The notes below the pieces were generated by a model, which had not been told where the DNA came from, ran no database searches, and was given only the letters and a program-made list of their open reading frames with translations. A stretch of 64,000 nucleotides of DNA from Parcubacteria group bacterium Gr01-1014_31. Lineage in GTDB: Bacteria > Patescibacteriota > Patescibacteriia > Buchananbacterales > GWA2-38-13. Positions 1 through 64,000 of the stretch are shown here, in pieces. How positions within the stretch are numbered: position 1 is the first letter of the stretch; each line of letters opens with the position of its first letter. The position numbers and the translations under genes were made by a program. The stretch is from contig VMFR01000002.1 of assembly GCA_007376135.1 (NCBI GenBank), positions 221,870-285,869 on the forward strand, in the 5' to 3' direction.

Positions 1-9
1 TTTTGACGG

Positions 10-366
10 ATGCCCATGGCTTTGCTAGGGTACGTTCGCGCTGCGGTTTTGCACCTTTTACCATTTATTACGGAGGTACGCGTGGCGAAGTCACGTTCAC
101 CCTACGACCGGGCGGTTCTTGCCCGGCTGACCCAGGAGCTTGATATCGAGCTCCAAAGCATTTTTGCCGGGCTCTTGCAGGCCGCGGATCCTGACGAGGA
201 GGTGCTCGCTATCTTTGCAGGGATGCCGCCGCTCGTGCAGCAGATGCATTTTCGCAAGGCGATTTCCAAGCTCGGCGCGACGTTCACTCCGCAAGCCGGA
301 GAACCCGAACCGGAGGACGCCGAGTCCCCGGAAGAATCCAAAGAGGAGCACGATGAGGAACAGTAA
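10..366 (+). CDS. hypothetical protein with acidic (E/D/P-rich) C-terminal tail; may be a truncated 5' part at window edge
   Basis: ORF track 118 aa; followed by stem-loop plus T-run terminator at 390-415; no recognisable domain. Confidence 0.45.
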   Translation: MPMALLGYVRAAVLHLLPFITEVRVAKSRSPYDRAVLARLTQELDIELQSIFAGLLQAADPDEEVLAIFAGMPPLVQQMHFRKAISKLGATFTPQAGEPEPEDAESPEESKEEHDEEQ

Positions 367-389
367 CCATTCCTCTGCACTCCCCGCAG

Positions 390-415
390 CGTGGCCGCAA
401 GGCCACGTTTTTTTA
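390..415 (+). terminator. rho-independent terminator (CGTGGCC-gcaa-GGCCACG + T8)
   Basis: perfect 7-bp stem, 4-nt loop, TTTTTTTT tail immediately after stop of 10..366. Confidence 0.7.
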
Positions 416-640
416 TTTCCACTCCTCCGCAGCAAGAGAGTTAACGACCGCAGCGAGAAAGGCGTGGAAATAACCCCGCATCAAGGTTGCCGTGTTCAGC
501 GGTGGAGCCATTTTTTTACATCGCGCGGAACAAAAAAACAACCCAGTGCGCGGGGCGGATAGCCCCACTCCGTTGTGGGCGCAGCACTGGGCCGTAACCT
601 GCCTGCAACCTTAGTGCTGGGGTTAATTTTATCGGGATTA
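408..640. repeat. intergenic repeat element copy A (about 230 nt; homologous to 13851-14068 and partial copy 12566-12652)
   Basis: shared 5' block TTTTTTTATTTCC..CGCAGCAAGrGAGTT..CGACCGC..GAAATAACCCCGCA and 3' block TGGGCGCAGC..GTGCTGGGGTT; compensatory stem CCAC/GTGG here vs CCCGC/GCGGG in copy B. Confidence 0.6.
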
Positions 641-649
641 CCCCACTAC

Positions 650-1399
650 TCACGCCACGACGCCGAACATCAGGTACAGGTCGTAGGCGGTGTGGGACAG
701 CGCGACCACGCCGTACCCGCGCGCCACGTACAGCCCCGACAGCAGCAAACTGGACGTGAAGATGGAGATGAGGCCGCCGATGCCAACGGAACCCAGGTGT
801 AACAGCATGAACAGCACCGACGACACCAGCACCGCGCGGGTTGTGGCCGCCGGGTCGTCCCCCAGCGCGCTGCCGGGCTTGGCCCACAGGCGATACAGCA
901 TCGCCAGCAGCAACACCCGGAACAGCAGTTCTTCAAAAATGCCCGCGCCGACGGCGGCAACGATCTTTGCCCAGGCGGAGTCCAGGCCTTGGATGGCGAG
1001 CTGCTGGACCACTCCAGGGTTGGGCGTGAACGTGAAGAAGCGGGGCAAGCTGCGCGACAGCATCACATGCACGAGAATCGCGAGCACGATACCCAACACC
1101 GCCGCTTCCAGGAACATTCCCAGAACATACCGCGGCGTGATGCGTACCCGTTGCCGTTTGAGGTAGATGAGAAAACTGACGGCCAGTCCGCCCACCACGC
1201 CACTCAGCAGCCACGTGCCGTACGATAGCCCGAAGAAGCCGGCGATGGAGGCCAAGGCGATCCGCAACAGCGCGTCGGCGCCGTTCAGGGCGTTCCCCAG
1301 CGCGCCTTGCCAGATGCCGTACTCGTAGAGCGCCAAGAGCGGGAGCGTTGCAACCACACCGTAGCCAAAGCGTTTGGAATCCTGCGCGTAGCTGCTCAT
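650..1399 (-). CDS. CPBP family intramembrane glutamic endopeptidase (CAAX protease / Abi family)
   Basis: multi-TM protein with EELLFRxxL (EExxxR) and later FxxxH/H motifs typical of CPBP; ORF track 650..1504, start trimmed to internal Met (MSSYAQD). Confidence 0.75.
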   Translation of the reverse strand: MSSYAQDSKRFGYGVVATLPLLALYEYGIWQGALGNALNGADALLRIALASIAGFFGLSYGTWLLSGVVGGLAVSFLIYLKRQRVRITPRYVLGMFLEAAVLGIVLAILVHVMLSRSLPRFFTFTPNPGVVQQLAIQGLDSAWAKIVAAVGAGIFEELLFRVLLLAMLYRLWAKPGSALGDDPAATTRAVLVSSVLFMLLHLGSVGIGGLISIFTSSLLLSGLYVARGYGVVALSHTAYDLYLMFGVVA

Positions 1400-1875
1400 C
1401 GTGGTGCGGGGTAGACCACCAGCATCCGCCGTACCCGCAATGCCGTTCGCGACGGAACATCGGTACCGCGGAAGATGAACCAGATGCGGCGGAAGGTGGT
1501 CCATGGTATCCGCCGGACAAGGCCGCCATCAGGGTCATGGAGGGTCAGGGTTCCCTTCGCGACATTCGCAACCACGGCAAAGTGGCTTTCATCACCGGAA
1601 AACCAGTCGACGATGACCGGTATGCGGCGTATCACTACCCAGCGCCGCAGGTCGGCCAGTGTCGCGTGGTCTTTGATGTTCCCCGTTAGGCCGAGACCGC
1701 GTGCCGCGCCTAATAATCGTTCGGCCGTCACGCCGCGAGCGCGCGTGCACCGTGACTGTCGCGCCAATTCCGTTTCCGTTTTTTTGATGTCAAAATACGC
1801 CAGCACCATCCGAAGCGCGGTGGGGCCGCAGTAGCCGGGGGTTTGGCGGTAGACAGGCAGGCGGCGCATCGTCAT
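1396..1875 (-). CDS. peptidase C39-like domain protein (papain-like cysteine peptidase)
   Basis: motif YRQTPGYCGPTALRMVLAYFDI (Q...CG.A.L.M) typical of C39-like peptidases; start ATG overlaps stop of upstream M23 gene in ATGA arrangement; ORF track 1396..2010 trimmed. Confidence 0.65.
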   Translation of the reverse strand: MTMRRLPVYRQTPGYCGPTALRMVLAYFDIKKTETELARQSRCTRARGVTAERLLGAARGLGLTGNIKDHATLADLRRWVVIRRIPVIVDWFSGDESHFAVVANVAKGTLTLHDPDGGLVRRIPWTTFRRIWFIFRGTDVPSRTALRVRRMLVVYPAPR

Positions 1876-2981
1876 TGGTTGAAGCGTAACGTGCCGAGAA
1901 GGTCGCTGTACACGGCTGTTGGCAGCGTCGGATTTTGCGCCACCACGTAGAACACCGACCGGCCGGGATTGGCGCGCAGGTCGGTCACGATATGCCGCGC
2001 GTTTCTCCACGCTGGCTGGTACGGAAAATCCGGCACTTCCGGTTTTTTCTCAAGGTCGTAGCGGATGAGGTCGTAGCCGTTGATCTGGCCATCCTTGGTT
2101 TGGTGGATGGTGACCGTATCGAGCGTGAGGAAGGTATCGGCGGTGAACGTACGGATAAACACGTTGGAACGCGCGCGGGCAATACCCTTTCCGGTGAGCG
2201 TAAAAAGATTGAGCGATTGGATCTGCGGCACGTACTCCACGGCCCAGCCGGCGGGCAGCTGAAAACTCATGCCGTCGAACGTCGGGTGCGGGGCGGGCGT
2301 ACCATTGGCGCCGTAGCGGATCTCGCGGGCGGGTGGTAGCACATCCAATCCTTTCGCGAGGAAGAAATCCGTCGGGTTCAGATAGTCGCCCAGCGCTGCT
2401 TCAGTTTGGGCATAGCCAGCCAGTTTTTCTCCGTCGCCATCCCATAAATGAAAGTGGAGGTGCTTGCGCTCGCCGTCGGTTTCCGAAGATTTGTGGTCGC
2501 CGAGTATTGCGATCTGCTCGCCCGCCTTTACCTTGGTGCCCGTCGCTCTGGCGGAGTTCAGGTCCAGGTGGCCATAGAGGGCGGAAACCGTTCTTCCCGC
2601 CACCGTGTGGCGGATGATGAGCATGCCGCCGTAGCCATTCACCCGCCGCGCGGCAACCACCTCGCCGTCGGCGATGGCAAAGACCGGCACGTCTTTGGAA
2701 ATGTCCGCGTACTCAATATCGTCGCCCGTATGGTAGCCGCGGAAGCGGTCCTGTACATACTGGCCGTAGACTTTGAAGGTGCGCCGCTCGCGATAGCCGG
2801 CGATGGGCAGGACGACCGCGGTGCTGGGGATGGGCGAGGGTTGTGGCGTTGCGGTCGGCTGCAATGCAGGGGTTGCCGACGGTCCGGGGGTGACGGTTGG
2901 CGAAACGACCGTCTGCCGATTTGCCGGCACGCAACCGGCGGTAAAGATAACGATGAGGGCGGCAAGTATTATTTTTTTCAT
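1872..2981 (-). CDS. M23 family metallopeptidase, lipoprotein (signal peptide with lipobox TAGC)
   Basis: N-term MKKIILAALIVIFTAGC; M23 motifs YHTGDD (HxxxD) and HLHFHLW (HxH); Pro/Thr-rich linker. Confidence 0.85.
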   Translation of the reverse strand: MKKIILAALIVIFTAGCVPANRQTVVSPTVTPGPSATPALQPTATPQPSPIPSTAVVLPIAGYRERRTFKVYGQYVQDRFRGYHTGDDIEYADISKDVPVFAIADGEVVAARRVNGYGGMLIIRHTVAGRTVSALYGHLDLNSARATGTKVKAGEQIAILGDHKSSETDGERKHLHFHLWDGDGEKLAGYAQTEAALGDYLNPTDFFLAKGLDVLPPAREIRYGANGTPAPHPTFDGMSFQLPAGWAVEYVPQIQSLNLFTLTGKGIARARSNVFIRTFTADTFLTLDTVTIHQTKDGQINGYDLIRYDLEKKPEVPDFPYQPAWRNARHIVTDLRANPGRSVFYVVAQNPTLPTAVYSDLLGTLRFNQ

Positions 2982-3117
2982 ATCTTGAGACCGTGAAAAA
3001 ACATGGCTATTCTTCTAGCGGAGCGAAGCGGAGTCGAGAAGTGAGCAAATTTTTTTGCTTCTCGACAATCTCGAAGAATAAAATTTTGTTGTGGTGTTCA
3101 TTTTTCAACCACTCATC

Positions 3118-4836
3118 TTACTTGGGGGGAGGGGCTATGAGTTGCGGGAAACGTGTTGCCGGAATGGTCCAAAGCGTAAATTGCGGGTCGGCGGCAGTAC
3201 CGATGACCGCGGTGGGCGTGCTGGAGGCAAGCCCGAGCTGTTGGGCAAACCACTCCGCGCTTTCGGTTCTCTTCTCGGTCGTCCGCTCCAAGAGCGTGTT
3301 GCCGACGACCAGTAGCACCTGGGTGCCGGTGGCCTGCGGCACAAGCGCAGCAAATTGGCCTTCCTCCAGGGCGGTTTTCAGCCCGTCCGTGGAAATCGCG
3401 GTCCAGCCGTGGTAGAGCGTGCGCCGCAGAAAGTACCACAGCGGGGTCGGCCAGGCCAGGTCGGCGTCGTAGGCGATGACCAGCGGCTTCATGGTTTTGT
3501 CGCGGTCGCGCGCATAGCCGCGGTCAATAGCTTTTTGCAGTACGGGGTACTGGACGCTGGCAGCTTGCCGGGGTTTGAATCCATCTACTTGCTGTCGCAG
3601 GATGTCATCCAGCTGTTGGTAGCCGAAGCTGCCGCTGTCGCGCCGCAGGATGGAAAAACTCCACCGGTTACCTGATAGGTAGCTGTCGGAAAATGTATTG
3701 ACCCAGGTGTAATAGCCGTCGTAGCCGACCAGCAGGAATAGTCCAGCGACCAGCGCCGGGCGTCCCCATCCCGGCAGCCGCGGGAAAATTTCCGTCCCGG
3801 CAACGGCGACGGCAAGCAGGAGCCACGGCGCCAGCAGCACCAAAAAACGCGGGCTGGGACCGATGACCAACAGGAGCAGCGCGGTCCAAATGATTCCTAA
3901 GAGCACAAAGGCCGCAGGTTTTTGTCTCCAGACGAAGAGCAAAATGAAAATAGCGAGCGCGGCGGCGGCAATCAGTACGGGCGATGCCGTCTGCCAGAGC
4001 GTCGGCGCGAAATTCGCCAGGCGTTCCGCCATGGTTCCTATCTCCTTGCCCGGCAAATGCCGCCACGCGGGCACATCAATACCCAGTAGCGTGGACAGCT
4101 GCAGGTCAAAGTGCTTGCGGTCCAGGTACAGCGCGACGTTGTAGATGGTCAGCGGCAGCGTGACCAACCCCTGCAATCCTTGGCCGATCCAGAACGGCTT
4201 GGCGTAAAACGCGCGGCGTTCGAACAGGAGCAGGTAGGAAATGGCGAGCGGCAGAAAGAAAACGACCGTGTACTTGGACATGAGCGCCAGGCCGTACACC
4301 GTCCAGACGGCGTACCACAGCCGCGGCCGTTCCAGCGCGCACAGGAACAGGTAGACTGCCCACAGCAGCATCGCGAGCGTCACACTTTCCTGCAGGCCGA
4401 GCCGCGACGGCCATACGAGATAGAGTTCCGTCGCGCCCAGCGCGGCCGCGCAAAGTCCTGCAGCATTGCTCTTCAGTTTGCGGCCAAGCACATAGAGCAG
4501 GTAGATGACCGCAATGCCGGCGATGGCGGAGGGCATGCGCAACCCCCAAGCGTTCTCGCCAAACATTCGCAGCGAGAAATGCTGCAGCACGAACGTCAGC
4601 GGCGGGTGATCGTGGAAAGAGAGGTACGCCCACCAGGGCTGCACATCGTACCACTCGGCGGGCGTTCCTTGCGCCTGCGTGCCCAGGAAGTCCAGGTAGC
4701 CCAGCGACCGGATGCCGTAGAACGCTTCGTCGGTCACCACGTCGGCATGGCCCAGCTGCCAGAACCGCAAAAATCCGGCCACCAGGAGGATGGAGAGCAA
4801 AATGAGGGTCGAGCTTTTTGGCTTGACGCGGGTCAT
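3118..4836 (-). CDS. GT39/ArnT-like (PMT_2) membrane glycosyltransferase
   Basis: polytopic membrane protein, N-terminal LRFWQLG...VVTDEAFYG motif (DEx[RY]) typical of ArnT/PMT family; start placed at MTRVKPKS (ORF track extends to 5166 through GC-rich non-coding frame). Confidence 0.75.
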   Translation of the reverse strand: MTRVKPKSSTLILLSILLVAGFLRFWQLGHADVVTDEAFYGIRSLGYLDFLGTQAQGTPAEWYDVQPWWAYLSFHDHPPLTFVLQHFSLRMFGENAWGLRMPSAIAGIAVIYLLYVLGRKLKSNAAGLCAAALGATELYLVWPSRLGLQESVTLAMLLWAVYLFLCALERPRLWYAVWTVYGLALMSKYTVVFFLPLAISYLLLFERRAFYAKPFWIGQGLQGLVTLPLTIYNVALYLDRKHFDLQLSTLLGIDVPAWRHLPGKEIGTMAERLANFAPTLWQTASPVLIAAAALAIFILLFVWRQKPAAFVLLGIIWTALLLLVIGPSPRFLVLLAPWLLLAVAVAGTEIFPRLPGWGRPALVAGLFLLVGYDGYYTWVNTFSDSYLSGNRWSFSILRRDSGSFGYQQLDDILRQQVDGFKPRQAASVQYPVLQKAIDRGYARDRDKTMKPLVIAYDADLAWPTPLWYFLRRTLYHGWTAISTDGLKTALEEGQFAALVPQATGTQVLLVVGNTLLERTTEKRTESAEWFAQQLGLASSTPTAVIGTAADPQFTLWTIPATRFPQLIAPPPK

Positions 4837-4978
4837 GCGAGAGTAATGATAGCAACCGTTGCAGCTCTTGGCGAAAAAATCAGCAAGTGTTTCCCTTGAC
4901 AATTTCTGGTTTTTCCTGTAGTGTTGACTATTCGTGTCGTTTTTTTGACAACCCCAACCGTTCCAAGGATCAGATACC

Positions 4979-5836
4979 ATGCGAAACGCCATTTCGCTCC
5001 TTGTGTTACTAACGATGACGTCGTCTGCCGCCGGGCAGGATCCGCCACCGGCACCCTCCGCGCCATCGCCCGCGGTGCCTGAACCAGCGCCTCCCGTGTG
5101 GGATTGGCGCGACCCGTTGCTCTCCGACGGCCCCCGCTGGCAGCCGCACGGCCGCGTCTCCTTCACGCTCCAGCAGCGCTACCTTGCGCTGAGGGTTTCG
5201 CGGTCGCTACACGATTCGTGGCAACTGTGGACCGACGCGTCGTTCGACCTGCCCCAGGGATTTTACCTTGGTTTGTGGCACTACATGGGCTTGGACGACA
5301 ACGACCTGTCTTCCAACGGCGGTGACGAGCTTGATCCCTACCTGGGCTGGAAAGGAACGATCGCCAGTCTGGACTTTCGCTTGGAAACCATCTACTTCAA
5401 CCTCCACCCCGTGGAACACTGGTATCGCGGCGATACCTGGGCTCAATCCTCGGCCGTGTCCAAAAAGTTCGACCTGTCCGCGGACCACACGCTTCGTTTG
5501 GAGGTCCAAGTTGACTGGTTGTCCAAGGCCGACGATTTTTCCAATGGCGCGTTGGTCCTACTGCCCAATGCCACTCACGAGTGGCAAGCTCCGTTCGGTA
5601 TCAACACGCTCATGTTCAGCCAAAAAACCTGGCTGGCGTGGGATGATGGATTCGACGGTCCCGGCAATAGTTCCGATGGACTTTTCCTCCGCTACAACGC
5701 GGGACTGCACTGGGAGCTCAAACCGGATATCACCCTGATGTTTCCCGGCTTTACCGCGCTGATAGCGCTCACCGATCCTCACGACGGCCGTGAAAGCGCC
5801 GTGGCCCTGAATTTCGGCCTGAAGTTCAGTTTCTAG
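4979..5836 (+). CDS. secreted protein, putative outer-membrane beta-barrel (MipA/OmpV-like?)
   Basis: signal peptide MRNAISLLVLLTMTSSAAG; Pro-rich linker; C-terminus ...ALNFGLKFSF ends in Phe with alternating hydrophobics (OMP beta-signal). Confidence 0.55.
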   Translation: MRNAISLLVLLTMTSSAAGQDPPPAPSAPSPAVPEPAPPVWDWRDPLLSDGPRWQPHGRVSFTLQQRYLALRVSRSLHDSWQLWTDASFDLPQGFYLGLWHYMGLDDNDLSSNGGDELDPYLGWKGTIASLDFRLETIYFNLHPVEHWYRGDTWAQSSAVSKKFDLSADHTLRLEVQVDWLSKADDFSNGALVLLPNATHEWQAPFGINTLMFSQKTWLAWDDGFDGPGNSSDGLFLRYNAGLHWELKPDITLMFPGFTALIALTDPHDGRESAVALNFGLKFSF

Positions 5837-5866
5837 CGGCCACCGCACGTTACTTTAGTAATCCGC

Positions 5867-5899
5867 AAGAGCGCCCGCCGGCGCTCTTTCCTTTTTACC
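5867..5899 (+). terminator. rho-independent terminator (AAGAGCGCC-cgcc-GGCGCTCTT + T-rich tail)
   Basis: perfect 9-bp stem then TTCCTTTTTACC. Confidence 0.7.
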
Positions 5900-5928
5900 G
5901 TTGATTGTTATGATGACGGTTATTATCC

Positions 5929-7179
5929 ATGCAAACTTTTGTCCGCAAGAATCCGCTCGCCGTCATCTTTTTGACGGTTTTTGTTGACCTACTGGGGTAC
6001 GGCATCCTTATTCCGGTGGTGCCGCTGCTGCTGACCGACCCGGTCTCGCCGTACTACCTGTTGCCGGCCGGCTGGTCGGTCGGGCAGGGCTATTTTTTGT
6101 TGGGCGTGCTGCTCGCGACCTACCCGTTGGGGCAATTTTTTGCCGCTCCCATCCTGGGTCAATTGTCCGACCAGTTCGGCCGCAAGAGAATCCTTGCCGT
6201 GTCGCTGGCCGGCACGTGTCTGGGCTATGTGCTCTTCGCGGTCGGGGTCGTTTTGCACAACATACCCTTGCTGTTTGCGTCGCGCCTGCTGGACGGGTTG
6301 ACGGGCGGTAATTTCGCCGTCGCGATGGCGTCCATAGCCGATGTCAGCAAACCCGAGCACCGCGCCAAGAACTTCGGGCTCATCGGCGCGGCGTTCGGCC
6401 TCGGGTTCATCCTCGGGCCGTACTTGGGCGGCAAGCTGTCCGACCCGAATGTTCTCGTCTGGTTTTCCGCCTCGACGCCATTCTGGTTTGCCGCCGGTTT
6501 GAGCCTGCTCAACATCATCTCCATTCTTGCGTTCTTTCCCGAGACCCACCAGACGCGCGCTCCCTGGTCGGCCTTGGATTGGGGAAAGTCGGTGAAGAAT
6601 ATTTTTGCCGCGTTCAAAATACCGGGCGTGCAACTGCTGTTTGCAACGACGTTCCTCATCAACGCCGGTTTCACGTTCTTCATCACCTTCTTCAGCGTGT
6701 TTATGATCAAGCGGTTCGGGTTCCAGCAGGGCGAGATCGGGGATTTTTTCTCGTACATCGGCCTGTGGATCGTCATTACACAGGGAATCATCGTGCGGCA
6801 GCTCGCCGGTCGTTTCCCCGAGGCAAGCATTCTGAAGTTCAGCATTCCGGTGCTTGGCGTGGCGGTCCTGCTGCACTTTTTGCCGAACGGGTGGTCCGGG
6901 CTGCTGCTCGTTGCCCCGGTGCTGGCGGTTGCCAACGGACTGACCCAGGCCAATCTTTCCGCGCTCATCAGCCGTTCGGTGGGGCCCGAGGTCCAAGGCG
7001 AGGTAATGGGCATTACGTCCAGTTTGGCGGCGGTGGCGCAAACCGTCCCGCCGCTGCTGTCTGGGGTCATCGCCGCGGCGCTGTCCCCGGCCGCGCCCAT
7101 TGCGGTCGGCGCCCTGGTGCTGCTCCTGGCGGGTGTGCTGTTTACCCTGCACTACCGCCCCGCCGCGGTATCAACTTAA
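5929..7179 (+). CDS. MFS transporter (drug:H+ antiporter-like)
   Basis: 12 predicted TMs; MFS motif A GQLSDQFGRKRIL between TM2-3. Confidence 0.85.
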   Translation: MQTFVRKNPLAVIFLTVFVDLLGYGILIPVVPLLLTDPVSPYYLLPAGWSVGQGYFLLGVLLATYPLGQFFAAPILGQLSDQFGRKRILAVSLAGTCLGYVLFAVGVVLHNIPLLFASRLLDGLTGGNFAVAMASIADVSKPEHRAKNFGLIGAAFGLGFILGPYLGGKLSDPNVLVWFSASTPFWFAAGLSLLNIISILAFFPETHQTRAPWSALDWGKSVKNIFAAFKIPGVQLLFATTFLINAGFTFFITFFSVFMIKRFGFQQGEIGDFFSYIGLWIVITQGIIVRQLAGRFPEASILKFSIPVLGVAVLLHFLPNGWSGLLLVAPVLAVANGLTQANLSALISRSVGPEVQGEVMGITSSLAAVAQTVPPLLSGVIAAALSPAAPIAVGALVLLLAGVLFTLHYRPAAVST

Positions 7180-7190
7180 CGCGCAATCAA

Positions 7191-7267
7191 AACCATTCTC
7201 TAATTCCCCGTCATTCGACGGGCAGGCGCGCTCGCCCCGCCATCGGCGGGGAATTAGAGAATGGTTA
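7191..7267. repeat. perfect 20-bp inverted repeat (AACCATTCTCTAATTCCCCG ... CGGGGAATTAGAGAATGGTT) with 37-nt loop
   Basis: seen directly; followed by classical terminator 7277-7307 (ACCGGC-tctgattg-GCCGGT + T7) and a third hairpin GGGAGGATGG/CCATCCTCCC at about 7315-7344. Confidence 0.7.
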
Positions 7268-7276
7268 CGGTCAATA

Positions 7277-7307
7277 AAACCGGCTCTGATTGGCCGGTGT
7301 TTTTTTA
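7277..7307 (+). terminator. rho-independent terminator downstream of MFS gene
   Basis: AAAACCGGCtctgattgGCCGGTGTTTTTTT. Confidence 0.7.
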
Positions 7308-7713
7308 AAAAAAGGGGGAGGATGGGGGTGAGGACCATCCTCCCGAAACGAGAAAAGGAGTGAACCGAAAGGACGGAGCGCGTCAGGGGACGGTTTCAGC
7401 AACCGTAATGGTTTCCTCGATGACGAGGATACCTTCGACGGACGTGCCGTTGGTGGGCGGCGGGCCAGGGCCGGCCGCAGCATTTGCATTGGGTGATACA
7501 TCCACGATGTATCCACAGCGTTCTCATATATAGGCAAACCCCCAGTCATGGGTGAACATCATCCACCCTCGGCATTTGATACACCACATCGGGCATCACC
7601 TCCTCGGGTGTGATTGTCAATGAAGCGAAAAATAGACGCCAATCGACTGTTTCCATTGTATAACCAACACCGCCGGTCGGGAACGCCGGCGGTGTCAAGA
7701 GGTTGGTCTGTCG

Positions 7714-9501
7714 TCAAACGATGAACCCGCCGGCCTGCAGTTCCCACAGCTGGCGGTAGAGCCCGCCGGATGTCTTAACCAGCTCGGCGTGGGTGCCGAC
7801 TTCGTGGATCGCGCCGTCGCGTACGACGACGATCCGGTTCATCTTATTGATGGTGGACAGCCGGTGCGCGATGACGATGGTGGTTTTGCCTTCCATCAGT
7901 TTGGCGAGCGCCTGCTGGATGAGCTGCTCGGCGTGCGAGTCTAGGCTGGAGGTAGCTTCATCCAGGACCAGAATGGGGGCGTTCTTCAGGATGGCGCGGG
8001 CAATGGCCACGCGTTGGCGTTCCCCGCCCGATAGTTTGACCCCGCGTTCGCCCACGTACGTGTCATACCCGGCAGGCAATTGTGAGATGAATTCATCGCA
8101 GTGCGCGGCACTGGCCGCCGCCTTGACCTGCTCGATGGTGGCGTCGCGGTTGCCGTAGCGGATGTTTTCCAGCAGCGTCCGGTGGAAGAGGATGGGGTCC
8201 TGGGGCACGAAGGAGATCTGCGACCGCAGCGATTCCTGGGTCACATCGGCGATGTTCTGCCCGTCGATGAGGATCCTACCGTCCGTCACATCGTAGAAGC
8301 GGAACAGCAGGGCCACGAGCGTGGTTTTGCCCGCGCCCGAGGGGCCGACCAGCCCGACTTTTTCGCCCGGAGCGATGGAAAGGTCAAAACCTTTGATGAT
8401 CTGGCGCGTGGACGAGTAGTCGAAACGGACCTGCCGGAAATCCAGTGCGCCGCGGGAAACGCGCAGCGGCGTTGCCACCGGTTTGTTCTGTACATCGTGC
8501 GGCATATTGAGCACCTCTACCATTTCCTGGGCGTTGGCCAGTCCCTTGTAGAGGTCGCGGATGATGCGGCCGAAATCCCAGAGCCGGTGCAAGAGCTGCA
8601 GCAGGTAGGTTTGGATGAGGACGAAGTCGCCGATGGTCAGCTGTCCGCGCCGCCACCAGCGGACCGCAATGTAGAACATGGAGAACTCCAGCGCCAGCAT
8701 CAACAGCGACTGCAGCGCCCACATCAGGCCATCCAGGTCCCAGGTAAAGCGGGTGATCGCGCGCTGGCGTTCGGTCAGCTTGCCGAACTCCGTCTGTTCG
8801 TGCCCATGCGCGGTGAACAGCTTGATGTTGGCGTTGTTGGTGATGCTGTCGGCCAGCCGCGCGGTGACGGCCGTGTCGGCCGCGGCGCGCTGTTCTTCAA
8901 AGCGGAGCTTGTACAGTGTGAAGACGTAGTTGATCCCCAGGTACAACACCGTCCAGCCCAGTAGAATGCCGGCCAGCGCCGGGCTGCGTGCGCCCAGCAC
9001 CAGGAGGATGGCAATGATGCGGACGGCCAGCGGTCCCAGCTCCCAGTAGACGCGGTCGGACACGTTTTCGAACGAGTCCACCAGGCGGTTGACCTTGCGT
9101 ACCAGCGACCCGACGAAGCGGCTGATGAAGAATCCGTACGAATGGCCGTGCAGGTAGGCAAAGCACGAATTGGCGAGGTCGGCCATCACCCGCGGTTGAA
9201 GGAAATTGTTGCCGAATACGGCGACGCGCCACAGCCCCCAGGTGATGATGTTGAGCCAGAGGATATTGAAGAGGATGCCGACCAGTACGCCGGCGGTTGC
9301 GCCCTGGTGGTCGCCGGTTGAGAGTATGTCGAAGAACCGCTTGTAGGACAGCGGGATGATGGTTTCCAACACCACGGCCATCACCAGCGCGATCACCATA
9401 ACGGTGACCAGCGCCCGGTAGCGGCGGGCATGGTGCCAGAAGAGCTGGTAGGTCTGTCGAGTAACCGGTTGCATGGCGAAAAAACGCTCAGCCGCCGGCA
9501 C
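7714..9501 (-). CDS. ABC transporter, fused permease/ATP-binding (MsbA-like exporter)
   Basis: 6-TM N-domain; Walker A GPSGAGKTT, signature LSGGERQRVAIARA, Walker B ILVLDEATSSLD. Confidence 0.9.
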   Translation of the reverse strand: MPAAERFFAMQPVTRQTYQLFWHHARRYRALVTVMVIALVMAVVLETIIPLSYKRFFDILSTGDHQGATAGVLVGILFNILWLNIITWGLWRVAVFGNNFLQPRVMADLANSCFAYLHGHSYGFFISRFVGSLVRKVNRLVDSFENVSDRVYWELGPLAVRIIAILLVLGARSPALAGILLGWTVLYLGINYVFTLYKLRFEEQRAAADTAVTARLADSITNNANIKLFTAHGHEQTEFGKLTERQRAITRFTWDLDGLMWALQSLLMLALEFSMFYIAVRWWRRGQLTIGDFVLIQTYLLQLLHRLWDFGRIIRDLYKGLANAQEMVEVLNMPHDVQNKPVATPLRVSRGALDFRQVRFDYSSTRQIIKGFDLSIAPGEKVGLVGPSGAGKTTLVALLFRFYDVTDGRILIDGQNIADVTQESLRSQISFVPQDPILFHRTLLENIRYGNRDATIEQVKAAASAAHCDEFISQLPAGYDTYVGERGVKLSGGERQRVAIARAILKNAPILVLDEATSSLDSHAEQLIQQALAKLMEGKTTIVIAHRLSTINKMNRIVVVRDGAIHEVGTHAELVKTSGGLYRQLWELQAGGFIV

Positions 9502-9562
9502 GCGGCCGCAGGTCTACCCATATAGACGAACCGGAGCCGGCCGGCGTTACGGAACGCGCACG

Positions 9563-10051
9563 TCAGCCAATGTGCTGTTCGAGGCTGGCCAGGAGGCGCG
9601 TTTTACACGCGCCCCAGTTGAGCACCAGCAGTACGCCCAAGGTCGCCAGGTCGTAGGGCTGGTCCCATATACCCTGCAGCGTCAGGCCAAAGGCAAGCAG
9701 AGCGACCAGGTAGAGCCCGCCCCATGCCCGGGCGTGGTTCACGGGGTCGGGCAAAAGGCCCCGCTGCGCTCGGCTGCGGTAGTAGGCGAGCCGTTCTTCG
9801 GTATTCATGAACCGTTCGCTTATTCGCTGCTGGCTCACCGCCATCGTGTGGCTCAGCAATAAAAAAATTACGGTCCCGATGATGTTGACGGTGCTCAACG
9901 GCTCGCGCCAGTTGAACACGAACGGTCCTAAAAAAACGAACGCCCCGATCTGGCTCGAGAGGAACAGCAGCACGGCAAGGTTGGCCAGGTCCTTCCGCGC
10001 GAGCGCATCGATCCTGGCGGCAACGGCTGCCGGCAGCGGCAGCTTAGCCAT
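9563..10051 (-). CDS. hypothetical small membrane protein
   Basis: 4 predicted TMs; start MAKLPLP overlaps stop of upstream gene (ATGGCTAA 8-nt overlap). Confidence 0.5.
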   Translation of the reverse strand: MAKLPLPAAVAARIDALARKDLANLAVLLFLSSQIGAFVFLGPFVFNWREPLSTVNIIGTVIFLLLSHTMAVSQQRISERFMNTEERLAYYRSRAQRGLLPDPVNHARAWGGLYLVALLAFGLTLQGIWDQPYDLATLGVLLVLNWGACKTRLLASLEQHIG

Positions 10052-10397
10052 ACTGGATGGGCGGCTGGTAGGGCCGCACATTGGCGCGGGTGCGCGTCAG
10101 CCACTTCCACCAGCGCGCGCCGACAAGCCATCCGGCCACCAACGCGATTGCCTGCAGGGCCCAGGAGAAGATCGCATGGAATTGCAGCCACTGTTCGTAG
10201 GTGATGCCGAAGCGGTCGAAGTCTTGCGCCAACATCAGCGCGATGGGGATTTCCACCGCCGCGTGCGCGACAAAGCCGAGGAGCTGGAACAGTACCAGTA
10301 CCAAGGCGCGGTAGACGAGTCGTTGGTTGCGGCTGAAGCTGGGCGGCGGAGTTTCCATACCAGACCATTGTACCACTGCGGCGGCTGGCGTTGACAA
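10044..10397 (-). CDS. hypothetical small membrane protein (coupled to 9563..10051)
   Basis: 3 TMs, Trp-rich C-term; overlapping start/stop with downstream partner. Confidence 0.5.
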   Translation of the reverse strand: MSTPAAAVVQWSGMETPPPSFSRNQRLVYRALVLVLFQLLGFVAHAAVEIPIALMLAQDFDRFGITYEQWLQFHAIFSWALQAIALVAGWLVGARWWKWLTRTRANVRPYQPPIQYG

Positions 10398-10659
10398 TTC
10401 GGCCGTTTCATGCTACGTTGGCTCTTCATCCTATGCGTTGTCCATCAGGGAAAGGGAAGGCCATCCACCACGCCGGTTTTCACTCCGTCCTCCGTGAGGA
10501 GCGGCGGTGTCTGGTGCCCGCGTAGAGCTACACCATTCACTGCACCAGCTGCCGCCCCTCCCCACGGAGGAGGCGGATTTTTTAAAAAGGATCCGCCGGC
10601 GGTTCTTTTCGTTCCCCAACGTTCTGGCCTTTGAAAATTCGAAAGGAGAGTATTCCCCA

Positions 10660-11577
10660 ATGAACGGCAATGAAGTCAATACGCTCTTGCAAGCGCTCCC
10701 CTACATGCGCCACCACAATGGCGCGACCTTCGTGGTCAAGTGCGGCGGCGAGATCGCCCGCGATGCGACGTCCCTGGACGGGCTCAGCCGCGACCTGGCG
10801 CTGTGTATCCACGTGGGCATCCGCATCGTGCTGGTGCACGGCGGCGGCCCGCAGGCGTCCGAGTTGTCGGAACGCCTCGGCATGGAACCGGTCAAGGTCG
10901 CCGGACGGCGCATCACCGACCATGAGACGCTTGAGGTCGCCAAGATGGTGTTCGGCGGTTCCATCAACATCGACATTCTGTCGGCGCTGCGCCGCCACGG
11001 CCTGCAAGCCGTCGGACTGTCCGGCGTGGATGGCGGCATCGTGCATGCGGTCAAGCGTCCGCCGACGATGGTGGACGACCCGGAGAGCGGCGGCAAGCGC
11101 GAGGTGGACTTCGGTCTGGTCGGTGACATCACCGCGGTCAATGTCGGACTGTTGCAATACCTGATCAGCGGCGGTTATGTGCCCGTGGTCTCGTCGCTGG
11201 GCGGCGACGACGCCGGCCACATCTTCAACATCAACGCCGACACCGTGGCGGCGCAAGTCGCCGTCGCTCTCAAGGCCCACAAGCTCGTGATGCTGACCGA
11301 CGCGCCCGGCCTGATGGCCAACTTCCCCGACCCTGCGTCGTTGGTGCGGCACATCACGGTGCCGGGCTGCGAGCAGCTCCTGCACGACGGCAAGATCACC
11401 GGCGGCATGGTGCCCAAGGTCGAGACCCTGCTGGTCGCCGTGCGCGGGGGCGTTCCCCGCGCGCATATCCTGGACGGCAAGACGCCGCATGCGCTGCTGC
11501 TGGAGCTGTTCACCAAGGACGGCGCCGGCACGATGGTCACCTCCCGCGAGGAGGAGAAGCGCTACCTCGGCGAATGA
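10660..11577 (+). CDS. argB: acetylglutamate kinase
   Basis: VVKCGGE...VLVHGGGPQ...GRRITD motifs of the amino-acid kinase family/ArgB; RBS AAAGGAGA 7 nt upstream of ATG; ORF track start 10507 trimmed. Confidence 0.85.
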   Translation: MNGNEVNTLLQALPYMRHHNGATFVVKCGGEIARDATSLDGLSRDLALCIHVGIRIVLVHGGGPQASELSERLGMEPVKVAGRRITDHETLEVAKMVFGGSINIDILSALRRHGLQAVGLSGVDGGIVHAVKRPPTMVDDPESGGKREVDFGLVGDITAVNVGLLQYLISGGYVPVVSSLGGDDAGHIFNINADTVAAQVAVALKAHKLVMLTDAPGLMANFPDPASLVRHITVPGCEQLLHDGKITGGMVPKVETLLVAVRGGVPRAHILDGKTPHALLLELFTKDGAGTMVTSREEEKRYLGE

Positions 11578-11605
11578 GACAATCCAAACTCCGAAGGAGG
11601 AATCC

Positions 11606-12502
11606 ATGCAATTGAAGCGGCTGAGATTCGCCGTACCCAACGGGTCGCTCAAGGAAGTGACGCTCGCCCTGCTGCGCAAGATCGGCTATCCCTTGCCGAC
11701 CACGGTCGGCCGCGACAACCGGCTGGGCATCATCCACGACATCGTGTTCGAGGTCCGCGACCGCGAGAACATCGCGTCGTTGGTCTGCGCCGGGGTCTTT
11801 GACTGCGGCATCACCGGCACCGACCTGCGGCTCGGCGAGAACGCCGCGGCTGCCAACGTCAAGGTGCTGTGCACGCTGCAGTACAGCCGTCAAACCACCC
11901 GTCCCGTGGAGTACGTGCTGGCCGGCAGGACCGGTATCACGCGCCTCCAGTGGGAGGGGATGGAGAAGCGCCGTGTGGGCGCCGAACGGGTGGCGCTGGC
12001 CCGCCACATTCTCGGGGACCGGCTGCGGCCTGACGATGTGATCGTGCAACTTCCCGGCTGCGAGGAGATGGCCGTGCGCGACGGCCTGTGCGACGCGGTG
12101 CTCGTGATGACCGAGACGGGCAGCTCCATCAAGGCCAACAACATGGAGATCATCTATCCCGAGCTCCTGGTGTCCACGCCCGAGCTGCTCTACTGCCCCG
12201 GGATCACTGACGGCAGTTCGCTGCACCAGCAGATCGAGAACATCGGTCACGCGCTGCAGGCGATCCTCGGCGCCGAGGGCCAGATCATGGTGGTCTTCAA
12301 CATCCCCACCCCCCGGCTCCCCGAGCTCAAAGAACGGCTGCCCGCAGCCGTCTCTCCCACCATCAGTCAGACGCTGGACCCCGAGTGGCGCGCCGGCCAG
12401 GTGCTCATCCCTCGCCAGAGATTCGGCGAGGTGCTGCGGCTGCTGAAGGAAAGCGGCGCCAGCGAGATCTACATGCAGGACGTGGACGGCTACCTACCGT
12501 AA
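11606..12502 (+). CDS. hisG: ATP phosphoribosyltransferase, long form
   Basis: LRFAVPNGSLKE...ALLRKIG, DIVFEVRDRENIASLVCAGVFDCGITGTDL, ETGSSIKANNMEII match the HisG catalytic core; about 80-aa C-terminal regulatory extension; RBS GGAGG. Confidence 0.75.
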   Translation: MQLKRLRFAVPNGSLKEVTLALLRKIGYPLPTTVGRDNRLGIIHDIVFEVRDRENIASLVCAGVFDCGITGTDLRLGENAAAANVKVLCTLQYSRQTTRPVEYVLAGRTGITRLQWEGMEKRRVGAERVALARHILGDRLRPDDVIVQLPGCEEMAVRDGLCDAVLVMTETGSSIKANNMEIIYPELLVSTPELLYCPGITDGSSLHQQIENIGHALQAILGAEGQIMVVFNIPTPRLPELKERLPAAVSPTISQTLDPEWRAGQVLIPRQRFGEVLRLLKESGASEIYMQDVDGYLP

Positions 12503-12565
12503 GCGTTCTGTGCCACACCGCACCTTCCCACATACAAAACCCCCAGGGCAACCACCCCGGGGTTC

Positions 12566-12652
12566 TTTTTTATTTCCCGCCGCCCCGTCATTCGCCGCCG
12601 CTGAACAATTTTCAACCGTGCCGTTGATTGACCCTCCCAGGCGGCTGGGGTA
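12566..12652. repeat. partial copy C of the 408-640 / 13851-14068 repeat element, embedded in hisG terminator region
   Basis: TTCTTTTTTATTTCCCGCC... and ...GGCTGGGGTAGC ends shared with copies A/B. Confidence 0.45.
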
Positions 12653-12720
12653 GCATGACTGAGCACGTTGTGTTCGTTGACATTTTGTTCCGGTCCATAA
12701 GTTCTTTTTTGAGGTGTTCT

Positions 12721-13776
12721 ATGTCTTCAGCTGATTCTCGGCCGTTGGAAAGTTCCTCCGCCACCGGCAGTGCTCCCGGCGCGCCAACTTTGGCTGCGGC
12801 AGCCAAGCAAAGGGTCAGGGATCTGGTCGGGGTAACGAAGCAGTTCGCTCGCGAGCATCGCGGGCGGAGCTGGTTTCACCTGTGGTCGACGCTCGGCGTG
12901 ATGAGCTGCGCCTTCTTGGCAACCGCGCTGCCGTTCCCGTGGCTGGTGCGCGCCGGGTTCAGCGTCCTTGCTGCCCTGCTCCTGGTGCGGATGTTCGTCA
13001 TCTACCATGACCATAGCCACCGTACCATCCTGCGCGGTTCCCGACTGGTCAAGGTCATCATGTACGGGTTCGGGGTTCTCACCCTCAACCCGCCCAGCGC
13101 CTGGAAGTCCTCGCACGACTACCACCACAAGCACAACGCCAAAAATTTTGGCGTTAACATCGGATCATTTCCTCTCCTGACGACGCACGGCTATGCGCGG
13201 GCGACTAAGTGGGAGCGCTTCGCCTACGCCCTGGCCAGGCACCCGCTGACCATCGCCTGCGCCTACCTGACGGTCTTTCTCTATTCAATGTCGCTGAAGC
13301 CTCTGATCGTGGAACGAGCGAGCCGCCGTGACTGTGGCATCGCGGTCGCCTTGCATCTAGGCATCATCACGTTGCTTGCCGTGCTGGCGCCGTACGTCCT
13401 GCTCTTCACGTTCATGGTCCCCATGTGGATCGCTTCAGCTCTGGGAGCGTACCTGTTCTACTCGCAACACAATTTTCCCGGCGTGCAGCTGCGAGATCGC
13501 CCGGCGTGGGATTTCGTGTTCGCGGCGCTGTATTCCTCGAGCTACACGGCCATGGGGCCGGTCATGCAGTGGTTCACGGGCAACATCGGGTACCACCACG
13601 TGCACCACCTGAATGCGCACATCCCGTTCTACCGCCTACCCGAGGCAATGCGGGCAATTCGCGAGCTGCAAACGCCCTCTACCATTCGGCTCAACGTGAG
13701 CGACGTCTGCCGGTGTTTCCGGCTCAAGCTTTGGGACCCAGAGAAAGACATGATGGTATCGTTCGACGGCACCTAA
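12721..13776 (+). CDS. membrane fatty acid desaturase
   Basis: three His boxes HDHSH, HDYHHKH, HHVHH; TM segments; RBS GAGG; ORF track start 12628 trimmed. Confidence 0.85.
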   Translation: MSSADSRPLESSSATGSAPGAPTLAAAAKQRVRDLVGVTKQFAREHRGRSWFHLWSTLGVMSCAFLATALPFPWLVRAGFSVLAALLLVRMFVIYHDHSHRTILRGSRLVKVIMYGFGVLTLNPPSAWKSSHDYHHKHNAKNFGVNIGSFPLLTTHGYARATKWERFAYALARHPLTIACAYLTVFLYSMSLKPLIVERASRRDCGIAVALHLGIITLLAVLAPYVLLFTFMVPMWIASALGAYLFYSQHNFPGVQLRDRPAWDFVFAALYSSSYTAMGPVMQWFTGNIGYHHVHHLNAHIPFYRLPEAMRAIRELQTPSTIRLNVSDVCRCFRLKLWDPEKDMMVSFDGT

Positions 13777-13850
13777 CCAAAAAGGCATACCCATAGGTAT
13801 GCCCCGACCAACTCCAGTCCACCGCCCCCCTGCCAGACGGCAGTGGGGCA

Positions 13851-14068
13851 TTTTTTTATTTTCCCGCCATCGCAGCAAGGGAGTTTGCGACCGCCGGCGA
13901 GATATGCGGGAAAATAACCCCGCACCAATTTTGCCGTACAATCCACCTCGTGTTTTGAACTATGGTAGCATTGTCCCCCCAGTCGCGAAGCGCGCGTGCG
14001 AATAGCACTCTCCATTATGGGCGCAGCGCTTCGCCGGGACGTGAGTTCCAAAATTGGGTGCTGGGGTT
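13851..14068. repeat. intergenic repeat element copy B
   Basis: see 408..640; preceded by hairpin plus T-run terminator (CTGCC-agac-GGCAG..T7) of desaturase gene. Confidence 0.6.
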
Positions 14069-14073
14069 GCTAC

Positions 14074-14277
14074 CTACATAATGCGACAATCCGGGCAGAC
14101 GCACGGCGTTCCTTGGGCGACGGACTTTAGTGAGCACTCGGGGCACTGCTCCATCGGCTGGAGTGGCTTTCCCTGCAGTTCGCAATTCTTCGCCGCGCAG
14201 GAAATCGCGTCTTGTTCGTGCTGTTCCAGCGTCGCAATGCCGTGGCAGGAGCCCTGGCAGACAAAGACTTTGCCCAT
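14074..14277 (-). CDS. small Cys-rich protein (10 Cys/67 aa), putative metal-binding
   Basis: MGKVFVCQGSCHG...CAAKNCELQG...CPECS...CVCPDC; no recognised family; upstream palindrome cluster. Confidence 0.5.
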   Translation of the reverse strand: MGKVFVCQGSCHGIATLEQHEQDAISCAAKNCELQGKPLQPMEQCPECSLKSVAQGTPCVCPDCRIM

Positions 14278-14282
14278 AGTGG

Positions 14283-14395
14283 ATGTGCTAGGTACTAAGT
14301 GCTAAGCACTAAGTTGATGGTTTATAAGACCAGTAGTATACGACTGGTACTTAGTACGTAGCACTTTGAACTTAGCACTGGTTTAGAATTCCATT
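14283..14395. promoter_or_regulatory. palindrome-dense regulatory region (AGTGC-taa-GCACT; ACCAGTaGTATACgACTGGT; GTACTTAGTAC)
   Basis: seen directly in the 110-nt gap between the MBL gene stop and the Cys-rich gene start. Confidence 0.5.
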
Positions 14396-15033
14396 GGTTG
14401 GCCCAGTTCCAGCGGCTGGAAGCGGATGCCGGCCTGAGGAAGGAATGCGGTCAGCAAGCGGTGCTGCGGCAGCGCGGTTTTGAGCATGCCATCGTGGACG
14501 GGGAATGCTAGGCGCGGCTTGACGGCCATGGCGTAGGCGACGGCTTCCTTTATTTTCATCCACGGTCCCGCGATGGGCAGCGCGAGGATGCGCACGCCGG
14601 TCGGCGGCGGGGTAAAGGCGTCGCCCGGGTAGAACAGTTCCCCCGCGACGAGAATGCCGATGTTGTCCACCCGGTTCCAGTTCCCGTAAATTTCGGCATG
14701 GAGTTTCCCAACCCCGATGATGGGAACGTTTTTGACGGTAACGGTCTGACCGTCCTGCAAGGTGTCGGCAGCCAGGTCGGCCGCGGCCATCTGGTTTTTA
14801 ACCGCCTCCGTCGTGAAGACCGGAATGCCCGGGTTCTTTTCCAATACGGCTGAGAGCGCGGGCAGGTGGAAGTGGTCCTGGTGTTCGTGGGTGATGACCA
14901 CGGCGTCCAGCGGCGGCAGTTTCGCGGGGTCGGCTCCCATACCCGCGAACTCATGGTTGCCGGGGTCGGTCAGGATGCGCACGCCGTTGATCTCGATGAC
15001 CAGGCAGCAGTGGCCGAATTTGGTGACGTGCAT
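14383..15033 (-). CDS. MBL-fold metallo-hydrolase
   Basis: ITHEHQDH (HxHxDH) plus downstream H/D ligands. Confidence 0.85.
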   Translation of the reverse strand: MHVTKFGHCCLVIEINGVRILTDPGNHEFAGMGADPAKLPPLDAVVITHEHQDHFHLPALSAVLEKNPGIPVFTTEAVKNQMAAADLAADTLQDGQTVTVKNVPIIGVGKLHAEIYGNWNRVDNIGILVAGELFYPGDAFTPPPTGVRILALPIAGPWMKIKEAVAYAMAVKPRLAFPVHDGMLKTALPQHRLLTAFLPQAGIRFQPLELGQPMEF

Positions 15034-15122
15034 AGTAAGGCGCGTTATCTCTTAGGGCTCAACGAGCTGCATCTACCATTTGTGTCGCCGAATCATGGAA
15101 CAGAAAGCAAAGAGTAAAATTA

Positions 15123-15758
15123 TTATTGGCCTTGGATCCATTTTCCGATGTGATCCAGTGCCGCCGATGGGAACTGGTGGCCCAGGCCAGGGACAATGAT
15201 GATGTCTGGGGTGATGCGATAGTCGGCGAGGCGGCGGTTAGCATCGTCGATCTGCCGGAAATCGTCGCCTCGAGCCCAAGTATCGAGTTCGCCGACCACG
15301 GTGAGGATTTTCAGTTCCAGCGTTTGCGGCTGACTAAATATACCGAGCGGGTCGCAAAATGCGCCGAGGGGAATGGCGCCAGCAAAGAGGTCGGGATTTT
15401 GCATCGCGAATTCACAGGCGTTGTAACCACCGTTGGAAAATCCGGTGATAAAAATTTTGGCGGCAGGGTACTCATTTTTGAGCCGTTGGGCATCGATTGG
15501 TACGCTTTGTTCACTCCAGGTTTCTGGGACAATAATCCTAATGCCGAATTGTTTCTCCAGTGGCCGCCATGCGGTGCGCGTGCCTGCCGCTTCTCCCGGC
15601 TCGCCGCCGGTGGTCAGCACGAAAAGGATGGGTGCGTTCGGCGGCAGCGGATTTTTTCGGAGATTCGGAGGGCGCAGAGGTCCGCGCTGGATTGTCAGGG
15701 CGGCGACGACCGAGGCCGCAACGATAATAATGAAAAGCAGAGGAATGAAGCGGCGCAT
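15123..15758 (-). CDS. alpha/beta hydrolase (esterase/phospholipase-carboxylesterase family), N-terminal TM anchor
   Basis: GFSNGG (GxSxG nucleophile elbow); N-term hydrophobic segment. Confidence 0.75.
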   Translation of the reverse strand: MRRFIPLLFIIIVAASVVAALTIQRGPLRPPNLRKNPLPPNAPILFVLTTGGEPGEAAGTRTAWRPLEKQFGIRIIVPETWSEQSVPIDAQRLKNEYPAAKIFITGFSNGGYNACEFAMQNPDLFAGAIPLGAFCDPLGIFSQPQTLELKILTVVGELDTWARGDDFRQIDDANRRLADYRITPDIIIVPGLGHQFPSAALDHIGKWIQGQ

Positions 15759-15760
15759 AG

Positions 15761-16270
15761 TCAGAATTTCTCGGGTAGCGGGAGCTCGCGCGGCAGGTGA
15801 TTTGCGGCGGCGAAAAATCTTATCAGGTCGTCGTGCGGGAGCGCCAGAGTGGCGCGATTGTCATTGGGGTGGAATTGGTTGTAGGCATCGGCGGCCAGCG
15901 CGGCATCCAGAATGACCTGCACCACATTGTTTCGGTCATGCAGCACGCCGAACGGGCTGACCGATCCGGGGGTCAATCCCAGTAGCTCCCGCAGTTCGTC
16001 CGCTGTCGCGAATGACAGCCGTCCGCAGTTAAGAGTTTTTGCCAGCGCGCCGAGGTCCAGACGTTTGCGGCAGGGCGAAAGCAGTAAAAAGAATTTTTTT
16101 GCGGCGGTTTTCACCAATAGGCATTTGCTGGGAGTGCCGGGGATATCGCCGATGACCGTTTCGGCCTCGGCGCAGGTGTACACCGCGGGATGGTCGAAGC
16201 GTTGGTACCGCACGCCCAATTGATCCAACCGCGCGGTGACGGCCGCGGCGGCGTCAGGAACGTTGGGCAT
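15761..16270 (-). CDS. YbaK/ProX-type aminoacyl-tRNA deacylase domain protein
   Basis: KCLLVKT...LSPFGV motifs of YbaK family; start trimmed to MPNVPD (ORF track 15761..16585 runs into the upstream gene). Confidence 0.7.
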   Translation of the reverse strand: MPNVPDAAAAVTARLDQLGVRYQRFDHPAVYTCAEAETVIGDIPGTPSKCLLVKTAAKKFFLLLSPCRKRLDLGALAKTLNCGRLSFATADELRELLGLTPGSVSPFGVLHDRNNVVQVILDAALAADAYNQFHPNDNRATLALPHDDLIRFFAAANHLPRELPLPEKF

Positions 16271-17267
16271 GGGCCGGTGACGCCGACGCCAGGAGCCGCA
16301 GCGCGTCTTTGACCATGGCCGACGTGGTGGGCACCGCTCCCGCGCCGGGACCGGTGGCGCGGTAGGTGTTTTCCCCACCCTCGTAGACGATGACGCCGTT
16401 GACGATACCCGGGAGCACCAGTTGGCTGAACAGCGGGTTGCTTTCCAGCGCCTGGAAGCCGCCGCGGATATTCCATTCCCCCACCTGGTGGCGAAATCCG
16501 CCGATGGTATCGTCGCGCTGGGGCGCGCCGCGCGTGATGGACACGATGAAGCGGCGTTTGCCGGCTTCGCGGATGAGCAGATCAACTTCCGCGTCGGTGA
16601 TCTCGCGCACTTTCATGTCGCTGGCCTTCAGCCGTCGCTCCCGTTCGAAGTTGCTCAAATTAAAGAGGATGGCAGTCTTCATCACCACGTCTTCCTTGGC
16701 CTCCTGGTTAATGATCTCGAGCACGCCGTTGACCCCCGGTTCGGCGTAGCCGAGCCGCTGTACGTCGGCGATGGCCGCCCCCATCGGTTTGCCGGCGGCG
16801 ACCTCCGAGAGCAGGTAGTTGAGCGTACCGTTGATGACGCCGTGGATCTCCTGCGTCCAGGGGCCGACATGCCCTTCCATGTAGCGCAGCAGCCGCGTCC
16901 CCCCGCCGACCGTCGCGCTGTAGCCGATGCGGTGGCGGTAGGGTTCCAGTTCGGCAAAGTGGCTGGACAGTGAACCCTTCTCGCAGGTGACGACGGGGAT
17001 ATCGAGCTTGAGGAACGACAGCAGGTATTCGTACGCGGCGGTGCCGTCATCCAAGGTTGGGATGGCCAAGAAGGTAACATCCAGTCCCGAGGCGTAGTTA
17101 AGGTAGTTTTCCAGTCGGTCGATCTTGTTGGTCAGGTTCTTGTAGATACCATCGCTCTTGGCGACGAACGTTACTTCCCAGCCAAGGTTGAGCACTTTGC
17201 GATAGAGCTCGGCCCCGATGTTGCCGGCGCCGATGATGCCCACGTGGGGAGGTTTGGGGGCGCGCAT
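16254..17267 (-). CDS. hom: homoserine dehydrogenase (short form, no ACT domain)
   Basis: N-term GIIGAGNIG Rossmann; HGVINGTLNYLLSE and QRLGYAEPG match Hom catalytic motifs. Confidence 0.65.
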   Translation of the reverse strand: MRAPKPPHVGIIGAGNIGAELYRKVLNLGWEVTFVAKSDGIYKNLTNKIDRLENYLNYASGLDVTFLAIPTLDDGTAAYEYLLSFLKLDIPVVTCEKGSLSSHFAELEPYRHRIGYSATVGGGTRLLRYMEGHVGPWTQEIHGVINGTLNYLLSEVAAGKPMGAAIADVQRLGYAEPGVNGVLEIINQEAKEDVVMKTAILFNLSNFERERRLKASDMKVREITDAEVDLLIREAGKRRFIVSITRGAPQRDDTIGGFRHQVGEWNIRGGFQALESNPLFSQLVLPGIVNGVIVYEGGENTYRATGPGAGAVPTTSAMVKDALRLLASASPAHAQRS

Positions 17268-17272
17268 AGGCG

Positions 17273-17611
17273 TTAAAATTCGTCCAGTATCTTTTTGGCG
17301 TCGTCGAAGTCCATTTGTGACAGTTCGCCGCCTTTTACTTTCTGCCACAACTGCTGCCGGATCGAGGACTTCGTGCCCAGCGATAGGTGAGCTCCCGGCG
17401 GCAGGCGTTTGAGATGTGGCTCGATCAGATCGGCGATGGTGTCCGCTTCATCCGCGGACAGGTTCTGGCCTTCGTCGCCGCCGATACGAAAACGGCGCAA
17501 CTTTTCCAGCGCGCCGCGAAAACTCGGGTCCCGGTCCACGGGTACGTGCCCGCCCTCCCGGTACTGCCGGCCGGTTTTCACGCCGCCGAAGAGGTCGCCA
17601 AAGATACCCAT
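17273..17611 (-). CDS. hypothetical protein
   Basis: ORF track 112 aa, no known motif. Confidence 0.45.
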   Translation of the reverse strand: MGIFGDLFGGVKTGRQYREGGHVPVDRDPSFRGALEKLRRFRIGGDEGQNLSADEADTIADLIEPHLKRLPPGAHLSLGTKSSIRQQLWQKVKGGELSQMDFDDAKKILDEF

Positions 17612-17764
17612 ATATTCATCGATATTTCATCATAACCCTGGCAACGGTTTTACGCAACACTGGCATAAAAGACGGTCCTGCTGGCCGGATTTTTTAGCCC
17701 CGGTACGGTTTAGCGCCAGCCAAAGTACTGCCGGAACGGCCGGCAGTTTATTTTGAGAGGTAAC

Positions 17765-17797
17765 TCTAAAAAAACTCACCGACGAGTTGCCGGTGAG
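17765..17797 (-). terminator. rho-independent terminator for 17811..18293 (CTCACCG-gcaactcgt-CGGTGAG + T7 on minus strand)
   Basis: seen directly. Confidence 0.6.
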
Positions 17798-17810
17798 GTT
17801 CAGGGTCCCC

Positions 17811-18293
17811 CTACTCGAGATCGAGGCCTTCCTCCTCGAGGAGCTGCGTGAGGTCGATGTCCAGGAGGTCGTCCTCCTGGGGATCGGACAGGCAGGCCCA
17901 GAGGTTGGCGGGCAGCAGCTTGTGCCACTTCTCGCGCAACCACATGATCTCTGGCCCCTTGAGCGCGCCGGTGACCGGCCGGAACCAGGTGAAGACCCAG
18001 TCCGTGCCCGTCGAGATGTCGCCCCGATCATTCACGCCCGTAGCGTGATGAAAGGCGGCGAATCCGACGAGCCGTTCGGATCCCAAGACGATCTCGGGAC
18101 CATCCTTGGGGTGAAGGGAGAGTCTCCATGGGCCGGGTCCGGAGATCCAGCGCGCGGGAGGGCGTTTCTCCGTTTCGACTCCGAGGTGGGCGCGCAGGTC
18201 GCCGCTGGGCGTGAGGGTCCACGCGACGACGGTGTCCGCCCCCCGGGGGATGGGGGGAAGGTGGTTGGGGTACGTCATGACCGAAGCCTCCAT
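17811..18293 (-). CDS. hypothetical protein with acidic C-terminus
   Basis: protein-like composition vs G/R/P-rich antisense ORF 17787..18299; own terminator. Confidence 0.5.
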   Translation of the reverse strand: MEASVMTYPNHLPPIPRGADTVVAWTLTPSGDLRAHLGVETEKRPPARWISGPGPWRLSLHPKDGPEIVLGSERLVGFAAFHHATGVNDRGDISTGTDWVFTWFRPVTGALKGPEIMWLREKWHKLLPANLWACLSDPQEDDLLDIDLTQLLEEEGLDLE

Positions 18294-18622
18294 CTATGAG
18301 GAGGCCGGATACGACGCGCATCTCGGCGACACACCGAGATGAAAATCGCACGGCTGCATCCGGTCGCTCCGACGATTAGGTGGATGCAACAATGTTACCG
18401 GCCCGATTTCCGGCAACTACGAATAGCGCCCGAGCGGGCGAGCCTGAGGAGGCAACGGGAAGGTTGCAAGCTATCGATGCACCGTGGAACATCCCCAACG
18501 AACACTGTAAGGAGCGAAAATTGATTCTAACACAATCCCACGTAATGTCAAGGGATTGGACCATAAAATTTTGCAGCTAGCCCGCGGCGAGAGCTGTGGG
18601 TCTGCGTCCATGATTGGTACGT

Positions 18623-19048
18623 TCAGCGCCAGCCAAAGTGTCGCCGGAACGCGCGGTATTCTTCGCGCGAGAAAAAATCGTTCGGATGCCCTTTGCATTC
18701 TTTGGGGTCAAGCCAGCGGTATTCGCCGTGTTCGAACGAGAGGCGGATGCGGCCGCTTCGATAGCGCGCTTCATAAACGGTGATGAGCACCATGGTGTTG
18801 AACTTCGCCACCGGCCGGCGATACTGCAGCAGTGGGCCTCCGAGGCGGTAGCGGACGCTCCCGCCCAACTCTTCACGCACTTCCCGCGCCAGGATCTTTT
18901 CCAGCGGGACGCGGTCCTCGACGGCATCCACGCGGCCGCCCGGCAGGTCCCATTTTTTGCTGTTGGGCGTTTTCAGCAATAGAATTTTCCGCCCGCGGCG
19001 CAAGAGGATCTTAAAGGCGACCTGGTAGGAGGCAAAGGCGCGGGGCAT
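18623..19048 (-). CDS. NUDIX hydrolase
   Basis: Nudix box GGRVDAVEDRVPLEKILAREVREELGG. Confidence 0.85.
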   Translation of the reverse strand: MPRAFASYQVAFKILLRRGRKILLLKTPNSKKWDLPGGRVDAVEDRVPLEKILAREVREELGGSVRYRLGGPLLQYRRPVAKFNTMVLITVYEARYRSGRIRLSFEHGEYRWLDPKECKGHPNDFFSREEYRAFRRHFGWR

Positions 19049-19049
19049 A

Positions 19050-20183
19050 CTAGCGGCGGACGATCTTTTTGAGCCCCCATTTCGCCAGCAGCCACAGCTG
19101 CCGTATGCTGGCGTCGGTAAGGATACTGATTACCGTGGCGAGCCGTGGCTGTTCGGGGCTGAGCCGTAAACGCAGCCCGGAGCAGCGTCGCGACAGTTCC
19201 ATCGCCTGCGTGGCGAGCAGGTCCAGGTAGTGTTCCTCCGCGCTGTAGGCGGACTGCCCTTCGCCGCGCGCTGCGGCGCAGAAGCGTTCCAGAATAACAG
19301 CCAGCCCGATCTCGTCGTCGGAGAATTTCGCGCCCGCGTAGGGGTTGTCCCAGGCGCTCAAGACGCGCGCGCCGTTCTCGCACTCCAGCCGTTGCAGGTC
19401 GCCCTGCAATCCGCGGCGCAGGAAATGGAATTCATCGAAGGTCGCGCCTTCGCGCAGAAATACCGTGTCACCAAAGATGCCGCCGCCTTCGGCTTCAATG
19501 TTGAGCGACCGCAGCGGGGAGCGGCGCGGCAGGTTTTTCGACGACGGGCCAAACAGCATGGTGGCGTGCTGGTCGTTCTGGAATTTGAAGTTCGTCTGCG
19601 TCGCCTGCGTGCCGTCGGGCTGGGGCATGGTCCAGGCGCGCAGCGCGATCAACCGGCTGTTGGGGAAATAGCGGCGCAGCTTGGCGACGCCATGGTAGGC
19701 AAACGTGTGGTGGTGGTTGTCGGCGGCAATGACCTTGCCCAGCTGGCCGCTGGCGATGATTTGGCGTTTCAATTGTTCCTCGGGGTAAAAGACCTGCTGT
19801 TCGGCCGTGGCGACCAGGATTCCCGCAGCGCGGATCTTTTTAATAAGGGCGGTGGCCTTGCCTACCGGGCGGCCTAATGGCGTTTCGTGCAGCAGCGGCC
19901 TGCGGTAGTCCAGCAGTTCGGTCAAAATGTCGGCCATTTGCGCGGGCGGCACCACCACAGTGACCGCGTCCACGCCACCGGCTTGCAATGCCGCGCGCCA
20001 ATCTTCCACCACGGGAAAACCGGCCGCACGCACGGCCGTTTGGCGTTCCGCGTTGCGCGTCGCAACGCCCACGATCTGGAGCACGCCGCGCTGTTGCAGT
20101 TCGCGGAAGACGGGGAGGTAGAGCGTCTGTGTTCGCACCCCGGCGCCGATGTGGAGAATTTTGGTTTGCGGAGCGGTTGCCAT
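19050..20183 (-). CDS. Gfo/Idh/MocA family NAD(P)-dependent oxidoreductase
   Basis: N-term KILHIGAGVRTQ...IVGVATRN Rossmann pattern; start trimmed to MATAPQTK. Confidence 0.65.
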   Translation of the reverse strand: MATAPQTKILHIGAGVRTQTLYLPVFRELQQRGVLQIVGVATRNAERQTAVRAAGFPVVEDWRAALQAGGVDAVTVVVPPAQMADILTELLDYRRPLLHETPLGRPVGKATALIKKIRAAGILVATAEQQVFYPEEQLKRQIIASGQLGKVIAADNHHHTFAYHGVAKLRRYFPNSRLIALRAWTMPQPDGTQATQTNFKFQNDQHATMLFGPSSKNLPRRSPLRSLNIEAEGGGIFGDTVFLREGATFDEFHFLRRGLQGDLQRLECENGARVLSAWDNPYAGAKFSDDEIGLAVILERFCAAARGEGQSAYSAEEHYLDLLATQAMELSRRCSGLRLRLSPEQPRLATVISILTDASIRQLWLLAKWGLKKIVRR

Positions 20184-20197
20184 ACTTGCGTCGCCGT

Positions 20198-20815
20198 TCA
20201 CCGTCCGGCGTTCGGCAGTTTCATCCATTTGTTGGCCGTCAGGTGCCATGCGGCAGGGTCGGCGGTTTGCACGCGGTCCCACAGTTCTTTGGCGGCTGGC
20301 ATGTAAAATTTTTCGTCGCGGATCTTTTGGCGGAAGTGTTGCCACTTGGCGGGCAGCTGCGAGCCGCGTTCCGCCAGTTCCTTGAGCTCGAGATCGATGT
20401 CGAGATTGTCGGCGTCCTTGACGATCTTTGCCTCGCGTGATTTCCGTCCCTCGTACTCCTCGTGCAGCGCGCGGAAGTCTTCCCAGGCCGTGCCGGTGAA
20501 CAGGTCGGTAGCGGCGCGGGGCTCGTCGGCCGCCACATACACTTTCTGCATGTAGCTCAAATCCGAGGTGCGGCTTTCCGCCAGGTCGTGCAACAAGGCC
20601 ATCTTCATCACTTTGGCCTCATCGCAGCCGCCCTCGCGGCGGGCGATCAGCAGGGCCAGAAAAACCACGCGCATGGTGTGCTCCAGCACCGAGGCGCATT
20701 CCATGCCCAGATGCTGCCGCCAGCCCCGCGGCATCGGGCCGAGCGACCCCAACTCAAAAAGGAATTCCAGATCACGGGCAGGGTTTGCCATAGCGTTTGG
20801 AGCGTACCACAACAA
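20198..20815 (-). CDS. HD domain phosphohydrolase (YfbR-like)
   Basis: H...HD...E...D pattern (HTMRVV...LLHDLAE...D). Confidence 0.75.
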   Translation of the reverse strand: MLWYAPNAMANPARDLEFLFELGSLGPMPRGWRQHLGMECASVLEHTMRVVFLALLIARREGGCDEAKVMKMALLHDLAESRTSDLSYMQKVYVAADEPRAATDLFTGTAWEDFRALHEEYEGRKSREAKIVKDADNLDIDLELKELAERGSQLPAKWQHFRQKIRDEKFYMPAAKELWDRVQTADPAAWHLTANKWMKLPNAGR

Positions 20816-20839
20816 CCAGTGCCGCTCAATATTGAATAT

Positions 20840-21868
20840 TCACTCAACCCGGCTGACCGGGGCGCCGAGGCGGTAATTGGCGAAGAACACGTCCGGCAGG
20901 TCGTCCACGCTCTTGGCCCAATTCGTTCCATAGAGGGCAGCGGCCACCTCGGGCGATGTGACCCAGCACAGCTCCCCGCCCCGCGCGACCGCGTAGATGC
21001 GCGGGTCAGTCTGCACTTTCACCAGCCGCACGCCTGGCCGATAGGTAACGTTGCCACCGATGGGCAGCTGCGCCAGAACGCCGGCATCCACCGTCGTGAC
21101 GCCGGAAAAATCCTTGTACCAGCTGAAGTAGACGCGGTCATTGGGAAAGACATACCGCTTGCCGTCCGCGCCGCAGTAGTAGACGGCTGAAAATTCCGGC
21201 GTTTTGATGAGCGTGCCGGACGCGCAGCCCGGGGTGCCGGACGGCGGGGAAAGCCGCTTGTCGTCGTTGATGGTCGGACTTGCCGCGGTTTGCTCATCGG
21301 GGCGGTAACGGGCCGCCATTTCCGACTGCCGCAGGCTTTCGTAGGGATTGATGGGGTTGCCGTCCGGCAACCATATTTCAAAATGCAAGTGTGCGCCGAC
21401 CTGTTCGGCGTTGCCCGAGTCCCCGGCAAATCCGACCACCTGGCCGCGGGCGACAACGGCGTCTTCCACGATGCCCGGCGCGAAGGCATATCCGGGTCCG
21501 CCGTTGCCGTCGTCGGTGCCCGGCGTGTCATTGTTCAAATGCAGGTAGCGGTACTGGTAGCCGTCCGCGTCTTGCAGGTACACGGCATAGCCCCAGGACG
21601 CTTCGGGGATGGTGAGGTAGCGCACGCGCGCGTCGGTGGCCGCGACCACGGGCGTGTGTTTGGCCGTCAGGATGTCCACCCCCTCGTGCGTGCGGCCATT
21701 GCTGCGCGGGTCGCCAAAATTATCCGAGTACGTGTACGCGCCGCTGACGGGAAAAACGATGTCGCGCACCGTTTCGGCGGCGCGCACCCGGGAATTACCG
21801 GCAAGCAGCAGGCATAAAAAAACGACGGTCGTAAGCAGCCGCCAGCGGTGTTGGTGCCTCCGCGCCAT
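20840..21868 (-). CDS. M23 family peptidase with signal peptide and C-terminal domain
   Basis: HEGVDIL, HLHFEIW motifs; N-term signal. Confidence 0.8.
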   Translation of the reverse strand: MARRHQHRWRLLTTVVFLCLLLAGNSRVRAAETVRDIVFPVSGAYTYSDNFGDPRSNGRTHEGVDILTAKHTPVVAATDARVRYLTIPEASWGYAVYLQDADGYQYRYLHLNNDTPGTDDGNGGPGYAFAPGIVEDAVVARGQVVGFAGDSGNAEQVGAHLHFEIWLPDGNPINPYESLRQSEMAARYRPDEQTAASPTINDDKRLSPPSGTPGCASGTLIKTPEFSAVYYCGADGKRYVFPNDRVYFSWYKDFSGVTTVDAGVLAQLPIGGNVTYRPGVRLVKVQTDPRIYAVARGGELCWVTSPEVAAALYGTNWAKSVDDLPDVFFANYRLGAPVSRVE

Positions 21869-21880
21869 ACGCTCCCTTGG

Positions 21881-22666
21881 CTACCGTAACCCCCACCAAA
21901 AAGTGACGACGACCGCCAAGGGGAATCCGAGGCAGGTGAAATACCAGGCAAGCTTTCCCAGCTGCGGATGTACCAGGTCGGCGAGGCGAACGAGCAGCAC
22001 AAATCCCAAAAACCAGCCGACCAGCAGTCCCGCGCCGGGAAGATGCGGCCGCTGGAGCGCGGCCGACGGCGCTCCGCCGCCCTTCACGTACCAGTTGACC
22101 CAGCCGTTCCATTTCATAATGCCCACGTGCAACGCGACGAAAACGAACATCAGGCGCACGCCCCAGTGCTGCGCGAACCACCAGAGTTTGCCGCCCATCG
22201 CCTTCATCATCGAGGCGTTGGAAATGGCGACCAGGACCACCAGCAGCATCGTCGCGGCCAGCCCGAAGGCGAAGGGCACTTTGCCGGTGGTGTAGAACCG
22301 AGCGACCGAAAAGTGGTCGCGGAGGAACAAGTACGACGCGGCCACGTGCGCCAGCGCGATGAACGCGCCGATCATACCCAGCTCTTTGCGGTATTTCAGG
22401 AAGCGGTCAAAGGCGGTGAAGTATTTCCCCAGCGGGCCTTGCAGTAGCACGATGCCAAACAGCACCGCGGCCACGCCCGCCAGCGCCTTGTTGGCGATGT
22501 AGAGGTTGTAGTAGCCGCGCCGGTACAGGAGGTAGGTGGAAAAAAGGGTAAACCACACCATGGCGTAGGCAAAGGCCCGGCTGTATTCTAGCTTTTCCTC
22601 GTTGCGCGCCGCCGGCGGAGCCGCGGGCGCGGGAATGGTTTGTTCCATACCTATGTATAGTAGCAT
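21881..22666 (-). CDS. polytopic membrane protein, ferric-reductase-like / MsrQ-like transmembrane domain (tentative)
   Basis: 6 TMs with conserved His in TM helices (ALAHVAASYL, ALHVGIMKW). Confidence 0.4.
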   Translation of the reverse strand: MLLYIGMEQTIPAPAAPPAARNEEKLEYSRAFAYAMVWFTLFSTYLLYRRGYYNLYIANKALAGVAAVLFGIVLLQGPLGKYFTAFDRFLKYRKELGMIGAFIALAHVAASYLFLRDHFSVARFYTTGKVPFAFGLAATMLLVVLVAISNASMMKAMGGKLWWFAQHWGVRLMFVFVALHVGIMKWNGWVNWYVKGGGAPSAALQRPHLPGAGLLVGWFLGFVLLVRLADLVHPQLGKLAWYFTCLGFPLAVVVTFWWGLR

Positions 22667-22736
22667 TTTTCCGTACTGGTGCTGTAGGGAACAAAAAAAC
22701 GGGATGCAGCTCCTGCATCCCGTTCGATGAGGAAAC

Positions 22737-24131
22737 TTAGCGGGAAGGACTGCGGTGGCGGGCCCGGGACCCTTCCGTCTGCCAGACCCGGCGGCCGCGG
22801 CGCGCGTTGCCGTGCGGACGGCTCAGGGTGGAACGGCCGTAGGTTCCGCCGTTCCCGGGGCGCTCTTCCGACCGTCGGGCGTGGCGCGGGGAGCCATAGC
22901 GGCTGCTGCCATGGCCGGCATCGGCGAATGGCGCACGCCGGGCCGGCGCGAAGCGGGGACGCGCGGGCATCGGACGCGCGGGCGCGAGTTCCGGCGGGGA
23001 CGACAGCGTCAAGGTGGTTCTGGTCAGTCGTTCGATATCGCGCACCTGGCCGCGCTGGTCGGGAGCGACGAATGTCACGGCGCGGCCGGTTTTCCCGGCG
23101 CGGGCCGTACGGCCGATGCGGTGCACGTAGTCCTCGGGGTCGTCGGGGATGTCGAAGTTGACCACCAGCTCGATGTCCTGCACGTCAATGCCCCGGGCGG
23201 CAATGTCGGTGGCGACCAAGATGCGGTACTTGCCGGATTTGAATCCCTCCATGGCCGCGCGGCGCTGGCTGAGCGAACGGTTGGAGTGCAGCTCGGTCAC
23301 CTGGTGGCCCATGCCGCCGATCGCGCGGCAGATGCGCTTGGCGCCGTGCTTGGTGCGGGAGAACACCAGGATGGTGCCGTGGTAGCGGGCAACCAAGGTG
23401 TCCAGCAGCCGCAGCTTGTCCTCTTTTTTGACCATAAAGAATTCCTGCTCCACATTCTTGACCAAGGTTCCCGCGCGCGCCACCTCGATCTGCAGGGGGA
23501 GTTGCATGAATTGCGTCGCGAGCTGCACGATCTCTTTGGGCATGGTGGCGGAGAACAACATGGTCTGGCGTTCGCGCGGCAGGGCCTGTAGCACCCGCTT
23601 GATCTGGGGTGCAAAGCCCATGTCCAGCATCCGGTCTGCCTCATCCAGCACCACGATCGTGTGGAGCCCAAGGTCAATGCTCTTCTGCTGGACGTGGTCC
23701 AGCAGCCGGCCAGGGGTGGCCACCACGACGTGCGGCTTGTTGCGCAGGGCCTGCAGCTGCGGTCCCATCGGCGCGCCGCCGATGAGCACCGACGTGCGCA
23801 ACCCCAACGCGCTGCCGATCTTTCGCAGCACTTCGTCCACCTGCAGCGCCAGCTCGCGGGTCGGCAACAGGACCAGGCCGCGCCCCTTGGATTGACCCAG
23901 GCGCTGGATCATCGGCACGCCGAACGCCAAGGTTTTGCCGGTGCCCGTCTGGGCGATACCAATGATGTCCTTGCCGCTGATGGCGACCGGGATTGCCTGG
24001 TGCTGGATGGGCGTGGGTGTGGTGAATCCTTGGCGGGTCAGGGCGGCGAGGAAATTTTCCGCGATACCCAGTCCCGCGAAACTGGTCGGGGTTGGGAGAT
24101 TAGTTGTGGCTTGGGGATGTTTGGCATGCAT
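22737..24131 (-). CDS. DEAD-box ATP-dependent RNA helicase with Arg-rich C-terminal tail
   Basis: Q-motif, GTGKT, DEAD, SAT, HRIGRTARAG. Confidence 0.9.
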   Translation of the reverse strand: MHAKHPQATTNLPTPTSFAGLGIAENFLAALTRQGFTTPTPIQHQAIPVAISGKDIIGIAQTGTGKTLAFGVPMIQRLGQSKGRGLVLLPTRELALQVDEVLRKIGSALGLRTSVLIGGAPMGPQLQALRNKPHVVVATPGRLLDHVQQKSIDLGLHTIVVLDEADRMLDMGFAPQIKRVLQALPRERQTMLFSATMPKEIVQLATQFMQLPLQIEVARAGTLVKNVEQEFFMVKKEDKLRLLDTLVARYHGTILVFSRTKHGAKRICRAIGGMGHQVTELHSNRSLSQRRAAMEGFKSGKYRILVATDIAARGIDVQDIELVVNFDIPDDPEDYVHRIGRTARAGKTGRAVTFVAPDQRGQVRDIERLTRTTLTLSSPPELAPARPMPARPRFAPARRAPFADAGHGSSRYGSPRHARRSEERPGNGGTYGRSTLSRPHGNARRGRRVWQTEGSRARHRSPSR

Positions 24132-24238
24132 AGTTCAGGGGGAAATACAGCAAATTGAGTATACCATATGCTTCCGGTTTCCAAACCGAAAAACAAAAAC
24201 ACCCCCGAGGCGGGGTGTTTTTGCCGAAGTCTGGGGAA

Positions 24239-24844
24239 CTACCGGGTAAAGGTGAAACTTTTTACCATTTCCTCAAAGATGGCCGCGTCCGCGGGGGCGC
24301 CGTCGGCGGAAGTAAAGATGAGGCGGTAGAGCTGGCTGCCTTTGGTGAACTGGTATTCAATGACCACGTAGCCGTTGCGCACGCCCGCATAGCGGTTCGC
24401 GGTTGAGCCGCCAACTGTGGTGCTGGTTTTTTCCAGGTCGACGGTGGCATCGGCGATGTCGGCGGGCGTTTTACCGGAGACTTCAATGACCAGCATCCCA
24501 AGGTACTCGCTGCCCAGCCCCGGCAAGGGATTGCGGTCGGCCATGAAGTAGTCGGTCACCGCCGGGTTGCTCGCAGCGATGTCGTTTTTCATCAGGTGTT
24601 GCCAGTACCATTTTTCCGGCCGGCGGATGCGGTACCCCATCGCGCCGTTCTCGTAATCGGCATAGGTGACGGGCGCGCCGCTGGCCGGGGAACTTGATGG
24701 CGTTGCGCTCACGGTCGGCGATGGCAGCGGTGTGGGTGCCGTGTTGATGTTGCCGTTCTCAATAACGGCGGGTTTCGGCGTACAGCCGGCGAGGAACAAC
24801 AGAGCAGTAATGATTATACCGAATCGAACGATGGGTGAATTCAT
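24239..24844 (-). CDS. hypothetical lipoprotein
   Basis: signal peptide with lipobox LAGC; Pro/Thr/Ser-rich linker. Confidence 0.6.
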   Translation of the reverse strand: MNSPIVRFGIIITALLFLAGCTPKPAVIENGNINTAPTPLPSPTVSATPSSSPASGAPVTYADYENGAMGYRIRRPEKWYWQHLMKNDIAASNPAVTDYFMADRNPLPGLGSEYLGMLVIEVSGKTPADIADATVDLEKTSTTVGGSTANRYAGVRNGYVVIEYQFTKGSQLYRLIFTSADGAPADAAIFEEMVKSFTFTR

Positions 24845-24851
24845 AAGACTA

Positions 24852-25478
24852 TTATTTTATCCAAAATCCAGAAACTTCAGCCAAGAATAATGTGGGTATG
24901 CTCATTAATGTTAGTAGCCAGAGAAAGAAAATGAATTTTAGTATTTTGTAATCTTTAAATTTTAATATTTGGGGTATTGATTCCTTATTGAGTATTGCCT
25001 GTTCAATTTCATCTCCTTCGATAAGCAATTGTTCTGCTCTGGCTGCATAGTCATAATATGATTTCCGGGTTGCAGCTATATGCCTAATTTTTGCGAGTAA
25101 AGTTTTTTGGTGATAATTTTTCAAAGTTTGAGATATGTCTCTGTATTTGATGAATGTCTCAATGGTGAATAGCAAGAAAGATAATGCGACTATGCGTGCC
25201 AATATTTGTATAAACCCTGAGGAGAATTCATCTTTCTTTGCGAATACAATTGTTAGCAGGACTCCGACGAAAGATATGATGGTAAGCTTTATTTTAAGTA
25301 AATAATCATCGAAACTTTTGGAATATTCCATTAAGGTTTTATAGATTTCTGTTTTTTCAATAAATTCTTGTTTTGTTATTTTCTGCCGTTCATCATCGCT
25401 AGCGGCTTCCATATAAATATTTGCTATACAATCAATCTTTTGGCCACCCCACCGGGTTCCCACATTGTCCCGCCTCAC
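24852..25478 (-). CDS. low-GC (about 30% GC) hypothetical 3-TM membrane protein, likely horizontally acquired
   Basis: strong compositional anomaly; Lys/Ile/Phe-rich; 2 TM + cytoplasmic coiled region + C-terminal TM; probable start at MEAASDD (about 25412). Confidence 0.55.
   Translation of the reverse strand: MRRDNVGTRWGGQKIDCIANIYMEAASDDERQKITKQEFIEKTEIYKTLMEYSKSFDDYLLKIKLTIISFVGVLLTIVFAKKDEFSSGFIQILARIVALSFLLFTIETFIKYRDISQTLKNYHQKTLLAKIRHIAATRKSYYDYAARAEQLLIEGDEIEQAILNKESIPQILKFKDYKILKFIFFLWLLTLMSIPTLFLAEVSGFWIK
25445..25466 (-). pseudogene. tRNA-Glu 3'-half fragment (decayed duplicate with 13-nt internal deletion)
   Basis: GCCCCACCGGG..TTCCCACATTG collinear with the intact tRNA at 25579-25650. 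Confidence 0.5.
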
Positions 25479-25561
25479 GGCGGGATGCTCATAATTGCTG
25501 CGAAATTTATTTCACTTCGTTCATAAATTTCGGCAATTATGGCAAAAGCTCGTCCGTATTG

Positions 25562-25668
25562 ATTCTGACAAATTTTTTTAGCCCCACCGGGAATCGAACC
25601 CGGGTTCCCACATTGAAAGCGTGGTGTCCTAGCCACTAGACGATGGGGCCAAAAAAATTTGTCAGAAT
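25562..25668. repeat. perfect 18-bp inverted repeat flanking the tRNA (ATTCTGACAAATTTTTTT ... AAAAAAATTTGTCAGAAT)
   Basis: seen directly; tRNA lies exactly in the loop. Confidence 0.8.
25579..25650 (-). tRNA. tRNA-Glu (anticodon UUC)
   Basis: cloverleaf reconstructed by hand: acceptor GGCCCCA/TGGGGCT, T-arm CCGGGTTCGATTCCCGG, anticodon loop CTTTCAA; discriminator A, CCA not encoded. Confidence 0.85.
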
Positions 25669-25911
25669 ATTAATTTGAGAAATGCCAGTTTGTGGAAGTT
25701 GAGGCCGCGGGCCGAAATCCCGCTATCTTGCGGGATGTGGTGTCTGCCCCGTCGGACCTGTTCCGTCGAATGGCGGGATGACGGGGTCCTAGCCACTACC
25801 CCGCCGCTGGCGGGGCAGGGACGATTCTGCCATAACACGCGTAGCGGGGAGTCCCGCTACCTGGCCTATGATACGGGAGAACGGGTGAATCGTCAATGCA
25901 ACGCTGCGCGC

Positions 25912-26661
25912 TCAATCCCGGCGCGTGAGAACGAAATTGCGGGTGCCAAACCACTGCGCCATGCGGTCGGTGTAGGTAACCCCGGCGCTATTGAGGGAAA
26001 GTTCGTAGGCGACCCACTGGCGCAGGTATTCGTCCTGTCGTTCTTTCGGCACAGCCTTGGACAACTCTTTCAGCGCGTAGAGATTGAAGAATTTTTCTTC
26101 CTGGATGGCGAGGCCGGCATCATTGAGCCAGGTTCGGAAATCGTTCTCGCGGACGAATGCTTGGTAGTCGGCTTCGTTGCCGCGCATCGCCCGCCAACGC
26201 CTGCGCCAGTCGCGGAAGCGTTCGCGCCACGGATAGTTGCCCTGCAGCCGTGCCAGGAAATGGCCGGCGTCGTAGTTGAGGTACATCACCGTGCCGGGCT
26301 GCAGCCAGCGGGCGCAGGTGCGCAGGTACCGCGGGCGCTGGTAGACGTGTTCCAGCACGCTGAACGAGACCACGACATCGAACCGTTCGTTAGCTGTAGG
26401 CGCGACATCGTAGACCGGCGTGGTGCGGATGTCGGCGTTGCAGCCCCTGAGAGCGGTTTTCGCGCGCGCGCAGGCGGCCGCATCGGGGTCCAGGCCGACG
26501 TAGCGCACTTGCGGGAACGCGCGCAGCAAAAGCGCGAAGTGGAGGCCGTCCCCGCAGCCCAGGTCCGCGATGCTCAGTCGCCCGCCGCGCTGGGTAATGA
26601 GCTGGGCGATACGGTCGAGGCAGTAGAGTTTTGCGGCGTTGCCGCCGGTCCAAATATCCAT
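25912..26661 (-). CDS. class I SAM-dependent methyltransferase
   Basis: motif I IADLGCGDG; Methyltransf_11/23-like post-I motifs. Confidence 0.8.
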   Translation of the reverse strand: MDIWTGGNAAKLYCLDRIAQLITQRGGRLSIADLGCGDGLHFALLLRAFPQVRYVGLDPDAAACARAKTALRGCNADIRTTPVYDVAPTANERFDVVVSFSVLEHVYQRPRYLRTCARWLQPGTVMYLNYDAGHFLARLQGNYPWRERFRDWRRRWRAMRGNEADYQAFVRENDFRTWLNDAGLAIQEEKFFNLYALKELSKAVPKERQDEYLRQWVAYELSLNSAGVTYTDRMAQWFGTRNFVLTRRD

Positions 26662-26735
26662 ATGGCCATTATAGGAGGAACCTGAGGCACAAACCAGCCG
26701 GCGCTTGGCGCGCCGGCTGGAAGTTTATGGGCTGG

Positions 26736-29090
26736 TTACCGGACCTCGTCGCCCATTGGATAGTAGTCCAGGTGCACGCGGCTGACATTGACGACGTGCG
26801 ACCGCGGCAGCGACAGTGCATCGTAGGCCGCCGGATCGGCGATGCGGCGCTTCACACCATTGTCCAGCAGATAGACGTCCGTTTCGCCGTCAACCTTCAC
26901 CAGCCGGACCTGGGGGTAGCTTTCCATGTCGATCTCGTTGATGACGACGACATTGCCCCAGTAGTTGCCCGGGTAGGAAACGAACACCGTAGGCGAAGGG
27001 AGGCCCAACTTTAGCCAGCGTTCCTGCGGGCGCTTGTAGAGGTAGTGGATCTGCGGGTCCGCGGGAGTTCGCACCAGCCGCGCGTCCGGGTAGCGGTCCA
27101 GCGTCGCCTGCGACACCTCGCGGACGTCGGGCCATTGGTAGCCGTAGGCGGCAAAGGAGGCCGGGCCGGCGATGAGGTGCTTTTGGCCGTTCAAAATGGC
27201 GTAGACGTCCGGGGTGCCTGCCACGCGCAGCAGCGCGGAAGCCTGGGTGTACAGCAGGTTGGAGCTGCCTAGCACCTGGCCACTGGACGGGTACGACGGC
27301 GCGATGGTCACGGTCGTTGGCCCAGACTTCGGCAGCCAGCGCCCGACGCCCTCGGTGTACAGCAGTTTGATCTCGCTGTCGGTCAGCGCGCGGCCAAAGA
27401 TGGTCAGCTCGTCCAGCGTGATGTCGCCGTTGACGATGCCGAACGACGCATTCTGCGTCCCGCCGACCAGGAACGCGTCGAGCAAACCGGCTGGCGTGGC
27501 CGACAGGGTCGCTGCTTCGCGCTTCAATCCGCGGTAAGCGTGGGTTTGGGCCGGCTCGCCATTGACGTACACTTTGCCGGCGCCCCCGTCGAAATCCCAC
27601 GAGACGGTCATGAACATCCACTGGCCGGCGGCTGGCGCTGCATTTTGTACGAAGTAGCGATAGTCCACGTCGTCGGCATCTTCCAGGCCGAAGTAGAGCT
27701 TGTTCTTCTCATTGAGGTAGACGTTGGCGATGCCCTTGGCGCCGGTTTTGCCGATGGTCAGGTATTTATCGTTGACCTGTTGGTAGGCGGCGTTATTGGT
27801 GAACAGTTGATGGTGGATGTCGTCGCTGTTGTCCCAGTTGGGTTTGAACCAGAACGCAATGGTGCCCGCGGACGGGTTGGCGTTGTCGCGCCCGTCGTAC
27901 TGCACGCGCGTTACGTCCGTCAGGGTCACACCTTCACTGCGGCGGCCGCCAGAGTTTTCCGTCACCGACGGCACCCCCAGGGCGATGCCCAGCGGGTCGC
28001 CAAGCGAAAAGTCCCCGTGCAGCCCCTGGTCGTAGCTGGCGTAGAACATCAGGTCATGGCGCGACGTCACGCCCAGGACGCGGCCGCTATTGTCGTAGGC
28101 GGCCGGCGTGCCGGCGCGATCGCGCGTCACGAAGCTCAACGCCGTCGTTTTCGCGTTGGCGGAAAACAGGTCCTTGGATTCCACTGAGAAATAGTAGGTG
28201 GTGTTGGGCTGCAGGCCGGTGATCTGCGCGGTGTGCGTGTAGTCGCGCGGTCCGCTGATGGTGATGGTACGGCCAAGCTTGTCGGTCGGGCCCCAGCGCA
28301 CCACGCCATTGGCCAGGGTGGTCGAGCGCCAGGAAATTTCCGCGGACGTATCCGCCAGCCCCGGGTCATTCCCGGACACCGGACGGATGGCGGTCAGCTC
28401 CAGCACGGGACGGTTCGCCGCGCTGGTCGTGCGGAAGCTCAACCCCTCGGATACGGCAGTGTTGCCGCCGCTGTCCTTGGATTTGACGCGGAAGTGGTAC
28501 GTCGTCAGGGGCTTCAGTCCCGTGATGAGCATTTCATGCACGGTGACGCGGGCGCCGTCCTGTTTTTTGCTGCCGTAGTTGGAGGTCAGGCCGTACTCCA
28601 CCAGACTGTCGGTGGCCTCATCGGTGCGCCACTGGACAAGCACCTCCGTGCCGCCCTGGTAGGGAACGGCAACGTCGGTCAAACCGGGCGCGTCGCGGTC
28701 AACGGCCTTGGTCGTTTTGAAGGTCTGGTCAAAACTGGCCGTTTCCTGGCCGGGGCTCGAGGAGATGACCCGGAAGTGGTAGGTGGTCTCCCCCCTCAGG
28801 CCGTTGAGGGTGACCTGGTGGCTGGAACGCTGTTCGCCCTCGTAGCCGACGGTGGAACCGTGCGCGGACGTCAGGCCGTACTCCACGCGTCCGGTCGAGG
28901 GGATGTTGGTCGACCAGCTGATAGTCGCCGTTGAGTCCAGGGCGCTGACCCGGATGTTCGCAACAATGAGCGCCAGTTGCCCATGGACAACAAAAGGAGC
29001 TACGGCAAACAGGATTGCCGCGCTCAATGAGATAATGAAATTCGGGGTGATTCGCTCCATACCATGAACTATAGGACGTAAAAAAGGCAT
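26736..29090 (-). CDS. secreted surface protein: 3x fibronectin type III (purple-acid-phosphatase-N-like) + LamG/concanavalin-like domain + tandem C-terminal repeat domains
   Basis: repeated TxxISWxT..VEYGLT..LxxLxPxTTYHFRV units; LamG-type ...LDELTIFGRALTDSEI; two about 60-aa repeats ending YPxxRLV; N-term signal/TM. Confidence 0.7.
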   Translation of the reverse strand: MPFLRPIVHGMERITPNFIISLSAAILFAVAPFVVHGQLALIVANIRVSALDSTATISWSTNIPSTGRVEYGLTSAHGSTVGYEGEQRSSHQVTLNGLRGETTYHFRVISSSPGQETASFDQTFKTTKAVDRDAPGLTDVAVPYQGGTEVLVQWRTDEATDSLVEYGLTSNYGSKKQDGARVTVHEMLITGLKPLTTYHFRVKSKDSGGNTAVSEGLSFRTTSAANRPVLELTAIRPVSGNDPGLADTSAEISWRSTTLANGVVRWGPTDKLGRTITISGPRDYTHTAQITGLQPNTTYYFSVESKDLFSANAKTTALSFVTRDRAGTPAAYDNSGRVLGVTSRHDLMFYASYDQGLHGDFSLGDPLGIALGVPSVTENSGGRRSEGVTLTDVTRVQYDGRDNANPSAGTIAFWFKPNWDNSDDIHHQLFTNNAAYQQVNDKYLTIGKTGAKGIANVYLNEKNKLYFGLEDADDVDYRYFVQNAAPAAGQWMFMTVSWDFDGGAGKVYVNGEPAQTHAYRGLKREAATLSATPAGLLDAFLVGGTQNASFGIVNGDITLDELTIFGRALTDSEIKLLYTEGVGRWLPKSGPTTVTIAPSYPSSGQVLGSSNLLYTQASALLRVAGTPDVYAILNGQKHLIAGPASFAAYGYQWPDVREVSQATLDRYPDARLVRTPADPQIHYLYKRPQERWLKLGLPSPTVFVSYPGNYWGNVVVINEIDMESYPQVRLVKVDGETDVYLLDNGVKRRIADPAAYDALSLPRSHVVNVSRVHLDYYPMGDEVR

Positions 29091-29116
29091 AATTTAGCTT
29101 ATTTTTACGATTTTTC

Positions 29117-29145
29117 ATATTACCATAAGTCAAAAGTTTTGTCAA
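29117..29145 (-). promoter_or_regulatory. sigma70-type promoter TTGACA-17-TAATAT (minus strand) for the FN3/LamG gene
   Basis: hexamers and 17-nt spacing read directly. Confidence 0.55.
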
Positions 29146-29224
29146 TAGAAACGAAAAAAGGACTGTTTGCTCCGCGAGCATACAGCCCTTTTGCGTTACC
29201 TTCCTTTGGGTTCCCAAGTCTTCC

Positions 29225-29389
29225 CTAGCGGACGACCGGCTTTCCCTGCAGTTCTTTCGGGATGAACTTCCTGCAGATCGGGCACGGACTCCGTCCTGGG
29301 TAGCGGACGCCATGTCCGCAGCATTGGGATGAAAAGAACTGTTTGAATTGGTCAACGAGGAAGGTGAACATTCCTAGCTTTTTTTGCAT
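29225..29389 (-). CDS. small Cys-rich protein (54 aa; CCGHG...CPIC)
   Basis: own promoter TTGACA-17-TATAGT (29430-29458), SD AAGGAG, and downstream imperfect 13-bp hairpin + T6 terminator (about 29180-29215). Confidence 0.55.
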   Translation of the reverse strand: MQKKLGMFTFLVDQFKQFFSSQCCGHGVRYPGRSPCPICRKFIPKELQGKPVVR

Positions 29390-29476
29390 GGGACTCCTTC
29401 CTGCAAAAGGGCATTTTTGTTTAAAAAGCACTATACCATTTATTAAAACTTTTGTCAATGCATCCGTGGTAAATGT

Positions 29477-29505
29477 TTGTTTCGTAGCAACTGACCCCGT
29501 ATAAT
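29477..29505 (+). promoter_or_regulatory. promoter TTGTTT-17-TATAAT for 29523..29747/VanW operon
   Basis: read directly. Confidence 0.5.
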
Positions 29506-29522
29506 GGATAGGTGTTTTCCCT

Positions 29523-29747
29523 ATGACGTCTTCCAAGCCCGCAAGTATCGTTAGTGGAACGGTTGTCGAAGTCGGACCCGAGAGCGTTTCGGTCCGCGCG
29601 GAGGGCGGTGTTTGGCTGGTGCCTCGCGCCTGCCTTCCCCAGACCATGCGGGCGGGCGACCGAGTGACGCTGTGCGCGCTGGCCGCTGATGCCGCGGACC
29701 GCGAAGAGTTGGCGAAAACGCTCCTCAACACGCTGCTGTCGAGTTGA
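29523..29747 (+). CDS. small hypothetical protein (74 aa), stop overlaps TTG start of VanW gene (TTGA)
   Basis: ORF track; promoter upstream; translational coupling. Confidence 0.5.
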   Translation: MTSSKPASIVSGTVVEVGPESVSVRAEGGVWLVPRACLPQTMRAGDRVTLCALAADAADREELAKTLLNTLLSS

Positions 29748-31603
29748 ATCTTTCTGTCATGGCCAGTCCGTATTATCTGGGTGGCGCCGCGGCGGGTCGG
29801 CCGCGCCGCATATGGCGGTGGTTTTTGGTTGCCTGCGTGCTTTCCGCCAGCGGCTTAATGGTCGGCGTGCTGGGCGCGTACCAGTGGCAGTACCGCGGGC
29901 GCGTGTATCCGGGGGTGTCGGTCGCCGGTCAGGTTGCCGGCGGATTGCCGCCCGCGGAGCTGACGGCGGCGTTGGCCGCGCGGCGCGATTCCCTTTTGAC
30001 GCACGGTTTGTGGCTTGACCTGGGCGGGGAGCTGGTGAATCTGCCGCTGGAGATCACTTCATCGGACCCGGACTTGGCGCGCGTGCCGGTGCAGTATGAC
30101 CTGGCCGATGCCGTTGCCCAAGCGTATGGCGTGGGCCGCGGCGGGACGCTGTGGTCGCAGTTGGTGGAACCTTTGCGCGTGCGGTGGTTCGGTCTTGACG
30201 TGCAGATGCGTTACGATCTTGACGAAGCCGTCGCGCAGGAACTGCTGCGGTCGGTGCTGAGCAGCCGGGAAACGCCGCCGCGTCCTGCGCGGTTGAGCGT
30301 TGAGGGCGGGGTGCTGCGCGTGTTGCCTGAACAAGATGGCGTACTGTTCGACTATGCCGCCGCGACGCGGGAGGTCAAAGACCACCTTGCCCGCATGGAT
30401 TCAGCGCCGATGCCAATGCGTCTGGTTGGCGCGCCCGCGCCGTTCAAGGTGGCACAGACAGCTGATGCTTTTGCGAAGGCCCAAGCCCTGACCCAGACCA
30501 CCACGCCGACCTTGGTGTACGGATCGCGGCGTTGGGAAGTCGGCCGCGGCCTGCTGCTGCAGTGGCTGCAATTCGAAGCAGGAAAGGACGGGCGCGTGCG
30601 TCTGGGTTTCAATGCCGCGGCCGTTGCCGAGTTCCTCGCGCCGGTTTCCGCGGTCATCAACGTTACGCCTCAGGATGCCAAATTCCGGCTGGAGAACGGA
30701 CGGGTTGTAGAGTTCCAGGTCAACCGTGACGGAAAGGAAGTGGATGTTCCTTCAACGACGGCGCGACTGGTGCAGGATTATTTGGAGGCGGGTTCCTCGG
30801 TGGTGCGGCTGGCCGTTGTGGTAGCACCGGCGAAATTCGCGACTGGCGACCTCAATGACCTGGGCATTCAGGAGCTGCTTGGTGTCGGGCGGTCGAATTT
30901 CGGGGGCAGTCCCAAGAACCGGCGCATCAACATCGCGCAGGGGGTCAAGTCGCTCAACGGCATTCTCATCGCGCCCGACGAGGAGTTCTCGCTGCTCAAG
31001 GCGCTCGGTCCGGTGGATGCGGAACACGGCTACCTGCCGGAACTGGTCATCAAGGGCGACCGCACCACGCCGGAGTTCGGGGGCGGGCTGTGCCAGATCG
31101 GTACGACGACCTTCCGGGCGGCGATCCGTTCAGGGCTCCCCATTACGCAGCGGCAGAGCCACAGTTTTCGCGTGCGGTACTACGACCCGCCGGGCATGGA
31201 CGCGACCATCTACGACCCGGCGCCGGATTTCCGTTTTAAAAACGACACTGGTCGCCACATCCTTTTTCTGGCGGAGATCGACGGCGACGAGCTGGTGTTC
31301 AGTTTCTACGGCACCAAGGATGGCCGCGTGGCCGAGGTGCCCGATAAAGCGGTGATTCTCAGTACGATACCTTCCGGTCCGGTACGCTACATTGAAACCG
31401 ACGATCTTAAGCCGGGAGAAAAAAAACTGGTCGAGAAGCCCGCTCCCGGCGGCACCGCCACCTTCCACTATAAAGTGACCTACCCCGACGGCCGCGTGAT
31501 GGAGCAGGATTTCAAAAGTACGTATCGTCCGTGGGCGGAAACCTGGCTGGTGGGTAGAACACCGACGGGTACGGAGGCCGTGCTGGGAGGCAGCACGCCC
31601 TGA
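29744..31603 (+). CDS. VanW family protein with N-terminal TM anchor
   Basis: GGGLCQIGTTTFRAAIRSGL...NDTGRHILF VanW-domain signature; possible alternative ATG start at 29759. Confidence 0.8.
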   Translation: MNLSVMASPYYLGGAAAGRPRRIWRWFLVACVLSASGLMVGVLGAYQWQYRGRVYPGVSVAGQVAGGLPPAELTAALAARRDSLLTHGLWLDLGGELVNLPLEITSSDPDLARVPVQYDLADAVAQAYGVGRGGTLWSQLVEPLRVRWFGLDVQMRYDLDEAVAQELLRSVLSSRETPPRPARLSVEGGVLRVLPEQDGVLFDYAAATREVKDHLARMDSAPMPMRLVGAPAPFKVAQTADAFAKAQALTQTTTPTLVYGSRRWEVGRGLLLQWLQFEAGKDGRVRLGFNAAAVAEFLAPVSAVINVTPQDAKFRLENGRVVEFQVNRDGKEVDVPSTTARLVQDYLEAGSSVVRLAVVVAPAKFATGDLNDLGIQELLGVGRSNFGGSPKNRRINIAQGVKSLNGILIAPDEEFSLLKALGPVDAEHGYLPELVIKGDRTTPEFGGGLCQIGTTTFRAAIRSGLPITQRQSHSFRVRYYDPPGMDATIYDPAPDFRFKNDTGRHILFLAEIDGDELVFSFYGTKDGRVAEVPDKAVILSTIPSGPVRYIETDDLKPGEKKLVEKPAPGGTATFHYKVTYPDGRVMEQDFKSTYRPWAETWLVGRTPTGTEAVLGGSTP

Positions 31604-31618
31604 TGAAATCGCGGCAAA

Positions 31619-31652
31619 CAAAAACGAGCAGCGAAAGCTGCTCGTTTTTTAA
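31619..31652 (+). terminator. rho-independent terminator (ACGAGCAGC-gaaa-GCTGCTCGT + T6)
   Basis: perfect 9-bp stem. Confidence 0.8.
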
Positions 31653-32104
31653 CGCTCGGACATCACGTTGTCGGACGGGCGGAATTTCACCAGCACACCA
31701 GGAATTTCAAGTACCTGCGCTCTCACTTGAGCTACCGTCGACAACCGTTTTTTACCGGGCAAACTCTGCAGACAAGGAAGTCACCCAAAGGCGCAGTCGA
31801 GCGGGCGCCAGACATGTCCTTACGGATGACTCCCCGCTTGTCGTGCCTGCAGAATACTGGACCGTGGGTGGAAAGGGGGTGGCTCCGACGAGGTCGGAGC
31901 GAACGTGAAAAGGACACGTTGCACACCTACGGCCCAAGATTCTACAGGCACCGCATTTCCTCCTAGGCACACAAGGCGCCCGAGGGTTGTCTACAGAGTT
32001 TGCGGGGTAAAAAAATATTTGCCTTTGGCAAAGGTCGAACGTAACTGTCAACAATAGCACAGGCGGAAAACCTTGTCAAGTAGGAGAGCTAAAAAATGCA
32101 AAAA

Positions 32105-32137
32105 AACCGCTCGGGTAAGCGATTTTTTTACGGTGAA
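32105..32137 (-). terminator. terminator for DUF167 gene (CGCTTACCCGAGCG + T7 on minus strand)
   Basis: seen directly. Confidence 0.5.
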
Positions 32138-32139
32138 GG

Positions 32140-32376
32140 CTAGGGCAGGTAGACGGAAACCAGTTTTTTCCTGCCGCGAAGGCCGCGAACGATTACCACC
32201 ATGCTCTTGGGGACGTCGAGAGTCTCGGCAACCAGCGCGATGACCGCCGTGTTGGCGGCGCCTTCCACCGGCTTTGCCGCGACGCGTATCTTCCAATTGG
32301 TGCCGTCGCGCGCGACCACCTCCGAACGTTTGGCGTTGGGCGTCACCGTGACGGACAGTCGGAGAGTGTCAGGCAT
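32140..32376 (-). CDS. DUF167/YggU (UPF0235) family protein
   Basis: LRLSVTVTPNAKRSEV...KPVEGAANTAVIALVAETLDVPKSMVVIVRG..SR.K.V matches YggU; start trimmed to MPDTLRL. Confidence 0.7.
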   Translation of the reverse strand: MPDTLRLSVTVTPNAKRSEVVARDGTNWKIRVAAKPVEGAANTAVIALVAETLDVPKSMVVIVRGLRGRKKLVSVYLP

Positions 32377-32458
32377 CGGTTGACAGTGTAGCGGTAATGC
32401 GCTACGCAGGCAATGTCCTTTTGAAACCCCGCCGCCCCTTCTTTCGTCGAGGTGTTCC

Positions 32459-32767
32459 GTGAAAGAACAGTTGCTTTTCTTCGTCACGCCGTTGAATGAC
32501 GTGACCCGCTTGGGTCGGCAGCAGCCGTATGTGGCCGTCGGGATCGTCTTTGATGACCAAGCGCGTCGGCTGACCATGCTCACCGGTCACGGTACCCGTC
32601 AGGGCTTGCGGTCCCAGACTGCGGGCACGCTCATGGAACTCCTTGATTTCCTGTCCGCCGAGCTGCAGCAGGCCCACGGATTTCCGATGCCCCCGGAAGT
32701 GCGGGAAAATTTTTTCGCCACCTTCCGCGACTTCACCCGCGGTCTCGTCCCCGACGCGCCGTCCTAG
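32459..32767 (+). CDS. hypothetical protein (GTG start)
   Basis: protein-like composition vs G-rich antisense ORF; SD GAGGTG; followed by hairpin CCCCC..GGGGG + T-rich tail at about 32797-32828. Confidence 0.45.
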   Translation: MKEQLLFFVTPLNDVTRLGRQQPYVAVGIVFDDQARRLTMLTGHGTRQGLRSQTAGTLMELLDFLSAELQQAHGFPMPPEVRENFFATFRDFTRGLVPDAPS

Positions 32768-32832
32768 CCCTCCCTTCTTTCCGTCCCCTCGTTCACCGCC
32801 CCCGCCATCACGGTTGGGGGCTTGTTTTAGGG

Positions 32833-32861
32833 TTGACATTTTTCAATATATTTGGTATATA
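32833..32861 (+). promoter_or_regulatory. consensus sigma70 promoter TTGACA-17-TATATA (second TTGACA at about 32893)
   Basis: read directly; 90 nt upstream of the 577-aa gene. Confidence 0.65.
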
Positions 32862-32953
32862 CAATTGCTGCGATTCCGCGTTCTCGGACCGCAGTGCCCT
32901 TTGACAATCAATGGTTGGTTGTCGCAAAAGTCAAAACATAAGGAGTACATGAA

Positions 32954-34687
32954 TTGGGAAAACATGAATACGAACCTGCAGTCGACGTGAAGCGTTTGCT
33001 CAGCGGCGTCGACGACCGCAGACGGGAAAAGTTGTGCAATCGGCTCTTCCGGTATGTTCAGGACAGTCGGAGCACGGCTGACCTCGAGGGTTGCGCGGTA
33101 GGCGTCGTTGAACCCTTTGAGCGGGCGTACTGGAACGATTTTTCACGTTCGGTCTTGGAAAACACTTCCCACATCATTGCACAAAATGGGGGGAAAGTAA
33201 TTGAACTTTCTCCTCCGCCATTGTCGCGGCCAGAAGCAGTTGAGACTGAGCGACGGTTGCGGGAGCGAATTTTCGGAATGGCGAAGCCGATTCTCCACCG
33301 AATTTATGATGACCTGTATGCGCGTAAGCGTTTAGAGGTTTTCCTCCGTTCCACCTACCTCGACATGGAGTCGCCCAGTTTCGAAGCCAAAGCATTGCTC
33401 GGAAACTCCGAGCGAATGCTGACCTATCTCAGGGGAGGGTTTCCAGCGGAAGAAATTCGGAAAGCCGCCCGGCATACGTTTATCCTGGAGTTCTACCGCT
33501 ACACCGGGCTCACGCTGGAGCGATCGTTGGGGCTTGCTCTCTTTTTGCTCGGACAATTCGAGATGCTTTCTCGTCAGCTCGTCGGCGTGAATTCTCCCCC
33601 GGATGCCCACTCCCGTGCTTCCATTCCCTGGCGGATTCTTCTCGGGAGTCTGGGGAGTCCGGCAGATCAGCGCGCTCCCCAGCGAGAGTGGTTCTCTCGG
33701 CTTCTCCATTCGGTGGAAGGGAATCCTGTGGTTGAGGAAGTTATCGACTCGATCTACAACCTCGCAACGTGTTCTCCTGACGGAGAAACGGTGGTGACCC
33801 ACAGTCAACCAGAGATGACACAACAACACTCGGCCGAGCAACTTGAGAAGCTGGTTGACGCGGAGTACCACGACAGCGAAGTTCTGCAGTGCAACACCCC
33901 AATTTTCCTCACCTCCGAAGAAGAGGCGATTTTTGCCCGTCTACGGCAATCCGGCCGGGCAGAATTCGAGCGGAATTTCGAGCAGGGTCGTGCCGCCCTG
34001 AGTTGGTTCTCCGCGCACGATGAGTTTCGGGGGGAACTTGAGTGGAAGCGGCGGGAGATCGTCGAGCGGCAGCATGGAAGCCGCCCCGGCATCCGGTTTC
34101 TCCGGGATAACGGTGTTGACCATTTCGAGGTCGATGTGCAGCCGTTGTGGCACATCGGGGTGCGATCCGTCGCCTTTCATCCGGAGGGGCGCGTGTTTCA
34201 CGATCCAGCGTTGCGGATCGCAATACGCAAAGAAACCCCTCACCTCATCGTCTTCCCGGCTTGCTTGGAGAATCTCCGTTTGGAGTTGGTCGATGTTCAT
34301 ATGCTGTATAACCTACAGTACGATGATTTGGACCAGCTGCGGCGTTTCCTGGAGTTTGTGATCATCAACATGATGCACCGCATCATGGTCCAGAGAGTGG
34401 AACTCCGATCCCGAGTCGTCAACGGTGTAGTGGTGCCACGCCCCACGGAGGTACGGAGGTTCGAAGTTGCGAGCCATACCCGAGGCCTACCGTCCGGTTC
34501 TCAGGCGAGTGAAGAAGCCAAGGCGTTGGCGTTCACGGAGAAGGGTATCATCCTCAATTCGGGGGAGACGTACGTTTCCGCTTACCCCAAGGGGGGTAAA
34601 GATGGGTCCGAGTTGGTCTACGACTGGCCGATCGAGCCGTGGGCGGTCTACACTGAGGATGATCTCTACGAAGATGGAGGTGGCTAA
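32954..34687 (+). CDS. hypothetical protein (577 aa), no recognisable domain; first gene of candidate system
   Basis: TTG start 8 nt after SD AAGGAG; mixed composition throughout; acidic C-terminus. Confidence 0.6.
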   Translation: MGKHEYEPAVDVKRLLSGVDDRRREKLCNRLFRYVQDSRSTADLEGCAVGVVEPFERAYWNDFSRSVLENTSHIIAQNGGKVIELSPPPLSRPEAVETERRLRERIFGMAKPILHRIYDDLYARKRLEVFLRSTYLDMESPSFEAKALLGNSERMLTYLRGGFPAEEIRKAARHTFILEFYRYTGLTLERSLGLALFLLGQFEMLSRQLVGVNSPPDAHSRASIPWRILLGSLGSPADQRAPQREWFSRLLHSVEGNPVVEEVIDSIYNLATCSPDGETVVTHSQPEMTQQHSAEQLEKLVDAEYHDSEVLQCNTPIFLTSEEEAIFARLRQSGRAEFERNFEQGRAALSWFSAHDEFRGELEWKRREIVERQHGSRPGIRFLRDNGVDHFEVDVQPLWHIGVRSVAFHPEGRVFHDPALRIAIRKETPHLIVFPACLENLRLELVDVHMLYNLQYDDLDQLRRFLEFVIINMMHRIMVQRVELRSRVVNGVVVPRPTEVRRFEVASHTRGLPSGSQASEEAKALAFTEKGIILNSGETYVSAYPKGGKDGSELVYDWPIEPWAVYTEDDLYEDGGG

Positions 34688-35067
34688 TGGAATTTGACCA
34701 CTTCGATCTTCGCGAGCTCTACCGGGAGTGGCGTGAACAACGGCCAACATTGACGAGCCGGCTGCAAAGGAGTTTTCCTGCATGGGTTTTCGAGGTGCGT
34801 TCTCAGTACCGCGAGCTCGCCCGCGCGCATCCGTCGCTTTTCCACGCCGCCTGCCATCAAGCCGAGGAAGCGGAAAGAGGCGTCGCTACACCCCCTGACC
34901 ACGGTATCCGTCAGGCTGTCCTGCAACGCCACGCTGTTGAGCTTGCACAGTGTTGGCTGCTGGCGCGCGATCAATACCCCACGTTTGGTGCATTTCTCGA
35001 GCGGGTGCTCCAGGAATGCCAAACCGAGCGCGCGCTGCAGCGATGGCTCAAGCACCTTCCGAGGTAA
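34687..35067 (+). CDS. hypothetical protein (126 aa), translationally coupled (TAATG) to upstream gene
   Basis: ORF track; start overlaps stop. Confidence 0.55.
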   Translation: MEFDHFDLRELYREWREQRPTLTSRLQRSFPAWVFEVRSQYRELARAHPSLFHAACHQAEEAERGVATPPDHGIRQAVLQRHAVELAQCWLLARDQYPTFGAFLERVLQECQTERALQRWLKHLPR

Positions 35068-35098
35068 GTCGGTCCAGAGATTGGGCCGACTTTTTTTA
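35067..35098 (+). terminator. stem-loop AGTCGG..CCGACT + T7
   Basis: seen directly after stop of 126-aa gene. Confidence 0.6.
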
Positions 35099-35185
35099 TT
35101 GACATACAGCGATTTTTATGGTAGAGATGGTTTCTTGTTTCTTTGATAACTGAATAATTGGCCCTTTAGTTTATGGAGGAAAGTC

Positions 35186-38100
35186 GTGAGAAAGATGAGC
35201 AAGAAAGAGAAAATCGCCCTCATTATGAGCATCGCCGATGTGGCGTTGCGAAACCAGTCGCTGCGGTGGATGCTCAAAGCCGGTGAAATCACCGAGGATG
35301 ATCTCGCGGTAGTTGATGCCCAAGAAGCGGCACGCCAGTACCCCGAGCTCCGGGAACGTTTTAAGACCGATCCCGGCCTGCGGGTACTGCTGGACGTTTT
35401 CCGCGACTACCCGATCTACTTGGCCCGTGCGTTGGTTCAGGCGGCGCCGGACGTGTTCTACTCGTACGGTTTTGCGTACCGAAACTCAGTCAAGTTGCGC
35501 GCCGACCTCGGCACAATCGGAGTTGACCCGATCCGTGGCTCCGGCGGTTCGGGAGCTGCGGTGTACCTTGAGCGTCTTCCCAAGGAAGTTCGACAAGACT
35601 TGGTCGCACTGCTCCAGGAATTCTACTTTCATGAGTGGCTCAAGGATTTCTCCGACAGCCCCGAAGATGCGCTGGCCCTGCTCGATTTGGCTCGCGGGGA
35701 AGCCACTAATGATTTGGCGCGCCAGGCGTTGTCCGGACTTCATGATGAGTGTCAGCAGGTGTTCCAGGGAGTTTTCCCCGACTTTGTCGAGGAATTCCAT
35801 GCATCCCGGTTTCCATCTTTCCACGTTCGTTGGTGGATCCACCATATCAGCGAGGTTCCCCGCGTACTCAATATGGGAGATACCGGGACCCAAAAGACCG
35901 CCTTTGCCGCGGTCGGGCTTCGTCACTATGGCTGCCAACGGGCGCTGATCGTCTGTCCGACCCGCGCGAGTCTCCAATGGCAACGCGAGATCCAGGGCTA
36001 TCTGCGAACGCCCGCCGACCGCGTGCTGTTGGTTGATAGTCCGCGGATGATCGCGGAAGCGGCCGTCGCCACGCCGTGGTACACCATCATCGGGTACAGT
36101 ACGCTGATCGCGCGCGGGGTGGTAGACCAACTGAAGGCCATCCCCTTTGATGGGTTGGTTTTGGATGAGTGCCACTACTGCAATCACGATTCGCATCGGG
36201 CGATAGCTGCCAGTCAGCTCGTCAACGAGCTTCCGCTCCGGCGATTTTTAGCGCTGTCCGCTACTCCCTGGGAGAACCATCCGCGAGAGATGGCAGCGCT
36301 CGCTACCATGCTGCGGCCGACCACGTTCGCTTCGCCAGAGGTCTTTCGTCAGTCGCGGCCGGAGCACCCTCGTTTTCTTCGTGAACTTTTCCGCGCGCAA
36401 GTGCTTCAAGTGGAGCTGCGCGAGCTGACTCGTCTCCCATCGATCACCCCGAGCCCTTGGGAGGATCTGTTCGGCGCCGAACTGATTGAACCGACGCCGG
36501 AGCAGCGCGCTGTGTACGATTTTGTACGCGAGCAAGAGGACGACGAGCTCCCCGCGACCGAAAAGATGAAACGGCTGCTGTGGGCGGCGATCCATCCGCA
36601 CAAGCTGAAGCCCCTTTACGCGTGGCCAGCTGCGCTGGTATCGCACTTCGATCATCCGGAGCTTTCGGCAAAGCTCGCCTGGTTGAAAAACCGAATCACC
36701 CTTGAGCTTGCTCGAGGCGCCAAGGTGGTCGTCGGCACTGGCATTTACGTCGCCGGCATTACCTGTCCCAACGACAACGGTGACGAGCAGTGGGTCGGCA
36801 ATCAATTGCGTCAGTGGTTTGGCGAGCATCGCGTGCTCATCCTCGACGGGAGTGTGCTGAAGAGTGCCGGCCATAGCGGTTTAGTCAAGCGCGAACGACT
36901 CATCGAACAATGGCGCAACGATCCGGAAACCAGGATTCTCCTCGTTTCGATACCGGCCTGTCCCGATGCGCTGAACCTCAGCGTTCCCAAGTTGTCTGGG
37001 ATTACCCGTCTTTTCGTCACCACCCTGTCTTATCCCTGGAAGCCGTGGAAGCAATTCCAAGGTCGTTTCTGGAGGCCAGGGCTCGGCGTGGAGATGGAGT
37101 ACCGGGTGCCGGTGCTTCGCGGGACAATCGACCACAGTCTACTACGGATGCTCCGCAGGAAGTGGGAGTTGCAGCAGATGTTCCGTGCCTTGGTACCGTT
37201 GACTGAAGAGGAATTCGCTCGACTTGATCAGGGCGAGTATCTCCGCTGGTTGGCGGATGAGCTGCGTTCCGACTACCAACGCGTTATCTTCATCGGTAAC
37301 AATTTCCGTGGTCAGGGAGAAGCTCATGCGATTGCCATGTTCGAGGCTGAGTATGCGTCGACTACAACCGCAGAGGCATATGCAAGCGCATTTCTTGCCT
37401 GCCATGACTGCGCCACTTCTGGGCATATCGCTCGGTTCATGCAACCAGCGATCGAGGCGATGCAACAGCAAGGAGGGCTTGTGGATTCCACCGGTGTCAC
37501 CATACTCGATGCTGGGTGTGGCCCACTCACCCTCGAGCGGCGTTTGGCGCAGCCAGTCTATGGTGTGGACATGAATCGCCATATGATTGAACTGGCCAAG
37601 CCAAAGTCGCCGTGTGGCGGCTGCAATGTCCACGTCGGTTTCCTCAGCCAGCTGCCAGCAGAATGGACCGGGCGATTCGAGTTGACGGTTGCCTCGCTCG
37701 TGCTCGACTGGACTTCGATCGAGAGCGAAGTCGGGAGAGAACCGGATCGTTTGACGGTGCTGCGGGAGTTAGTTCGCGTTACACATCCAGTCGCTGGCCA
37801 CGTCTGGATAACCGTGACGCATCGGTCGCTCACCTCGGAGCTGTTTCAAGGCTGGGTTGCCGCCCTGGAACAGCAGGGTTTCGAGATCGTACGTGATTTT
37901 ACGGCGTTGTTCCGATCAAAGGACCACGAACCTGGTCAGGTACCATTCGAATTCTGGTCGATCTGTTTTTCACCCAAGGGTAAACAGCTTACCTTGGTCG
38001 ATCCTCAAGCACTTCGTTTCACTTTCGAACAATCGCGCACGAAGAAGAAGCGATCTGCCGATGGAGACGACGATCAGCTGCGAAGCCCAAAAGTGCAACG

Positions 38101-38332
38101 CATGGTCAAGTACCAGAAATTCGAGGCCGTACATCGGTCAGGCGAAATCGTCCAGCAGTCGGATGCGATCGAGCGGGCCGTCTCGGGTGAGGTGGTTCGT
38201 TTGATGCGCAACCCTGATTTGCGGGGGTGGAAACCTCACCGCAAGCCAATCCTTGCCTGGGAACATCTGTGGCGCTCTTATGTGAAGCGTCCGGAGGTTG
38301 CCGAAGAACTCAGGCGGCGCGGGTTCCTGTGA
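35186..38332 (+). CDS. fusion protein: N-terminal unknown domain (about 230 aa) + SNF2-family helicase (SNF2_N + Helicase_C) + class I SAM methyltransferase (Methyltransf_11-like) + basic C-terminal tail
   Basis: motif I GDTGTQKT, Ia ALIVCPTRASLQW, II LVLDECHY (DExH), III LALSATPWEN, V RILLVSIPACPDALNL, VI QFQGRFWRPGLG; MTase motif I ILDAGCGPLT, post-I VYGVDMN, Methyltransf_11 tail; GTG start with SD GGAGG. Confidence 0.8.
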   Translation: MRKMSKKEKIALIMSIADVALRNQSLRWMLKAGEITEDDLAVVDAQEAARQYPELRERFKTDPGLRVLLDVFRDYPIYLARALVQAAPDVFYSYGFAYRNSVKLRADLGTIGVDPIRGSGGSGAAVYLERLPKEVRQDLVALLQEFYFHEWLKDFSDSPEDALALLDLARGEATNDLARQALSGLHDECQQVFQGVFPDFVEEFHASRFPSFHVRWWIHHISEVPRVLNMGDTGTQKTAFAAVGLRHYGCQRALIVCPTRASLQWQREIQGYLRTPADRVLLVDSPRMIAEAAVATPWYTIIGYSTLIARGVVDQLKAIPFDGLVLDECHYCNHDSHRAIAASQLVNELPLRRFLALSATPWENHPREMAALATMLRPTTFASPEVFRQSRPEHPRFLRELFRAQVLQVELRELTRLPSITPSPWEDLFGAELIEPTPEQRAVYDFVREQEDDELPATEKMKRLLWAAIHPHKLKPLYAWPAALVSHFDHPELSAKLAWLKNRITLELARGAKVVVGTGIYVAGITCPNDNGDEQWVGNQLRQWFGEHRVLILDGSVLKSAGHSGLVKRERLIEQWRNDPETRILLVSIPACPDALNLSVPKLSGITRLFVTTLSYPWKPWKQFQGRFWRPGLGVEMEYRVPVLRGTIDHSLLRMLRRKWELQQMFRALVPLTEEEFARLDQGEYLRWLADELRSDYQRVIFIGNNFRGQGEAHAIAMFEAEYASTTTAEAYASAFLACHDCATSGHIARFMQPAIEAMQQQGGLVDSTGVTILDAGCGPLTLERRLAQPVYGVDMNRHMIELAKPKSPCGGCNVHVGFLSQLPAEWTGRFELTVASLVLDWTSIESEVGREPDRLTVLRELVRVTHPVAGHVWITVTHRSLTSELFQGWVAALEQQGFEIVRDFTALFRSKDHEPGQVPFEFWSICFSPKGKQLTLVDPQALRFTFEQSRTKKKRSADGDDDQLRSPKVQRMVKYQKFEAVHRSGEIVQQSDAIERAVSGEVVRLMRNPDLRGWKPHRKPILAWEHLWRSYVKRPEVAEELRRRGFL

Positions 38333-38408
38333 TTTTCCGTGAGCTGGGCCGGTAAATCATCGCCGGTCCAGCCTTTCTCACTCAACACAACCTTCTGGAG
38401 GTACGCTC

Positions 38409-39002
38409 ATGGATGAACCGTTTTGGAGGCAGCAACCCCAGACCGTGGCACAGGCCATGCTGGGTAAGCTGCTCGTGGTCGGCGAGACGGAAGGCTGGGT
38501 GCTGCGCACCGAAGGATACCCTCGGGCGAAGAATGCCGCCGGCATTTACAAGCCGATGCTGGAAATGGCGCCTGGAGATGTCTACTGTCCGCGGACCCGG
38601 AATTCGATCCTCCTGCTGATCGTAACGCAGGATGGGGTCGACATCGGTGGCTGCGTCCTCATACGCGCTGCCGAGATTGGTGGTACGACGTTTGACGGTC
38701 CGGGCAAGGTCACCGAGGCTTTCGGGGTCACCGTGCCGCGGGTTTCCGGTACTGCTGAAATCGGGGAGGACGACGATACGGTGCTCGTCCACCTCGGGAC
38801 ATCTCGCGCTAAGGACCAGCCGAAGCCGTCGCGGCCGCGCTTGCGTGCCTATGCGGCCATCGGATGGGAAACCGTCAGGCGCAACATGCCTCGCATCGCA
38901 AAATGCTTCTTGAGTCAGCCCTTCGGTCGGTTCGAGGATTTTCTCGAACGGATTCTCGAGGGCTGTACCAGTGAGGTGGAACTGTTGAAGCGTCTCCGTT
39001 GA
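38409..39002 (+). CDS. mpg: 3-methyladenine DNA glycosylase (Mpg/AAG family)
   Basis: AQAMLGKLLVV..ETEGW..RTEGY..AAGIYKP..MAPGDVYCP..NSILLLIV..GGCVLIRAAE matches AAG-family core; SD GGAGG. Confidence 0.75.
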   Translation: MDEPFWRQQPQTVAQAMLGKLLVVGETEGWVLRTEGYPRAKNAAGIYKPMLEMAPGDVYCPRTRNSILLLIVTQDGVDIGGCVLIRAAEIGGTTFDGPGKVTEAFGVTVPRVSGTAEIGEDDDTVLVHLGTSRAKDQPKPSRPRLRAYAAIGWETVRRNMPRIAKCFLSQPFGRFEDFLERILEGCTSEVELLKRLR

Positions 39003-39078
39003 ACTTCGTTCTCTCTACTCCTGCGTCTGCAGGTGCCCCCAGCTGTCCAAGGATGGTTTGGGGGCTTTTTTTAAGTTT

Positions 39079-39122
39079 TCCATGGTACTATTCGCGCGAA
39101 TAGTACCATGGACTTTTTTATT
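39079..39122 (+). terminator. perfect 34-bp palindrome (TCCATGGTACTATTCGCG|CGCGAATAGTACCATGGA) + T6 between convergent genes
   Basis: seen directly. Confidence 0.75.
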
Positions 39123-39624
39123 CCCCCAGCCGTTCCACCAGTTTGAGTGCGGCTTTGCCGGTCGTCAAATCGACGAGCGCGAAGGTCGCTTTGTACCACA
39201 TGCCAGCCAGGGTGCCAGGATTGAGCACGGTGCAGCTGCTGATTTTTTCTTCCCACGGCTTGTGGGTGTGGCCGTGAAAGACATAGCGGTACTTGCCCGT
39301 TGCGGCCAGTTCCTTGGCTTCCTGCGGATAGTGGACGAACGCCAGCTGCACGCCGCCGATGACGGTTTCCCCAACATCGCCGTGCAGGGTGACATGCGGG
39401 AATTGCCGGCCCATGGCGGCAAAGCCGTCGCGGTCCACGTCGCAGTTGCCGTAAACGGCGTGGATTTGTTTGGGAAATCCGTGCGCCAGCAGCGCCAAGG
39501 TTTCAGGCGTGGTAATGTCGCCGCAGTGGATGAGCGCGTCAATGGGCAGCGCGGAAAAATAACGCAAGGCCAACTGCAAATTGGCCTCGTTGTCGTGGGT
39601 GTCGGAAATAATTGCAATTATCAT
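39118..39624 (-). CDS. metallophosphoesterase (YfcE/MJ0936 family)
   Basis: ISDTHDN, GD, GNCD, GHTH motifs. Confidence 0.85.
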   Translation of the reverse strand: MIIAIISDTHDNEANLQLALRYFSALPIDALIHCGDITTPETLALLAHGFPKQIHAVYGNCDVDRDGFAAMGRQFPHVTLHGDVGETVIGGVQLAFVHYPQEAKELAATGKYRYVFHGHTHKPWEEKISSCTVLNPGTLAGMWYKATFALVDLTTGKAALKLVERLGE

Positions 39625-39683
39625 TTTTTACCTCTCTAGGGAAGTACTTTCGGCCCCTTTTAAGGATGTCTTTCGGTACCTTT

Positions 39684-40538
39684 CTAAGAAAGGTACCGCC
39701 AAAGTCGCGCCCCGTGTCCAAATTTAGAGCATTGAGCCGTTCCTCGTCGGCTAATTTCGCTAACTCGGCCGTTGAGTGCGGGATGCGCAACGAGCGCTGC
39801 GAAGCCGGCCTTTCCGATCTTCCCCTCCCCCAGGTGCGCGTGGCGGTCCACATGCGCCCCGAAGTCGGCCTGCGAGTCATTAGCGTGGATGAGCACGAGC
39901 CGGTCCAGACCGATGGTGCGGTCAAATTTTTTCAAAGTTGCGCTCACTGCCCCAGCAGTCCGCAGGTCGTAGCCCGCCGTGAATGCGTGGCAGGTATCCA
40001 GGCAGACGCCGATCTTCCCGCGCCAGGCTGCGTTCATCTTTTCGACGTCCTTGATGTAGGCGGCAATTTCTTCAAAGGAATCACCCAAGACTGCGCCCGA
40101 ACCGGCGGCGAGCTCAATTAAAAAACGGGTCGTACCCGTATACCCGTCCAGCATTTTTATCAGCCCTTTCACCACCATCTGATGGGCAGCGGCGGCATCC
40201 ACGTCCTTGGCGCTGCCCAGATGGGTCATCAGCGCGGCGGCTCCAAGCTTTGACGCGCGTTCCAATTCTTCGCGGATGATCGCGATGGTGCCGTGGCGGA
40301 TGCGAATGTTCGCCGACGCGAAGTTGACGTAGTAGGGAGTGTGCACGTAGCAGGCCGCCTGCGCATACTTTCGCATTGCCGCGTGGAATTGCGAGAGTAT
40401 TTCGGGTGTCAGCTCCGGCGCTTTGCCGCCGCGCGGCGAACGGATGAACATTTGAAACACTTCGCAGCCGACCGCGGCCGCGTTGGCCGGTGCATTGAAC
40501 ACCCCGCCAGCGATGGAAACGTGGAGACCGAAACGCAT
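39684..40538 (-). CDS. nfo: endonuclease IV (AP endonuclease family 2)
   Basis: TIM-barrel xylose-isomerase-like motifs; start trimmed to MRFGLHVSIAGG (ORF track upstream extension is translation of the TTGAC repeat array). Confidence 0.85.
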   Translation of the reverse strand: MRFGLHVSIAGGVFNAPANAAAVGCEVFQMFIRSPRGGKAPELTPEILSQFHAAMRKYAQAACYVHTPYYVNFASANIRIRHGTIAIIREELERASKLGAAALMTHLGSAKDVDAAAAHQMVVKGLIKMLDGYTGTTRFLIELAAGSGAVLGDSFEEIAAYIKDVEKMNAAWRGKIGVCLDTCHAFTAGYDLRTAGAVSATLKKFDRTIGLDRLVLIHANDSQADFGAHVDRHAHLGEGKIGKAGFAALVAHPALNGRVSEISRRGTAQCSKFGHGARLWRYLS

Positions 40539-40549
40539 AGATGAGACAA

Positions 40550-40612
40550 TTGACTTTTGACCATTGACCGTTGACTTTTTCCGACGGTCAAATGTCAATG
40601 GTCAACGGTTAA
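40550..40612. promoter_or_regulatory. palindromic heptad array: 4x TTGAC(nn) ... centre ... 4x (nn)GTCAA/GTTAA, immediately upstream of nfo
   Basis: TTGACttTTGACcaTTGACcgTTGACtttttccgacgGTCAAatGTCAAtgGTCAAcgGTTAA. Confidence 0.6.
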
Positions 40613-40726
40613 TTGTTTACGACGGTTTTCTTGAGGTACTCCGTCACCTTACGGGAGGTGAGGCTTTGGTTACAACGATTGTAGCATGGGTGGTGGGGCT
40701 TGCCACGGTGGGGATTTCCTCGAGCT

Positions 40727-41458
40727 TTAGCGTTGGGGCAGCGTGTTCCACAAGGCGTCAAACATGGCCGTTTGCACTTGGGTCAGTTCGTCGCTCTCCA
40801 CGACCAGAGCAACTAAATCTTTGCGGAATGAAAACATCGCGATTTTATTGCCCCAGATGAAAATGTTGCCATGGTAGCGGTAACTTTCCGGGATGATTTT
40901 CACCACCCGCAGGTGTTGGGGCCCAAGCTGCTGGCGCTCCCGAGCTTTTGGCGATTCCCGTAAGATGACTTGTACGGAAATTTTTTTTTGCACACGTTTT
41001 TTTACGAATTCGGGAAAAATTTTATCCAGGGTCGTAAAAAGATCCTCCGCGGCGCCAAACGAGCGCACCTCGCGCGCCTCTGCCAGTATTTCCTCCAAAA
41101 TCAGCTTCATCCCCAGTGTGCCTTGGTAGAACCGCACGGTCGGGCGGTGCTTGGCGGCGCCGTAGAGCGCGCGCAGTTCCGGAAAAGCCTGCTCCAATAG
41201 CTCCACCTTATCTTTGGCCAGGACAATGACTTTCTGGGGATCCTCGGCGCCGTAGTATTGGATATTTTTCTTTTTGTACGTGGAAGCAAAACCCTGCTGG
41301 CACAGACGTTCCAATAGTTCATAGCATGTTGAGCGGGGTAATCCGGATTTTCGGCTGATTTTTTGTACCGACGCCGAACCCAATTCCAAACAAGCCAAGT
41401 ACACCTTGGCTTGTTTTTCCGTTAGCCCGAAGTCTTTGAGCGTTTGTTCGAGGTTCAT
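40727..41458 (-). CDS. TrmB family transcriptional regulator
   Basis: N-terminal HTH LGLTEKQAKVYLACLELGSASVQKISRKSGLPRSTCYELLERL + TrmB C-terminal domain. Confidence 0.8.
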   Translation of the reverse strand: MNLEQTLKDFGLTEKQAKVYLACLELGSASVQKISRKSGLPRSTCYELLERLCQQGFASTYKKKNIQYYGAEDPQKVIVLAKDKVELLEQAFPELRALYGAAKHRPTVRFYQGTLGMKLILEEILAEAREVRSFGAAEDLFTTLDKIFPEFVKKRVQKKISVQVILRESPKARERQQLGPQHLRVVKIIPESYRYHGNIFIWGNKIAMFSFRKDLVALVVESDELTQVQTAMFDALWNTLPQR

Positions 41459-41500
41459 AAGAGTGTAGTATCTTTACTCATCTTTTTCCCCCTCTCCCTA

Positions 41501-41523
41501 CCCTCTCCCACCGAGGGAGAGGG
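41501..41523. repeat. hairpin repeat CCCTCTCCC-accga-GGGAGAGGG (family also at about 44595-44620 and 45318-45340; variant TACCCTC-gtgg-TGAGGGTA at about 41718-41740)
   Basis: three perfect 9-bp-stem copies seen directly. Confidence 0.65.
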
Positions 41524-41775
41524 GACAGGACAAAAGCCAATGTGCGCCTTGAATCCGCTCGGGACGATTGAACATAATACTTTTGCATCAAATTGAGTCA
41601 ATTCTGTCGGTAAAACCGACAACATTTATCTAACTTAATAATAGCTTACTTTAGCAATTTTGTCAAGTATTAACATTATATATTGACGGTTTTATAGACT
41701 AATTTACCTAATTATGGTTTACTTCACCGTTACCCTCGTGGTGAGGGTAGGCACATTAACAAGGAGGAACAATTC

Positions 41776-42168
41776 ATGGCAGAGCCTAAGGCAGCCGAGT
41801 TTACTGTTGGCGGTCTCGTTTTCGCGCTAATCCCCTTCCTTAAGGAAGGGGAAATCCATATCGACTATGACGAGCTGCTAAAGCGCGCCAAAAAGCTTAG
41901 AGCCAGCGGCTCAAAAGGCTGCCGGTTCATTCGTGATCATCTGGAAGAAATTCCTGCTGAATTTCGTTGGGAGTTTGATCTGATTTTTCCAAGCTACCGC
42001 CGCCCCGGGTTCCCGTCGCGGTTGCAAGCGTACTTCGCCGAATTCTTTTGCGGGAACAGCGGTACTTGGGTCCAAGCTTGGCGTCCGCTCAGATCCGACT
42101 ATTTCGACTATGGCGGGCACGATCGACTGGTGCGCCGGGTCAGAATGAAAAAAGGGGGAAACAAATAG
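41776..42168 (+). CDS. small protein, paralog family member 1 (130 aa)
   Basis: shares F-T-[IV]-[GA]-G..[VY]-[GA]-L..[PF] ... EEIP.EFR.EF.L[IV]F ... W.Q.W ... [YH]DRLVR.V with 43788.., 44164.., 44733..; SD AAGGAGG. Confidence 0.6.
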   Translation: MAEPKAAEFTVGGLVFALIPFLKEGEIHIDYDELLKRAKKLRASGSKGCRFIRDHLEEIPAEFRWEFDLIFPSYRRPGFPSRLQAYFAEFFCGNSGTWVQAWRPLRSDYFDYGGHDRLVRRVRMKKGGNK

Positions 42169-42175
42169 TTAATTT

Positions 42176-42204
42176 GGGGGCGACGGCAATATTTGATCGC
42201 CCCC
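42176..42204 (+). repeat. conserved leader hairpin GGGGGCGA..TCGCCCCC (copies at 43629-43673 and 44543-44572) followed by TCCTACCAATGGCGACAAG
   Basis: three copies aligned by eye. Confidence 0.6.
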
Positions 42205-42285
42205 TCCTACCAATGGCGACAAGTAGAGCTTATCGTCAGCGGCGGGAGAAAATGTAAGTAGCCCTTTGACCAAAAAGGAGAATAC

Positions 42286-43110
42286 ATGGGAGAGACGGAA
42301 CAAGAGACACCGCCTCCGGTGCTGTCCACGCCGGTGGTGTACGGCCCTGTGGCGTCGCGGCGGTTGGGACGGTCGCTGGGCATCAATCTATTTACCCCGG
42401 CAAGTAAAGTCTGTACGTTCGATTGCGCGTACTGCCAGTGCGGTGCCGCCCAGCCGACGGCCACGGGCATCCTGTCGCTTGCCCGTATCAAGCGGGGACT
42501 ATCCGCCAGTTTCCGGAAATTGGTTCGGTTTGGAACGCCGATCCAGCACCTCACGTTTGCCGGTAACGGCGAGCCGACCATCCACCCTGATTTTCCCGAA
42601 ATCGTCGCCTACGTCCTGCGGTTACGCGACCGACTCCTGCCCGGAATACCGACCGCAATTTTCACGAATGGATCAGCACTCGGTACGTCGGCAATTCGGT
42701 CAGCGATCGCAAAATTGGATCGGCGGTTCCTGAAGTTGGACGCCGGTGATCCCCAAACGGCGCGGCGCGTCAATCGGAGCAAGAACTTTGCCGCGATCGT
42801 GCATTCCCTGGCGGCTGCGGCGAAGGAGATGCCGGTGGAAATTTCCACCGCCGTCATCACCGCACCTGCGAGGTTCGCCAACCTCAATTCTCTCCGAAAC
42901 CTTGGTTACGTTAGGGTTGTTCAGCGGATCAACCCGCAGCGGCTGTACCTCTACAGCATTGATCGGCCGCCCGCGGTGTCAGTCATTGAGCAGGCGTCGC
43001 CAGCAGTGTTGCTGCAGCTTGCCACCTACCTTCGGTCGCGACTCGATGTGCCAGTCCTGGTGCTCCGGTCACGGCGGACCAGGCCGTGGGCGCAGTGGAT
43101 TTGGGAGTAA
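42286..43110 (+). CDS. radical SAM protein (COG0731-like)
   Basis: CTFDCAYCQCG (Cx3Cx2C) preceded by VYGPVASRRLGRSLGINL. Confidence 0.8.
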   Translation: MGETEQETPPPVLSTPVVYGPVASRRLGRSLGINLFTPASKVCTFDCAYCQCGAAQPTATGILSLARIKRGLSASFRKLVRFGTPIQHLTFAGNGEPTIHPDFPEIVAYVLRLRDRLLPGIPTAIFTNGSALGTSAIRSAIAKLDRRFLKLDAGDPQTARRVNRSKNFAAIVHSLAAAAKEMPVEISTAVITAPARFANLNSLRNLGYVRVVQRINPQRLYLYSIDRPPAVSVIEQASPAVLLQLATYLRSRLDVPVLVLRSRRTRPWAQWIWE

Positions 43111-43127
43111 GGGAAAGGAGAAACCGC

Positions 43128-43550
43128 ATGGTGTGTGTTTCCCACGTCGCCATTTTCGTGAACAATCTCGATTTGATGGAGCGTTTCTACCAGGCGGTCT
43201 TCGGGATGTGGACGGTGTGGAAGGCGCCAAACGAGAAAGCCTACCTCACGACGGGCAACCGCGACATCTTCGCCCTACTGCACAAACCCGGCTACCGGCC
43301 GCGCCGTTACGATCTGGCGGGCATCCTCCAGGATCCGCGAGTGACGCCGAATTTCCCCCACTTTGGGGCGGTGGTTGAAACCCTTGACCATTTCACCGAA
43401 CTGATGGAACGGCTCGAGGCCACGGGAATCACCATCTACGGCCCCAAGGTCAGCCGCGATACCACCCGTTCATTCTACTTCCACGATCCGGAAGGAAACG
43501 CGGTCCAGGTTGTCTGTCCGACGCATGAGTACTTCCAACGCTCGAGGTAA
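43128..43550 (+). CDS. VOC (glyoxalase/bleomycin-resistance/dioxygenase) family protein
   Basis: HVAIFVNNLD...FYFHDPEGNAVQV; SD AAAGGAG; start trimmed. Confidence 0.75.
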   Translation: MVCVSHVAIFVNNLDLMERFYQAVFGMWTVWKAPNEKAYLTTGNRDIFALLHKPGYRPRRYDLAGILQDPRVTPNFPHFGAVVETLDHFTELMERLEATGITIYGPKVSRDTTRSFYFHDPEGNAVQVVCPTHEYFQRSR

Positions 43551-43787
43551 TTCACGGCGCACGTTCATCGTGGCCATCGTGGACAAGATCTTTCACGAGT
43601 AAACCCGGAATACCGGGTATGTACCATCGGGGGACGGCCGACGACACGAACGCGTGGCGATCACCGTCCCCCTCCTACCAATGGCGACAAGCTGTATTTG
43701 TCGTCAGCGGCGGGAGAAATGGATTCTCCCGTGCCCAAAGCCCGGCGTGAAAGGGTACGCACGTTGACAAGAAAGAAAGGAAAAAGC

Positions 43788-44138
43788 ATGGGTGATTCAA
43801 AAATTGTCACATTCACCCTCGGTAACCGCGTCTATGGGCTGGTACCCATTTTCCAGGAGGCCGAGACCTACGTCAGCGATAACACGATGGTGGAGCGCGC
43901 CCAAGAGCTTGGCGCTAACCTGGACGAAGAAGACGGTCAATTCTTCATGGAACACCGGGCAGAAATTCCCGCGGAGGTTCAGAGGTCTTTACTGGTTTTC
44001 ACGGGTTGGCGCCATCCGTCTAACCCGCAGAGCTTCGCCTACATGGGCTGGGTCGGCGATAAGTGGTACCAGGCATGGTATTTGCCAGAGCTCGTCGAGT
44101 GGTGCAAGTACGATCGGCTGGTGCACTGCATCTCGTAA
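43788..44138 (+). CDS. small protein, paralog family member 2 (116 aa); possible N-terminal extension from ATG 43719
   Basis: about 50% identical to member 3 over full length. Confidence 0.65.
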   Translation: MGDSKIVTFTLGNRVYGLVPIFQEAETYVSDNTMVERAQELGANLDEEDGQFFMEHRAEIPAEVQRSLLVFTGWRHPSNPQSFAYMGWVGDKWYQAWYLPELVEWCKYDRLVHCIS

Positions 44139-44163
44139 TCCTTTCTGAATAAGGAGAAGTGTC

Positions 44164-44520
44164 ATGGAGCAACCCGTGTGTCAGCAGTTCACCATTGCCG
44201 GCCACACCTACGGGCTCATGTCCTTCCATGAGGAAGGCGAAGGTTTGGTCAATGGGGACACGATGGTGGAGCGTGCCTTGAAGCGTGACGCCAACCTGGG
44301 CGAAGAGGACGGCGCCTTAATTTTGGAGCACCAGGACGAAATTCCCCAGAAATTCCGGGGGGAATTCTACCTGGTCTTCGCGGCCTGGCATCATCCGTCC
44401 CGCCCGCAGCGCGTCGCGTGTCTCCGCTGGAACGGCTTCCGCTGGTGCCAGGACTGGTACTGGCTCGGCAGCAGCTGGGGCGGGTATGATCGGCTGGTGC
44501 GTAAAGTCAGTATGAAATAA
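44164..44520 (+). CDS. small protein, paralog family member 3 (118 aa)
   Basis: SD AAGGAGA; Trp-rich C-terminal half conserved with member 2. Confidence 0.65.
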   Translation: MEQPVCQQFTIAGHTYGLMSFHEEGEGLVNGDTMVERALKRDANLGEEDGALILEHQDEIPQKFRGEFYLVFAAWHHPSRPQRVACLRWNGFRWCQDWYWLGSSWGGYDRLVRKVSMK

Positions 44521-44732
44521 AGGGGAGATGAATAGTTCATTTGGGGGCGACAGCAAATACTTGATCGCCCCCTCCTACCATTGCGTTGCAATACCCAATT
44601 TTCCCTCTCCCCTTGATGGGAGAGGGTAGGGTGAGGGTGGAAATGCAGCGCAGCGGCGGGAGGAAATGGATTTTCCCGCGCCAAATGCCCGGCGCAAGTG
44701 AGCAAGTTCTTTGACTAAGGAAGGAGAAAGTT

Positions 44733-45233
44733 GTGTCCCAGTTCGATGTATTGCGGGACGCGCTCTACAGCGCTCTTCATAGTACGGACATTCCTTTCCG
44801 CGAAGACAAAGCTGAAGAAGGTTGGATCCTTGTGGAGGATGTTCCCGAGTTCGAGGTTCCCGTCGATTGTGAATCCGTTCCATTTTTCGAGAGTGGACGG
44901 CGAAGTATCTCGGGCAAGGAGATACTCCGGCGAGCCAAGGAGAATGGGGCGAACTTCGGCCAGCGGCATGCTGAACGCATCTTGTTGCACCAGCCAGGGA
45001 TTCTTGAAAGGATCTCCCGGGCGTGGAGGCGACCGCCGTGGTGGAGGAGATGGTTGGCGGCCGACCAACTACTCATTTTCCCCGGAACGATCTGGTACGT
45101 CATCGGAAGGGGCTACATGATTCCGTGCCTCTTCCGAGATGGCCCGAGTTGGCGTCTCACGTTCCAAGATCTTTCAGGGATCTATATTTCGAACTGTCGT
45201 CTGCTTCGTCCACGTTCCTGCGCCAAGCCATAG
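44733..45233 (+). CDS. small protein, divergent paralog family member 4 (166 aa, GTG start)
   Basis: ILRRAKENGANFGQRHAERILLHQPGI resembles MVERALKRDANLGEEDGALILEHQDEI; SD AAGGAAGGAG. Confidence 0.5.
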   Translation: MSQFDVLRDALYSALHSTDIPFREDKAEEGWILVEDVPEFEVPVDCESVPFFESGRRSISGKEILRRAKENGANFGQRHAERILLHQPGILERISRAWRRPPWWRRWLAADQLLIFPGTIWYVIGRGYMIPCLFRDGPSWRLTFQDLSGIYISNCRLLRPRSCAKP

Positions 45234-45378
45234 CGCAGTACGTGCATCCGGTCAATACATAAACCCTCGATTTTCCGAACAAGGAGATCGAGGGTTTTTC
45301 TTTTTGTAGAATTTTCGGCCCTCACCCTCTCCCTTGAGGGAGAGGGTATGAAATTATAACTCCCTAAGAAGCTACCAG

Positions 45379-46665
45379 CTACAAGCTGGTGATGGTGATT
45401 TTGAGGTACTCCATGACCTTGCGCGACACCAGGACGTTTTCGACGTAGGAGCGAAATTCCGGGCTCTTGGTTCGTTCGCGGATTTCCGGGTTGCCCTCGT
45501 AGGCGGAAAATTCGCGGGCCACGGCCGCATCCACCTCGGCGTCGGAGGCCGTTACCTGCTGCTGTTTGGCAATGAGGCGCGAGATGAGCGCGCCTTTGAC
45601 ACGCTTGATGGCCTGCGGCGTGAGATCCAGGAGAAGCTGCGCGCGGTCCTTTTTGATGCTGGCCAGATACTCGTCAAAGCCGATGCCTTGGTTGCCGACG
45701 TTGTGTTCAAGCTCCGCAGCCATGGTCTTGGTTTCGGTCGTGACCAGCAGGTCGGGGATGTCGGAGAATTTGCTCTTGGCGATGAGTTCGTCCATGACGG
45801 CGCCTTCCAGCCGGTCGTCTTCGCGCTTGGCGGCTTCCTGCAGGAGGCTGGCGCGCAGTTTTTCCTTCAGGTCGGAAAGCGATGCAAATTTACCCAGGCT
45901 TTTGGCGAACTCGTCGGTCAGTTCGGGCGGCGTCAGTTCGTAAACCCCCAGCACTTTGACGCGGAATTCCACGGTTTTGCCGGCGACCGCGCGGTTGTGG
46001 TAGTCGTCGGGCAGCTTGAGTGGGAAGGCTTTTTCCTGATTGGCGGCGAGCCCGATGACCTGCTCTTCAAATCCCGGCAAAAAGCGGTTTTCGCCCAGGA
46101 CCAGCGGCAGCCGTTCGGATTGGCCATGCTCCACCGGTACGCTTTCGTGGAAGGTATCCAATCGAATCTCCACCTTGTCCTTGGCGCGCGCGGGGCGCGT
46201 GACTAGCACTTCCGTGCGGCGCATCGTCCGCAGGTCTTCCAGGGTCTTTGTCACATCGGCATCCGCGACCGTTGGCGCACGGCGCTCCACCTTGATGCGC
46301 GAAAGGTCGCTCAACTGCACCTCGGGCAGTAGGTTGACGGTGGCGCGGTAGACGACCGGGTTGCCGGGCGCGAGCTTGGTGATTCCGATCTGCGGCGAGC
46401 CGACGGATTCCAATTTGGCTTGCGCGAGCGCTTGCGGGTAGGTGCGTTTGACCGCCGCTTCTAAGGCCTCTTCCCACAGCTTGGCCTCGCCGATCTTTTC
46501 TACCATCACTTCATATGGAGCTTTGCCCGCCCGGAACCCGGGGATGGTTAGGTGCGCGGAAACAACGGCTGCGGCGCGATGGAGGAACGGTGCGTACTCG
46601 TCCGCGGTGAGCGTGACGGTCAGCTCCGCCTGCCCGCGCGGCAGTTTTTTTGCAGCGACGTCCAT
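45379..46665 (-). CDS. tig: trigger factor
   Basis: IPGFRAGKAPYEV motif, PPIase and C-terminal domains, 428 aa. Confidence 0.9.
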   Translation of the reverse strand: MDVAAKKLPRGQAELTVTLTADEYAPFLHRAAAVVSAHLTIPGFRAGKAPYEVMVEKIGEAKLWEEALEAAVKRTYPQALAQAKLESVGSPQIGITKLAPGNPVVYRATVNLLPEVQLSDLSRIKVERRAPTVADADVTKTLEDLRTMRRTEVLVTRPARAKDKVEIRLDTFHESVPVEHGQSERLPLVLGENRFLPGFEEQVIGLAANQEKAFPLKLPDDYHNRAVAGKTVEFRVKVLGVYELTPPELTDEFAKSLGKFASLSDLKEKLRASLLQEAAKREDDRLEGAVMDELIAKSKFSDIPDLLVTTETKTMAAELEHNVGNQGIGFDEYLASIKKDRAQLLLDLTPQAIKRVKGALISRLIAKQQQVTASDAEVDAAVAREFSAYEGNPEIRERTKSPEFRSYVENVLVSRKVMEYLKITITSL

Positions 46666-46669
46666 GGGA

Positions 46670-48742
46670 TTAGCGGAACAGCGTGAACAGGGGCAGCAGC
46701 ACCAGCGTCAAGGTGGACAGCAGTTTAATGAGTACGTGCAAACTGGGTCCGGCGGTATCTTTGAACGGGTCGCCGACGGTATCGCCAACGACGGTTGCCT
46801 TGTGGACGTCGGAACCCTTGCCGCCGTAGACGCCGGTTTCCACATACTTTTTGGCGTTGTCCCACGCGCCGCCGCCGTTATTCAAGACCAGCGCCAGCAA
46901 GACGCCGGCGATGGTACCGACCATCAGTGTGCCACCGACGGCTTCCGGCCCCAGCAGCACGCCCACCAGCGTGGGGACTGCGACGGCGACGATGCCGGGC
47001 AGGACCATTTGTTTGAGGGCGCCTTTGGTGGCAATGTCCACACAGCGAGCGTAGTTGGGCTTGCTGGTCCCGGCCATGATGCCGGGATTTTCTTTGAACT
47101 GGTCGCGCACGTCGTTGATGATGTAGTACGCACCTTTGCCGACCGCGCGGATGGCCAGCGACGCGAACAGGAAGACCAGCATTCCGCCCATCAGCGCTCC
47201 GACGAACACCACGGGTTTGGCCAGGTCGATGGACTCCAGCCCGGCGGCTTCCAGGTACGCCGAGAACAACAGGAACGCCGCCAATGCCGCCGACCCGACC
47301 GCGTAGCCTTTGGTCAGCGCTTTGGTGGTGTTTCCCACGGCGTCGAGCTTGTCGGTCGTGTTACGCACATCTTCGGAAGCGTTGGACATTTCCACGATGC
47401 CGCCGGCGTTGTCCGTGATGGGGCCAAAGGTGTCCATCGCCAGCACATAGCCGACCGTGGACAGCATTCCCATCGTCGCGAGAGCGGTGCCGAACAGTCC
47501 ACCGCCATCCAATCCGGTGAGGCCACCCAGCCAGTGGGAGGTCAGGAGCGCGATGCCGACCACGACGACCGGGGCGAAGGTATTTTCCAGGGCGACGGCA
47601 AAACCGGTGATGATGTTGGTGGCCGCACCCGTCCGCGACGCTTCCACGATGGATTTGACCGGGCGGTAGCGGTGGCTGGTGTAGTACTGGGTGATGAACA
47701 GGAACGCCAGCGAGGTGAGCAGCCCCAGCAGCCCGCAGGCAGCAAACAGCAGCCACGCCTTCGGGGCGGTGTCCGTGTAGAGCAGCAGGCGCGCGGCGGC
47801 GGCAAAGCCGACGAACGCCAACGCCGCAGTGACCAAAAAGCCGCGGTTGAGCGACTTCATCGGGTCCTCGTCGCCTTTGACCTTGACGGTGAACACGCCG
47901 ATCATCGAAGCCACCAGGCCCAGCGCGTGGGCCACCAGCGCAAAGATGATGCCGCCCAGCCCGAAGACCTCGTACATCGCAATGCCGATGATCATGGCGC
48001 CCAGGCTCTCGGCGACGCTGCTTTCAAAGAGGTCGGCGCCGCGGCCCGCGCAGTCGCCGACGTTGTCGCCGACGAGGTCCGCGACCACGGCCGGGTTGCG
48101 CAGGTCGTCTTCCGGAATTCCGGCCTCCACTTTGCCGACCAGGTCCGCGCCGACGTCGGCGGCCTTGGTGTAGATGCCGCCGCCCAGTTGCGCGAATAGA
48201 GCGACCAAGCTGGCGCCAAAGCCAAAGCCGACCAGCTGCATCGGAACAGCGGTCGGGTTTTGCAGGCCGCCGAACAGGTAGAACAGGCCGGCGACGCCCA
48301 GCAGCGACAGGGAAACGACCAAAAATCCGGCGACCGCGCCGCCGCGCAGCGCCAGCTGCAGCGCGCGGTTCACGCCGACCTTGGCGCCTGCGGCCGTGCG
48401 GAGGTTGGCCCGGACCGCGATGGCCATGCCGAAGTACCCCGAGAGCGCCGACAGGACCGCGCCGGCGACAAACGCCCCGACGGTCTTCAGGCCGATTGCC
48501 ATTTCACCGCGCGCGCCGTACAGCACGTAGATGACCAGCGCCAGGATGCCGATGATGATGGCAATCGTGGTGTTCTGCCGCTTGAGGTACGCACCCGCGC
48601 CTTGCTTGATGGCGAGCGCCACCGACTGCATTTCCGCGGTACCGGTGTCCGCCTTAAGGACCTGACGGGAGAGCACGTAGGCCACGGCCACGCCGGCGAG
48701 GCCAACCACGAACACGAGGGTCAACATAGGGTAAAGAATCAA
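46670..48742 (-). CDS. hppA: membrane-bound H+(or Na+)-translocating pyrophosphatase
   Basis: about 16 TM, characteristic GGG..DNVGDxAG and KxxAxGxxxGxxLxGxxAVA motifs. Confidence 0.9.
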   Translation of the reverse strand: MILYPMLTLVFVVGLAGVAVAYVLSRQVLKADTGTAEMQSVALAIKQGAGAYLKRQNTTIAIIIGILALVIYVLYGARGEMAIGLKTVGAFVAGAVLSALSGYFGMAIAVRANLRTAAGAKVGVNRALQLALRGGAVAGFLVVSLSLLGVAGLFYLFGGLQNPTAVPMQLVGFGFGASLVALFAQLGGGIYTKAADVGADLVGKVEAGIPEDDLRNPAVVADLVGDNVGDCAGRGADLFESSVAESLGAMIIGIAMYEVFGLGGIIFALVAHALGLVASMIGVFTVKVKGDEDPMKSLNRGFLVTAALAFVGFAAAARLLLYTDTAPKAWLLFAACGLLGLLTSLAFLFITQYYTSHRYRPVKSIVEASRTGAATNIITGFAVALENTFAPVVVVGIALLTSHWLGGLTGLDGGGLFGTALATMGMLSTVGYVLAMDTFGPITDNAGGIVEMSNASEDVRNTTDKLDAVGNTTKALTKGYAVGSAALAAFLLFSAYLEAAGLESIDLAKPVVFVGALMGGMLVFLFASLAIRAVGKGAYYIINDVRDQFKENPGIMAGTSKPNYARCVDIATKGALKQMVLPGIVAVAVPTLVGVLLGPEAVGGTLMVGTIAGVLLALVLNNGGGAWDNAKKYVETGVYGGKGSDVHKATVVGDTVGDPFKDTAGPSLHVLIKLLSTLTLVLLPLFTLFR

Positions 48743-48752
48743 ACGTCAAAAA

Positions 48753-50075
48753 TTACGCGGTGGGAGCGGCCGGCTCTTCCGGCTTTGCTGCCGGTTCCGC
48801 CGGAACGGCCGCCGGGGCTTCGGCCGGGGCCTGGTCGACGGCACCGTCCGGGGTGGCCGACGCTTCGGGCGCGACGGTGCCGCCTTCCGCCAGTTTGCCC
48901 GACGAGATGATATCGATCTTGTAGCCGGTGAGTTTGGCCGCCAGCCGAACGTTCTGTCCCCCGCGGCCGATGGCCAGGCTCAGCTGGTCCTCCGGCACGG
49001 TGACCACCGCCGTGCGCGCTTCTTCGTTCACCTGGATGCTGGTGACCTTGGCGGGCGACAGGGCGTTGGCCAAAAATTCGTTGGGGTTGGCGTTGTACTG
49101 GATGATGTCGATTTTTTCGCCGCGCAGTTCGGCGATGATGGTCTGCACCCGAGCGCCGCGCTGACCGATGCAGGAGCCGATCGGGTCGATATTCTCGTCC
49201 TCGGTCCAGACGGCGACCTTGGTGCGCGAACCGGCTTCGCGGGCGATGCCCTTGATCTGCACCGTGCCGTTGGCAATCTCCGGGATCTCGGTGTGGAAGA
49301 GGGTGTCCACGATCTGCGCGTGGGACCGCGAGACGACGATCTCCGGTCCGCGGGTCCCCTTGGTCACGGAGATGATGTAGACTTTGATGCGTTCGCCGGG
49401 GATGTAGGGTTCGCGTTCGATCTGCTCTTCGGGCGGCAGCAACGCGGCCACGCGGCCCAGGTCGATCAGCACCATGCGCCCTTCGCGGCGCTGCACGGTG
49501 CCGACGACGATGGAGCCCTCGCGTCCCTTCAGTTCGTTGTAGACCATTTCCCGTTCCGCTTCGCGGATCTTCTGGGTGATGACCTGCTTGGCGGTTTGCG
49601 CGGCCATGCGGCCGAACGCGCCGGGAGTCGGCAGCTCCTGTACCAGTTCTTCGCCGACGTTGATGTCATCCTTGATCTTGCGGGCATCGGAAAGCTGGAT
49701 CTCGGTTTTCGGGTTGAAGCGCGGCTTGTCGGCTTCGTCCCCGGCGGGCAGGGTGCCATCAGCTGTTGCCGCGGGCGGGGTGGCGGGCAACGGTACGCCT
49801 TCGGCCGCCGCCGCTTGGGCGGCCTCCTGCAGCTCCGGCGGCAGGTCCTCGACGACCGTTTTGATGTCATGGACCGTCATTTTGCCGGTTTCCACGTCGA
49901 ATTTGACCTTGATGTTCTGCATCCGGTTGCCGTAGTCCTTTCGGTAGGCCGCGCCGAGCGCCGACTCGATGGTTTCAATGACGGCGTCGTAGGAGATGTT
50001 CTTCTCCTCGCAGATCTGTTTGATCGCCGCGGAAATCGCGGAGCGCTGTTCTACATCCATACGCATGGGTGCCAA
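48753..50075 (-). CDS. nusA: transcription termination/antitermination factor NusA
   Basis: N-terminal RNAP-binding domain, S1, KH1/KH2 (GSRTKVAVWTEDENIDPIGSCIGQRGARVQ). Confidence 0.9.
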   Translation of the reverse strand: MAPMRMDVEQRSAISAAIKQICEEKNISYDAVIETIESALGAAYRKDYGNRMQNIKVKFDVETGKMTVHDIKTVVEDLPPELQEAAQAAAAEGVPLPATPPAATADGTLPAGDEADKPRFNPKTEIQLSDARKIKDDINVGEELVQELPTPGAFGRMAAQTAKQVITQKIREAEREMVYNELKGREGSIVVGTVQRREGRMVLIDLGRVAALLPPEEQIEREPYIPGERIKVYIISVTKGTRGPEIVVSRSHAQIVDTLFHTEIPEIANGTVQIKGIAREAGSRTKVAVWTEDENIDPIGSCIGQRGARVQTIIAELRGEKIDIIQYNANPNEFLANALSPAKVTSIQVNEEARTAVVTVPEDQLSLAIGRGGQNVRLAAKLTGYKIDIISSGKLAEGGTVAPEASATPDGAVDQAPAEAPAAVPAEPAAKPEEPAAPTA

Positions 50076-50215
50076 GATTAAAAGGCAAAATTTTAAGTAG
50101 CCGTAAGGCTACCTTAAGTACAGTCTACGGGAATCCCGTAGCAGCTGTCAAGCACGTGTTCATCTTTGGCGCTGCCCCGACGCTCGACGGCGGTGCTGGC
50201 CGGGATCTGCCGTTG

Positions 50216-50578
50216 TTAGCCGGTGATGTTCTCTAAATGGATGATCTGCGGAGGTCCCTGGGTGGGGGTGGTGATACTGACCACGTCGATGCGGAAACTG
50301 GCGGGGGCGTGCAGCAGCCGCGCCAGGTAGGCGTTGACTGCGGCCAGCATTTTGCGCTGTTTGTCCGCCGTGACGGCGTCTTCGGGAAAGCCAAGGCCGC
50401 CGGGCGCGCGCGTTTTCACTTCGACGAACACCAGGCAGTCGCCGTCGCGGCAGACCAGGTCCAGCTCCCCCTCGCGGGTGCGAAAATTGCGAGCCACTGT
50501 CCGGTAACCTTTACGGCGTAAAAATTTTTCGGCCAGTCGCTCACCGCGCTGGCCCAGGAAATTTCCGATACGGCCCAT
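50216..50578 (-). CDS. YraN family (UPF0102) endonuclease
   Basis: GERLAEKFLRRKGY...ELDLVCRDGDCLVFVEVKTR; start trimmed. Confidence 0.8.
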   Translation of the reverse strand: MGRIGNFLGQRGERLAEKFLRRKGYRTVARNFRTREGELDLVCRDGDCLVFVEVKTRAPGGLGFPEDAVTADKQRKMLAAVNAYLARLLHAPASFRIDVVSITTPTQGPPQIIHLENITG

Positions 50579-50650
50579 CTCATGAAAGCGTAAAGCGTAA
50601 AATGGGGATCCCTCGACACTGTCCCGCGGCCGCGGAACTCCGCTCAGGAT

Positions 50651-50683
50651 GAAAAACCACGGCCTCAAGGCCGTGGTTTTTCA
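50651..50683. terminator. bidirectional terminator AAAAACCACGGCC-tcaa-GGCCGTGGTTTTT
   Basis: perfect 8-bp stem flanked by A5/T5. Confidence 0.8.
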
Positions 50684-51085
50684 CTTGGGCAAGTATCTTT
50701 CTTTTAGCAGGCGCTGTTCGCGCGCGGCGCGGCGCTGCGGCAGGCTCCCCCATTCTTTGCGGGCGATCGCGATGAGCCACCAGGCGGTGACCAGGACCCA
50801 GACGAGCAGCACGAGGCGGAGAGAGAGGATGGGCACGCCCAACCAGGCGACGAGCGTGAACAGGGCGCCGATGATGCCCATGGTCAGCAGCGGGATGCCG
50901 AGGCGCTTCAGTCCGGCGCGCAGGAGCGGGTCGGCGGTTTTCGCGGCGCGGCGCTGCAGGATGATGGCCGCCGCCAGACAGGCTGCGACGGCGATGGGCA
51001 GCAGCAGGCGACCGGCCGGTCCGAGCGGCTCGGGCCGCAGGTTCAAAAGATAATCGAAGTTAAGATAGTAGGAGATCTGGTTCAT
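50681..51085 (-). CDS. hypothetical membrane protein (3 TM)
   Basis: ORF track. Confidence 0.5.
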   Translation of the reverse strand: MNQISYYLNFDYLLNLRPEPLGPAGRLLLPIAVAACLAAAIILQRRAAKTADPLLRAGLKRLGIPLLTMGIIGALFTLVAWLGVPILSLRLVLLVWVLVTAWWLIAIARKEWGSLPQRRAAREQRLLKERYLPK

Positions 51086-51112
51086 AGAGGTCCTATCGTA
51101 CCTGCGCCCGCG

Positions 51113-51676
51113 CTATCGCGTCAATATCAGGCCGTAATGGTACTTGCCCGCCACGAAGGCTTCCAGCAGTTTGAACCCGGCGGCTTGGGCGTGCGTCGCG
51201 GCGGCTTTGGGCGTCAGGCGCGCTGACGCGGGCGGGCCGAATGGTGAAACACCCGGCTGCCAGTCCACCAAGGCAAGCCGCGCGCCGGGTTTCATGATGC
51301 GCCGGGCTTCGCGCAGCAGGGCGGCCCGGTCGGTGGATTGGAACAGGACGTTGACCACCAGTGCGGCATCCACATTCTCATTCGGAATGGGCGTAGCACC
51401 GGCAACTTCGAGATTAGACCAGATCGGTTTGACGTTGCTCGCGCCGTCTAAACGGGCTTTTTTGGCCAGCTCGGCGAGCGTGGATTTGAGAATGTCGACC
51501 GCGTACACCAGCCCGCGGGGGCCGACCAGTTTTGCCACGTGCAGCGTGAAGAGCCCGTGCCCGCCGCAGCCGAGATCCGCGACGCGCATTCCTTCGCGCA
51601 GGTTCAGCCGAGACATGACGTCCGCGACGTCGATCATCGAATTACTAGCGGCAACATAGGTCATAGGTCTGTCCAC
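51113..51676 (-). CDS. class I SAM-dependent methyltransferase
   Basis: motif I VADLGCGGHG. Confidence 0.8.
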   Translation of the reverse strand: MDRPMTYVAASNSMIDVADVMSRLNLREGMRVADLGCGGHGLFTLHVAKLVGPRGLVYAVDILKSTLAELAKKARLDGASNVKPIWSNLEVAGATPIPNENVDAALVVNVLFQSTDRAALLREARRIMKPGARLALVDWQPGVSPFGPPASARLTPKAAATHAQAAGFKLLEAFVAGKYHYGLILTR

Positions 51677-51718
51677 TCACAGTGTAGCAGTTCTGGCGGC
51701 CGCGCCGAAAGGCCGCCC

Positions 51719-52345
51719 TCACGCCGAGGCGAGCGCGGCGATCGGCCGATAAGAGCGGCGGTGCAGGGGGCAGCTGCCCAGGCGTTGCAGCGCCGCCCGA
51801 TGCTCGGGAGTGCCGTAGCCGCGATGGCGGTCAAATCCATAGCCGGCGTAGCGGCGGTGGAGGGCCGTCATCAGCCGGTCGCGGGTCACCTTGGCGATGA
51901 TGGACGCGGCCGCGACGGAGAATATCCGCGCGTCGCCGTCCACGACTTGCCGATGCGGGGTAGAGAAGGAAAATCCGCGGCCATCGACCAGGAGAAAATC
52001 GGCGCGCGTGGGGAGCGCGGCGGCGGCGCGCGTGAGCGCCTGCTGGTTGGCGGCGCTGAGCCCGAAGGCGTCGATCTCGCCGGCGGACACCGCGCCGACC
52101 GCCCACGGCAGCATGGCGGTCAGCTTCCCATACGCGCGTTCCCGCTGGCGTTCGCTCAATGTTTTGGAATCGCGCACCAGCCATGCGATGCGTTTGCATG
52201 ACTGCAGCAGCCCGGGGGAGATCGCGACGGCGCCGGCGATCAACGGGCCGGCCCAGGCGCCGCGGCCGACCTCATCCAACCCCGCGACGACCCTGACGCC
52301 GGCGGCAAACATTTCTTTTTCGTTTGAGAAGTTGGGGCGGATCAT
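51719..52345 (-). CDS. rnhB: ribonuclease HII
   Basis: GLDEVGRGAWAGPL active-site motif. Confidence 0.9.
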   Translation of the reverse strand: MIRPNFSNEKEMFAAGVRVVAGLDEVGRGAWAGPLIAGAVAISPGLLQSCKRIAWLVRDSKTLSERQRERAYGKLTAMLPWAVGAVSAGEIDAFGLSAANQQALTRAAAALPTRADFLLVDGRGFSFSTPHRQVVDGDARIFSVAAASIIAKVTRDRLMTALHRRYAGYGFDRHRGYGTPEHRAALQRLGSCPLHRRSYRPIAALASA

Positions 52346-52742
52346 TTGGCTGGGATAAGGTGGGGATAGTCTTGGTATAACACTTTGAAAGGTTGTGGGA
52401 AACGTGTACGGTAAGCGCGGAGTACTGCAAAAATATCAGTGGATAGATAATTTTTTGCTTATTTAAGCCATTAATTGTATTGACGGAGAGGCGAGGTACC
52501 GCTACCGTTCTCACAGAGCTATGCTAATCTCTCCTCCGTCACCAAACTCCGGCGCGCAATCCCCGCTCAAGGTACGGCAACAATTGGAACGTTTCCCCAC
52601 CCGCGACCTGGCGTCGCTATCGGCCAGGGCATGGGATCAGTTGCCGCTGCCGGCCGAAACCCAGGAAATGCTTCTGCGTTCGCTGCAGTAGGCAACGCGA
52701 TAAAAGAAAAACCCCCGAGGTCGGGGGTTTTGTATTGTTGGT

Positions 52743-53672
52743 TTATCGTTCCGGCCAACGGTAGCCCGGTACGGTCAGGAAGCGATGGGCTTCCAGCGCC
52801 GCTAGCGCTCCATCGCCGGCGGAAATAACTGTCTGCTTATAGGCGACATCCGTCACGTCACCGGCCGCGAATGCTCCCGGAATATTGGTGCGCTGCCGGG
52901 CGTCGACCAGGATCTCATGGGCATCGTTAGTTGCGAACGGCGCCACCAGCGCCGGGTCGGTATCCGAGCCGATCTCCAGGAACAAACCGTTGACCGCCAG
53001 CTCGCGGGTCGCGCCGGCCTGGTCGCGAACAGTCACGCCGTTGACGAACCGCTCACCGTGCACGGCCGTCACCTCGCTGTTTGGCACCAGCTGCACCGCG
53101 CTGGCCTTGAGTTTGGCGACCGTGATCTCGTCGGCGCGGAACGTGTCGCGCCGGTGAATAAGGTAGACGGGTTTGGCGATCTCGGCCAGTTCCAATGCCG
53201 CTTCGACGGCCGCGTTCCCGCCGCCGACGATGGCAATGGGCTTGCCCTTGAACAGCGGACCGTCGCAGGTGGCGCAGGTGGATACCCCGCGACCGAAGAA
53301 TTTATTCTCGCCGGGCACGTTGAGCCGCCGCGGGACCTTGCCAGCGGTGATGATGAGCGCGCGGCCGGAAATGGTTTCGCCGTTCTCCAGGGCGACGTGA
53401 AAGGTTCCGCCCGGCGTAATGACCCTCACTTTTGTCGCCGCCATCGGGGTGCCGAGCGCGGTCACCTGCGCTTTGAACTGTTCCATCAGCTCCAATCCGG
53501 GCATTGCCTTCGCGCCCGGGTAGTTCTCCACCCAGTTGGAGAGAGCCGTTGCCCCGCCCGTTTCCGGACTGACCACGATGCTCTGCAGCTGCTTGCGCAT
53601 GCTGTAGATGGCCGCGGTCAACCCCGCGGCGCCCGCGCCGATGATGATGACATCGTAGGTTTTCCCCGCCAT
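52743..53672 (-). CDS. trxB: thioredoxin-disulfide reductase
   Basis: FAD motif DVIIIGAGAAG, redox CATCDG, NADPH motif; start trimmed to MAGKTYD. Confidence 0.9.
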   Translation of the reverse strand: MAGKTYDVIIIGAGAAGLTAAIYSMRKQLQSIVVSPETGGATALSNWVENYPGAKAMPGLELMEQFKAQVTALGTPMAATKVRVITPGGTFHVALENGETISGRALIITAGKVPRRLNVPGENKFFGRGVSTCATCDGPLFKGKPIAIVGGGNAAVEAALELAEIAKPVYLIHRRDTFRADEITVAKLKASAVQLVPNSEVTAVHGERFVNGVTVRDQAGATRELAVNGLFLEIGSDTDPALVAPFATNDAHEILVDARQRTNIPGAFAAGDVTDVAYKQTVISAGDGALAALEAHRFLTVPGYRWPER

Positions 53673-53785
53673 ACCCGGTAGGACAATGGTCAAATGGGTA
53701 ATTTTTTCCTGCTCCTCGCTATGGGTTCCCCCCAACTTTTGGCATCCCGCGCCCGTCCGTTGTCCTACCGGGCAGAGGGGTGAGA

Positions 53786-54100
53786 TTAGAGGCCGCCAAG
53801 CTTGGCGCGCAAGGCTTCTTTGCTTTGCAAACCGATGAACTGGGCGACGGGCGCGCCGCCCTTGAACGCGATCAGCGTCGGGATGCTCATGATCTGGTAG
53901 CGGCCGCCGACGGTGGGATGCTCGTCGACGTTGACTGACACGAAGGTGACGTTTTTCATCTCCTCCGCGAGCTCTTCCAGGATGGGGTGCTGCACGCGGC
54001 ACGGCGCGCACCATGGCGCCCAAAAGTCCACCAGTACCACGCCGGGGGCTTTTAGAACTTCAGCTTCGAAATTTTGGTCGCCGACTTCACGAAGTGCCAT
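53786..54100 (-). CDS. trxA: thioredoxin
   Basis: WAPWCAPCR active site. Confidence 0.9.
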   Translation of the reverse strand: MALREVGDQNFEAEVLKAPGVVLVDFWAPWCAPCRVQHPILEELAEEMKNVTFVSVNVDEHPTVGGRYQIMSIPTLIAFKGGAPVAQFIGLQSKEALRAKLGGL

Positions 54101-54268
54101 AGCGTTGCAATAAAGTTACGAATCGTACCTGTGCAGTATACTCAAGACCGTATCGCCTGTCTACTTTCAAGGAAAAATATTTTTTTTGGCGCCGCCCGCC
54201 GGGAAAAAATCCGCGAATTACGCCTTGTTTTTGCGGTTTTTTCGTGATAGGATGGCGGTGATTATCGT

Positions 54269-55015
54269 ATGCAAACCCTCGTGACCGGGGCAACATCGGG
54301 CATCGGGCGGGCCTTGGCGGGGCTGCTGACCGTGCGGGGCGACCGGGTGTTCGGCGTTGCGCGCAAAGCCGAGGCGCTGGCGGATGTGCAGGCCCAGCTG
54401 GGCAAGAATTTTTCGTTCGTTGCCGCGGACCTGGCGTCACCGGAGGCGGCCGATACCGTGGTGCGCGCCCTGGCCGTCGCAGGATTTACGCCGGACGCGG
54501 TGGTGCTCAACGCCGGCATTTACCCGCATGACAGCGACAAAGAATTCGATGCCGCCGTGGCAGCTCAGGTCCTGGCGGTCAACAGTACCGGCGCGCTGGC
54601 GCTGGTCGGCGCGCTTCTGCCGCAGCTGCTGCAGCGCGGCGGGCAGTTCGTCGCCGTCTCTTCCCTCTTTGCCCGGCGGCCCGATCCCCTGGGCGTCGGC
54701 TACGCGGCCAGCAAGGCGGCGCTGACCATGGCGTTCCGTTCGCTGGCGTTGCGGTACCGTAACCGCAGTGTCCGCTTCAAGGTCATCCAGTTCGGCCCCA
54801 TCGCGACCGAGGGTTTTGCCGGGGTCGAGCGGCGCCGCGTGCGATTCGCGCCGCATCTGCGCACCGCCGGCCAGGCGGCCGCGGCCATCGTGCGGACCAT
54901 GGCCGGTAACCGTACGGTGGTGACCTACCCGGGGCTCGTCGCCTGGGCGCTGCGGGTGACCGCGTTCCTGCCCGATCCCGCGTTCGATGCCATCACGCGG
55001 CCGTTCCGCCGCTAG
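54269..55015 (+). CDS. SDR family oxidoreductase
   Basis: TGATSGIGRA, YAASKAA. Confidence 0.85.
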   Translation: MQTLVTGATSGIGRALAGLLTVRGDRVFGVARKAEALADVQAQLGKNFSFVAADLASPEAADTVVRALAVAGFTPDAVVLNAGIYPHDSDKEFDAAVAAQVLAVNSTGALALVGALLPQLLQRGGQFVAVSSLFARRPDPLGVGYAASKAALTMAFRSLALRYRNRSVRFKVIQFGPIATEGFAGVERRRVRFAPHLRTAGQAAAAIVRTMAGNRTVVTYPGLVAWALRVTAFLPDPAFDAITRPFRR

Positions 55016-55020
55016 TACTT

Positions 55021-55788
55021 ATGGAGCTTGCCCGCCACACGACGCTCGTTGAGCCGCCCACGGGGCCGGAACTTTCGGTCGTGGTGTTGTGCTACCGCGC
55101 CGAAGAATTGGCGCGCGAGTTCGTGGCGCAGCTGACCCGCGAGCTTCGGGAGGCGCACCTTGATTATGAATTGGTGCTGGTCGCGAATTTCCATGCCGGC
55201 AGCGATGACCGCACGCCCCGGATCGTGCGCGAATTGGCGGCGGCCAACCCTCGCATCAAGGTGGTCGCGCGCGTCAAAGAAGGCATGATGGGCTGGGATA
55301 TGCGCGCCGGCCTCGAGGCGGCGACGGGTCGGCATCTCGCGGTCATCGACGGCGACGGCCAAATGCCCTCCAGCGATATCGTCAAGGTGTACCAAGTGCT
55401 GCAGGTGGGTGGCTATGATCTGGTAAAAACTTTCCGCGCGCAGCGGCACGACGGGTGGTACCGCGCCACGATTTCCCGATTCTACAACCTGCTCTTCCGC
55501 GTGCTGTTCCCCGCGTCGGCCAGTTTCCGCGACATCAATTCCAAACCCAAGGTGATGGCGCGCCGCGCTTACCAGGCGATGCAGTTGTTATCGAATGACT
55601 GGTTCACGGATGCGGAGATCATGCTGGAGGCTTTGCGGTTGAAACTGAAGGTCGGGGAGGTTTCCACCATCTTTTATAAGAACGAGCGGCGGGCGTCGTT
55701 CGTGCCGCCGTCGGCGATCTGGGAATTTTTGCGCAATCTGCTGTACTACCGTTTCCGCCGCCGGGTGCCGCCCCCTTCCCAGCGTTAA
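55021..55788 (+). CDS. family 2 glycosyltransferase (Dpm1/GtrB-like)
   Basis: VVVLCYRAEE, DGDGQ (DxD). Confidence 0.8.
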   Translation: MELARHTTLVEPPTGPELSVVVLCYRAEELAREFVAQLTRELREAHLDYELVLVANFHAGSDDRTPRIVRELAAANPRIKVVARVKEGMMGWDMRAGLEAATGRHLAVIDGDGQMPSSDIVKVYQVLQVGGYDLVKTFRAQRHDGWYRATISRFYNLLFRVLFPASASFRDINSKPKVMARRAYQAMQLLSNDWFTDAEIMLEALRLKLKVGEVSTIFYKNERRASFVPPSAIWEFLRNLLYYRFRRRVPPPSQR

Positions 55789-55798
55789 CCTTCGCCTC

Positions 55799-58171
55799 AT
55801 GGGTGTTGTTGCCCGAGCGCGTTCCCTGGGGTGGCTGGCACTCCCCTTGGTGACGGTCATCGCCGTTTTTTCCCCGGTGCTGTTTTTCGGCCGGGTGTTC
55901 GCGGACGGCGACGCGGTGCTGCAATTTTATCCTATTCTGACCTGGCTGCAGCGCGCGCTGCGCGCGGGTCAGTCCGTAGATTTCAACCCGCACGTGCTGG
56001 CCGGGTTTCCGACCGCCGCCAGCACCTTGGGCGGCCTGCGGTCGCCTTTGCAGCAGTGGCTGTTTGGGACGTTCGACGTCATCACCGTCTACGCCTGGCT
56101 GACGGGAGCGAGTTTTTTGCTGACCGCGCTGTGCACCTACGGTTTGGCGCGGGCGCTTGGGTTCGGCCGTCCGGCGGCGGCACTGCCGGCGCTGGTCGTT
56201 CCACTGTCTCCGGCGCTGCTCGGGTTTGCCGGCAACATCACCGTCAGCGTCACGTACTGGACATTCCCCGCGCTCTTGCTGTGCGTGTGGCACCTACATC
56301 GCTCGTCGGTGCGGCAGGCGCGCTGGTGGGTATCGGTTGCCGGCGGCGCGCTGATCTTCGCGCACAGTCTGCAGGTCGGTCACTTGCAGTGGCCGTTAGT
56401 GTACGGCACTGCGGCGTTCGCGTTCGCCGTAGCACTTTTCTGGCGGGAGCGGCGTTGGCAGACGCTCGCGGGAACGACGGCGCTGTTTGCGGCCGCGGCC
56501 GTCCTGGCGCTGCCGCTGCTGTTGCCGACCTTGGCGTTCGCGCGGCTTTCGGCGCGGCTGCATTCGGGCGCGAGCGGCGAGGGCGGGCTGCGGTTACTGG
56601 ATCTTTCCAGCTGGCTGTTGCCGCGCGTCGTGCTGCCGCGGCTGACCTCCACTCCCGGCTTCTTGTACGCCGGTGCGCTGCCGTTCCTATTGGCGGTGGT
56701 CGGTCTGCGGTTGCGCGACTGGCGGGTACGCGTCGCCTGGTGGGGGTTGTTGGGGAGTCTGCTCCTGGCCTGGTCGGGTTCGCCCCTCGCGTGGTTCGTG
56801 AACCGGCTGCCCGTATTCTCCTTATTCCGCGCGTCGGCGCGTTGGATGTACGTTGGCAACGTCGCGACGGCGTTCTTGGCGGCCGCGGGGTTGGATTTTA
56901 TCATCGCCCATGCGAATGGGGCCTGGCGACCGTTGGCGCAGCGCGTGAGTTCGTGGACCATGCGCGCCGTGGCGGTGCTGGCAGGGCTGTCCGCCGTCTG
57001 GCTGGCAGCCGCGGCGCCGTTGCGTACGGCGGCGTTCGCCTTGTTCGACCGTTACTGGTACGCGCGCACCACGGGGCTGCCGGTCTCTCACTATCACCAG
57101 GTGCTTGATGGGATGCTTTCGCAGTTTGCCAGCGGCGTCACCATTTGGTCATTTCCCACTGCGTTGGGAATCGTTTCTCTGGCGGCAGCCGCGTGGCTTT
57201 TGCGCCGTGTGGCCGACGGCAGGATCGGTGGCGCCGTTTTTGCCGCCCTGGCGCTGGCGCTGACCGCTGGAAATCTCGCGCCGCTGGCGTTCTCGGCGCT
57301 GCCGACCGCCGACGCGCGCGTGCTGCGTGTTGCACCGGGCTGGTCAGTGCCGCCCGGCGAACGCTTTTTTTCTTTTCTCCCCGGTTCCTCAGTGTATCAG
57401 CAGCTTGATGTCCCTTTTGGTTACGCGCCGGACGATAACATCGCGCTCCATCGCGCATTGGGGTCGGCCAACCTCCAGCTGCTGGATGGCAGCGACGGCC
57501 TGGACTACTACGACAACATCATGGACCGCCGCAGCGCCCGCGTGTTGTCCTATTTGGGTTCGAACCGCGGCACCACGGGTGAGCAATTGGCCACGCTGGA
57601 TGTCAGCTTTGAAGAAAAGCGTGCGCTCTTCCTGGAGCGGTTGCCGATGCTTGCCGCGTTGAACGTCGGCACCGTCGTGAGCCTGTATCCGCTGTCGCAC
57701 CCCGACCTGGCCCTCGTCGCAACTTTGGACGTAACCACTCGCCAGCTCCCGCTCTACGTCTACCGGTTAACGACCGTGCAGCCGCGTTTCTATTTTGCTC
57801 CCGCGGTGCAGGCGACGCCCGCGGTTGATGCTACGGATGCCTGGCAGGCATTTTTGGACCACCAGCCGCGGCTGTCCAACGCCGTCCTCTTGGAGTGCGC
57901 GGACTGCCCGATGTCCACGGCGACCGGTACGGTGCAGGTACTGGAAGCGTCAACCGCGCGGTACCGGTTCGCGGTGCGCGCCGCTGCGGAGGCGTGGTTC
58001 ATCTTCGGTTATGCCAACCTGCCGGGCTGGACGGCGGCGCTGGACGGCGTTCCGGCGGCGCACTATCCTGCCAACTACCTGCTGCAAGCGGTTCGGGTGC
58101 CGCAGGGCGACCATCAGCTTGAATTCACATATTCCCTGGATCGCGCCTGGCGCGATATCCTCACCCAGTAG
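55799..58171 (+). CDS. large polytopic membrane protein (YfhO/GT-C-like), putative glycosyltransferase
   Basis: about 14 TMs + periplasmic C-terminal domain. Confidence 0.5.
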   Translation: MGVVARARSLGWLALPLVTVIAVFSPVLFFGRVFADGDAVLQFYPILTWLQRALRAGQSVDFNPHVLAGFPTAASTLGGLRSPLQQWLFGTFDVITVYAWLTGASFLLTALCTYGLARALGFGRPAAALPALVVPLSPALLGFAGNITVSVTYWTFPALLLCVWHLHRSSVRQARWWVSVAGGALIFAHSLQVGHLQWPLVYGTAAFAFAVALFWRERRWQTLAGTTALFAAAAVLALPLLLPTLAFARLSARLHSGASGEGGLRLLDLSSWLLPRVVLPRLTSTPGFLYAGALPFLLAVVGLRLRDWRVRVAWWGLLGSLLLAWSGSPLAWFVNRLPVFSLFRASARWMYVGNVATAFLAAAGLDFIIAHANGAWRPLAQRVSSWTMRAVAVLAGLSAVWLAAAAPLRTAAFALFDRYWYARTTGLPVSHYHQVLDGMLSQFASGVTIWSFPTALGIVSLAAAAWLLRRVADGRIGGAVFAALALALTAGNLAPLAFSALPTADARVLRVAPGWSVPPGERFFSFLPGSSVYQQLDVPFGYAPDDNIALHRALGSANLQLLDGSDGLDYYDNIMDRRSARVLSYLGSNRGTTGEQLATLDVSFEEKRALFLERLPMLAALNVGTVVSLYPLSHPDLALVATLDVTTRQLPLYVYRLTTVQPRFYFAPAVQATPAVDATDAWQAFLDHQPRLSNAVLLECADCPMSTATGTVQVLEASTARYRFAVRAAAEAWFIFGYANLPGWTAALDGVPAAHYPANYLLQAVRVPQGDHQLEFTYSLDRAWRDILTQ

Positions 58172-58180
58172 TAGCCGCGT

Positions 58181-60250
58181 ATGTTCAATGTCCGCGCATT
58201 TCTCGGAACGTTTCGCTGGCCGCCGGCGCTTGCGGCGTTGGCTGCAACGACCTTGGGGTATTTTGCCGCTTCCCGCTTCCTGCAGGACCGCGTGCTGCCC
58301 GTGGACCGGTGGGCGGTCGCGCACAAGCTCTCCACATTCGAGGTTTTGCCCGAGCCTTGGGAGATGCCGCTATTTTTGGCGGGTTACCTGGCGATCCCGT
58401 TGATCGCCTTGGTCTTGTACTATCCGATCTCGTCGGCCTTCACGCGGGTGCGGCGCTGGCCGCGGCCGAGCGTCCGGCTCCGGCTGGGAATGCTCGCAGC
58501 AGTTGCCGTGCTGGCCGTTGCTCTGGGGTGGCGATTTTCGCCCCTGATCTCCGAGCGCGCGGCGTTCGTCGCCGGCTACCTGGAGCGCGTCGGCGTGTGG
58601 CATGCTTTGTGGCTCTTGACCACGAAACGGCTGTACGCCGTGCGGCTGGCGCTGGGGGTGAGTGTGGCGGTGTTCCTCTTCTTATCTTGGCGCTGGCGGC
58701 AGGCGAGTTTTCATTGGCTGAAGCGGCACGCCGACCCGCGGTGGATCGGCAGGCTGGAACCGCTGCTGCTGCTCCTGTTGGCCGTCATTATTTTCGATCC
58801 GTCATTCCCGTATGAGCAGCGACATGCCAACCATGTCATTGGCACCGTCAACGACGTGCTTGCCGGCAAGCCGTTCCTGTATGAGACCACCAATCAGTAC
58901 GGGATATTGAATACTTACGCGCTGGTCGCGCTGTTCCGAATCGTACCACTCGGCTACCAAACACTTTCCTTGGTCCTGTCCATCACCTACTTTTTTTTCT
59001 TCGCCTTCAGCTATGTATTGCTGAAGCGCTGGCTACGCTCACGCTCGCTGGCCTTGCTCGGTACGGTAACCGCGATCGGCACCTATTATCTCCTGCAAGC
59101 CGGACCGTTCCTTTCCTCGGTCCACTACCCGGGTACGACCCCGTACCGCCAGGGGTGGTATGTGCTGGTTGCCGCGGCGGTGCTGTGGGCGAGCCGCCGG
59201 CCGCAGCTTCCCTGGTGGCGTCGCGACTTGCCGCTGCAGCTCGCGGCGGTGGCGGCCGTGTGGAACCTGGATTCCGGTTTGGCCATCGCGGCGGCGGCTG
59301 TGGCGGCTGCAGCCACCGTGCAACTTTCCAGCCTGAGTTTGAGGGCGCTGCTGAAAAATCTTTGTGTTGTCGGCCTCCGGCAGGCGGCGTACCTGGCGCT
59401 AGGTTTTTCCGCGGTGGCGGTCGGCAACTTCTGGTACTACGGGGCGTGGCCGAACTTCTCCCTCTACCGCGATGCCATGGCCGTCTACCGGACGGGCATC
59501 AGCAAATTGCCCATGCCGGCGATCGGGATGTTCGAGTGGTATGTGCTGACCTACCTGGCCGCCGGAGTCCTGGCGCTGCGGCGCTGGGCCGCCGGGCGGA
59601 AGGTGGACGCAACATTTCTTTTCCTTTTGGTGTACGGCGCGCTATCGGTCACCTACTATGTCGGCAATTCAGCCTGGAGCTATTTGTACCCGATCAGCAC
59701 GCCGTTGGTGTTCGTGCTGCTGTACCTGGTTTCCGACCTTTATTTGTTTGCCGCCTATACCCGCGGTCCGCATGAACCCGTTGCCGCGCGGGCGTTCGTC
59801 GCGCTCGTTGCCTTCGTCGCGCTGATCGTCGCTGCGAAGCTGCCCGTGCTTTTCAGCACGCGCAACTACCAGGACATTCCCCGGCGGTTGCATCCAGAAG
59901 CGAGCGCCGACACCCCCGAACTGTTGGCGGATGCCCGGCGGATCGCCGCCGAGTTCCCGTCCGGCAGCCGGCCGCCGCTGGTGCACGCCAACGACGGCCA
60001 GCTTTTATTGATCTCCCGCCGCACCAACTGGTTCCCCATCTACGATCAGCTGGATGTGGTGTTCGATTGGAACCTGCAGCGGCTGACCGACCAGGTGCAC
60101 CGCGAGCGCCCCGAGTACCTGCTCATCGGCAATGAGGATTTTCCCTACCGGCCGTACTTCATGGCGGCGATCGACGGCCAGTATGCGCCGGCGGAATCGT
60201 GGGCAACGCTGCAGATCTACCGGCCTGTTCGCGCTCCCGGGCGGGATTGA
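58181..60250 (+). CDS. polytopic membrane protein (GT-C-like), hypothetical
   Basis: ORF track, many TMs. Confidence 0.5.
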   Translation: MFNVRAFLGTFRWPPALAALAATTLGYFAASRFLQDRVLPVDRWAVAHKLSTFEVLPEPWEMPLFLAGYLAIPLIALVLYYPISSAFTRVRRWPRPSVRLRLGMLAAVAVLAVALGWRFSPLISERAAFVAGYLERVGVWHALWLLTTKRLYAVRLALGVSVAVFLFLSWRWRQASFHWLKRHADPRWIGRLEPLLLLLLAVIIFDPSFPYEQRHANHVIGTVNDVLAGKPFLYETTNQYGILNTYALVALFRIVPLGYQTLSLVLSITYFFFFAFSYVLLKRWLRSRSLALLGTVTAIGTYYLLQAGPFLSSVHYPGTTPYRQGWYVLVAAAVLWASRRPQLPWWRRDLPLQLAAVAAVWNLDSGLAIAAAAVAAAATVQLSSLSLRALLKNLCVVGLRQAAYLALGFSAVAVGNFWYYGAWPNFSLYRDAMAVYRTGISKLPMPAIGMFEWYVLTYLAAGVLALRRWAAGRKVDATFLFLLVYGALSVTYYVGNSAWSYLYPISTPLVFVLLYLVSDLYLFAAYTRGPHEPVAARAFVALVAFVALIVAAKLPVLFSTRNYQDIPRRLHPEASADTPELLADARRIAAEFPSGSRPPLVHANDGQLLLISRRTNWFPIYDQLDVVFDWNLQRLTDQVHRERPEYLLIGNEDFPYRPYFMAAIDGQYAPAESWATLQIYRPVRAPGRD

Positions 60251-60333
60251 CCCTGGCGATTGCGGCACGCTACAGTAGCTAGAGCGCCCCCCTCCTTCGC
60301 GGTGCGGGGGCTTGGTCATCTATCCCTCGCTTT

Positions 60334-61683
60334 GTGTTTGCCCACACGCATCAACGGCTGCGATTCGCGTTGCAACATCCGTTCGCGCGGCATTCCGCCA
60401 TTCTGCAGACTGCCGGCATCATCAGCAAAGGCGTTGGCATCCTGACGGGTATACTGTTTGCCAACCTGTTGGGGCCGGAAGATTACGGCCTCTACGCGCT
60501 GGCAACGGCTTTGGCGGCGTTCCTTAATGTCTTTCAGGAATTCGGTATGGGTCATGCCATCGTGAACCTGCTGGCGCGCGCCGAGGCTAGGAGCGACCGT
60601 ACGGAAGCGCGGGACGTGCTGGCGTACTTTTTGAAAACCACGGTGGCCATCGGCGCGACGGCGGGCGTGGCGGGGATGCTGGTGGCGCCGTTCCTGGGAG
60701 AGCGCTGGTACCACGATCCGATGGTGGGCTGGTACGCAGCGCTGGGGGTACTGACGTTTGCGCTGACGTTCTTTGTTCCTCTGGTGACGACCCTGCAGCA
60801 GATCCGTCGCGAGCTGGTCCCCCTCGCCGTCTTGGAGACGGGCAGCAAGATCATCGGCGCCGCAGTGACCGTCGCCTGGGTGTTGTTGGGCGGTGGGGTG
60901 ATGGCGATCATCGGCGGCCAGTTTCTCCTGATGGCGGGGGCCAGTATCGCCGCGGCGTTCATCTACCGCCGTTACGTGCGCGCCGGGACCGCGGTCGGCC
61001 TGGGCGATCTGTGGCGCACCCGGGTGCCGTGGCCAAAGATCTCCTACTATTTCCGTTTCGGTTTTTTGATCGCCATCAGCAAGAATATTTTGAAGATCAA
61101 TCAGACCGTGCCGCTGCTGATGCTGGGCGCGGTGTTGCCGACGACCTCCGGGCTGGGGTTCTTCAAGGTCGCGTTCACCTACGTCGGGCTGCCGTTAGTC
61201 GTTGCCGACCCCATTGCGCGTCTGCTCAACGACCAGTTCCCCAAGACCGAGGTGGCCGGGAACAGTAAGCTGTTTAAGCGGTTCTACCAGATCACCGGTT
61301 TGACCCTCCTGATGGAATTGGTGGTGCTGCTGCCGGCGATCGTGCTGGCGCCCGTGCTCATCAACGCGCTGTTCCCCGCCTACGGGCCCGCGCTGCCGTT
61401 CATCATGGCGCTCTCTCCCTATCCGCTCCTGGTGGCCGGCGGGGTCGGGTTGGCGGCGATGTTTCGCACCCTCAACCGGATGCGGGTGAACGTCGCCATC
61501 CAGGTCTTCACGCTCCTGACGCTCCTGCCGCTGTCGTGGTATCTCATCAACGCGTCGGCCATCCGCGGGCTGGTCATTGCGACGCTGCTGTTCACGTTCG
61601 TCCCCAACTTTTTGAGCTTTGCCTATTTTTGGTGGCTGCGGAGGCGGCTGGTAGCGCCGCCGTTCCCCGCCGTTCCGGCGTAA
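60334..61683 (+). CDS. oligosaccharide flippase / polysaccharide biosynthesis protein (MOP superfamily)
   Basis: about 12-14 TM with Wzx-like spacing. Confidence 0.6.
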   Translation: MFAHTHQRLRFALQHPFARHSAILQTAGIISKGVGILTGILFANLLGPEDYGLYALATALAAFLNVFQEFGMGHAIVNLLARAEARSDRTEARDVLAYFLKTTVAIGATAGVAGMLVAPFLGERWYHDPMVGWYAALGVLTFALTFFVPLVTTLQQIRRELVPLAVLETGSKIIGAAVTVAWVLLGGGVMAIIGGQFLLMAGASIAAAFIYRRYVRAGTAVGLGDLWRTRVPWPKISYYFRFGFLIAISKNILKINQTVPLLMLGAVLPTTSGLGFFKVAFTYVGLPLVVADPIARLLNDQFPKTEVAGNSKLFKRFYQITGLTLLMELVVLLPAIVLAPVLINALFPAYGPALPFIMALSPYPLLVAGGVGLAAMFRTLNRMRVNVAIQVFTLLTLLPLSWYLINASAIRGLVIATLLFTFVPNFLSFAYFWWLRRRLVAPPFPAVPA

Positions 61684-61696
61684 CCAACATTGCGAT

Positions 61697-63427
61697 ATGA
61701 AAATCCTTGGCATTCATTTGGATACGCACGACAGCGGTGCCGCTATTGTGGAGGACGGCCGCGTGTTGGCGGCGGCCAACGAAGAGCGTTTTTCCCGTAC
61801 AAAGATGGATGGTGCGCCGCCCCGCCAGTCCATGGCTGCGGTGTTCGCGGTCGCGAATGTTGCGCCGCGTGAGCTGGATGTGGTCGCGTTCTCCGGCCTG
61901 CGGCCGGGGCCGCGCAAGTACTGGTATAACTTCATTCAGCAGGCGCAGCGGGTCACCTTTACGCGCGGCCGCTACCTGCGCTCCTTCTATACGTTGAAGA
62001 GCCGCGACCGCGGAAGGCTGTTGCGCCAGACGGGCGTCGCGGCCGTACTGGAGACGTGGCGCGTGGGGAAAGCCACGCAGCAGCTGATCGACGAGCTGCG
62101 CCGGCAGGGGTTTGCCGGCGAAGTCACGTTCGTCGACCACGACGAAGCGCACGCCGCCACCGCCTATTTCACCTCCGGCTTTGCCGATTGCTTTGTCGCC
62201 ATCATCGAAGGTTCCAGCTTTACCAATACGTGCTCGTTCTGGCGCGGTGCGAACGGTCGGCTGCAGAAAGTCGGCGCGGTACCCTTACCGCACAGCCCGG
62301 GCCGTTACTACGAGGTGGTGACGCGGATACTGGGGTTCCATCCCAAGAAGCACGGCGGCAAGATCACGGGGCTGGCGGCATTCGGCGATCCCGCGAAACT
62401 CGCTCCCGTGGTGAACCGGTTGTTGTGGGCCGAGGGCACCACGATGAAAGTCAGCCCGGAGCTGTTCGTGCTCCATGAGGAGTACTTCGCACGGGGGAAA
62501 AAACTGCCGGCGGTGTTTTCTGGCCACACCCGCGAGGATATTGCGGCGGCGTTCCAGCGCCGGCTGGAGGACGTCTGCGTCAGCATGCTTTCCGCGTGGC
62601 AAAAGCAGATGCCTTTTGAGCGCCTGGCGCTGTCGGGTGGCGTGGTTGCCAACGTCAAGCTGAATTTGGAGTTCCTGCGGCAGCTGCCGCTCAAGGAAGT
62701 GTTCGTGCATCCCGGTATGGGCGACGTGGGTCAGGCCTTAGGGGCGGCGTTGGGAGCCCTGGCGCAAAAGCATCCGTTGACTCCGCAGGCAATTCCGCAC
62801 GTGTACCTCGGCCCGGCGTTCGATGAGCGGCGCTGCACGGCCGCGTTGACGGCAGCTCGGCTTTCCTTCCGGCGCGAGGGCGACGTGGCTGCCTGGACCG
62901 CCGCGCGCCTGGCCGAGAACAAGGTCGTTGGTTTTTTCCAGGGCGCGATGGAGTACGGGCCGCGCGCACTGGGCAACCGTTCCATTCTGTATCCGGCGAC
63001 CGATCCCGAGGTGAACGATTGGCTGAACAAGCGGCTCAAGCGCAGCGAGTTCATGCCGTTCGCGCCGGTTACCCTGATGGAGAGGGCTGCCGACTGCTAT
63101 GAATTGACCGATCGCTGCCGAGCTGCGGCCACCTTCATGACCATTGCGCTGCCGGCGACGAAGTTCATGCGCGACAAAATGCCCGCGGCCGTGCACGTGG
63201 ATGGCACCTGCCGGCCCCAGCTGGTCAGCCGGGAAGGCAACGCGGTGTACTACGACGTCCTGCAGCGTTATGCGCAACTGACCGGACTGCCGAGTCTCGT
63301 GAACACCAGCTTCAATATGCATGAGGAGCCGATCGTGTGCACGCCCGAAGAGGCCATTAGCGCGTACCTGCAGAGCGAACTGGATGTGCTGGTGCTGGGT
63401 AATTTGGTGGTGGAAAAAACCGCGTAA
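61697..63427 (+). CDS. carbamoyltransferase (NodU/CmcH family)
   Basis: MKILGIHLDTHDSGAAIVEDGRVLAAANEERFSR N-terminal signature. Confidence 0.85.
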   Translation: MKILGIHLDTHDSGAAIVEDGRVLAAANEERFSRTKMDGAPPRQSMAAVFAVANVAPRELDVVAFSGLRPGPRKYWYNFIQQAQRVTFTRGRYLRSFYTLKSRDRGRLLRQTGVAAVLETWRVGKATQQLIDELRRQGFAGEVTFVDHDEAHAATAYFTSGFADCFVAIIEGSSFTNTCSFWRGANGRLQKVGAVPLPHSPGRYYEVVTRILGFHPKKHGGKITGLAAFGDPAKLAPVVNRLLWAEGTTMKVSPELFVLHEEYFARGKKLPAVFSGHTREDIAAAFQRRLEDVCVSMLSAWQKQMPFERLALSGGVVANVKLNLEFLRQLPLKEVFVHPGMGDVGQALGAALGALAQKHPLTPQAIPHVYLGPAFDERRCTAALTAARLSFRREGDVAAWTAARLAENKVVGFFQGAMEYGPRALGNRSILYPATDPEVNDWLNKRLKRSEFMPFAPVTLMERAADCYELTDRCRAAATFMTIALPATKFMRDKMPAAVHVDGTCRPQLVSREGNAVYYDVLQRYAQLTGLPSLVNTSFNMHEEPIVCTPEEAISAYLQSELDVLVLGNLVVEKTA

Positions 63428-63546
63428 CGGGGTATGCCCGATAGTACAATGGATTTATGAGGAAGCCAGAAGCTGGGCCTTGTAATTATTATGGTATAAG
63501 GCGGGCACGATTTATTCGCCCATGGTACTACCGGGTATGCGGGTGG

Positions 63547-64000
63547 TGATTTTGGCCGACCAATTCGCCCCCGCGCTCGGCGGGGCCCTGGGCGTGTGCT
63601 ACCAGCATGCCGTCGGTCTTTCCCGCCGCGGCCATCAGGTCACCGTGTTGACGGCCAACGGACAGCCCACGGCCGGGGTTGCAGTCAATGTGGTTACAGC
63701 GCCGTTCCATCCTCGCTGGGGCGCATACTTGGGGTTGCATCATCCCTCCGCCGTGCGGCAGGTGGCCGCGGCTTTGCGTCGGCTCAAGCCGGACATTGTC
63801 CATGCGCACAATATCTACCAGGCGCTTTCCTATCGCTGTCTGGAGGCAGCGCGTCGGTCTGCGCCGAAAGTTTTTCTGACCACCCACGACGTGCAGAGTT
63901 TTGCCTACGCCAAACTGACCCATTTCATTGATCCCGCGCGCAGAGACTGCCCGTTCCGGCCGAAGTATCGGACGTCGTGGCTCGTGAATTTGCGCACGGC
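63547..64000 (+). CDS. family 4 glycosyltransferase, N-terminal part (runs off window)
   Basis: MRVVILADQFAPALGG...GHQVTVLT (Glyco_transf_4 N-domain); no stop before window end. Confidence 0.7.

Follow-up and report, generated by a model that had tools for sequence, protein, structure and literature searches.

A structured RNA family with mobile-element behaviour found behind transcription terminators in Parcubacteria-type bacteria

Introduction

Class C (IIC) group II introns insert in the sense orientation just downstream of the stem-loops of intrinsic terminators, using the hairpin together with a 3-4-nt IBS1/EBS1 pairing with the U-rich tail. Among short elements, the TA-duplicating MITEs derived from IS630/Tc1-mariner include Correia, RUP and Nezha, and the omega-RNA families held in Rfam are HEARO and IS605-orfB. 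Genomes of the candidate phyla radiation are tiny and contain very little non-coding DNA, and to our knowledge few catalogued RNA families are specific to these bacteria.

The element described here occurs twice in a 64-kb stretch of DNA, which was analyzed as a whole and is referred to as the window (60.6% GC, with housekeeping genes of the ordinary kind), and the proteins encoded there are deposited as Parcubacteria group bacterium Gr01-1014_31, with a contig size of 300,461 bp. Like the IIC introns, the element lies directly after a hairpin and T-run, and pairing occurs between an internal UAA and the UUA that forms the last 3 nt of the target. Its orientation appears to be that of the upstream gene at 11 of 12 loci (the 16S rRNA gene at L042), a count that includes L028/L044, where the contig ends before the upstream gene could be confirmed. 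Unlike the IIC introns, which comprise a ribozyme of at least 400 nt and an ORF, the element is only 215-260 nt long, and unlike group II introns in general it has no GUGYG...AY ends, domain-5-like hairpin or match to RF00029 and its 3' end is variable. A group II intron was therefore rejected as its identity, the copies in the window being 216-223 nt long with ends that read TTT(T)CC... and are variable. A group II reverse transcriptase that works in trans is improbable, given that a survey covering 95 complete genomes of Patescibacteria reports an absence of group II introns (PMC13011429).

Two copies of the element in the window

Two repeats that a sequence-only reading of the window had placed at 408-640 and 13851-14068 are genuine copies of one element, with ends that are better set at 416-638 (copy A) and 13859-14074 (copy B). 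The coordinates of the features are summarized in Table 1. As had been read, both copies contain CGCAGCAAGRGAGTT (428-442 and 13871-13885), GAAATAACCCCGCA or AAAATAACCCCGCA (467-480 and 13911-13924) and TGGGCGCAGC with GTGCTGGGGTT, and each shared block was found at no place in the 64 kb besides the two copies (chance expectation 0.3-0.4 matches). The loop of the 5' hairpin H1 is about 80% identical between copies A and B despite their diverged cores. A covariance model of the core, described below, matched copy A at 141 bits and copy B at 116 bits.

A terminator scan and the comparison with relatives agree that both copies begin straight at the T-run of the upstream terminator. The terminator in front of copy A (hairpin arms 390-396/401-407) is the insertion target and contributes its final TTA to helix H1. 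The left end of copy A was placed by analogy with copy B and its right end was inferred from a diverged empty site in L053; a TA (639-640) comes next. The boundaries of copy B are fixed by empty sites in two relatives, within a 2-nt TA ambiguity, with H1 at 13856-13917, including the TTA of the target, and the core at 13916-14070.

Table 1. Positions of the element copies, their parts and related sites in the window
Feature	Position	Strand	Basis or remarks
Terminator of upstream small ORF (copy A target)	388..415	+	hairpin 388-409, T7 408-414, A 415; terminator scan
Copy A	416..638	+	223 nt: H1 (to 473), core 472-626, 14-nt tail 625-638
Core RNA of copy A	472..626	+	inverted repeats, RNAalifold, pair counts, segment lengths
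H2 closing helix, copy A	474-490 with 605-622
Hypervariable segment, copy A	491-541
CATTTTTTTACATC in hypervariable segment of copy A	509..522	+	identical to copy B empty site (L002, L048)
H4, copy A	542-551 with 580-591		bulged A at 583
H5, copy A	552-556 with 562-566		loop GGAUA
H6, copy A	569-571 with 577-579
Linker, copy A	592-604		13 nt
Empty target site T7A7	7300..7313	-	after terminator of small ORF 7271-7549 (-)
hisG terminator tail TTTTTTATTTCCCGCC, not a copy	12567..12582	+	resembles element 5' junction
Second desaturase terminator hairpin and CA-T7-A (copy B target)	13826..13858	+	alignment with L002, L001
Copy B	13859..14074	+	216 nt: H1, core, 6-nt tail GCTACC; then TA (14075-14076)

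Upstream of copy A lies a small ORF ending at 366, and downstream the convergent 3' end of an Rce1-like gene (650-1504, minus strand). Copy B has on its upstream side a fatty-acid desaturase gene (12721-13776) with two terminator hairpins behind it, and on its other side a small Cys-rich ORF in convergent orientation. This ORF (14131-14277, minus strand; 49 aa from the first ATG) is conserved, is called as 67 aa in L002 and L048 and has no Pfam match.

A third, partial copy that had been proposed at 12566-12652 found no support. The only part that matches is TTTTTTATTTCCCGCC, the remainder scored no better than shuffled sequence, and the covariance model gave no match in this stretch even with its filters off. 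The stretch consists of the hisG terminator followed by a conserved desaturase promoter (TTGACC-17-TAGCAT), and relatives show neither insertion nor deletion there. The hisG tail is equal to the 5' junction of the element (T-run, A, TTTCCCGCC) with no element after it; the resemblance could be due to chance, to a preferred target context or to a left-end remnant.

Common fold and covariation

The element consists of the 5' hairpin H1, a core and a short variable tail. In full-length copies the core measures 150-154 nt, with the exceptions of L048 (149 nt) and one copy in L036 that carries an insertion. The predicted core is closed by H2 (17-19 bp) and contains a hypervariable segment, H4 with a bulged A, a three-way junction bearing the GAAUA-loop hairpin H5 and the small C/G hairpin H6, and a linker of 13-14 nt. 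The segment that separates the 5' strand of H2 from H4 could not be aligned, but its length is 50-52 nt in 10 of 12 full-length copies (48 and 30 nt in the others). We looked by eye for pairing of this segment with the 14-nt linker and saw no consistent pattern. A stable hairpin lies upstream of the core in 10 of 12 copies, and in six its 3' strand directly adjoins the core. At the base of H1, the U-rich terminator tail is paired with a run rich in A; the high-GC lineage and L042 have UUAUUU/AAAUAA here, where the UUA comes from the terminator tail.

The covarying helix noted in the sequence-only reading is genuine and is one of several. In copy A it reads TTATTTCCACTCCT/AGGCGTGGAAATAA, as compared with TTATTTTCCCGC/GCGGGAAAATAA in copy B, and it corresponds to H1, formed by TTATTTCCAC.../...GTGGAAATAA in copy A (413-426 with 460-473) and by TTATTTTCCCGC/GCGGGAAAATAA in copy B (13856-13867 with 13906-13917). 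Compensatory long-range helices are CAAGGTTGC/GCAACCTT in copy A versus CCAATTTTG/CAAAATTGG in copy B, CCCAGTGC/GCACTGGG versus GCGAAGCGC/GCGCTTCGC, and GGGGC/GCCCC versus GTGC/GCAC. Both window copies fold better than shuffled sequence (z = -3.0 and -3.7).

With nine sequences in a plain MAFFT alignment, RNAalifold predicted 39 pairs, 14 of them with compensatory changes. When the set was extended to 13 sequences, 92.9% of the core cells were paired and double (compensatory) changes were observed in 16 of the 39 pairs, with a covariation score of 0.296 as compared with 0.130 ± 0.012 in shuffles; none of 500 shuffles reached the real alignment on any measure. Control alignments in which the partners were slid by 1-3 columns showed pairing in 37-49% of cells. 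The 13-sequence alignment was fitted to the covariance model, and the MAFFT alignment of nine sequences gave the same helices. Conservation of the core is overstated in these data, because the search pattern from which 11 of the 13 sequences came fixed 21 core bases. About 31 cells hold G·U as against a handful with A·C, and the + strand should therefore be the folded strand. The + strand fold fits an RNA, and the G·U excess taken alone would also be compatible with a single-stranded DNA form. The alignments support a conserved structured RNA with a common fold on one strand, and this fold is under selection.

Several known RNA classes were considered and rejected as identities. A riboswitch or cis-regulatory leader was rejected because of the setting of the copies: those in the window are flanked by convergent genes, and the downstream genes belong to no recurring class, with leuA, pyrF, RNase III, a Gam-like gene and 16S rRNA among the neighbours of other copies. 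A group I intron was rejected in view of the missing terminal G, P7-like element and Rfam match, the CGC-A-GC of the element having what we take to be a resemblance to the bulged A of group I P4. No Rfam match was obtained to tRNA, tmRNA, SRP RNA, RNase P RNA, 6S RNA or Y RNA, the signature motifs of which are, as far as we can judge, also absent. An integron attC site was rejected since the AAC/GTT triplets lie on the outer and not the inner side of the helix, and since the element is too long.

Insertion behind terminators and variation between strains

The clearest evidence of insertion comes from copy B. In L002, with a desaturase 98% identical to that of the window, the DNA is collinear with the window and 216-218 nt corresponding to copy B are precisely missing. 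The empty site reads ...GGGGCATTTTTTTA/CATCAG..., with a slash at the junction, and the filled site of the window ...GGGGCATTTTTTTA(TTTTCCCGCC...GGGGTTGCTACC)TACATAATG..., with the element in brackets and a 2-nt TA ambiguity; in brief, ...T7A/CATC is the empty and ...T7A(216 nt)TA CAT the filled state. Copy B is present in L001, and its site is also empty in L048 (GCA_030648715.1), where it reads TTTTTTTACATC. The more distant L003 and L004 keep the hairpin and T-run without copy B, and the T7A after the hairpin is also seen in L003. TA is found at both junctions of copy B, as against one TA only where L002 and L048 are empty; a 2-nt match of this kind has a chance of 1 in 16. Copy A and the copy in L048 are compatible with TA duplication, with empty sites that have diverged, so that TA duplication has one clean case (copy B) and two looser ones.

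The reverse situation was observed at 7300-7313, where the window reads CCCCCTTTTTTTAAAAAAACACC (minus orientation) behind a small minus-strand ORF that lies downstream of an ABC-transporter gene. Exactly at this site L048 carries a copy of the element (105 bits), oriented as the terminated gene. For copy A, orthologs about 97% identical were found in L032 and L049-L051 (four near-identical contigs). Copy A is missing in L053 (76% protein identity), where the orthologous terminator is present and the T-run is followed, 36 nt on, by the stop codon of the Rce1-like gene, and it is also missing from L054-L058. The 22-kb locus of a relative with a 90% identical DnaK held no copy. In distant relatives the spot of copy A downstream of the Rce1-like gene holds other genes (L054 10850-11116, L057 9564-11096), namely a small GIY-YIG gene and DUF559/Vsr-like genes, and various mobile genes seem to accumulate between the genes at this position.

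All three high-GC insertions follow a hairpin, T5-7 and A, and start with the bases TTT(T)CC; T7-A-TT was read in four copies from three genomes. Each of the three points in the direction of the terminated gene, whichever DNA strand that gene is on. An antisense copy is located inside the grpE-dnaK spacer in L026/L037. The tails after GGGGTT measure 6, 14 and 42 nt and share no hairpin. The copies with the appearance of recent gain are 15-25% diverged from one another and no near-identical source copy was seen, and for this reason recombination between old alleles, and not new transposition, could have produced the filled and empty states. What the comparisons show is an accessory element that is inserted, sense-oriented, right after a terminator T-run and A and is present in some and absent from other near-identical strains.

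Compared with the TA-MITEs, the element is similarly small, non-coding, multi-copy, intergenic and polymorphic in presence, with TA at both copy B junctions. Unlike TA-MITEs, the inserted unit lacks inverted-repeat ends, and no transposase related to it came to light. The ends of copy A (5' TTTCCACTCC, 3' ...ATCGGGAT) are not complementary, and neither are those of copy B (5' TTTTCCCGCC, 3' ...GTTGCTACC) or of the L048 copy (3' ...CATTTC). The only long inverted repeat, AACCCCGCAyCAAUUUUGC/partner, is, unlike that of MITEs, internal and closes the core 58 nt from the left end, and the internal helices covary strand-specifically, in which the element also differs from MITEs. Terminal inverted repeats or a duplication around the core alone were rejected, the bases outside AACCCC...GGGGUU not being duplicated. 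Since the unit ends are not inverted repeats and the 3' end is unconserved, the element is not a classical MITE. The sequence-only reading had left the choice between an sRNA or riboswitch-like family and a MITE. The structured RNA and the mobile intergenic behaviour stand, the latter on the basis of filled and empty alleles in close strains at two loci, and the riboswitch and the classical MITE do not. What remains is a real RNA family with mobile-element behaviour, and both alternatives were thereby partly right.

The position at gene 3' ends, together with 11 of 12 loci that appear sense, several copies per genome and the pairing of H1 with the terminator U-tail, would also suit a cis-acting 3'-UTR element in the manner of REP/BIME or ERIC, which spreads passively and serves to stabilise or process the mRNA upstream of it or to insulate transcription from convergent genes. 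The likeness to REP/BIME and ERIC extends to a repeated, structured sequence at gene 3' ends, co-oriented with the gene. REP/BIME and ERIC are, however, simple imperfect palindromes confined to a genus or family, whereas the element has a multi-helix fold with a three-way junction in hosts of about 39-61% GC. The junction, the conserved loops, the bulged A and the fixed lengths across these hosts exceed what the blocking of an exonuclease needs, the element is positioned after and not before an efficient-looking terminator, it is missing in neighbouring strains without a change of the gene, and one copy is antisense within an operon. We therefore find a 3'-UTR element hardly probable.

The copies themselves have no coding capacity. 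No transposase, TnpA, TnpB, IscB or IS110 gene was detected in the 64-kb window or beside the 13 copies, in a Pfam check of about 35 ORFs of the window and 10 ORFs adjoining other copies, and an autonomous element with the same ends and a transposase was likewise not found in the window or beside the 13 copies. A scan for promoters upstream of the copies returned nothing.

In our judgement, held with somewhat better than even confidence, the element is a non-autonomous, terminator-targeting mobile element, and the product that selection maintains is a structured RNA. The element has no visible promoter and would be transcribed by read-through from the upstream gene. The TA at the end of the terminator T-run would be the site of integration, and the enzyme responsible would be encoded at some other place. 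The choice of site may be aided by pairing of the target UUA with the UAA in which the A-rich strand of H1 ends on its 3' side (...AAAUAA), and the structured core might serve as scaffold or catalyst of integration. Several points tell against this explanation. No enzyme able to move the element was found in the 64-kb window or beside the copies, the lack of inverted-repeat ends combined with an unconserved 3' end is odd for any transposase-defined element, strong terminators precede an element with no visible promoter so that its transcription is assumed, and the copy in L026/L037 is antisense in the grpE-dnaK spacer.

Family members and hosts

A metagenome scan with the pattern TGGGCGCAGC-N24-36-GTGCTGGGGTT gave 30 loci, at 11 of which the whole element was identified by BLAST. 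With the core covariance model we obtained 13 distinct copies, one of them cut by a contig end, and the copy in L048 was found in addition. Among the 13 are second copies 0.7-1.7 kb away in L036 and L043, and the copy in L026/L037. Further copies and covariation are thus both present, and local duplication of gene ends does not account for the similarity between the repeats. A scan of a genome collection with the H1-loop pattern CGCAGCAAGNGAGTTNNCGACC was of no use, as its 13 matches were all chance and neither window copy was among them. No copy was detected in plasmids or phages (BLAST), in viral contigs (two pattern scans) or in about 33 kb and 22 kb of related genomes.

The GC content of the host contigs is 38-44%, or 59% for L032. 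The DnaK encoded beside the copy in L037 is 82-90% identical to proteins of Paceibacterota, Yanofskybacteria and Patescibacteria, and wherever a host could be placed it was of the Parcubacteria/Paceibacterota type (candidate phyla radiation). The copy in L042 begins 146 nt past a 16S rRNA gene of 1670 nt, which must carry insertions because the corresponding model has 1533 positions. At this locus (L042 2745-4942) the order is 16S rRNA gene, RNA element and an 84-nt tRNA.

Rfam 15 gave no family at the gathering threshold at any copy tested, in the window or at related loci, and permissive searches (E <= 10 for the window copies, <= 5 for four related loci) returned noise only, such as P33, which scored 17.5 bits where 45 are required, and UCA1, with 15-17 bits where 80 are required. 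The literature, searched by sequence strings and by topic, held no description of the RNA. The RNA family is uncatalogued and absent from Rfam.

The main rival of a mobile element is an ordinary chromosomal family of sRNA genes, likened to tRNAs, snoRNA-like guides and regulatory sRNAs. Each genome would hold several members, old paralogs acting in trans, each with its own 51-nt specificity segment, and presence or absence would reflect homologous recombination of the flanking DNA and not transposition. The core of copy B is nearer to copies from 40%-GC hosts (83-86% identity) than to copy A of the same genome (75%), as ancient paralogs would be. The fixed-length hypervariable segment within a conserved scaffold and the purifying selection, which includes the variable segment, suit such a family, as do the missing transposase, the undefined 3' end and the missing near-identical source copy; a hairpin after the core in L042, L043 and L048 could be its own terminator. 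However, no promoter is visible, and the high-GC copies start 0 nt past a strong terminator between convergent genes. Three independent loci share the same kind of site (T-run and A) and the same first bases, TTT(T)CC, a clean 216-nt indel in collinear DNA is unlike the usual replacement by recombination, and the variable segments had no match among possible targets in the sequence compared. We regard an sRNA gene family as possible, though unlikely on balance.

Selection and the variable segment

Between copy A and its ortholog in L032 about 8 of 240 nt differ, a level like that of the coding flanks, and the 51-nt variable segment shows no change. By eye, roughly half of the positions differ in the unconstrained spacer, about 25 nt long, that separates the stop codon from the terminator hairpin. 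Within the variable segment of copy A the 14-nt sequence CATTTTTTTACATC is the best match in about 92 kb, at 28.2 bits; the background in shuffles has a mean of 22.0, an sd of 2.0 and a maximum of 30.2. When the variable segments of other copies were compared with limited stretches of their own host DNA, nothing comparable was found.

This match bears on a further alternative, a guide module of the omega-RNA or bridge-RNA type belonging to an IS200/IS605- or IS110-type system that has lost its protein gene and receives its nuclease or recombinase in trans. The element resembles the IS200/IS605 PATEs and the TnpB/IscB omega-RNAs in having no inverted-repeat ends, in its position 3' of a short motif, in its left-end hairpin (H1) and in the similar size of the RNA. 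A structured RNA of 150-220 nt with a variable segment, inserted beside a short fixed motif, is what such a module would provide, the 2 nt common to both junctions are expected from IS110-type core recombination, and the variable segment of copy A holds an exact 14-nt copy of the empty target site of copy B. Unlike PATEs and omega-RNAs, the element has a right end without a conserved hairpin or a fixed distance to the scaffold, gives no Rfam match to omega-RNA families, has no TnpA or TnpB nearby and follows the orientation of the terminated gene on either strand. No TnpB, IscB, TnpA or IS110 gene was found in the 64 kb or beside any copy, and the distance from scaffold to right end varies from 6 to 42 nt when a TnpB-type 3' guide should be fixed. 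Since this distance varies and no TnpB is nearby, the element is not an omega-RNA of the usual layout. In the test for bridge-RNA loops, made with limited host DNA, the target-like sequence was seen in copy A alone and as a contiguous sense copy, about 3 sd above shuffles. Copies are found on both strands within 14 kb and track the direction of the genes, not one replication strand. A guide module is in our view very doubtful.

A bolder proposal is a new, RNA-centred class of mobile element, in which an RNA of about 220 nt would pair with the terminator U-tail and direct or catalyse its own integration, with a programmable 51-nt segment that sets further targets. The programmable segment is hinted at because copy A carries the exact empty-site sequence of copy B, and we consider this proposal quite improbable.

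A well-folded RNA that occurs in hosts of about 39-61% GC, in several copies and strain-variable at terminators, would be a new Rfam family, and the element offers a handle on the workings of mobile DNA in uncultured bacteria of the candidate phyla radiation. If the RNA aids its own targeting, the element would be a further RNA-guided insertion system beside group II introns, omega-RNAs and bridge RNAs, and would then be far smaller than the known systems and of biotechnological interest. If it is instead a trans-acting RNA family with a programmable segment, it would point to a new RNA-guided process in these bacteria.

Other features of the window

A palindrome of 76 nt, the arms of which measure 38 nt (AACCATTCTCTAATTCCCCG...CGGGGAATTAGAGAATGGTT), occupies 7191-7266 between convergent genes, some 35 nt away from the empty target site at 7300-7313, and is conserved in L048. 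It gave a weak match to the core model (17 bits, on both strands), which may reflect only its long hairpin. An inverted repeat of 28 nt (25562-25668), which is 93% complementary and includes a T7A run, surrounds a tRNA gene (25579-25650, minus strand). A palindrome with 30-nt arms of TTGAC-like repeats at 40546-40616, just upstream of a TrmB-family regulator gene (40727-41458, minus strand), is probably an operator.

At 42112-44715, three families of direct repeats (78 nt with 81%, 52 nt with 88% and 53 nt with 74% identity) lie upstream of small ORFs, which adjoin a radical-SAM gene (42286-43110), a glyoxalase-fold gene and three ORFs without a Pfam match. These repeats could be the repeated leaders of a peptide-modification cluster. 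Within 32954-38332 and 55799-60250, a 577-aa ORF without a Pfam match adjoins a 1048-aa SNF2-helicase/methyltransferase fusion, and the same stretches hold two more large ORFs (790 and 689 aa) without a Pfam match. The Parcubacteria-labelled MAG combines its 60.6% GC with genes for hisG, argB, homoserine dehydrogenase, H+-pyrophosphatase and fatty-acid desaturase, a GC content and gene set that are unusual for genomes of the candidate phyla radiation.

Follow-up and report, generated by a model that had tools for sequence, protein, structure and literature searches.

Second-line defence genes are found inside some restriction-modification operons, examples being the PrrC anticodon nuclease of the E. 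coli prr type I locus and the "rlo" ORFs. In these an unrelated extra gene lies between the modification and restriction genes, co-oriented and tightly spaced with them. The gene considered here, called X, belongs to a family with the same habit, which also occurs without such genes. Unlike PrrC, X encodes a three-transmembrane (TM) protein with no nuclease or ATPase domain, and the partners of its homologues are type III or type II/IV-like, not type I. SLATT and other small two-TM effectors of CBASS/Pycsar-type systems are similar to X in length (~180 aa) and, like the X family, occur in defence islands; the predicted helix-TM1-TM2-helix hairpin of X recalls their core with its cytoplasmic helical extensions, but X has an extra conserved C-terminal third TM helix. 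In its setting, X recalls tRNA-targeted genomic islets: insertion at a tRNA 3′ end, foreign composition, an empty site, a partial tRNA repeat, and varying cargo. It differs from tRNA-targeted islands in the size of the insert (776 bp, with a single gene and no integrase) and in having the repeat between the tRNA and the cargo. The reading favoured here, with a probability of roughly 0.55, is that X is an intact member of a restriction-linked three-TM family, acquired recently and standing alone, and would be a membrane-perturbing component of defence islands; in short, an accessory gene of phage defence that has probably strayed from its usual setting.

X was found in a 64-kb stretch of DNA ("the window") from Parcubacteria group bacterium Gr01-1014_31, a GC-rich groundwater organism. 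The gene and its downstream neighbour are arranged as follows, in window positions:

24239-24844, minus strand: lipoprotein gene with lipobox LAGC, starting 7 bp past the X stop codon
24239..24802, minus strand: native part of the lipoprotein gene, outside the insert (GC 0.61; 84% amino acid identity in relatives)
24803..24844, minus strand: new 5′ end of the lipoprotein gene (GC 0.38)
24852..25412, minus strand: gene X, encoding a 186-aa three-TM protein, with stop codon TAA and then an in-frame TAG
25413..25478, minus strand: GTG-extended 5′ part of the X ORF, overlapping a tRNA-derived fragment

Called mechanically, the ORF covers 24852..25478 on the minus strand, 208 codons from a GTG. Alignment with 36 homologues, all of which start level with the ATG at 25412, places the true start there and gives a protein of 186 aa; 25413..25478 is probably an untranslated leader. 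The NCBI annotation has a 203-aa product that starts within this same stretch. The chance of an open frame of ~190–208 codons in 33%-GC DNA is ~1e-7 (estimated from base composition), and since X keeps all of the nearly invariant residues of its family, it is a real gene, genuine and intact.

The compositional break reported in the initial annotation is clear. The X ORF has a GC content of 0.324 (0.339 for the interval 24845-25478), the lowest among all 561-bp windows of the 64 kb (z = −5.7), and a GC3 of 0.32, against 0.75–0.84 in four neighbouring genes. The surroundings had been put at 65% GC, which is too high: the whole window measures 0.606. The protein is enriched in Ile, Leu, Lys, and Phe, much as described (Lys/Ile/Phe), and the position directly upstream of the lipoprotein gene agrees as well. 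A tRNA gene was said to lie within 120 bp; this holds from the GTG (100 bp), but from the ATG at 25412 the distance is 166 bp.

The congeneric metagenome-assembled genome (MAG) GCA_030648715.1 (L003/L004) is syntenic with the window over 13 kb, at 84–92% nucleotide identity, and has an empty site, with an identical tRNA-Glu gene followed by 23 bp and then the lipoprotein ATG. Relative to it, 72 bp are replaced in the window by 776 bp containing just one ORF. The left breakpoint is exactly past the tRNA discriminator base and the right one at the lipobox of the lipoprotein gene, to which the two relatives (L003 and L006) align only from 24798-24802; the signal peptide is MNSPIVRFGIIITALLF in the window and MQKFTKRCAV(A/T)AGTLLL in relatives. 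In a third strain (L006/L007), an unrelated segment with a GC content of 0.345 lies directly upstream of the same lipoprotein gene. A search for further relatives of the locus, using the methyltransferase as query, recovered only GCA_030648715.1, already found. Foreign composition, an empty site, and a different insert in the third strain together indicate that X was acquired rather than inherited. Horizontal acquisition, the central proposal of the initial annotation, is thus strongly supported by these sequence comparisons, and the check suggested there, for the same gene at the same place in relatives, found it absent and left the proposal standing.

The empty site is represented by one congeneric genome only, and the three assemblies that carry X apparently come from the same sample, with one Logan contig breaking inside tRNA-Glu, at position 25615, in the 16-nt repeat, which gives some room for X being ancestral and deleted in relatives, or for the low-GC block being an assembly chimera. 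Either is extremely unlikely, however: a GC3 of 0.32 against ~0.8 cannot be ancestral, the closest kin of X belong to low-GC Parcubacteria, and another strain has an insert of low GC at this very junction. To make a chimera, two false joins would have to lie 776 bp apart, sparing both the tRNA and an in-frame lipoprotein signal peptide. Moreover, contigs of 288–300 kb from two independent assemblers run through both junctions with the same sequence.

Upstream of X are the tRNA gene and a series of repeats:

25441..25467, minus strand: tRNA-Glu 3′-half pseudo-copy, tRNA positions 37-52 fused to 61-70
25468..25485, minus strand: GC-rich hairpin CCCGCC-GUGA-GGCGGG in the tRNA-X spacer, from sequence and RNA fold
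25490..25541, minus strand: AT-rich imperfect palindrome in the tRNA-X spacer, with a ~19-bp stem and 2-nt bulge, from an inverted-repeat search
25562..25579, unstranded: downstream arm of an 18-nt perfect inverted repeat, starting at the tRNA discriminator base
25578-25651, minus strand: tRNA-Glu(UUC) (ARAGORN; Rfam, 61.4 bits)
25651..25668, unstranded: upstream arm of the 18-nt perfect inverted repeat, clamping the tRNA-Glu gene together with the downstream arm
25868..25896, minus strand: promoter-like TTGACG-17-TATCAT (10/12), just past the methyltransferase stop codon

The tRNA-Glu gene is the same as that of the congeneric relative at 72/72 nt, with the CCA encoded in the relative and not in the window. 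The pseudo-copy is made up of exact repeats of it (16/16 and 10/10 nt) with a 13-nt T-loop deletion between them, and TGG and CCA come next after the tRNA part; the pseudo-copy thus forms a direct repeat of att-like kind. At the far end of the insert, where an island would have its other bounding repeat, there are only a tRNA-like 8-mer and 9-mer, found post hoc at 24821-24835 within the new lipoprotein 5′ end. The 18-nt inverted repeat around the tRNA, of which there are just two copies in the 64 kb (0.02 expected), is absent in L003. The region 25440-25690 has a predicted RNA fold with z = −7.6; an Rfam scan of the locus found no RNA besides the tRNA. Matches to the Plastid-ycf2 and miRNA models were rejected, being the tRNA and its clamp on the wrong model. 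The sequence around the promoter-like site is 97% identical in the relative, and a tRNA-X-lipoprotein transcript might start from it.

No integrase-family domain is present in the precomputed Pfam calls for 10 kb on either side of X, a region in which several genes have no Pfam assignment. With the tRNA repeat between the tRNA and X, and not beyond X, the arrangement is a poor fit to a simple integrase model; a right breakpoint inside a signal peptide is no less compatible with homologous recombination that replaced an allele than with site-specific integration. An integron cassette would have an attC site with an R''/R' core (RYYYAAC...GTTRRRY) and an IntI integrase with attI close by; on sequence inspection the palindrome 5′ of X has no such core motifs, and no integrase is nearby. 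The idea that some native spacer survives, either next to the tRNA fragment or ahead of the lipoprotein ATG, was dropped (shuffle p 0.26–0.31); corresponding spacer tests gave p 0.84 for L003-L006 and p 0.10 for window-L006. A search of viral contigs for exact copies of the spacer and junction motifs gave none. With tRNA debris, no integrase, and a different insert in a sister strain, the tRNA-Glu/lipoprotein junction is a recombination hot spot. The event that brought X here would have been the replacement of the 72 bp between the tRNA-Glu 3′ end and the lipobox by the 776-bp AT-rich segment.

Hydropathy places the TM segments of X at residues 38-56, 66-84, and 160-178, with a net basic segment of 75 aa between TM2 and TM3. 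An AlphaFold2 model made with the family alignment (pLDDT 92.8; from the single sequence it was 57, and unusable) is all-helical, with a hairpin, a return helix, and TM3. Both agree with the architecture first described, of an N-terminal region, two close TMs, a cytoplasmic segment, and a C-terminal TM. The N-terminus would be cytoplasmic and lead into the TM1-TM2 hairpin, after which the chain would form a basic bundle of helices in the cytoplasm, with the conserved LAKIRHIA...Y..RAE..LL motifs, and end in TM3. Fold searches returned generic helical hairpins only, with no specific match, and a search of PDB sequences with the family profile gave nothing below E = 0.26.

The resemblance to SLATT and Abi effectors proposed initially was not borne out by profile searches. 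The window protein matches no such profile; the suggested comparison with Abi, SLATT, and holin families gave nothing above threshold, and the same was true of Pfam, PADLOC, PHROGs, and NCBIfam for the family as a whole. X has no SLATT match in Pfam (E ≤ 1) or among NCBIfam models such as NF033634 and NF033631 (E ≤ 0.01). Among 37 family members there is none in Pfam at E ≤ 0.01, and three have faint NCBIfam SLATT matches (two to SLATT_1, best E 0.0044; one to SLATT_5, E 0.0064); single members have faint PycTM or 2TM-effector matches. SMODS/SLOG, cyclase, or other nucleotide-signal generator genes are absent from the annotated neighbours in the window and in 13 homologue contexts. Abi_2, AbiEi/AbiEii, Abi_C, and CAAX-type Abi gave no Pfam match, and PADLOC matches (PD_DExK, PycTM, Drt2) were to single members only, with E of at least 6e-4, over TM segments. 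The most recurrent Pfam match is PF24838 (8xMP, an octameric membrane protein family), in five of 37 members (best E 2.7e-6). In three listed members it covers the N-helix, TM1, TM2, and the next helix at 14–22 bits, below the 30-bit gathering threshold, and X itself has no match; the profile, of 136 positions, is without the return helix and TM3 of the X family. A literature search on 8xMP/PF24838 found nothing.

The family was not easily found. A word-indexed homology search with X recovered only X itself; the family emerged only from an exhaustive HMMER search, which gave 43 clusters (E ≤ 1e-3), 19 of them reaching E ≤ 1e-10, and a profile search of the indexed database gave just six further proteins. 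Members are 150–240 aa long, mostly 177–206 aa, and belong to no Pfam family; architecture is co-linear and motifs are conserved at identities down to ~22%. The named ones are Parcubacteria GW2011_GWB1_44_7 and one Patescibacteria MAG. No member was found in GTDB representative genomes and no homologue in PLSDB plasmids. Conservation of length, architecture, and motifs over 43 clusters implies purifying selection on a function.

One such function could be viral. A small multi-TM protein inserted at a tRNA gene with a partial tRNA repeat, and with homologues adjoined by Bro-N and RhuM genes, might be what is left of a prophage or satellite that had integrated at tRNA-Glu, such as a lysis protein of holin type or a superinfection-exclusion protein. 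This is very unlikely, however, as no homologue was found among 50,697 GenBank phage records and 2.9 million viral contigs, nor among BFVD folds, PHROGs gave no consistent match for the family, and the 10 kb around X hold no lysin, endolysin, or integrase gene nor any other of phage type. Holins are 70–150 aa long and their loops are short, so that a protein of 186 aa having 75 aa in its cytoplasmic domain is atypical; the only holin profile matched was Holin_SPP1, by one family member, at E 0.082.

Gene neighbourhoods of homologues were available for 13 loci only, mostly on short metagenome contigs. Of the 12 informative contexts, six place X no more than two genes away from a DNA methylase or a restriction nuclease: mod-X-res twice, EcoRI-type methylase-X-GmrSD/HNH, Mod-X, DpnI-X, and X-309 aa-methylase. 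In about half, no restriction gene adjoins it. Canonical type III operons have mod and then res directly, with nothing between. Here the order is Mod-X-Res with gaps of 2–4 bp in L013 and L025-L030; in L011 it is Mod-124aa-X-Res and then a gene for an AAA_21/DUF4435 ATPase; adjacent N6_N4 Mod and ResIII genes were found at these loci and not in the window. Other contexts are EcoRI_methylase-X-GmrSD_N/HNH, DpnI-77aa-X-Bro-N-RhuM, Nuc_deoxyrib_tr-X-309aa-methylase, and PIN-X, and some homologues lie among toxin-antitoxin and Bro-N/RhuM genes. Next to the closest homologue is a site-specific DNA methyltransferase whose C-terminus overlaps X by 8 bp. Besides Mod and Res, no conserved partner protein was found among the flanking genes, and a search of the literature on mod-TM-res operons or the Gr01-1014_31 MAG found nothing. 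The X family thus exists and is linked to restriction-modification genes, with which, in its usual low-GC hosts, it is co-oriented and tightly spaced.

The window copy is a contrast. Its neighbours are the tRNA, a class I SAM methyltransferase (also at the empty site), the lipoprotein gene, and a DEAD-box RNA helicase; none of them is a DNA methylase, a nuclease, or any other gene for defence. The suggested likeness to effectors of defence modules is independently supported by the methylases, restriction nucleases, toxin-antitoxin, and Bro-N/RhuM genes around the homologues. In this genome X stands alone, and without a defence partner its activity here may differ or be nil. From the restriction and toxin-antitoxin neighbourhoods of the homologues we infer a role in defence, a membrane component of defence islands being the most likely function.

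The same neighbourhoods could be read as those of a protein that tethers restriction-modification enzymes to the membrane or regulates them, not a killer, and which would hold Mod/Res near the DNA-entry or uptake machinery or control their assembly, leaving the window copy as a functionless or re-purposed passenger. The 2–4 bp spacing between mod, X, and res suggests co-translation and stoichiometric assembly, the basic cytoplasmic helical domain is conserved, and no similarity to pore-forming effectors was found. Still, this is unlikely on balance: X occurs with unrelated enzymes (type III, EcoRI-type methylase with GmrSD/HNH, DpnI) and without restriction genes, and the two Mod/Res pairs flanking it are only 31% and 23% identical between operons. 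Such varied partners, or none, fit an autonomous module better than a dedicated subunit.

X could also be a selfish or neutral single-gene passenger, landing where constraint is weak and recombination frequent, as at tRNA 3′ flanks and in defence islands, with its linkage to restriction genes a by-product of places that tolerate insertions. Its GC content is below that of the surroundings at every locus except L021, a tie (0.285 and 0.287), its contexts are very diverse, and no mobility gene accompanies it. In two independent cases the host is richer in GC and X immediately follows the 3′ end of a tRNA gene, the second being L016, where an X with GC of 0.35 in a host of 0.53 lies 48 nt 3′ of tRNA-Lys on the same strand. 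An att-like repeat past X in L016 was dropped from consideration, consisting of 7–8-mers only, at background frequency. The passenger explanation is nonetheless quite improbable, given that length, architecture, and motifs are conserved over 43 clusters down to ~22% identity and that the co-oriented mod-X-res placement recurs in two divergent operons. Were X an inert passenger, this would be an ordinary small genomic islet.

If X is a defence-island membrane component, as preferred here, the cytoplasmic bundle would receive a signal or partner, either a nuclease or methylase or a phage product, and the three-TM part would oligomerise and perturb the membrane. The outcome would be a second line behind restriction, of the abortive-infection or exclusion type. 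The membrane-perturbing mechanism is speculative, and so is the expression of the partnerless copy in this genome, which would probably be by read-through from the tRNA promoter. A bolder version, with little probability attached to it, makes X a new class of restriction-guarded membrane effector in the Parcubacteria/CPR, spread as a promoter-less tRNA-3′ cassette. Placed between mod and res, or between a methylase and a type IV nuclease, X would be silenced by the intact restriction complex; a phage disabling restriction would release it and so collapse the membrane, the logic of PrrC with a membrane weapon. The cassette, a single gene, would land 3′ of tRNAs, as in the window (tRNA-Glu) and L016 (tRNA-Lys), and be expressed by read-through.

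The X locus is a clean example of very recent gene flow from low-GC to high-GC Parcubacteria, with breakpoints resolved to the base pair (at the tRNA end and in the neighbour's signal peptide); across related strains it occurs in three allelic states. The CPR/Patescibacteria make up a large, uncultured share of bacterial diversity, and to our knowledge few phage defences beyond restriction-modification have been recognised in them. With no Pfam entry and no fold match, yet recurring in restriction operons of this group, the X family is a concrete candidate, cheap to test, for a new component of defence in an accessory or back-up role.

The interval 24845–25478, initially annotated as a low-GC gene for a three-TM protein, contains one long ORF (24852..25478, minus strand, 208 codons counted from a GTG). 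The observation holds, but alignment of the ORF's protein family sets the start at an ATG, at 25412, for a 186-aa product (24852–25412, here called X). The source is Parcubacteria group bacterium Gr01-1014_31, in which the protein carries the annotation hypothetical protein G01um101431_757. The sharp compositional break seen initially is evident: measured in 200-bp steps along the sequence, GC is about 0.63 outside, drops to 0.31–0.36 across 24800–25400 and is back up by 25700, against 0.606 for the whole window, not the 65% first supposed. From its ATG, X has a GC content of 0.324 (z = -5.7), below that of every other 561-bp window across the 64 kb, and a GC3 of 0.32 vs 0.75–0.84 in the four adjoining genes. 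It is a real, intact gene. Gr01-1014_31 is a CPR metagenome-assembled genome. That the low-GC block is a chimera is a poorly supported reading; two further assemblies, from ENA (288 kb) and Logan (11 kb), match the window at 100% identity. The next-lowest GC patches, at 29000–29500 (0.44) and 41250–41800 (0.43), are intergenic or promoter-like and not foreign genes; in the first region, divergent genes are preceded by two copies of TTTTGTCAAT (~29133 and ~29450), a candidate promoter element.

Hydropathy gives X three TM segments (38–56, 66–84, and 160–178), and the 75-aa linker between the second and third is net basic, which together place the N-terminus and middle domain in the cytoplasm, in agreement with the original topology. 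A word-indexed homology search with X had no match besides X itself. When HMMER was run exhaustively against 1.84 billion cluster representatives, 43 proteins came up at E<=1e-3, 19 of them at E<=1e-10, with a top identity of 45%. Apart from two short fragments they are 151–238 aa long (the majority 177–206 aa), align end to end, and have a common architecture. Their conserved motifs are KxKLAF where TM1 begins, FS in the short loop outside, TxLAKIRHIA and Y..RAE..LL within the cytoplasmic domain, and, in TM3, W...LFLSxPxLFL. Parcubacteria GW2011_GWB1_44_7 and a Patescibacteria MAG are the sources of the named members. This is a conserved, unannotated Parcubacteria/Patescibacteria family. With the family alignment, AlphaFold2 predicts (pLDDT 92.8, pTM 0.76) a hairpin of two ~50-residue helices with TM1 and TM2 at its tip, followed by a return helix and TM3.

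None of the profile libraries searched (Pfam, NCBIfam, PADLOC, PHROGs) places the family. In Pfam, PF24838 (8xMP) matched five of 37 members below threshold (three listed scores, 14–22 bits, where 30 bits are required) but had no match in the window protein; NCBIfam gave faint SLATT_1/SLATT_5 matches to three of 37, and PADLOC and PHROGs scattered single matches over TM segments. The SLATT/Abi-like resemblance suggested at first was therefore not borne out in profile tests of X and its family, and membership in SLATT, Abi, holin or 8xMP is not demonstrable. The model had no specific match among solved and viral structures, and the family profile none among PDB sequences; that X is a phage remnant is likewise a reading with little in its favor.

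Features around X, in order from the tRNA toward the lipoprotein gene
25651–25668, upstream arm of an 18-nt inverted repeat, abutting the tRNA 5' end
25578–25651, minus strand (as X), tRNA-Glu(UUC)
25562–25579, downstream 18-nt arm, directly after the tRNA, matching the upstream arm perfectly as its reverse complement
25490–25541, AT-rich imperfect palindrome
25468–25485, GC hairpin
25441–25467, tRNA 3'-half pseudo-copy (positions 37–52 joined to 61–70, with a 13-nt T-loop deletion), then CCA
24852–25412, minus strand, gene X, then the acquired 5' part of the lipoprotein gene
Lipoprotein gene with LAGC lipobox, beginning 7 bp past the X stop codon

Both neighbors first reported, the tRNA and the lipoprotein gene, are thus confirmed. 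Three relatives of the lipoprotein were found. The congeneric MAG GCA_030648715.1 (L003; Logan copy L004) shares 13 kb of synteny with the window at 84–92% nucleotide identity, with a methyltransferase 96% identical in protein sequence and a tRNA-Glu gene identical at 72/72 nt. There just CCACCGATAATATAACGAGCAAACCT separates the tRNA from the lipoprotein ATG, so the site is empty. The BLAST alignment with the window ends at 25579, the discriminator base (CCA is encoded in the relative's tRNA gene and not in the window's), and picks up only at 24798–24802, the lipobox, so that 776 bp stand in place of 72 bp. All features listed above from the 25562–25579 arm to the acquired 5' part of the lipoprotein gene belong to this insert. 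The first 42 nt of the window lipoprotein gene have a GC content of 0.38 and encode an altered signal-peptide N-terminus, MNSPIVRFGIIITALLF vs MQKFTKRCAV(A/T)AGTLLL in the relatives. The acquired DNA (24803–24844) thereby gives the downstream lipoprotein a new start codon as well, with the right junction exactly at the lipobox-coding CTCGCCGG(C/T)TGT. In a third strain (L006/L007) the lipoprotein gene start is native, and directly upstream is a different segment, of 0.345 GC and without similarity to the window insert; the contigs end within it, and the part seen (1–348 in each) has an ORF for 71 aa that end in a TM helix. A more distant relative, L005, has no tRNA at this position.

A search for relatives with the same gene at the same place and composition, as expected if X were ancestral at the locus, found instead the empty site and the different segment. 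Together these indicate that X was acquired, as initially proposed, and that the site is a hot spot; ancestry is poorly supported. X is foreign to this genome and missing from the same site of the congeneric one. The two genomes differ by another indel, ~900 bp extra in the window between a NUDIX gene and the next, 112-aa gene (17727–18626, vs 9331–9343 in L003), including a 155-aa ORF of normal GC that the relative lacks.

A repeat of tRNA sequence is a hallmark of integration at a tRNA. Here the pseudo-copy sits between the tRNA and X, not past X, and the far end has just an 8-mer and a 9-mer (CCCATCGT and GTTCGATTC, 24821–24835, matching tRNA-Glu positions 5–12 and 53–61), a post hoc find. 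No recombinase was seen, either in the insert or among the Pfam-annotated genes up to 10 kb away, and comparison could not show survival of the native spacer past the tRNA fragment. The insertion resembles a tRNA-targeted islet but differs in showing no integrase and in the placement of its att-like repeats. On these grounds, its history could be one of decayed serial integrations, or of import of a whole allele, from tRNA to lipobox region, by homologous recombination.

The 18-nt arms clamp the tRNA in a perfect inverted repeat; the 64 kb hold no further copy, where 0.02 would be expected, and neither arm is found in L003. The repeat lengthens the acceptor stem of the predicted tRNA-Glu precursor to ~25 bp, and may be a processing signal, a foldback repair scar or an element end. 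RNA of 25440–25690 folds much better than shuffled sequences (z = -7.6). The Logan copy of the locus (SRR8863434, L002) ends inside the tRNA at 25615, exactly where a 16-nt repeat common to tRNA and pseudo-copy ends, which may mark an assembly-graph branch between population variants or merely the repeat. The tRNA is preceded, from the stop codon of the methyltransferase on, by a GC-rich structured leader, ~70 nt longer in the window than in the relative and matching no Rfam family, with D-arm-like tRNA fragments at 25786–25798 (tRNA positions 14–26) and 25737–25744 (24–31). Since the relative has the first of these as well (L003 2867–2880), that fragment is older than the X insertion. A promoter-like site at 25896–25868 is likewise conserved in the relative. 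No promoter or terminator consensus was found between the tRNA, X and the lipoprotein gene, making expression of X by read-through plausible.

The main functional evidence comes from the neighborhoods of X homologues.

Gene neighborhoods of X homologues
L013, L025–L030: N6_N4 Mod methylase, X, ResIII helicase-nuclease (gaps 2–4 bp), then a DUF433/DUF5615 pair
L011: Mod, 124-aa protein, X, Res, AAA_21/DUF4435 ATPase
L035: EcoRI-type methylase, X, GmrSD_N/HNH nuclease
L021/L022 (closest homologue): X overlapping the end of an ORF by 8 bp
L008/L009: DpnI, 77-aa ORF, X, Bro-N, RhuM
L010: nucleoside deoxyribosyltransferase-like gene overlapping X, 309-aa protein of no assigned family, divergent N6_N4 methylase
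Others: PIN-X-NUDIX; Bro-N-247aa-X-P-type ATPase; GNAT-X-Band_7; X-SpvB/FG-GAP; unannotated genes

The Mod and Res proteins of the two mod-X-res operons are merely 31% and 23% identical, so the operons are independent, and since res directly follows mod in plasmid type III systems of the ordinary kind, X is an insertion into such operons. Both hold further conflict genes (L011 1957–2331 and 5212–6696; L013 6708–7073): the 124-aa L011 protein has a C-terminal TM helix, the ATPase after res is OLD/AbiEii-like, and the L013 pair is PIN-like. By tblastn, the ORF overlapped in L021/L022 corresponds to the C-terminal end of site-specific DNA methyltransferases. As a raw count, X has a DNA methylase or restriction nuclease at most two genes away in six of 12 informative contexts. 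The family thus recurs within or beside restriction-modification modules. The homologues' host contigs range from 0.29 to 0.53 GC, with X below its surroundings in all but L021 (a tie, 0.285 vs 0.287). In L016 (host GC 0.53), X has a GC of 0.35 and begins 48 nt past the end of a co-oriented tRNA-Lys(UUU) gene (1238–1935), so that the tRNA-X arrangement occurs a second time, independently; family alignment suggests that it starts at an ATG at 1361, the gene call (1433) being 24 N-terminal codons short. In L036, X is within a lower-GC stretch starting at a tRNA-Ser gene.

From these neighborhoods we infer that X is a defence-island component. It would work most like the small membrane effectors of such islands and the genes intercalated in restriction operons. 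Tentatively, X would be a second-line effector acting at the membrane once partner enzymes, or a phage product, had signalled to its helical bundle in the cytoplasm. The gene prrC is embedded in a restriction locus, and the effector logic might, by analogy, be that of prrC-like genes. There are two main rivals. One has X tethering the restriction enzymes to the membrane or regulating them; in the other, X is a neutral passenger accumulating where insertions are tolerated. The window locus contains no methylase or nuclease partner of X: the nearby methyltransferase belongs to the class I SAM enzymes and is found at the empty site too, and the helicase is a DEAD-box RNA helicase. This is therefore an orphan copy. 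The family, as yet without a name, recurs in mod-X-res order in CPR bacteria, and its window copy is a freshly transferred orphan. The acquisition in itself is ordinary; a lead that can be tested lies in the family and its ties to restriction genes.

Follow-up and report, generated by a model that had tools for sequence, protein, structure and literature searches.

Pieces of tRNA genes lying beside an intact tRNA gene are usually read as integration scars. The question raised by the locus described here, a tRNA-Glu gene with tRNA-derived pieces on both sides of it in a stretch of 64,000 nucleotides (the window, throughout this text), is whether that reading applies, and the comparative data point elsewhere. 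A complete tRNA gene is found between the halves of its predecessor, in an anatomy which is statistically supported, present in related lineages, decorated with palindromes and stably inherited in a Parcubacteria clade. The account that is considered probable is that a single tRNA-Glu transcription unit has been duplicated into itself.

If the old copy is only debris, the locus documents clearly how the breakage and replacement of an essential single-copy gene can proceed with its function kept, and it cautions that tRNA fragments may be a misleading basis for att-site calls. Were the outer copy, or the repeat that flanks the intact gene, functional, disrupted-tRNA biology would reach Bacteria, beyond Archaea and eukaryotes, with a bearing on the long-standing question of the origins of tRNA introns and split tRNAs.

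The intact gene and its inverted repeat

All features of the locus lie on the minus strand, and the genes near it include those for trigger factor, NusA and VanW, as befits a bacterial genome. The intact inner gene, tRNA-Glu(UUC), occupies 25579-25650; it was called by ARAGORN as tRNA-Glu(ttc) at 25578-25651 and scored 61.4 bits with the Rfam tRNA model RF00005 (gathering score 29), as a canonical bacterial tRNA gene does, and it is the sole tRNA above threshold within the 64-kb window. It has a G1-U72 pair and A as the discriminator, CCA is not encoded, and all 72 nt are the same in the window, in its closest relative (L005, ~90% nucleotide identity) and in L014, where the tRNA-Glu gene is a plain one.

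The initial annotation had placed this gene in the loop of a perfect 18-bp inverted repeat, and so it proved: the downstream arm or trailer (AAAAAAATTTGTCAGAAT, 25562-25579) and the upstream arm (ATTCTGACAAATTTTTTT, 25651-25668), which belongs to an AT-rich leader at 25651-25693, are complementary at 18 of 18 positions, and repeat and acceptor stem together make 28 nt at 93% complementarity. No other copy of the arm sequence exists in the window (0.02 expected). As the leader is complementary to the trailer, the acceptor stem is lengthened to ~25 bp, and in the predicted fold the inner cloverleaf stands on a helix of that length formed by arms and acceptor stem (MFE -60.5 kcal/mol, z = -6.3).

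A leader/trailer repeat is also found in three of the four nested related lineages (L008, L016 and L020), the downstream arm being missing from L005, and it is significant in each of them as in the window (0 of 1000 shuffles in every case). The arms differ in sequence between these loci and their complementarity is kept. In L008, L016 and L020 the upstream arm does not simply flank the tRNA but forms pairs with its 3' end, a pairing that would compete with the acceptor stem. Homology between the window leader and those of L005, L016 and L020 is suggested, since the similarity is marginal (reached by 70, 117 and 165 of 2000 shuffles, respectively). That the perfect repeat originated by fold-back (snap-back) synthesis at a break is made less likely by the equivalent repeats with co-varying arms at the same place in related lineages. 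An inverted repeat at 53663-53783 was also inspected and is unrelated to the locus.

The older gene around it

Around the intact gene lie the remains of another tRNA-Glu gene, here called the outer gene or shell. Upstream of it, at 25868-25896, consensus match and conservation point to a sigma-70-like promoter, TTGACG-17-TATCAT, the single promoter-like site on the minus strand of 25350-25950; TTGAC[G/A]-17-TA[C/T]CAT is likewise found upstream of the simple L014 gene and of the L016 and L020 loci. A conserved leader hairpin, GTAGCGGGACTCCCCGCTAC (25841-25860), follows; it does not differ between the window and L005, and homologous GTAGCGG..CCGCTA(C) hairpins stand after the promoter in L014 and L020, with a partial one in L016. 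The 5' end of the outer gene is GGCAGAATCGTC (25820-25831), a degenerate acceptor strand and D-stem strand (compare GGCCCCATCGTC of the tRNA), whose position relative to the promoter and the GTAGCGG hairpin is that of the start of the functional L014 tRNA; its counterparts at the equivalent place are GGCGCAATCGTCT in L005 and GGCCCCATCG in L008.

The fragments of the D-arm region that the initial annotation had reported on the 5' side were both recovered. The first, TAGTGGCTAGGAC (25786-25798), is a 13-nt exact match to tRNA positions 13-25 and is common to L005 (10 nt), L008 (16 nt) and L020; the second, GACACCAC (25737-25744), is a collinear 8-nt exact match to positions 23-30, with GACACCACGCTTT as its L020 counterpart. 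The decayed copy of the 3' half was found as described, at 25443-25467 (CAATGTGGGAACCCGG/TGGGGTGGC) and 111 nt from the intact tRNA: it covers positions 36-51 (CAATGTGGGAACCCGG, 16 nt exact) and 60-72 (CCCGGTGGGG, 10 nt exact at 60-69), with a 13-nt deletion of the T-loop between CCGGG repeats and one acceptor change. Thus positions ~1-12, 13-25, 23-30, 36-51 and 60-72 are represented around the intact gene, all on its strand and in tRNA order, and the intact gene is held in the ~270 bp gap between the 5' part (25831-25737) and the 3' part (25467-25443).

These matches exceed chance in the shuffled-sequence control that had been proposed for them: the best exact match (16 nt) was reached by none of 2000 dinucleotide shuffles, and the summed matches (47 nt) by 5 of 2000. 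A decayed tandem array, one of the origins first put forward, does not describe them, for the decayed copies of an array overlap in tRNA positions, and these pieces are non-overlapping and collinear, on both sides of the intact gene, as parts of a single old gene behind its native promoter. Partial tandem duplication does exist in relatives, as units of 5' half and spacer in L008 and L009.

The outer copy of the window cannot fold, its acceptor strands being GGCAGAA and TGGGGTG and its T-loop deleted, and no tRNA was found by ARAGORN in the pieces joined in silico. L020 retains every outer piece, and there the same procedure yields a tRNA-Glu call.

Palindromic inserts in the outer gene

The outer pieces are interrupted by small GC-rich palindromes. 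The first, hp1 (CCCCGCC-AGC-GGCGGGG, 25799-25815), splits the D-arm at 12/13; at its site L005 has a variant plus an extra hairpin, and L008 a different hairpin 2 nt away. The second, hp2 (CCCCGTC...GACGGGG, 25747-25786), stands at 25/26, and its first base overlaps the piece TAGTGGCTAGGAC because the boundary is ambiguous. In the window the loop of hp2 bears a further insertion; L008 and L020 have a compact form, CCCGTC-AT[A/G]C-GACGGGG, at this very tRNA position, and L005 has none. The old anticodon-loop region holds an insert block (25694-25735) composed of the palindrome hpA (TCCCGC-aagata-GCGGGA, 25718-25735), the hairpin GGCC-cgc-GGCC (25703-25713) and TCAACTTCC (25694-25702); its L008 homologue is TCCCGCtctacGGCGGGA TTACGGCTTCCGGCCTCAACTTT, and L005 retains the first hairpin only. 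On the 3' side, hpC (TCCCGCC-gtga-GGCGGGA, 25468-25485) immediately precedes the CAATG of the old 3' half, and a palindrome followed by CAATG is kept in L008 (TCCGCCggaGGCGGA CAATG), L016 and L020. The spacer between trailer and old 3' half is a long, imperfect, AT-rich hairpin (25487-25543), specific to the window and with no counterpart seen in relatives. Most inserts fall in or near loops or junctions (near 12/13, 25/26, the anticodon loop at 35/36 and the T-loop at 56/57), and by eye they are simple hairpins that lack the flanking 3-nt bulges of a bulge-helix-bulge motif, the mark of archaeal-type exon-intron junctions.

The three CCCGC..GCGGGATG hairpin units noticed initially were located at 25466-25487, 25716-25737 and 25759-25780, the third, a weaker hairpin, lying inside hp2. 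Window-wide, GCGGGATG is not enriched, and short GC-rich hairpins are common in this genome of 63% GC. Two palindrome types, CCCCGCC-N3-GGCGGGG and CCCGTC-N4-GACGGG, make up the shell set, and both occur at a second locus, 7191-7266 (hp1-type at 7233-7249, a solo hp2 copy at 7206-7222). CCCGTC-N-GACGGGG has three matches in the window, at two loci, against 0.25 expected, and CCGCC-N3-6-GGCGG seven against 1.9. In L010 (21.9 kb) the lone match to the latter pattern is at the tRNA locus, and in L020 one 15-mer palindrome unit is present twice in identical form.

Inheritance of the nested arrangement

Nesting was seen in L005, in the L008 group (L008 to L013), in L016 and in L020, and the L008-type structure was found in assemblies of several datasets; plain tRNA-Glu genes were found in L014 and in a distant clade (L024 to L028). 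L015, L017, L018, L019, L021 and L022 have VanW homologues, on contigs that stop short of the tRNA-Glu locus. The source communities of these genomes are groundwater ones.

The nested loci differ in completeness and in layout. L005 has no outer 3' half at all, and in L008 and L016 one outer half is missing wholly or in part. The inner copy lies at ~35/36 in the window, before hpC and CAATG, and at ~40/41, after CAATG, in L008, L016 and L020. Extra units of 5' half and spacer number one in L008, L010 and L012 and two in L009 and L013, a variation in copy number that testifies to ongoing repeat recombination, and in L016 the 3' half and trailer are in tandem duplicate. Lineages with VanW identity of only 60-65% have nearly the same sequence in hp2 and in the outer pieces, and palindrome pairing is kept by compensatory changes (e.g. 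TCAGCC..GGCTGA versus TCCGCC..GGCGGA). In a single-gene NJ tree L014, with its plain gene, falls within the nested lineages.

A scan of viral contigs for the tRNA core found none. The single viral-contig match to the palindrome followed by CAATG (L023) has neither a tRNA nor tRNA pieces and was judged to be due to chance.

The low-GC segment and the 3' flank

The low-GC gene next to the locus is an ORFan (24852-25412, GC 0.31-0.37) of 186 aa counted from ATG, the gene caller having chosen GTG at 25463, and its product appears, by eye, to be membrane-associated. Its sole match among 5.8 billion proteins is itself; no match was found in Pfam and none of significance in PHROG (best E 0.16), and a weak PADLOC match to PD_DExK (E 6e-4, 44 residues) was not relied on. 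The ORFan belongs to a window-specific segment (24799-25578) comprising the trailer arm, the spacer, hpC, the old 3' half, the ORFan and the new AT-rich start of a lipoprotein gene. In its place 72 nt stand in L005, and homology picks up again at window position 24798 (L005 3094), inside the signal peptide. By blastn the segment has no match in phage and plasmid collections.

The initial annotation had proposed that the fragments are att-site remnants at a recombination or integration hotspot. The first part of the proposal is not supported and the idea of a hotspot for recombination is, since the DNA 3' of the tRNA differs in gene content in each of the four lineages recovered, the 5' side retaining the promoter. 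The comparison with relatives, suggested at the same time, gave a divided answer: L005 lacks the ORFan, the downstream arm and the 3' piece, as an island would have it, but L008, L016 and L020 are nested and have displaced 3' halves without the ORFan. The outer 3' pieces of these relatives argue that the window's own is not an att remnant of the ORFan; moreover, nesting must be older than the ORFan insertion of the window, and an arrangement common to related Parcubacteria is not the footprint of a neighbouring low-GC gene.

Classical tRNA-targeted integration could still be invoked in a wider form, in which islands, one or several, entered the tRNA-Glu gene by way of a site-specific integrase, leaving the pieces as attL/attR-type duplicates, and most of the element was later lost by deletion. 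Such an origin is judged unlikely. It draws on the low-GC foreign DNA 3' of the locus, both in the window and in the L008 group (his operon, 41-45% GC versus 58-62% upstream), on the joint absence of ORFan, trailer arm and 3' piece from the closest relative, on the tandem duplicate of L016 and on the start of the 3' piece in the anticodon loop, a known crossover sublocation. The geometry does not agree with it: the 3' piece sits between the tRNA and the ORFan and not at the far end of the island, so that the ORFan is outside the tRNA-to-fragment interval, and restoring the 3' part of a tRNA would not yield upstream 5' pieces, which are shared by L005, L008 and L020. The pieces, furthermore, do not overlap and are therefore parts of one gene and not serial duplicates. 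No integrase or recombinase domain, of tyrosine or serine type, was found by Pfam in nine flanking window ORFs, and none appears in the precomputed Pfam lists of L001 to L004 or of the 8.7 kb covered in the L010 island. Had the DNA beyond the old 3' half been the native sequence downstream of the L005 tRNA, the 3' piece would have been a displaced attB half; the resemblance between the two falls short of significance (207 of 2000 shuffles).

Origin of the arrangement

Duplication of one tRNA-Glu transcription unit into itself would account for the locus as follows. The original tRNA-Glu gene, behind the conserved promoter and leader hairpin, would now be a non-functional shell, and the gap in its anticodon-loop region would be occupied by a complete tRNA-Glu copy, flanked by a leader and a trailer of its own, both AT-rich. 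The nest may have arisen either by entry of a full copy, flanks included, into the resident gene at its anticodon loop or stem, or through two partial tandem duplications (leader and 5' half; 3' half and trailer). The shell would also have gathered small GC-rich palindromes of two types and undergone deletions, recombination between the nested direct repeats may have given the variants seen in relatives, and the ORFan segment would be a later, separate gain beside the old 3' end. To judge from the consensus match and conservation of the upstream promoter, the whole unit is probably transcribed from it; ordinary end-processing enzymes would cut the inner tRNA from a long precursor, and cleavage of the long leader/trailer helix could possibly aid its release.

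Several observations sit less easily with this account. The differing site of the inner copy in the window and in L008, L016 and L020 means that a single ancestral event needs an extra rearrangement, or else that the events were independent, and the place of L014 in the NJ tree calls for reversion or repeated origin. Conservation of hp2 and the outer pieces exceeds what is expected of a neutral pseudogene shell, and the kept complementarity of the arms is left unexplained if they are only debris.

A maintained device would explain the near-invariance of hp2 and the outer pieces, the intact outer gene of L020 and the kept complementarity of the arms. That the nested arrangement is such a device rather than debris is nonetheless thought rather unlikely. 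In one form, a leader-tRNA-trailer cassette may supply the very function that it destroyed, so that the host cannot lose it; in the other, the outer tRNA may be expressed, its inserts, including a whole tRNA, being removed or serving as a processing scaffold.

In the first form, taken as an origin for the whole locus, a transposable or homing unit of arm, tRNA-Glu and arm enters the anticodon region of the resident gene, and the palindromes are the collapsed arms of earlier arrivals. The arms do adjoin the tRNA in four lineages with lineage-specific sequences, the insertion point in the shell differs between the window and L008, L016 and L020, the L008 arms have an outer part (CCCGCC...GGGCGGG, with CAAGATG) that is matched by hpC and its CAATG, and in L008 the acceptor of the functional copy is GCCGCCA and that of the shell GGCCCCA. 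The unit has, however, no associated transposase or nuclease, no second copy within 64 kb, no consistent target-site duplications and no copies in viral, phage and plasmid collections, and its upstream arm, in L008, L016 and L020, does more than flank the tRNA, being paired with the 3' end of that tRNA. Such a self-rescuing cassette is held to be quite improbable.

The second form, a composite RNA in which outer tRNA and hairpin inserts are under selection, the inserts being removed or acting as a scaffold that stabilises the inner tRNA or times its release, is likewise given little credence. It would fit the L020 pieces that rebuild a tRNA-Glu, the placing of most inserts in or beside loops and junctions, the almost invariant hp2 of deep lineages and the compensatory changes in the palindromes. 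It is opposed by the window copy, which cannot fold, by the absence of the entire 3' half from L005 and of one half or part of it from L008 and L016, and by the failure of Rfam to detect a group I intron core; moreover, bacteria are not known to have machinery that removes such inserts. Finally, chance similarity or an assembly artefact, to which the abundance of short GC-rich hairpins at 63% GC and a break of the Logan assembly inside the tRNA might lend some colour, is scarcely credible in view of the shuffle result for the 16-nt match, the same sequence in independent ENA and Logan assemblies (the two Logan contigs share a 30-nt overlap and each agrees with the window) and the homologous structures in other organisms and datasets.

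Comparison with known systems

Integration sites of islands and prophages in tRNA genes resemble the locus in having a partial 3' tRNA copy, from the anticodon loop on, downstream of an intact gene, together with low-GC foreign DNA and loss of synteny on the 3' side and a presence/absence polymorphism relative to the closest relative. They differ in that here no integrase was found beside the locus, the repeats do not enclose the foreign gene, 5' pieces lie upstream as well, and the pieces are complementary parts of one palindrome-interrupted gene, inherited independently of the island. REP/REPIN- and MITE-like repeats share with the inserts the form of short GC-rich palindromes of 15-20 nt, of few types, recurrent, in doublets or nested, and intergenic. 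The inserts, however, occupy only two loci in 64 kb, with a strong concentration in a single dead tRNA gene; those window ORFs that were scanned yielded no associated transposase, and the copy number is far too low for a confident assignment to a family.

The long complementary, lineage-variable flanks that bracket a mature RNA recall the leader/trailer stems of rRNA operons, which are RNase III substrates. The difference is that the leader arm of L008, L016 and L020 pairs with the 3' strand of the tRNA, and cleavage would here be hypothetical; no such rRNA-type stem is known around a bacterial tRNA gene.

In tRNA genes of Patescibacteria, the phylum to which the present locus also belongs, group I introns have been described at position 35/36 (Nakagawa et al. 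2026, PMC13011429). It is after U35, too, that L020 has its main interruption (GCTTT, inserts, CAATG) and that the half copies of L008 break off. An intron remnant was considered because of this site and set aside: the Rfam Intron_gpI model gave no match, either in 24500-26500 at E<=10 or window-wide at the gathering threshold, and in place of a catalytic intron of at least 200 nt the inserts are hairpins of 15-60 nt or an entire tRNA.

For the disrupted tRNA genes of Archaea, with multiple introns or split, a model has been put forward in which mobile elements cause the disruption (Sugahara et al. 2012, PMC3293823). The likeness extends to several short hairpin-forming inserts, some at non-canonical positions, to a 5' fragment upstream of a complete gene and to heterogeneity among close relatives, and the complementary flanks are reminiscent of split tRNA halves, which pair through their leaders. 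The present locus differs in being bacterial, in carrying a complete uninterrupted copy inside the interrupted one and in the defective state of that interrupted copy in the window, where the exons, contrary to those of archaeal type, do not join to a functional cloverleaf; those of L020 are called as tRNA-Glu by ARAGORN. No description of a nested bacterial tRNA gene was found in the literature searched, and if the outer tRNA were indeed expressed, the locus would give Bacteria their first multi-insert 'tRNA within a tRNA'.

The tRNA-Glu locus and its surroundings

The intact tRNA-Glu(UUC) gene lies at 25579-25650 on the minus strand, where ARAGORN and Rfam agree (61.4 bits), and is the only tRNA above threshold found with these tools in the 64 kb. 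It is preceded on the same strand by the genes for a SAM methyltransferase (25912-26661) and a large FN3/laminin-G protein (26736-29090), and followed by a low-GC ORF (24852-25412 or 25463), a lipoprotein-like gene of 201 aa (24239-24844) and a DEAD-box helicase gene (22737-24131), also on the minus strand; a VanW-family gene occupies 29744-31603 on the plus strand. The GC content of the genome is ~63%. The window is identical to the ENA contig k139_644634, and the locus has the same sequence in the ENA and Logan assemblies, the Logan break within the tRNA being a 30-nt overlap between two contigs, each of which matches the window.

Between the FN3 and VanW genes, which diverge, there is a second low-GC patch (28850-29600, 46-49% GC against ~64% on either side) with small ORFs, of 74 and 54 aa in the gene calls; an ORF of 74-80 aa directly upstream of VanW is also found in relatives. 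Further, a tRNA-like element with the anticodon loop CUUGAAA lies at 31671-31741 on the minus strand (Rfam tRNA, 20.7 bits against a gathering score of 29). ARAGORN makes no call for it in the window, and its homologues in the related contigs L014 and L016 are called tRNA-Ser(UGA). The ~150 nt of conserved GC-rich sequence before it, present in both contigs too, look structured by eye, as the hairpin and T-run after it look terminator-like; the region 31671-31900 matches no Rfam family at E<=1.

Pieces of an outer tRNA-Glu gene

The initial annotation had described the tRNA as enclosed in a perfect 18-bp inverted repeat, with tRNA-derived fragments on both sides, the 3' one with a 13-nt deletion. 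This observation was confirmed in every part by the tRNA calls, the arms (25562-25579 and 25651-25668), the exact matches, the shuffle control and the identical assemblies. The exact matches, all on the tRNA's strand, are TAGTGGCTAGGAC (25786-25798, tRNA positions 13-25), GACACCAC (25737-25744, positions 23-30), CAATGTGGGAACCCGG (25452-25467, positions 36-51) and CCCGGTGGGG (25447-25456, positions 60-69), the last two joined by the 13-nt T-loop deletion. The 16-nt match was reached in none of 2000 dinucleotide shuffles of the flanks, and the summed match length in 5 of 2000.

From 25831 down to 25443 on the tRNA's strand, the pieces follow one another collinearly and without overlap. The locus reads GGCAGAATCGTC and the palindrome CCCCGCCagcGGCGGGG; TAGTGGCTAGGAC, the palindrome CCCCGTC...GACGGGG (hp2) and CA; GACACCAC, A, the palindrome TCCCGCaagataGCGGGA, TTTC, a small GGCCcgcGGCC hairpin and TCAACTTCC; an AT-rich leader, the intact tRNA and an AT-rich trailer; a long AT-rich hairpin and the palindrome TCCCGCCgtgaGGCGGGA; and finally CAATGTGGGAACCCGG/TGGGGTGGC. 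Such an order is that of one gene, which speaks against the decayed tandem array formerly suggested: the flanking pieces are a single tRNA-Glu gene cut up, and the intact gene sits in its anticodon-loop region. When joined in silico, the outer pieces of the window are not called as a tRNA by ARAGORN. Just upstream of the first piece are a sigma-70-like promoter, TTGACG-17-TATCAT (25896-25868, minus), the only such site on the strand in 25350-25950, and a GTAGCGG..CCGCTAC hairpin (25860-25841, minus).

Nesting in related lineages

Relatives were found by scanning species-representative genomes with the methyltransferase (L005), by a metagenome scan with the tRNA core (L008 and L009), and with VanW homologues as anchors (the other contigs). 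In L014, whose VanW is 66% identical to that of the window, the locus is a plain gene with the same promoter type, the GTAGCGG hairpin, a tRNA-Glu equal to the window's over all 72 nt, and a terminator. The first outer piece of the window occupies the place where this tRNA starts, and therefore the outer pieces represent the original gene of the locus, within which the intact tRNA-Glu is nested.

Other related lineages, too, have the nested arrangement. The closest, L005 (methyltransferase 96% identical, nucleotides ~88-92% identical), partly keeps the outer 5' half, as ATCGTCT and TAGTGGCTAG with a variant palindrome set; its inner tRNA is identical to the window's and is followed after 27 nt by the lipoprotein gene, with no trailer arm, 3' piece or ORFan (the low-GC ORF) at the locus. 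The L008 group (L008 to L013), recovered in several assemblies from different datasets, has an outer 5' half (GGCCCCATCG, hairpin, GTCTAGTGGCTAGGAC, CCCGTCatacGACGGGG, ..., TCCGCCggaGGCGGA CAATG), one or two further copies of a unit made up of the 5' half (positions 1-35) and a 27-nt spacer, a full tRNA-Glu with the acceptor GCCGCCA, and an 18-nt spacer followed by the 3' half (positions 38-72); the spacers flanking the full gene form 20-nt inverted repeats (95%). L016 has the leader/trailer repeat; its 3' half is displaced, and the trailer with it is duplicated. The clearest nested case is L020. Behind promoter and hairpin, its outer 5' part carries CCCGTCatgcGACGGGG at 25/26; U35 and C36 are separated by two 15-nt palindromes, after which comes CAATG(T). 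The inner tRNA is next, with a leader of 34 nt and a trailer of 26 nt (arms 22/24 complementary), and the outer 3' part has two palindromes in its T-loop; without the inserts, the outer pieces of L020 are called in silico by ARAGORN as a normal tRNA-Glu.

A more distant clade (L024 to L030, VanW 43% identical) has a plain tRNA-Glu with promoter and terminator. A neighbour-joining tree of VanW, built on one gene and not robust in its deep branches, has the nested lineages spread across the ingroup base and L014 placed among them.

Parts of other tRNAs were also seen. At 3740-3775 of L014 (minus-strand reading, ~115-140 nt after the tRNA-Glu), the fragment CCACGACGGGAATCGAACGAGGGGG looks like the T-arm and 3' end of a tRNA in inverted orientation; no tRNA is called there, and it may be a remnant of another tRNA. 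Positions 1-40 of L016, ~110 nt past the tRNA-Glu complex, hold on the opposite strand the 3' part of another tRNA, GCGGGTAAGGGGAGTCGAACCCC, truncated by the contig end.

Inverted repeats and palindromes

With the acceptor stem, the window arms form a 28-nt repeat (93%), and the arm sequence occurs nowhere else in the window. Leader and trailer are significantly complementary in the window, L008, L016 and L020 (0/1000 shuffles each); by the same test the complementarity is absent from L005 and L014. The arm sequences are lineage-specific (ATTCTGACAAATTTTTTT in the window, CCCGCCTAAATTTCTACCGC in L008, CAAATTTTACCGCC in L016 and TCTTATTCCCAATTTTTACCGCCA in L020), the two arms changing in concert. 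In the window they extend the acceptor stem directly, the predicted fold being a cloverleaf on a ~25-bp helix (z = -6.3). In L008, L016 and L020 the acceptor 5' strand is present a second time, as the ACCGC(C) at the end of the upstream arm, and this arm pairs with the 3' end of the tRNA itself together with the trailer. This co-variation would mean either that the pairing is under selection, perhaps because the helix serves in processing or as a substrate of recombination, or that a copying process keeps restoring it.

The palindromic inserts likewise recur, as two unit types: CCCCGCC-N3-GGCGGGG (also TCCGCC-N3-GGCGGA) and CCCGTC-N4-GACGGG(G). In the window, L008 and L020 alike, the latter sits at 25/26 of the tRNA and is almost invariant, with an extra insertion in the loop of the window copy. 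An identical 15-mer, TCCGCCTGGGGCGGA, is found at two sites in L020, and in L016 TCAGCCcaaGGCTGA keeps its pairing through a double change. Elsewhere the units are rare, the first type matching only at the tRNA locus in the 21.9 kb of L010. 'Palindrome + CAATG' is kept in the window, L008, L016 and L020, and in the window it is similar to the outer ends of the repeat arms in L008; because of this conservation, this likeness and the recurrence of the units, the palindromes may be collapsed arms of earlier nested copies, or else a palindrome of this kind may have given rise to the arms.

Other palindromic elements occur in the window. At 7191-7266, between an ORF ending at 7179 and a sequence that is terminator-like by eye, an intergenic 15-bp AT-rich inverted repeat (CCATTCTCTAATTCC / GGAATTAGAGAATGG) encloses, side by side, both palindrome types known from the dead copy of tRNA-Glu (CCCGTCattcGACGGG and CCCCGCCatcGGCGGGG). 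An imperfect inverted repeat of 27 nt with a 67-nt spacer (53663-53783, intergenic, core CCGGTAGGACAATGG / CCGTTGTCCTACCGG) is not connected with the tRNA locus; it could be an operator-like site.

The 3' side and the low-GC ORFan

Homology between the window and L005 ends at the tRNA 3' end and resumes at 24798, within the lipoprotein signal peptide. The window-specific segment (780 bp, 31-37% GC) contains the trailer arm, a spacer, a palindrome and the old 3' half, as well as the ORFan and a new, AT-rich beginning of the lipoprotein gene. For the ORFan no homologue, Pfam family, or phage or plasmid match was found; a PADLOC match to a PD-(D/E)xK model (24852-25412, residues 36-79, E 6e-4) is too weak to interpret.

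Presence and absence among relatives bear out the initial annotation only in part: L005 lacks ORFan, arm and 3' piece, and L008, L016 and L020 keep the trailer repeat and 3' half without the ORFan. The fragments are thus not att remnants of the low-GC gene; repeat and 3' half predate its acquisition, a later insertion specific to the window, and L005 most likely lost them.

Beyond the old 3' end, each lineage for which that side was recovered continues in DNA that is foreign or out of synteny. In the window this is the ORFan and in the L008 group a low-GC his operon; L014 and L005 carry different genes there. There is a real hotspot on the 3' side, and that part of the earlier interpretation stands. 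The L008-group block directly follows the tRNA-Glu complex (L008 6100-14224, L010 1-8700; 41-45% GC against 58-62% upstream) and encodes a TrpR-like protein and a histidine-biosynthesis operon (HisZ/HisS-like, HisG, HisD, HisC/B, HisH, HisA/F, HisIE), unusual for Parcubacteria.

Origin of the nested arrangement

The conserved upstream promoter would drive transcription of the unit, with normal end processing freeing the inner tRNA. There are two candidate routes to the nesting: a full copy may have been inserted, flanks included, into the anticodon region, or there may have been two tandem duplications, each of them partial; partial tandem duplication does occur here, as seen in the copy-number variation between L008 and L009 and the duplicated 3' half plus trailer of L016. 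Recombination among the nested direct repeats could then have given the variants, including a possible collapse to the plain gene as in L014.

That the arrangement is functional, or a selfish element, is improbable; this reading is kept alive by features not accounted for above: the position of the inner copy, before the palindrome preceding CAATG (hpC) in the window and after CAATG in L008, L016 and L020; the fact that hp2 and the outer pieces are highly conserved even where VanW identity between lineages is only 60-65%; and the intact outer gene of L020.

Comparison with known systems

No description of a nested bacterial tRNA gene was found in the literature searched. A group I intron site at 35/36 has been reported for Patescibacteria tRNA-Asn and tRNA-Asp (PMC13011429), the same site as the main break point of the window locus, where Rfam detects no intron core. 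The palindromes are like REP/MITE-type repeats, although with very few copies. The disrupted archaeal tRNA genes and the mobile-element model of Sugahara et al. (PMC3293823) are also alike, but the window locus is bacterial and has an intact copy inside. tRNA-gene att scars are similar in arrangement, although the locus does not show three of the features that define them; a variant of the known scarring of tRNA loci describes it best.
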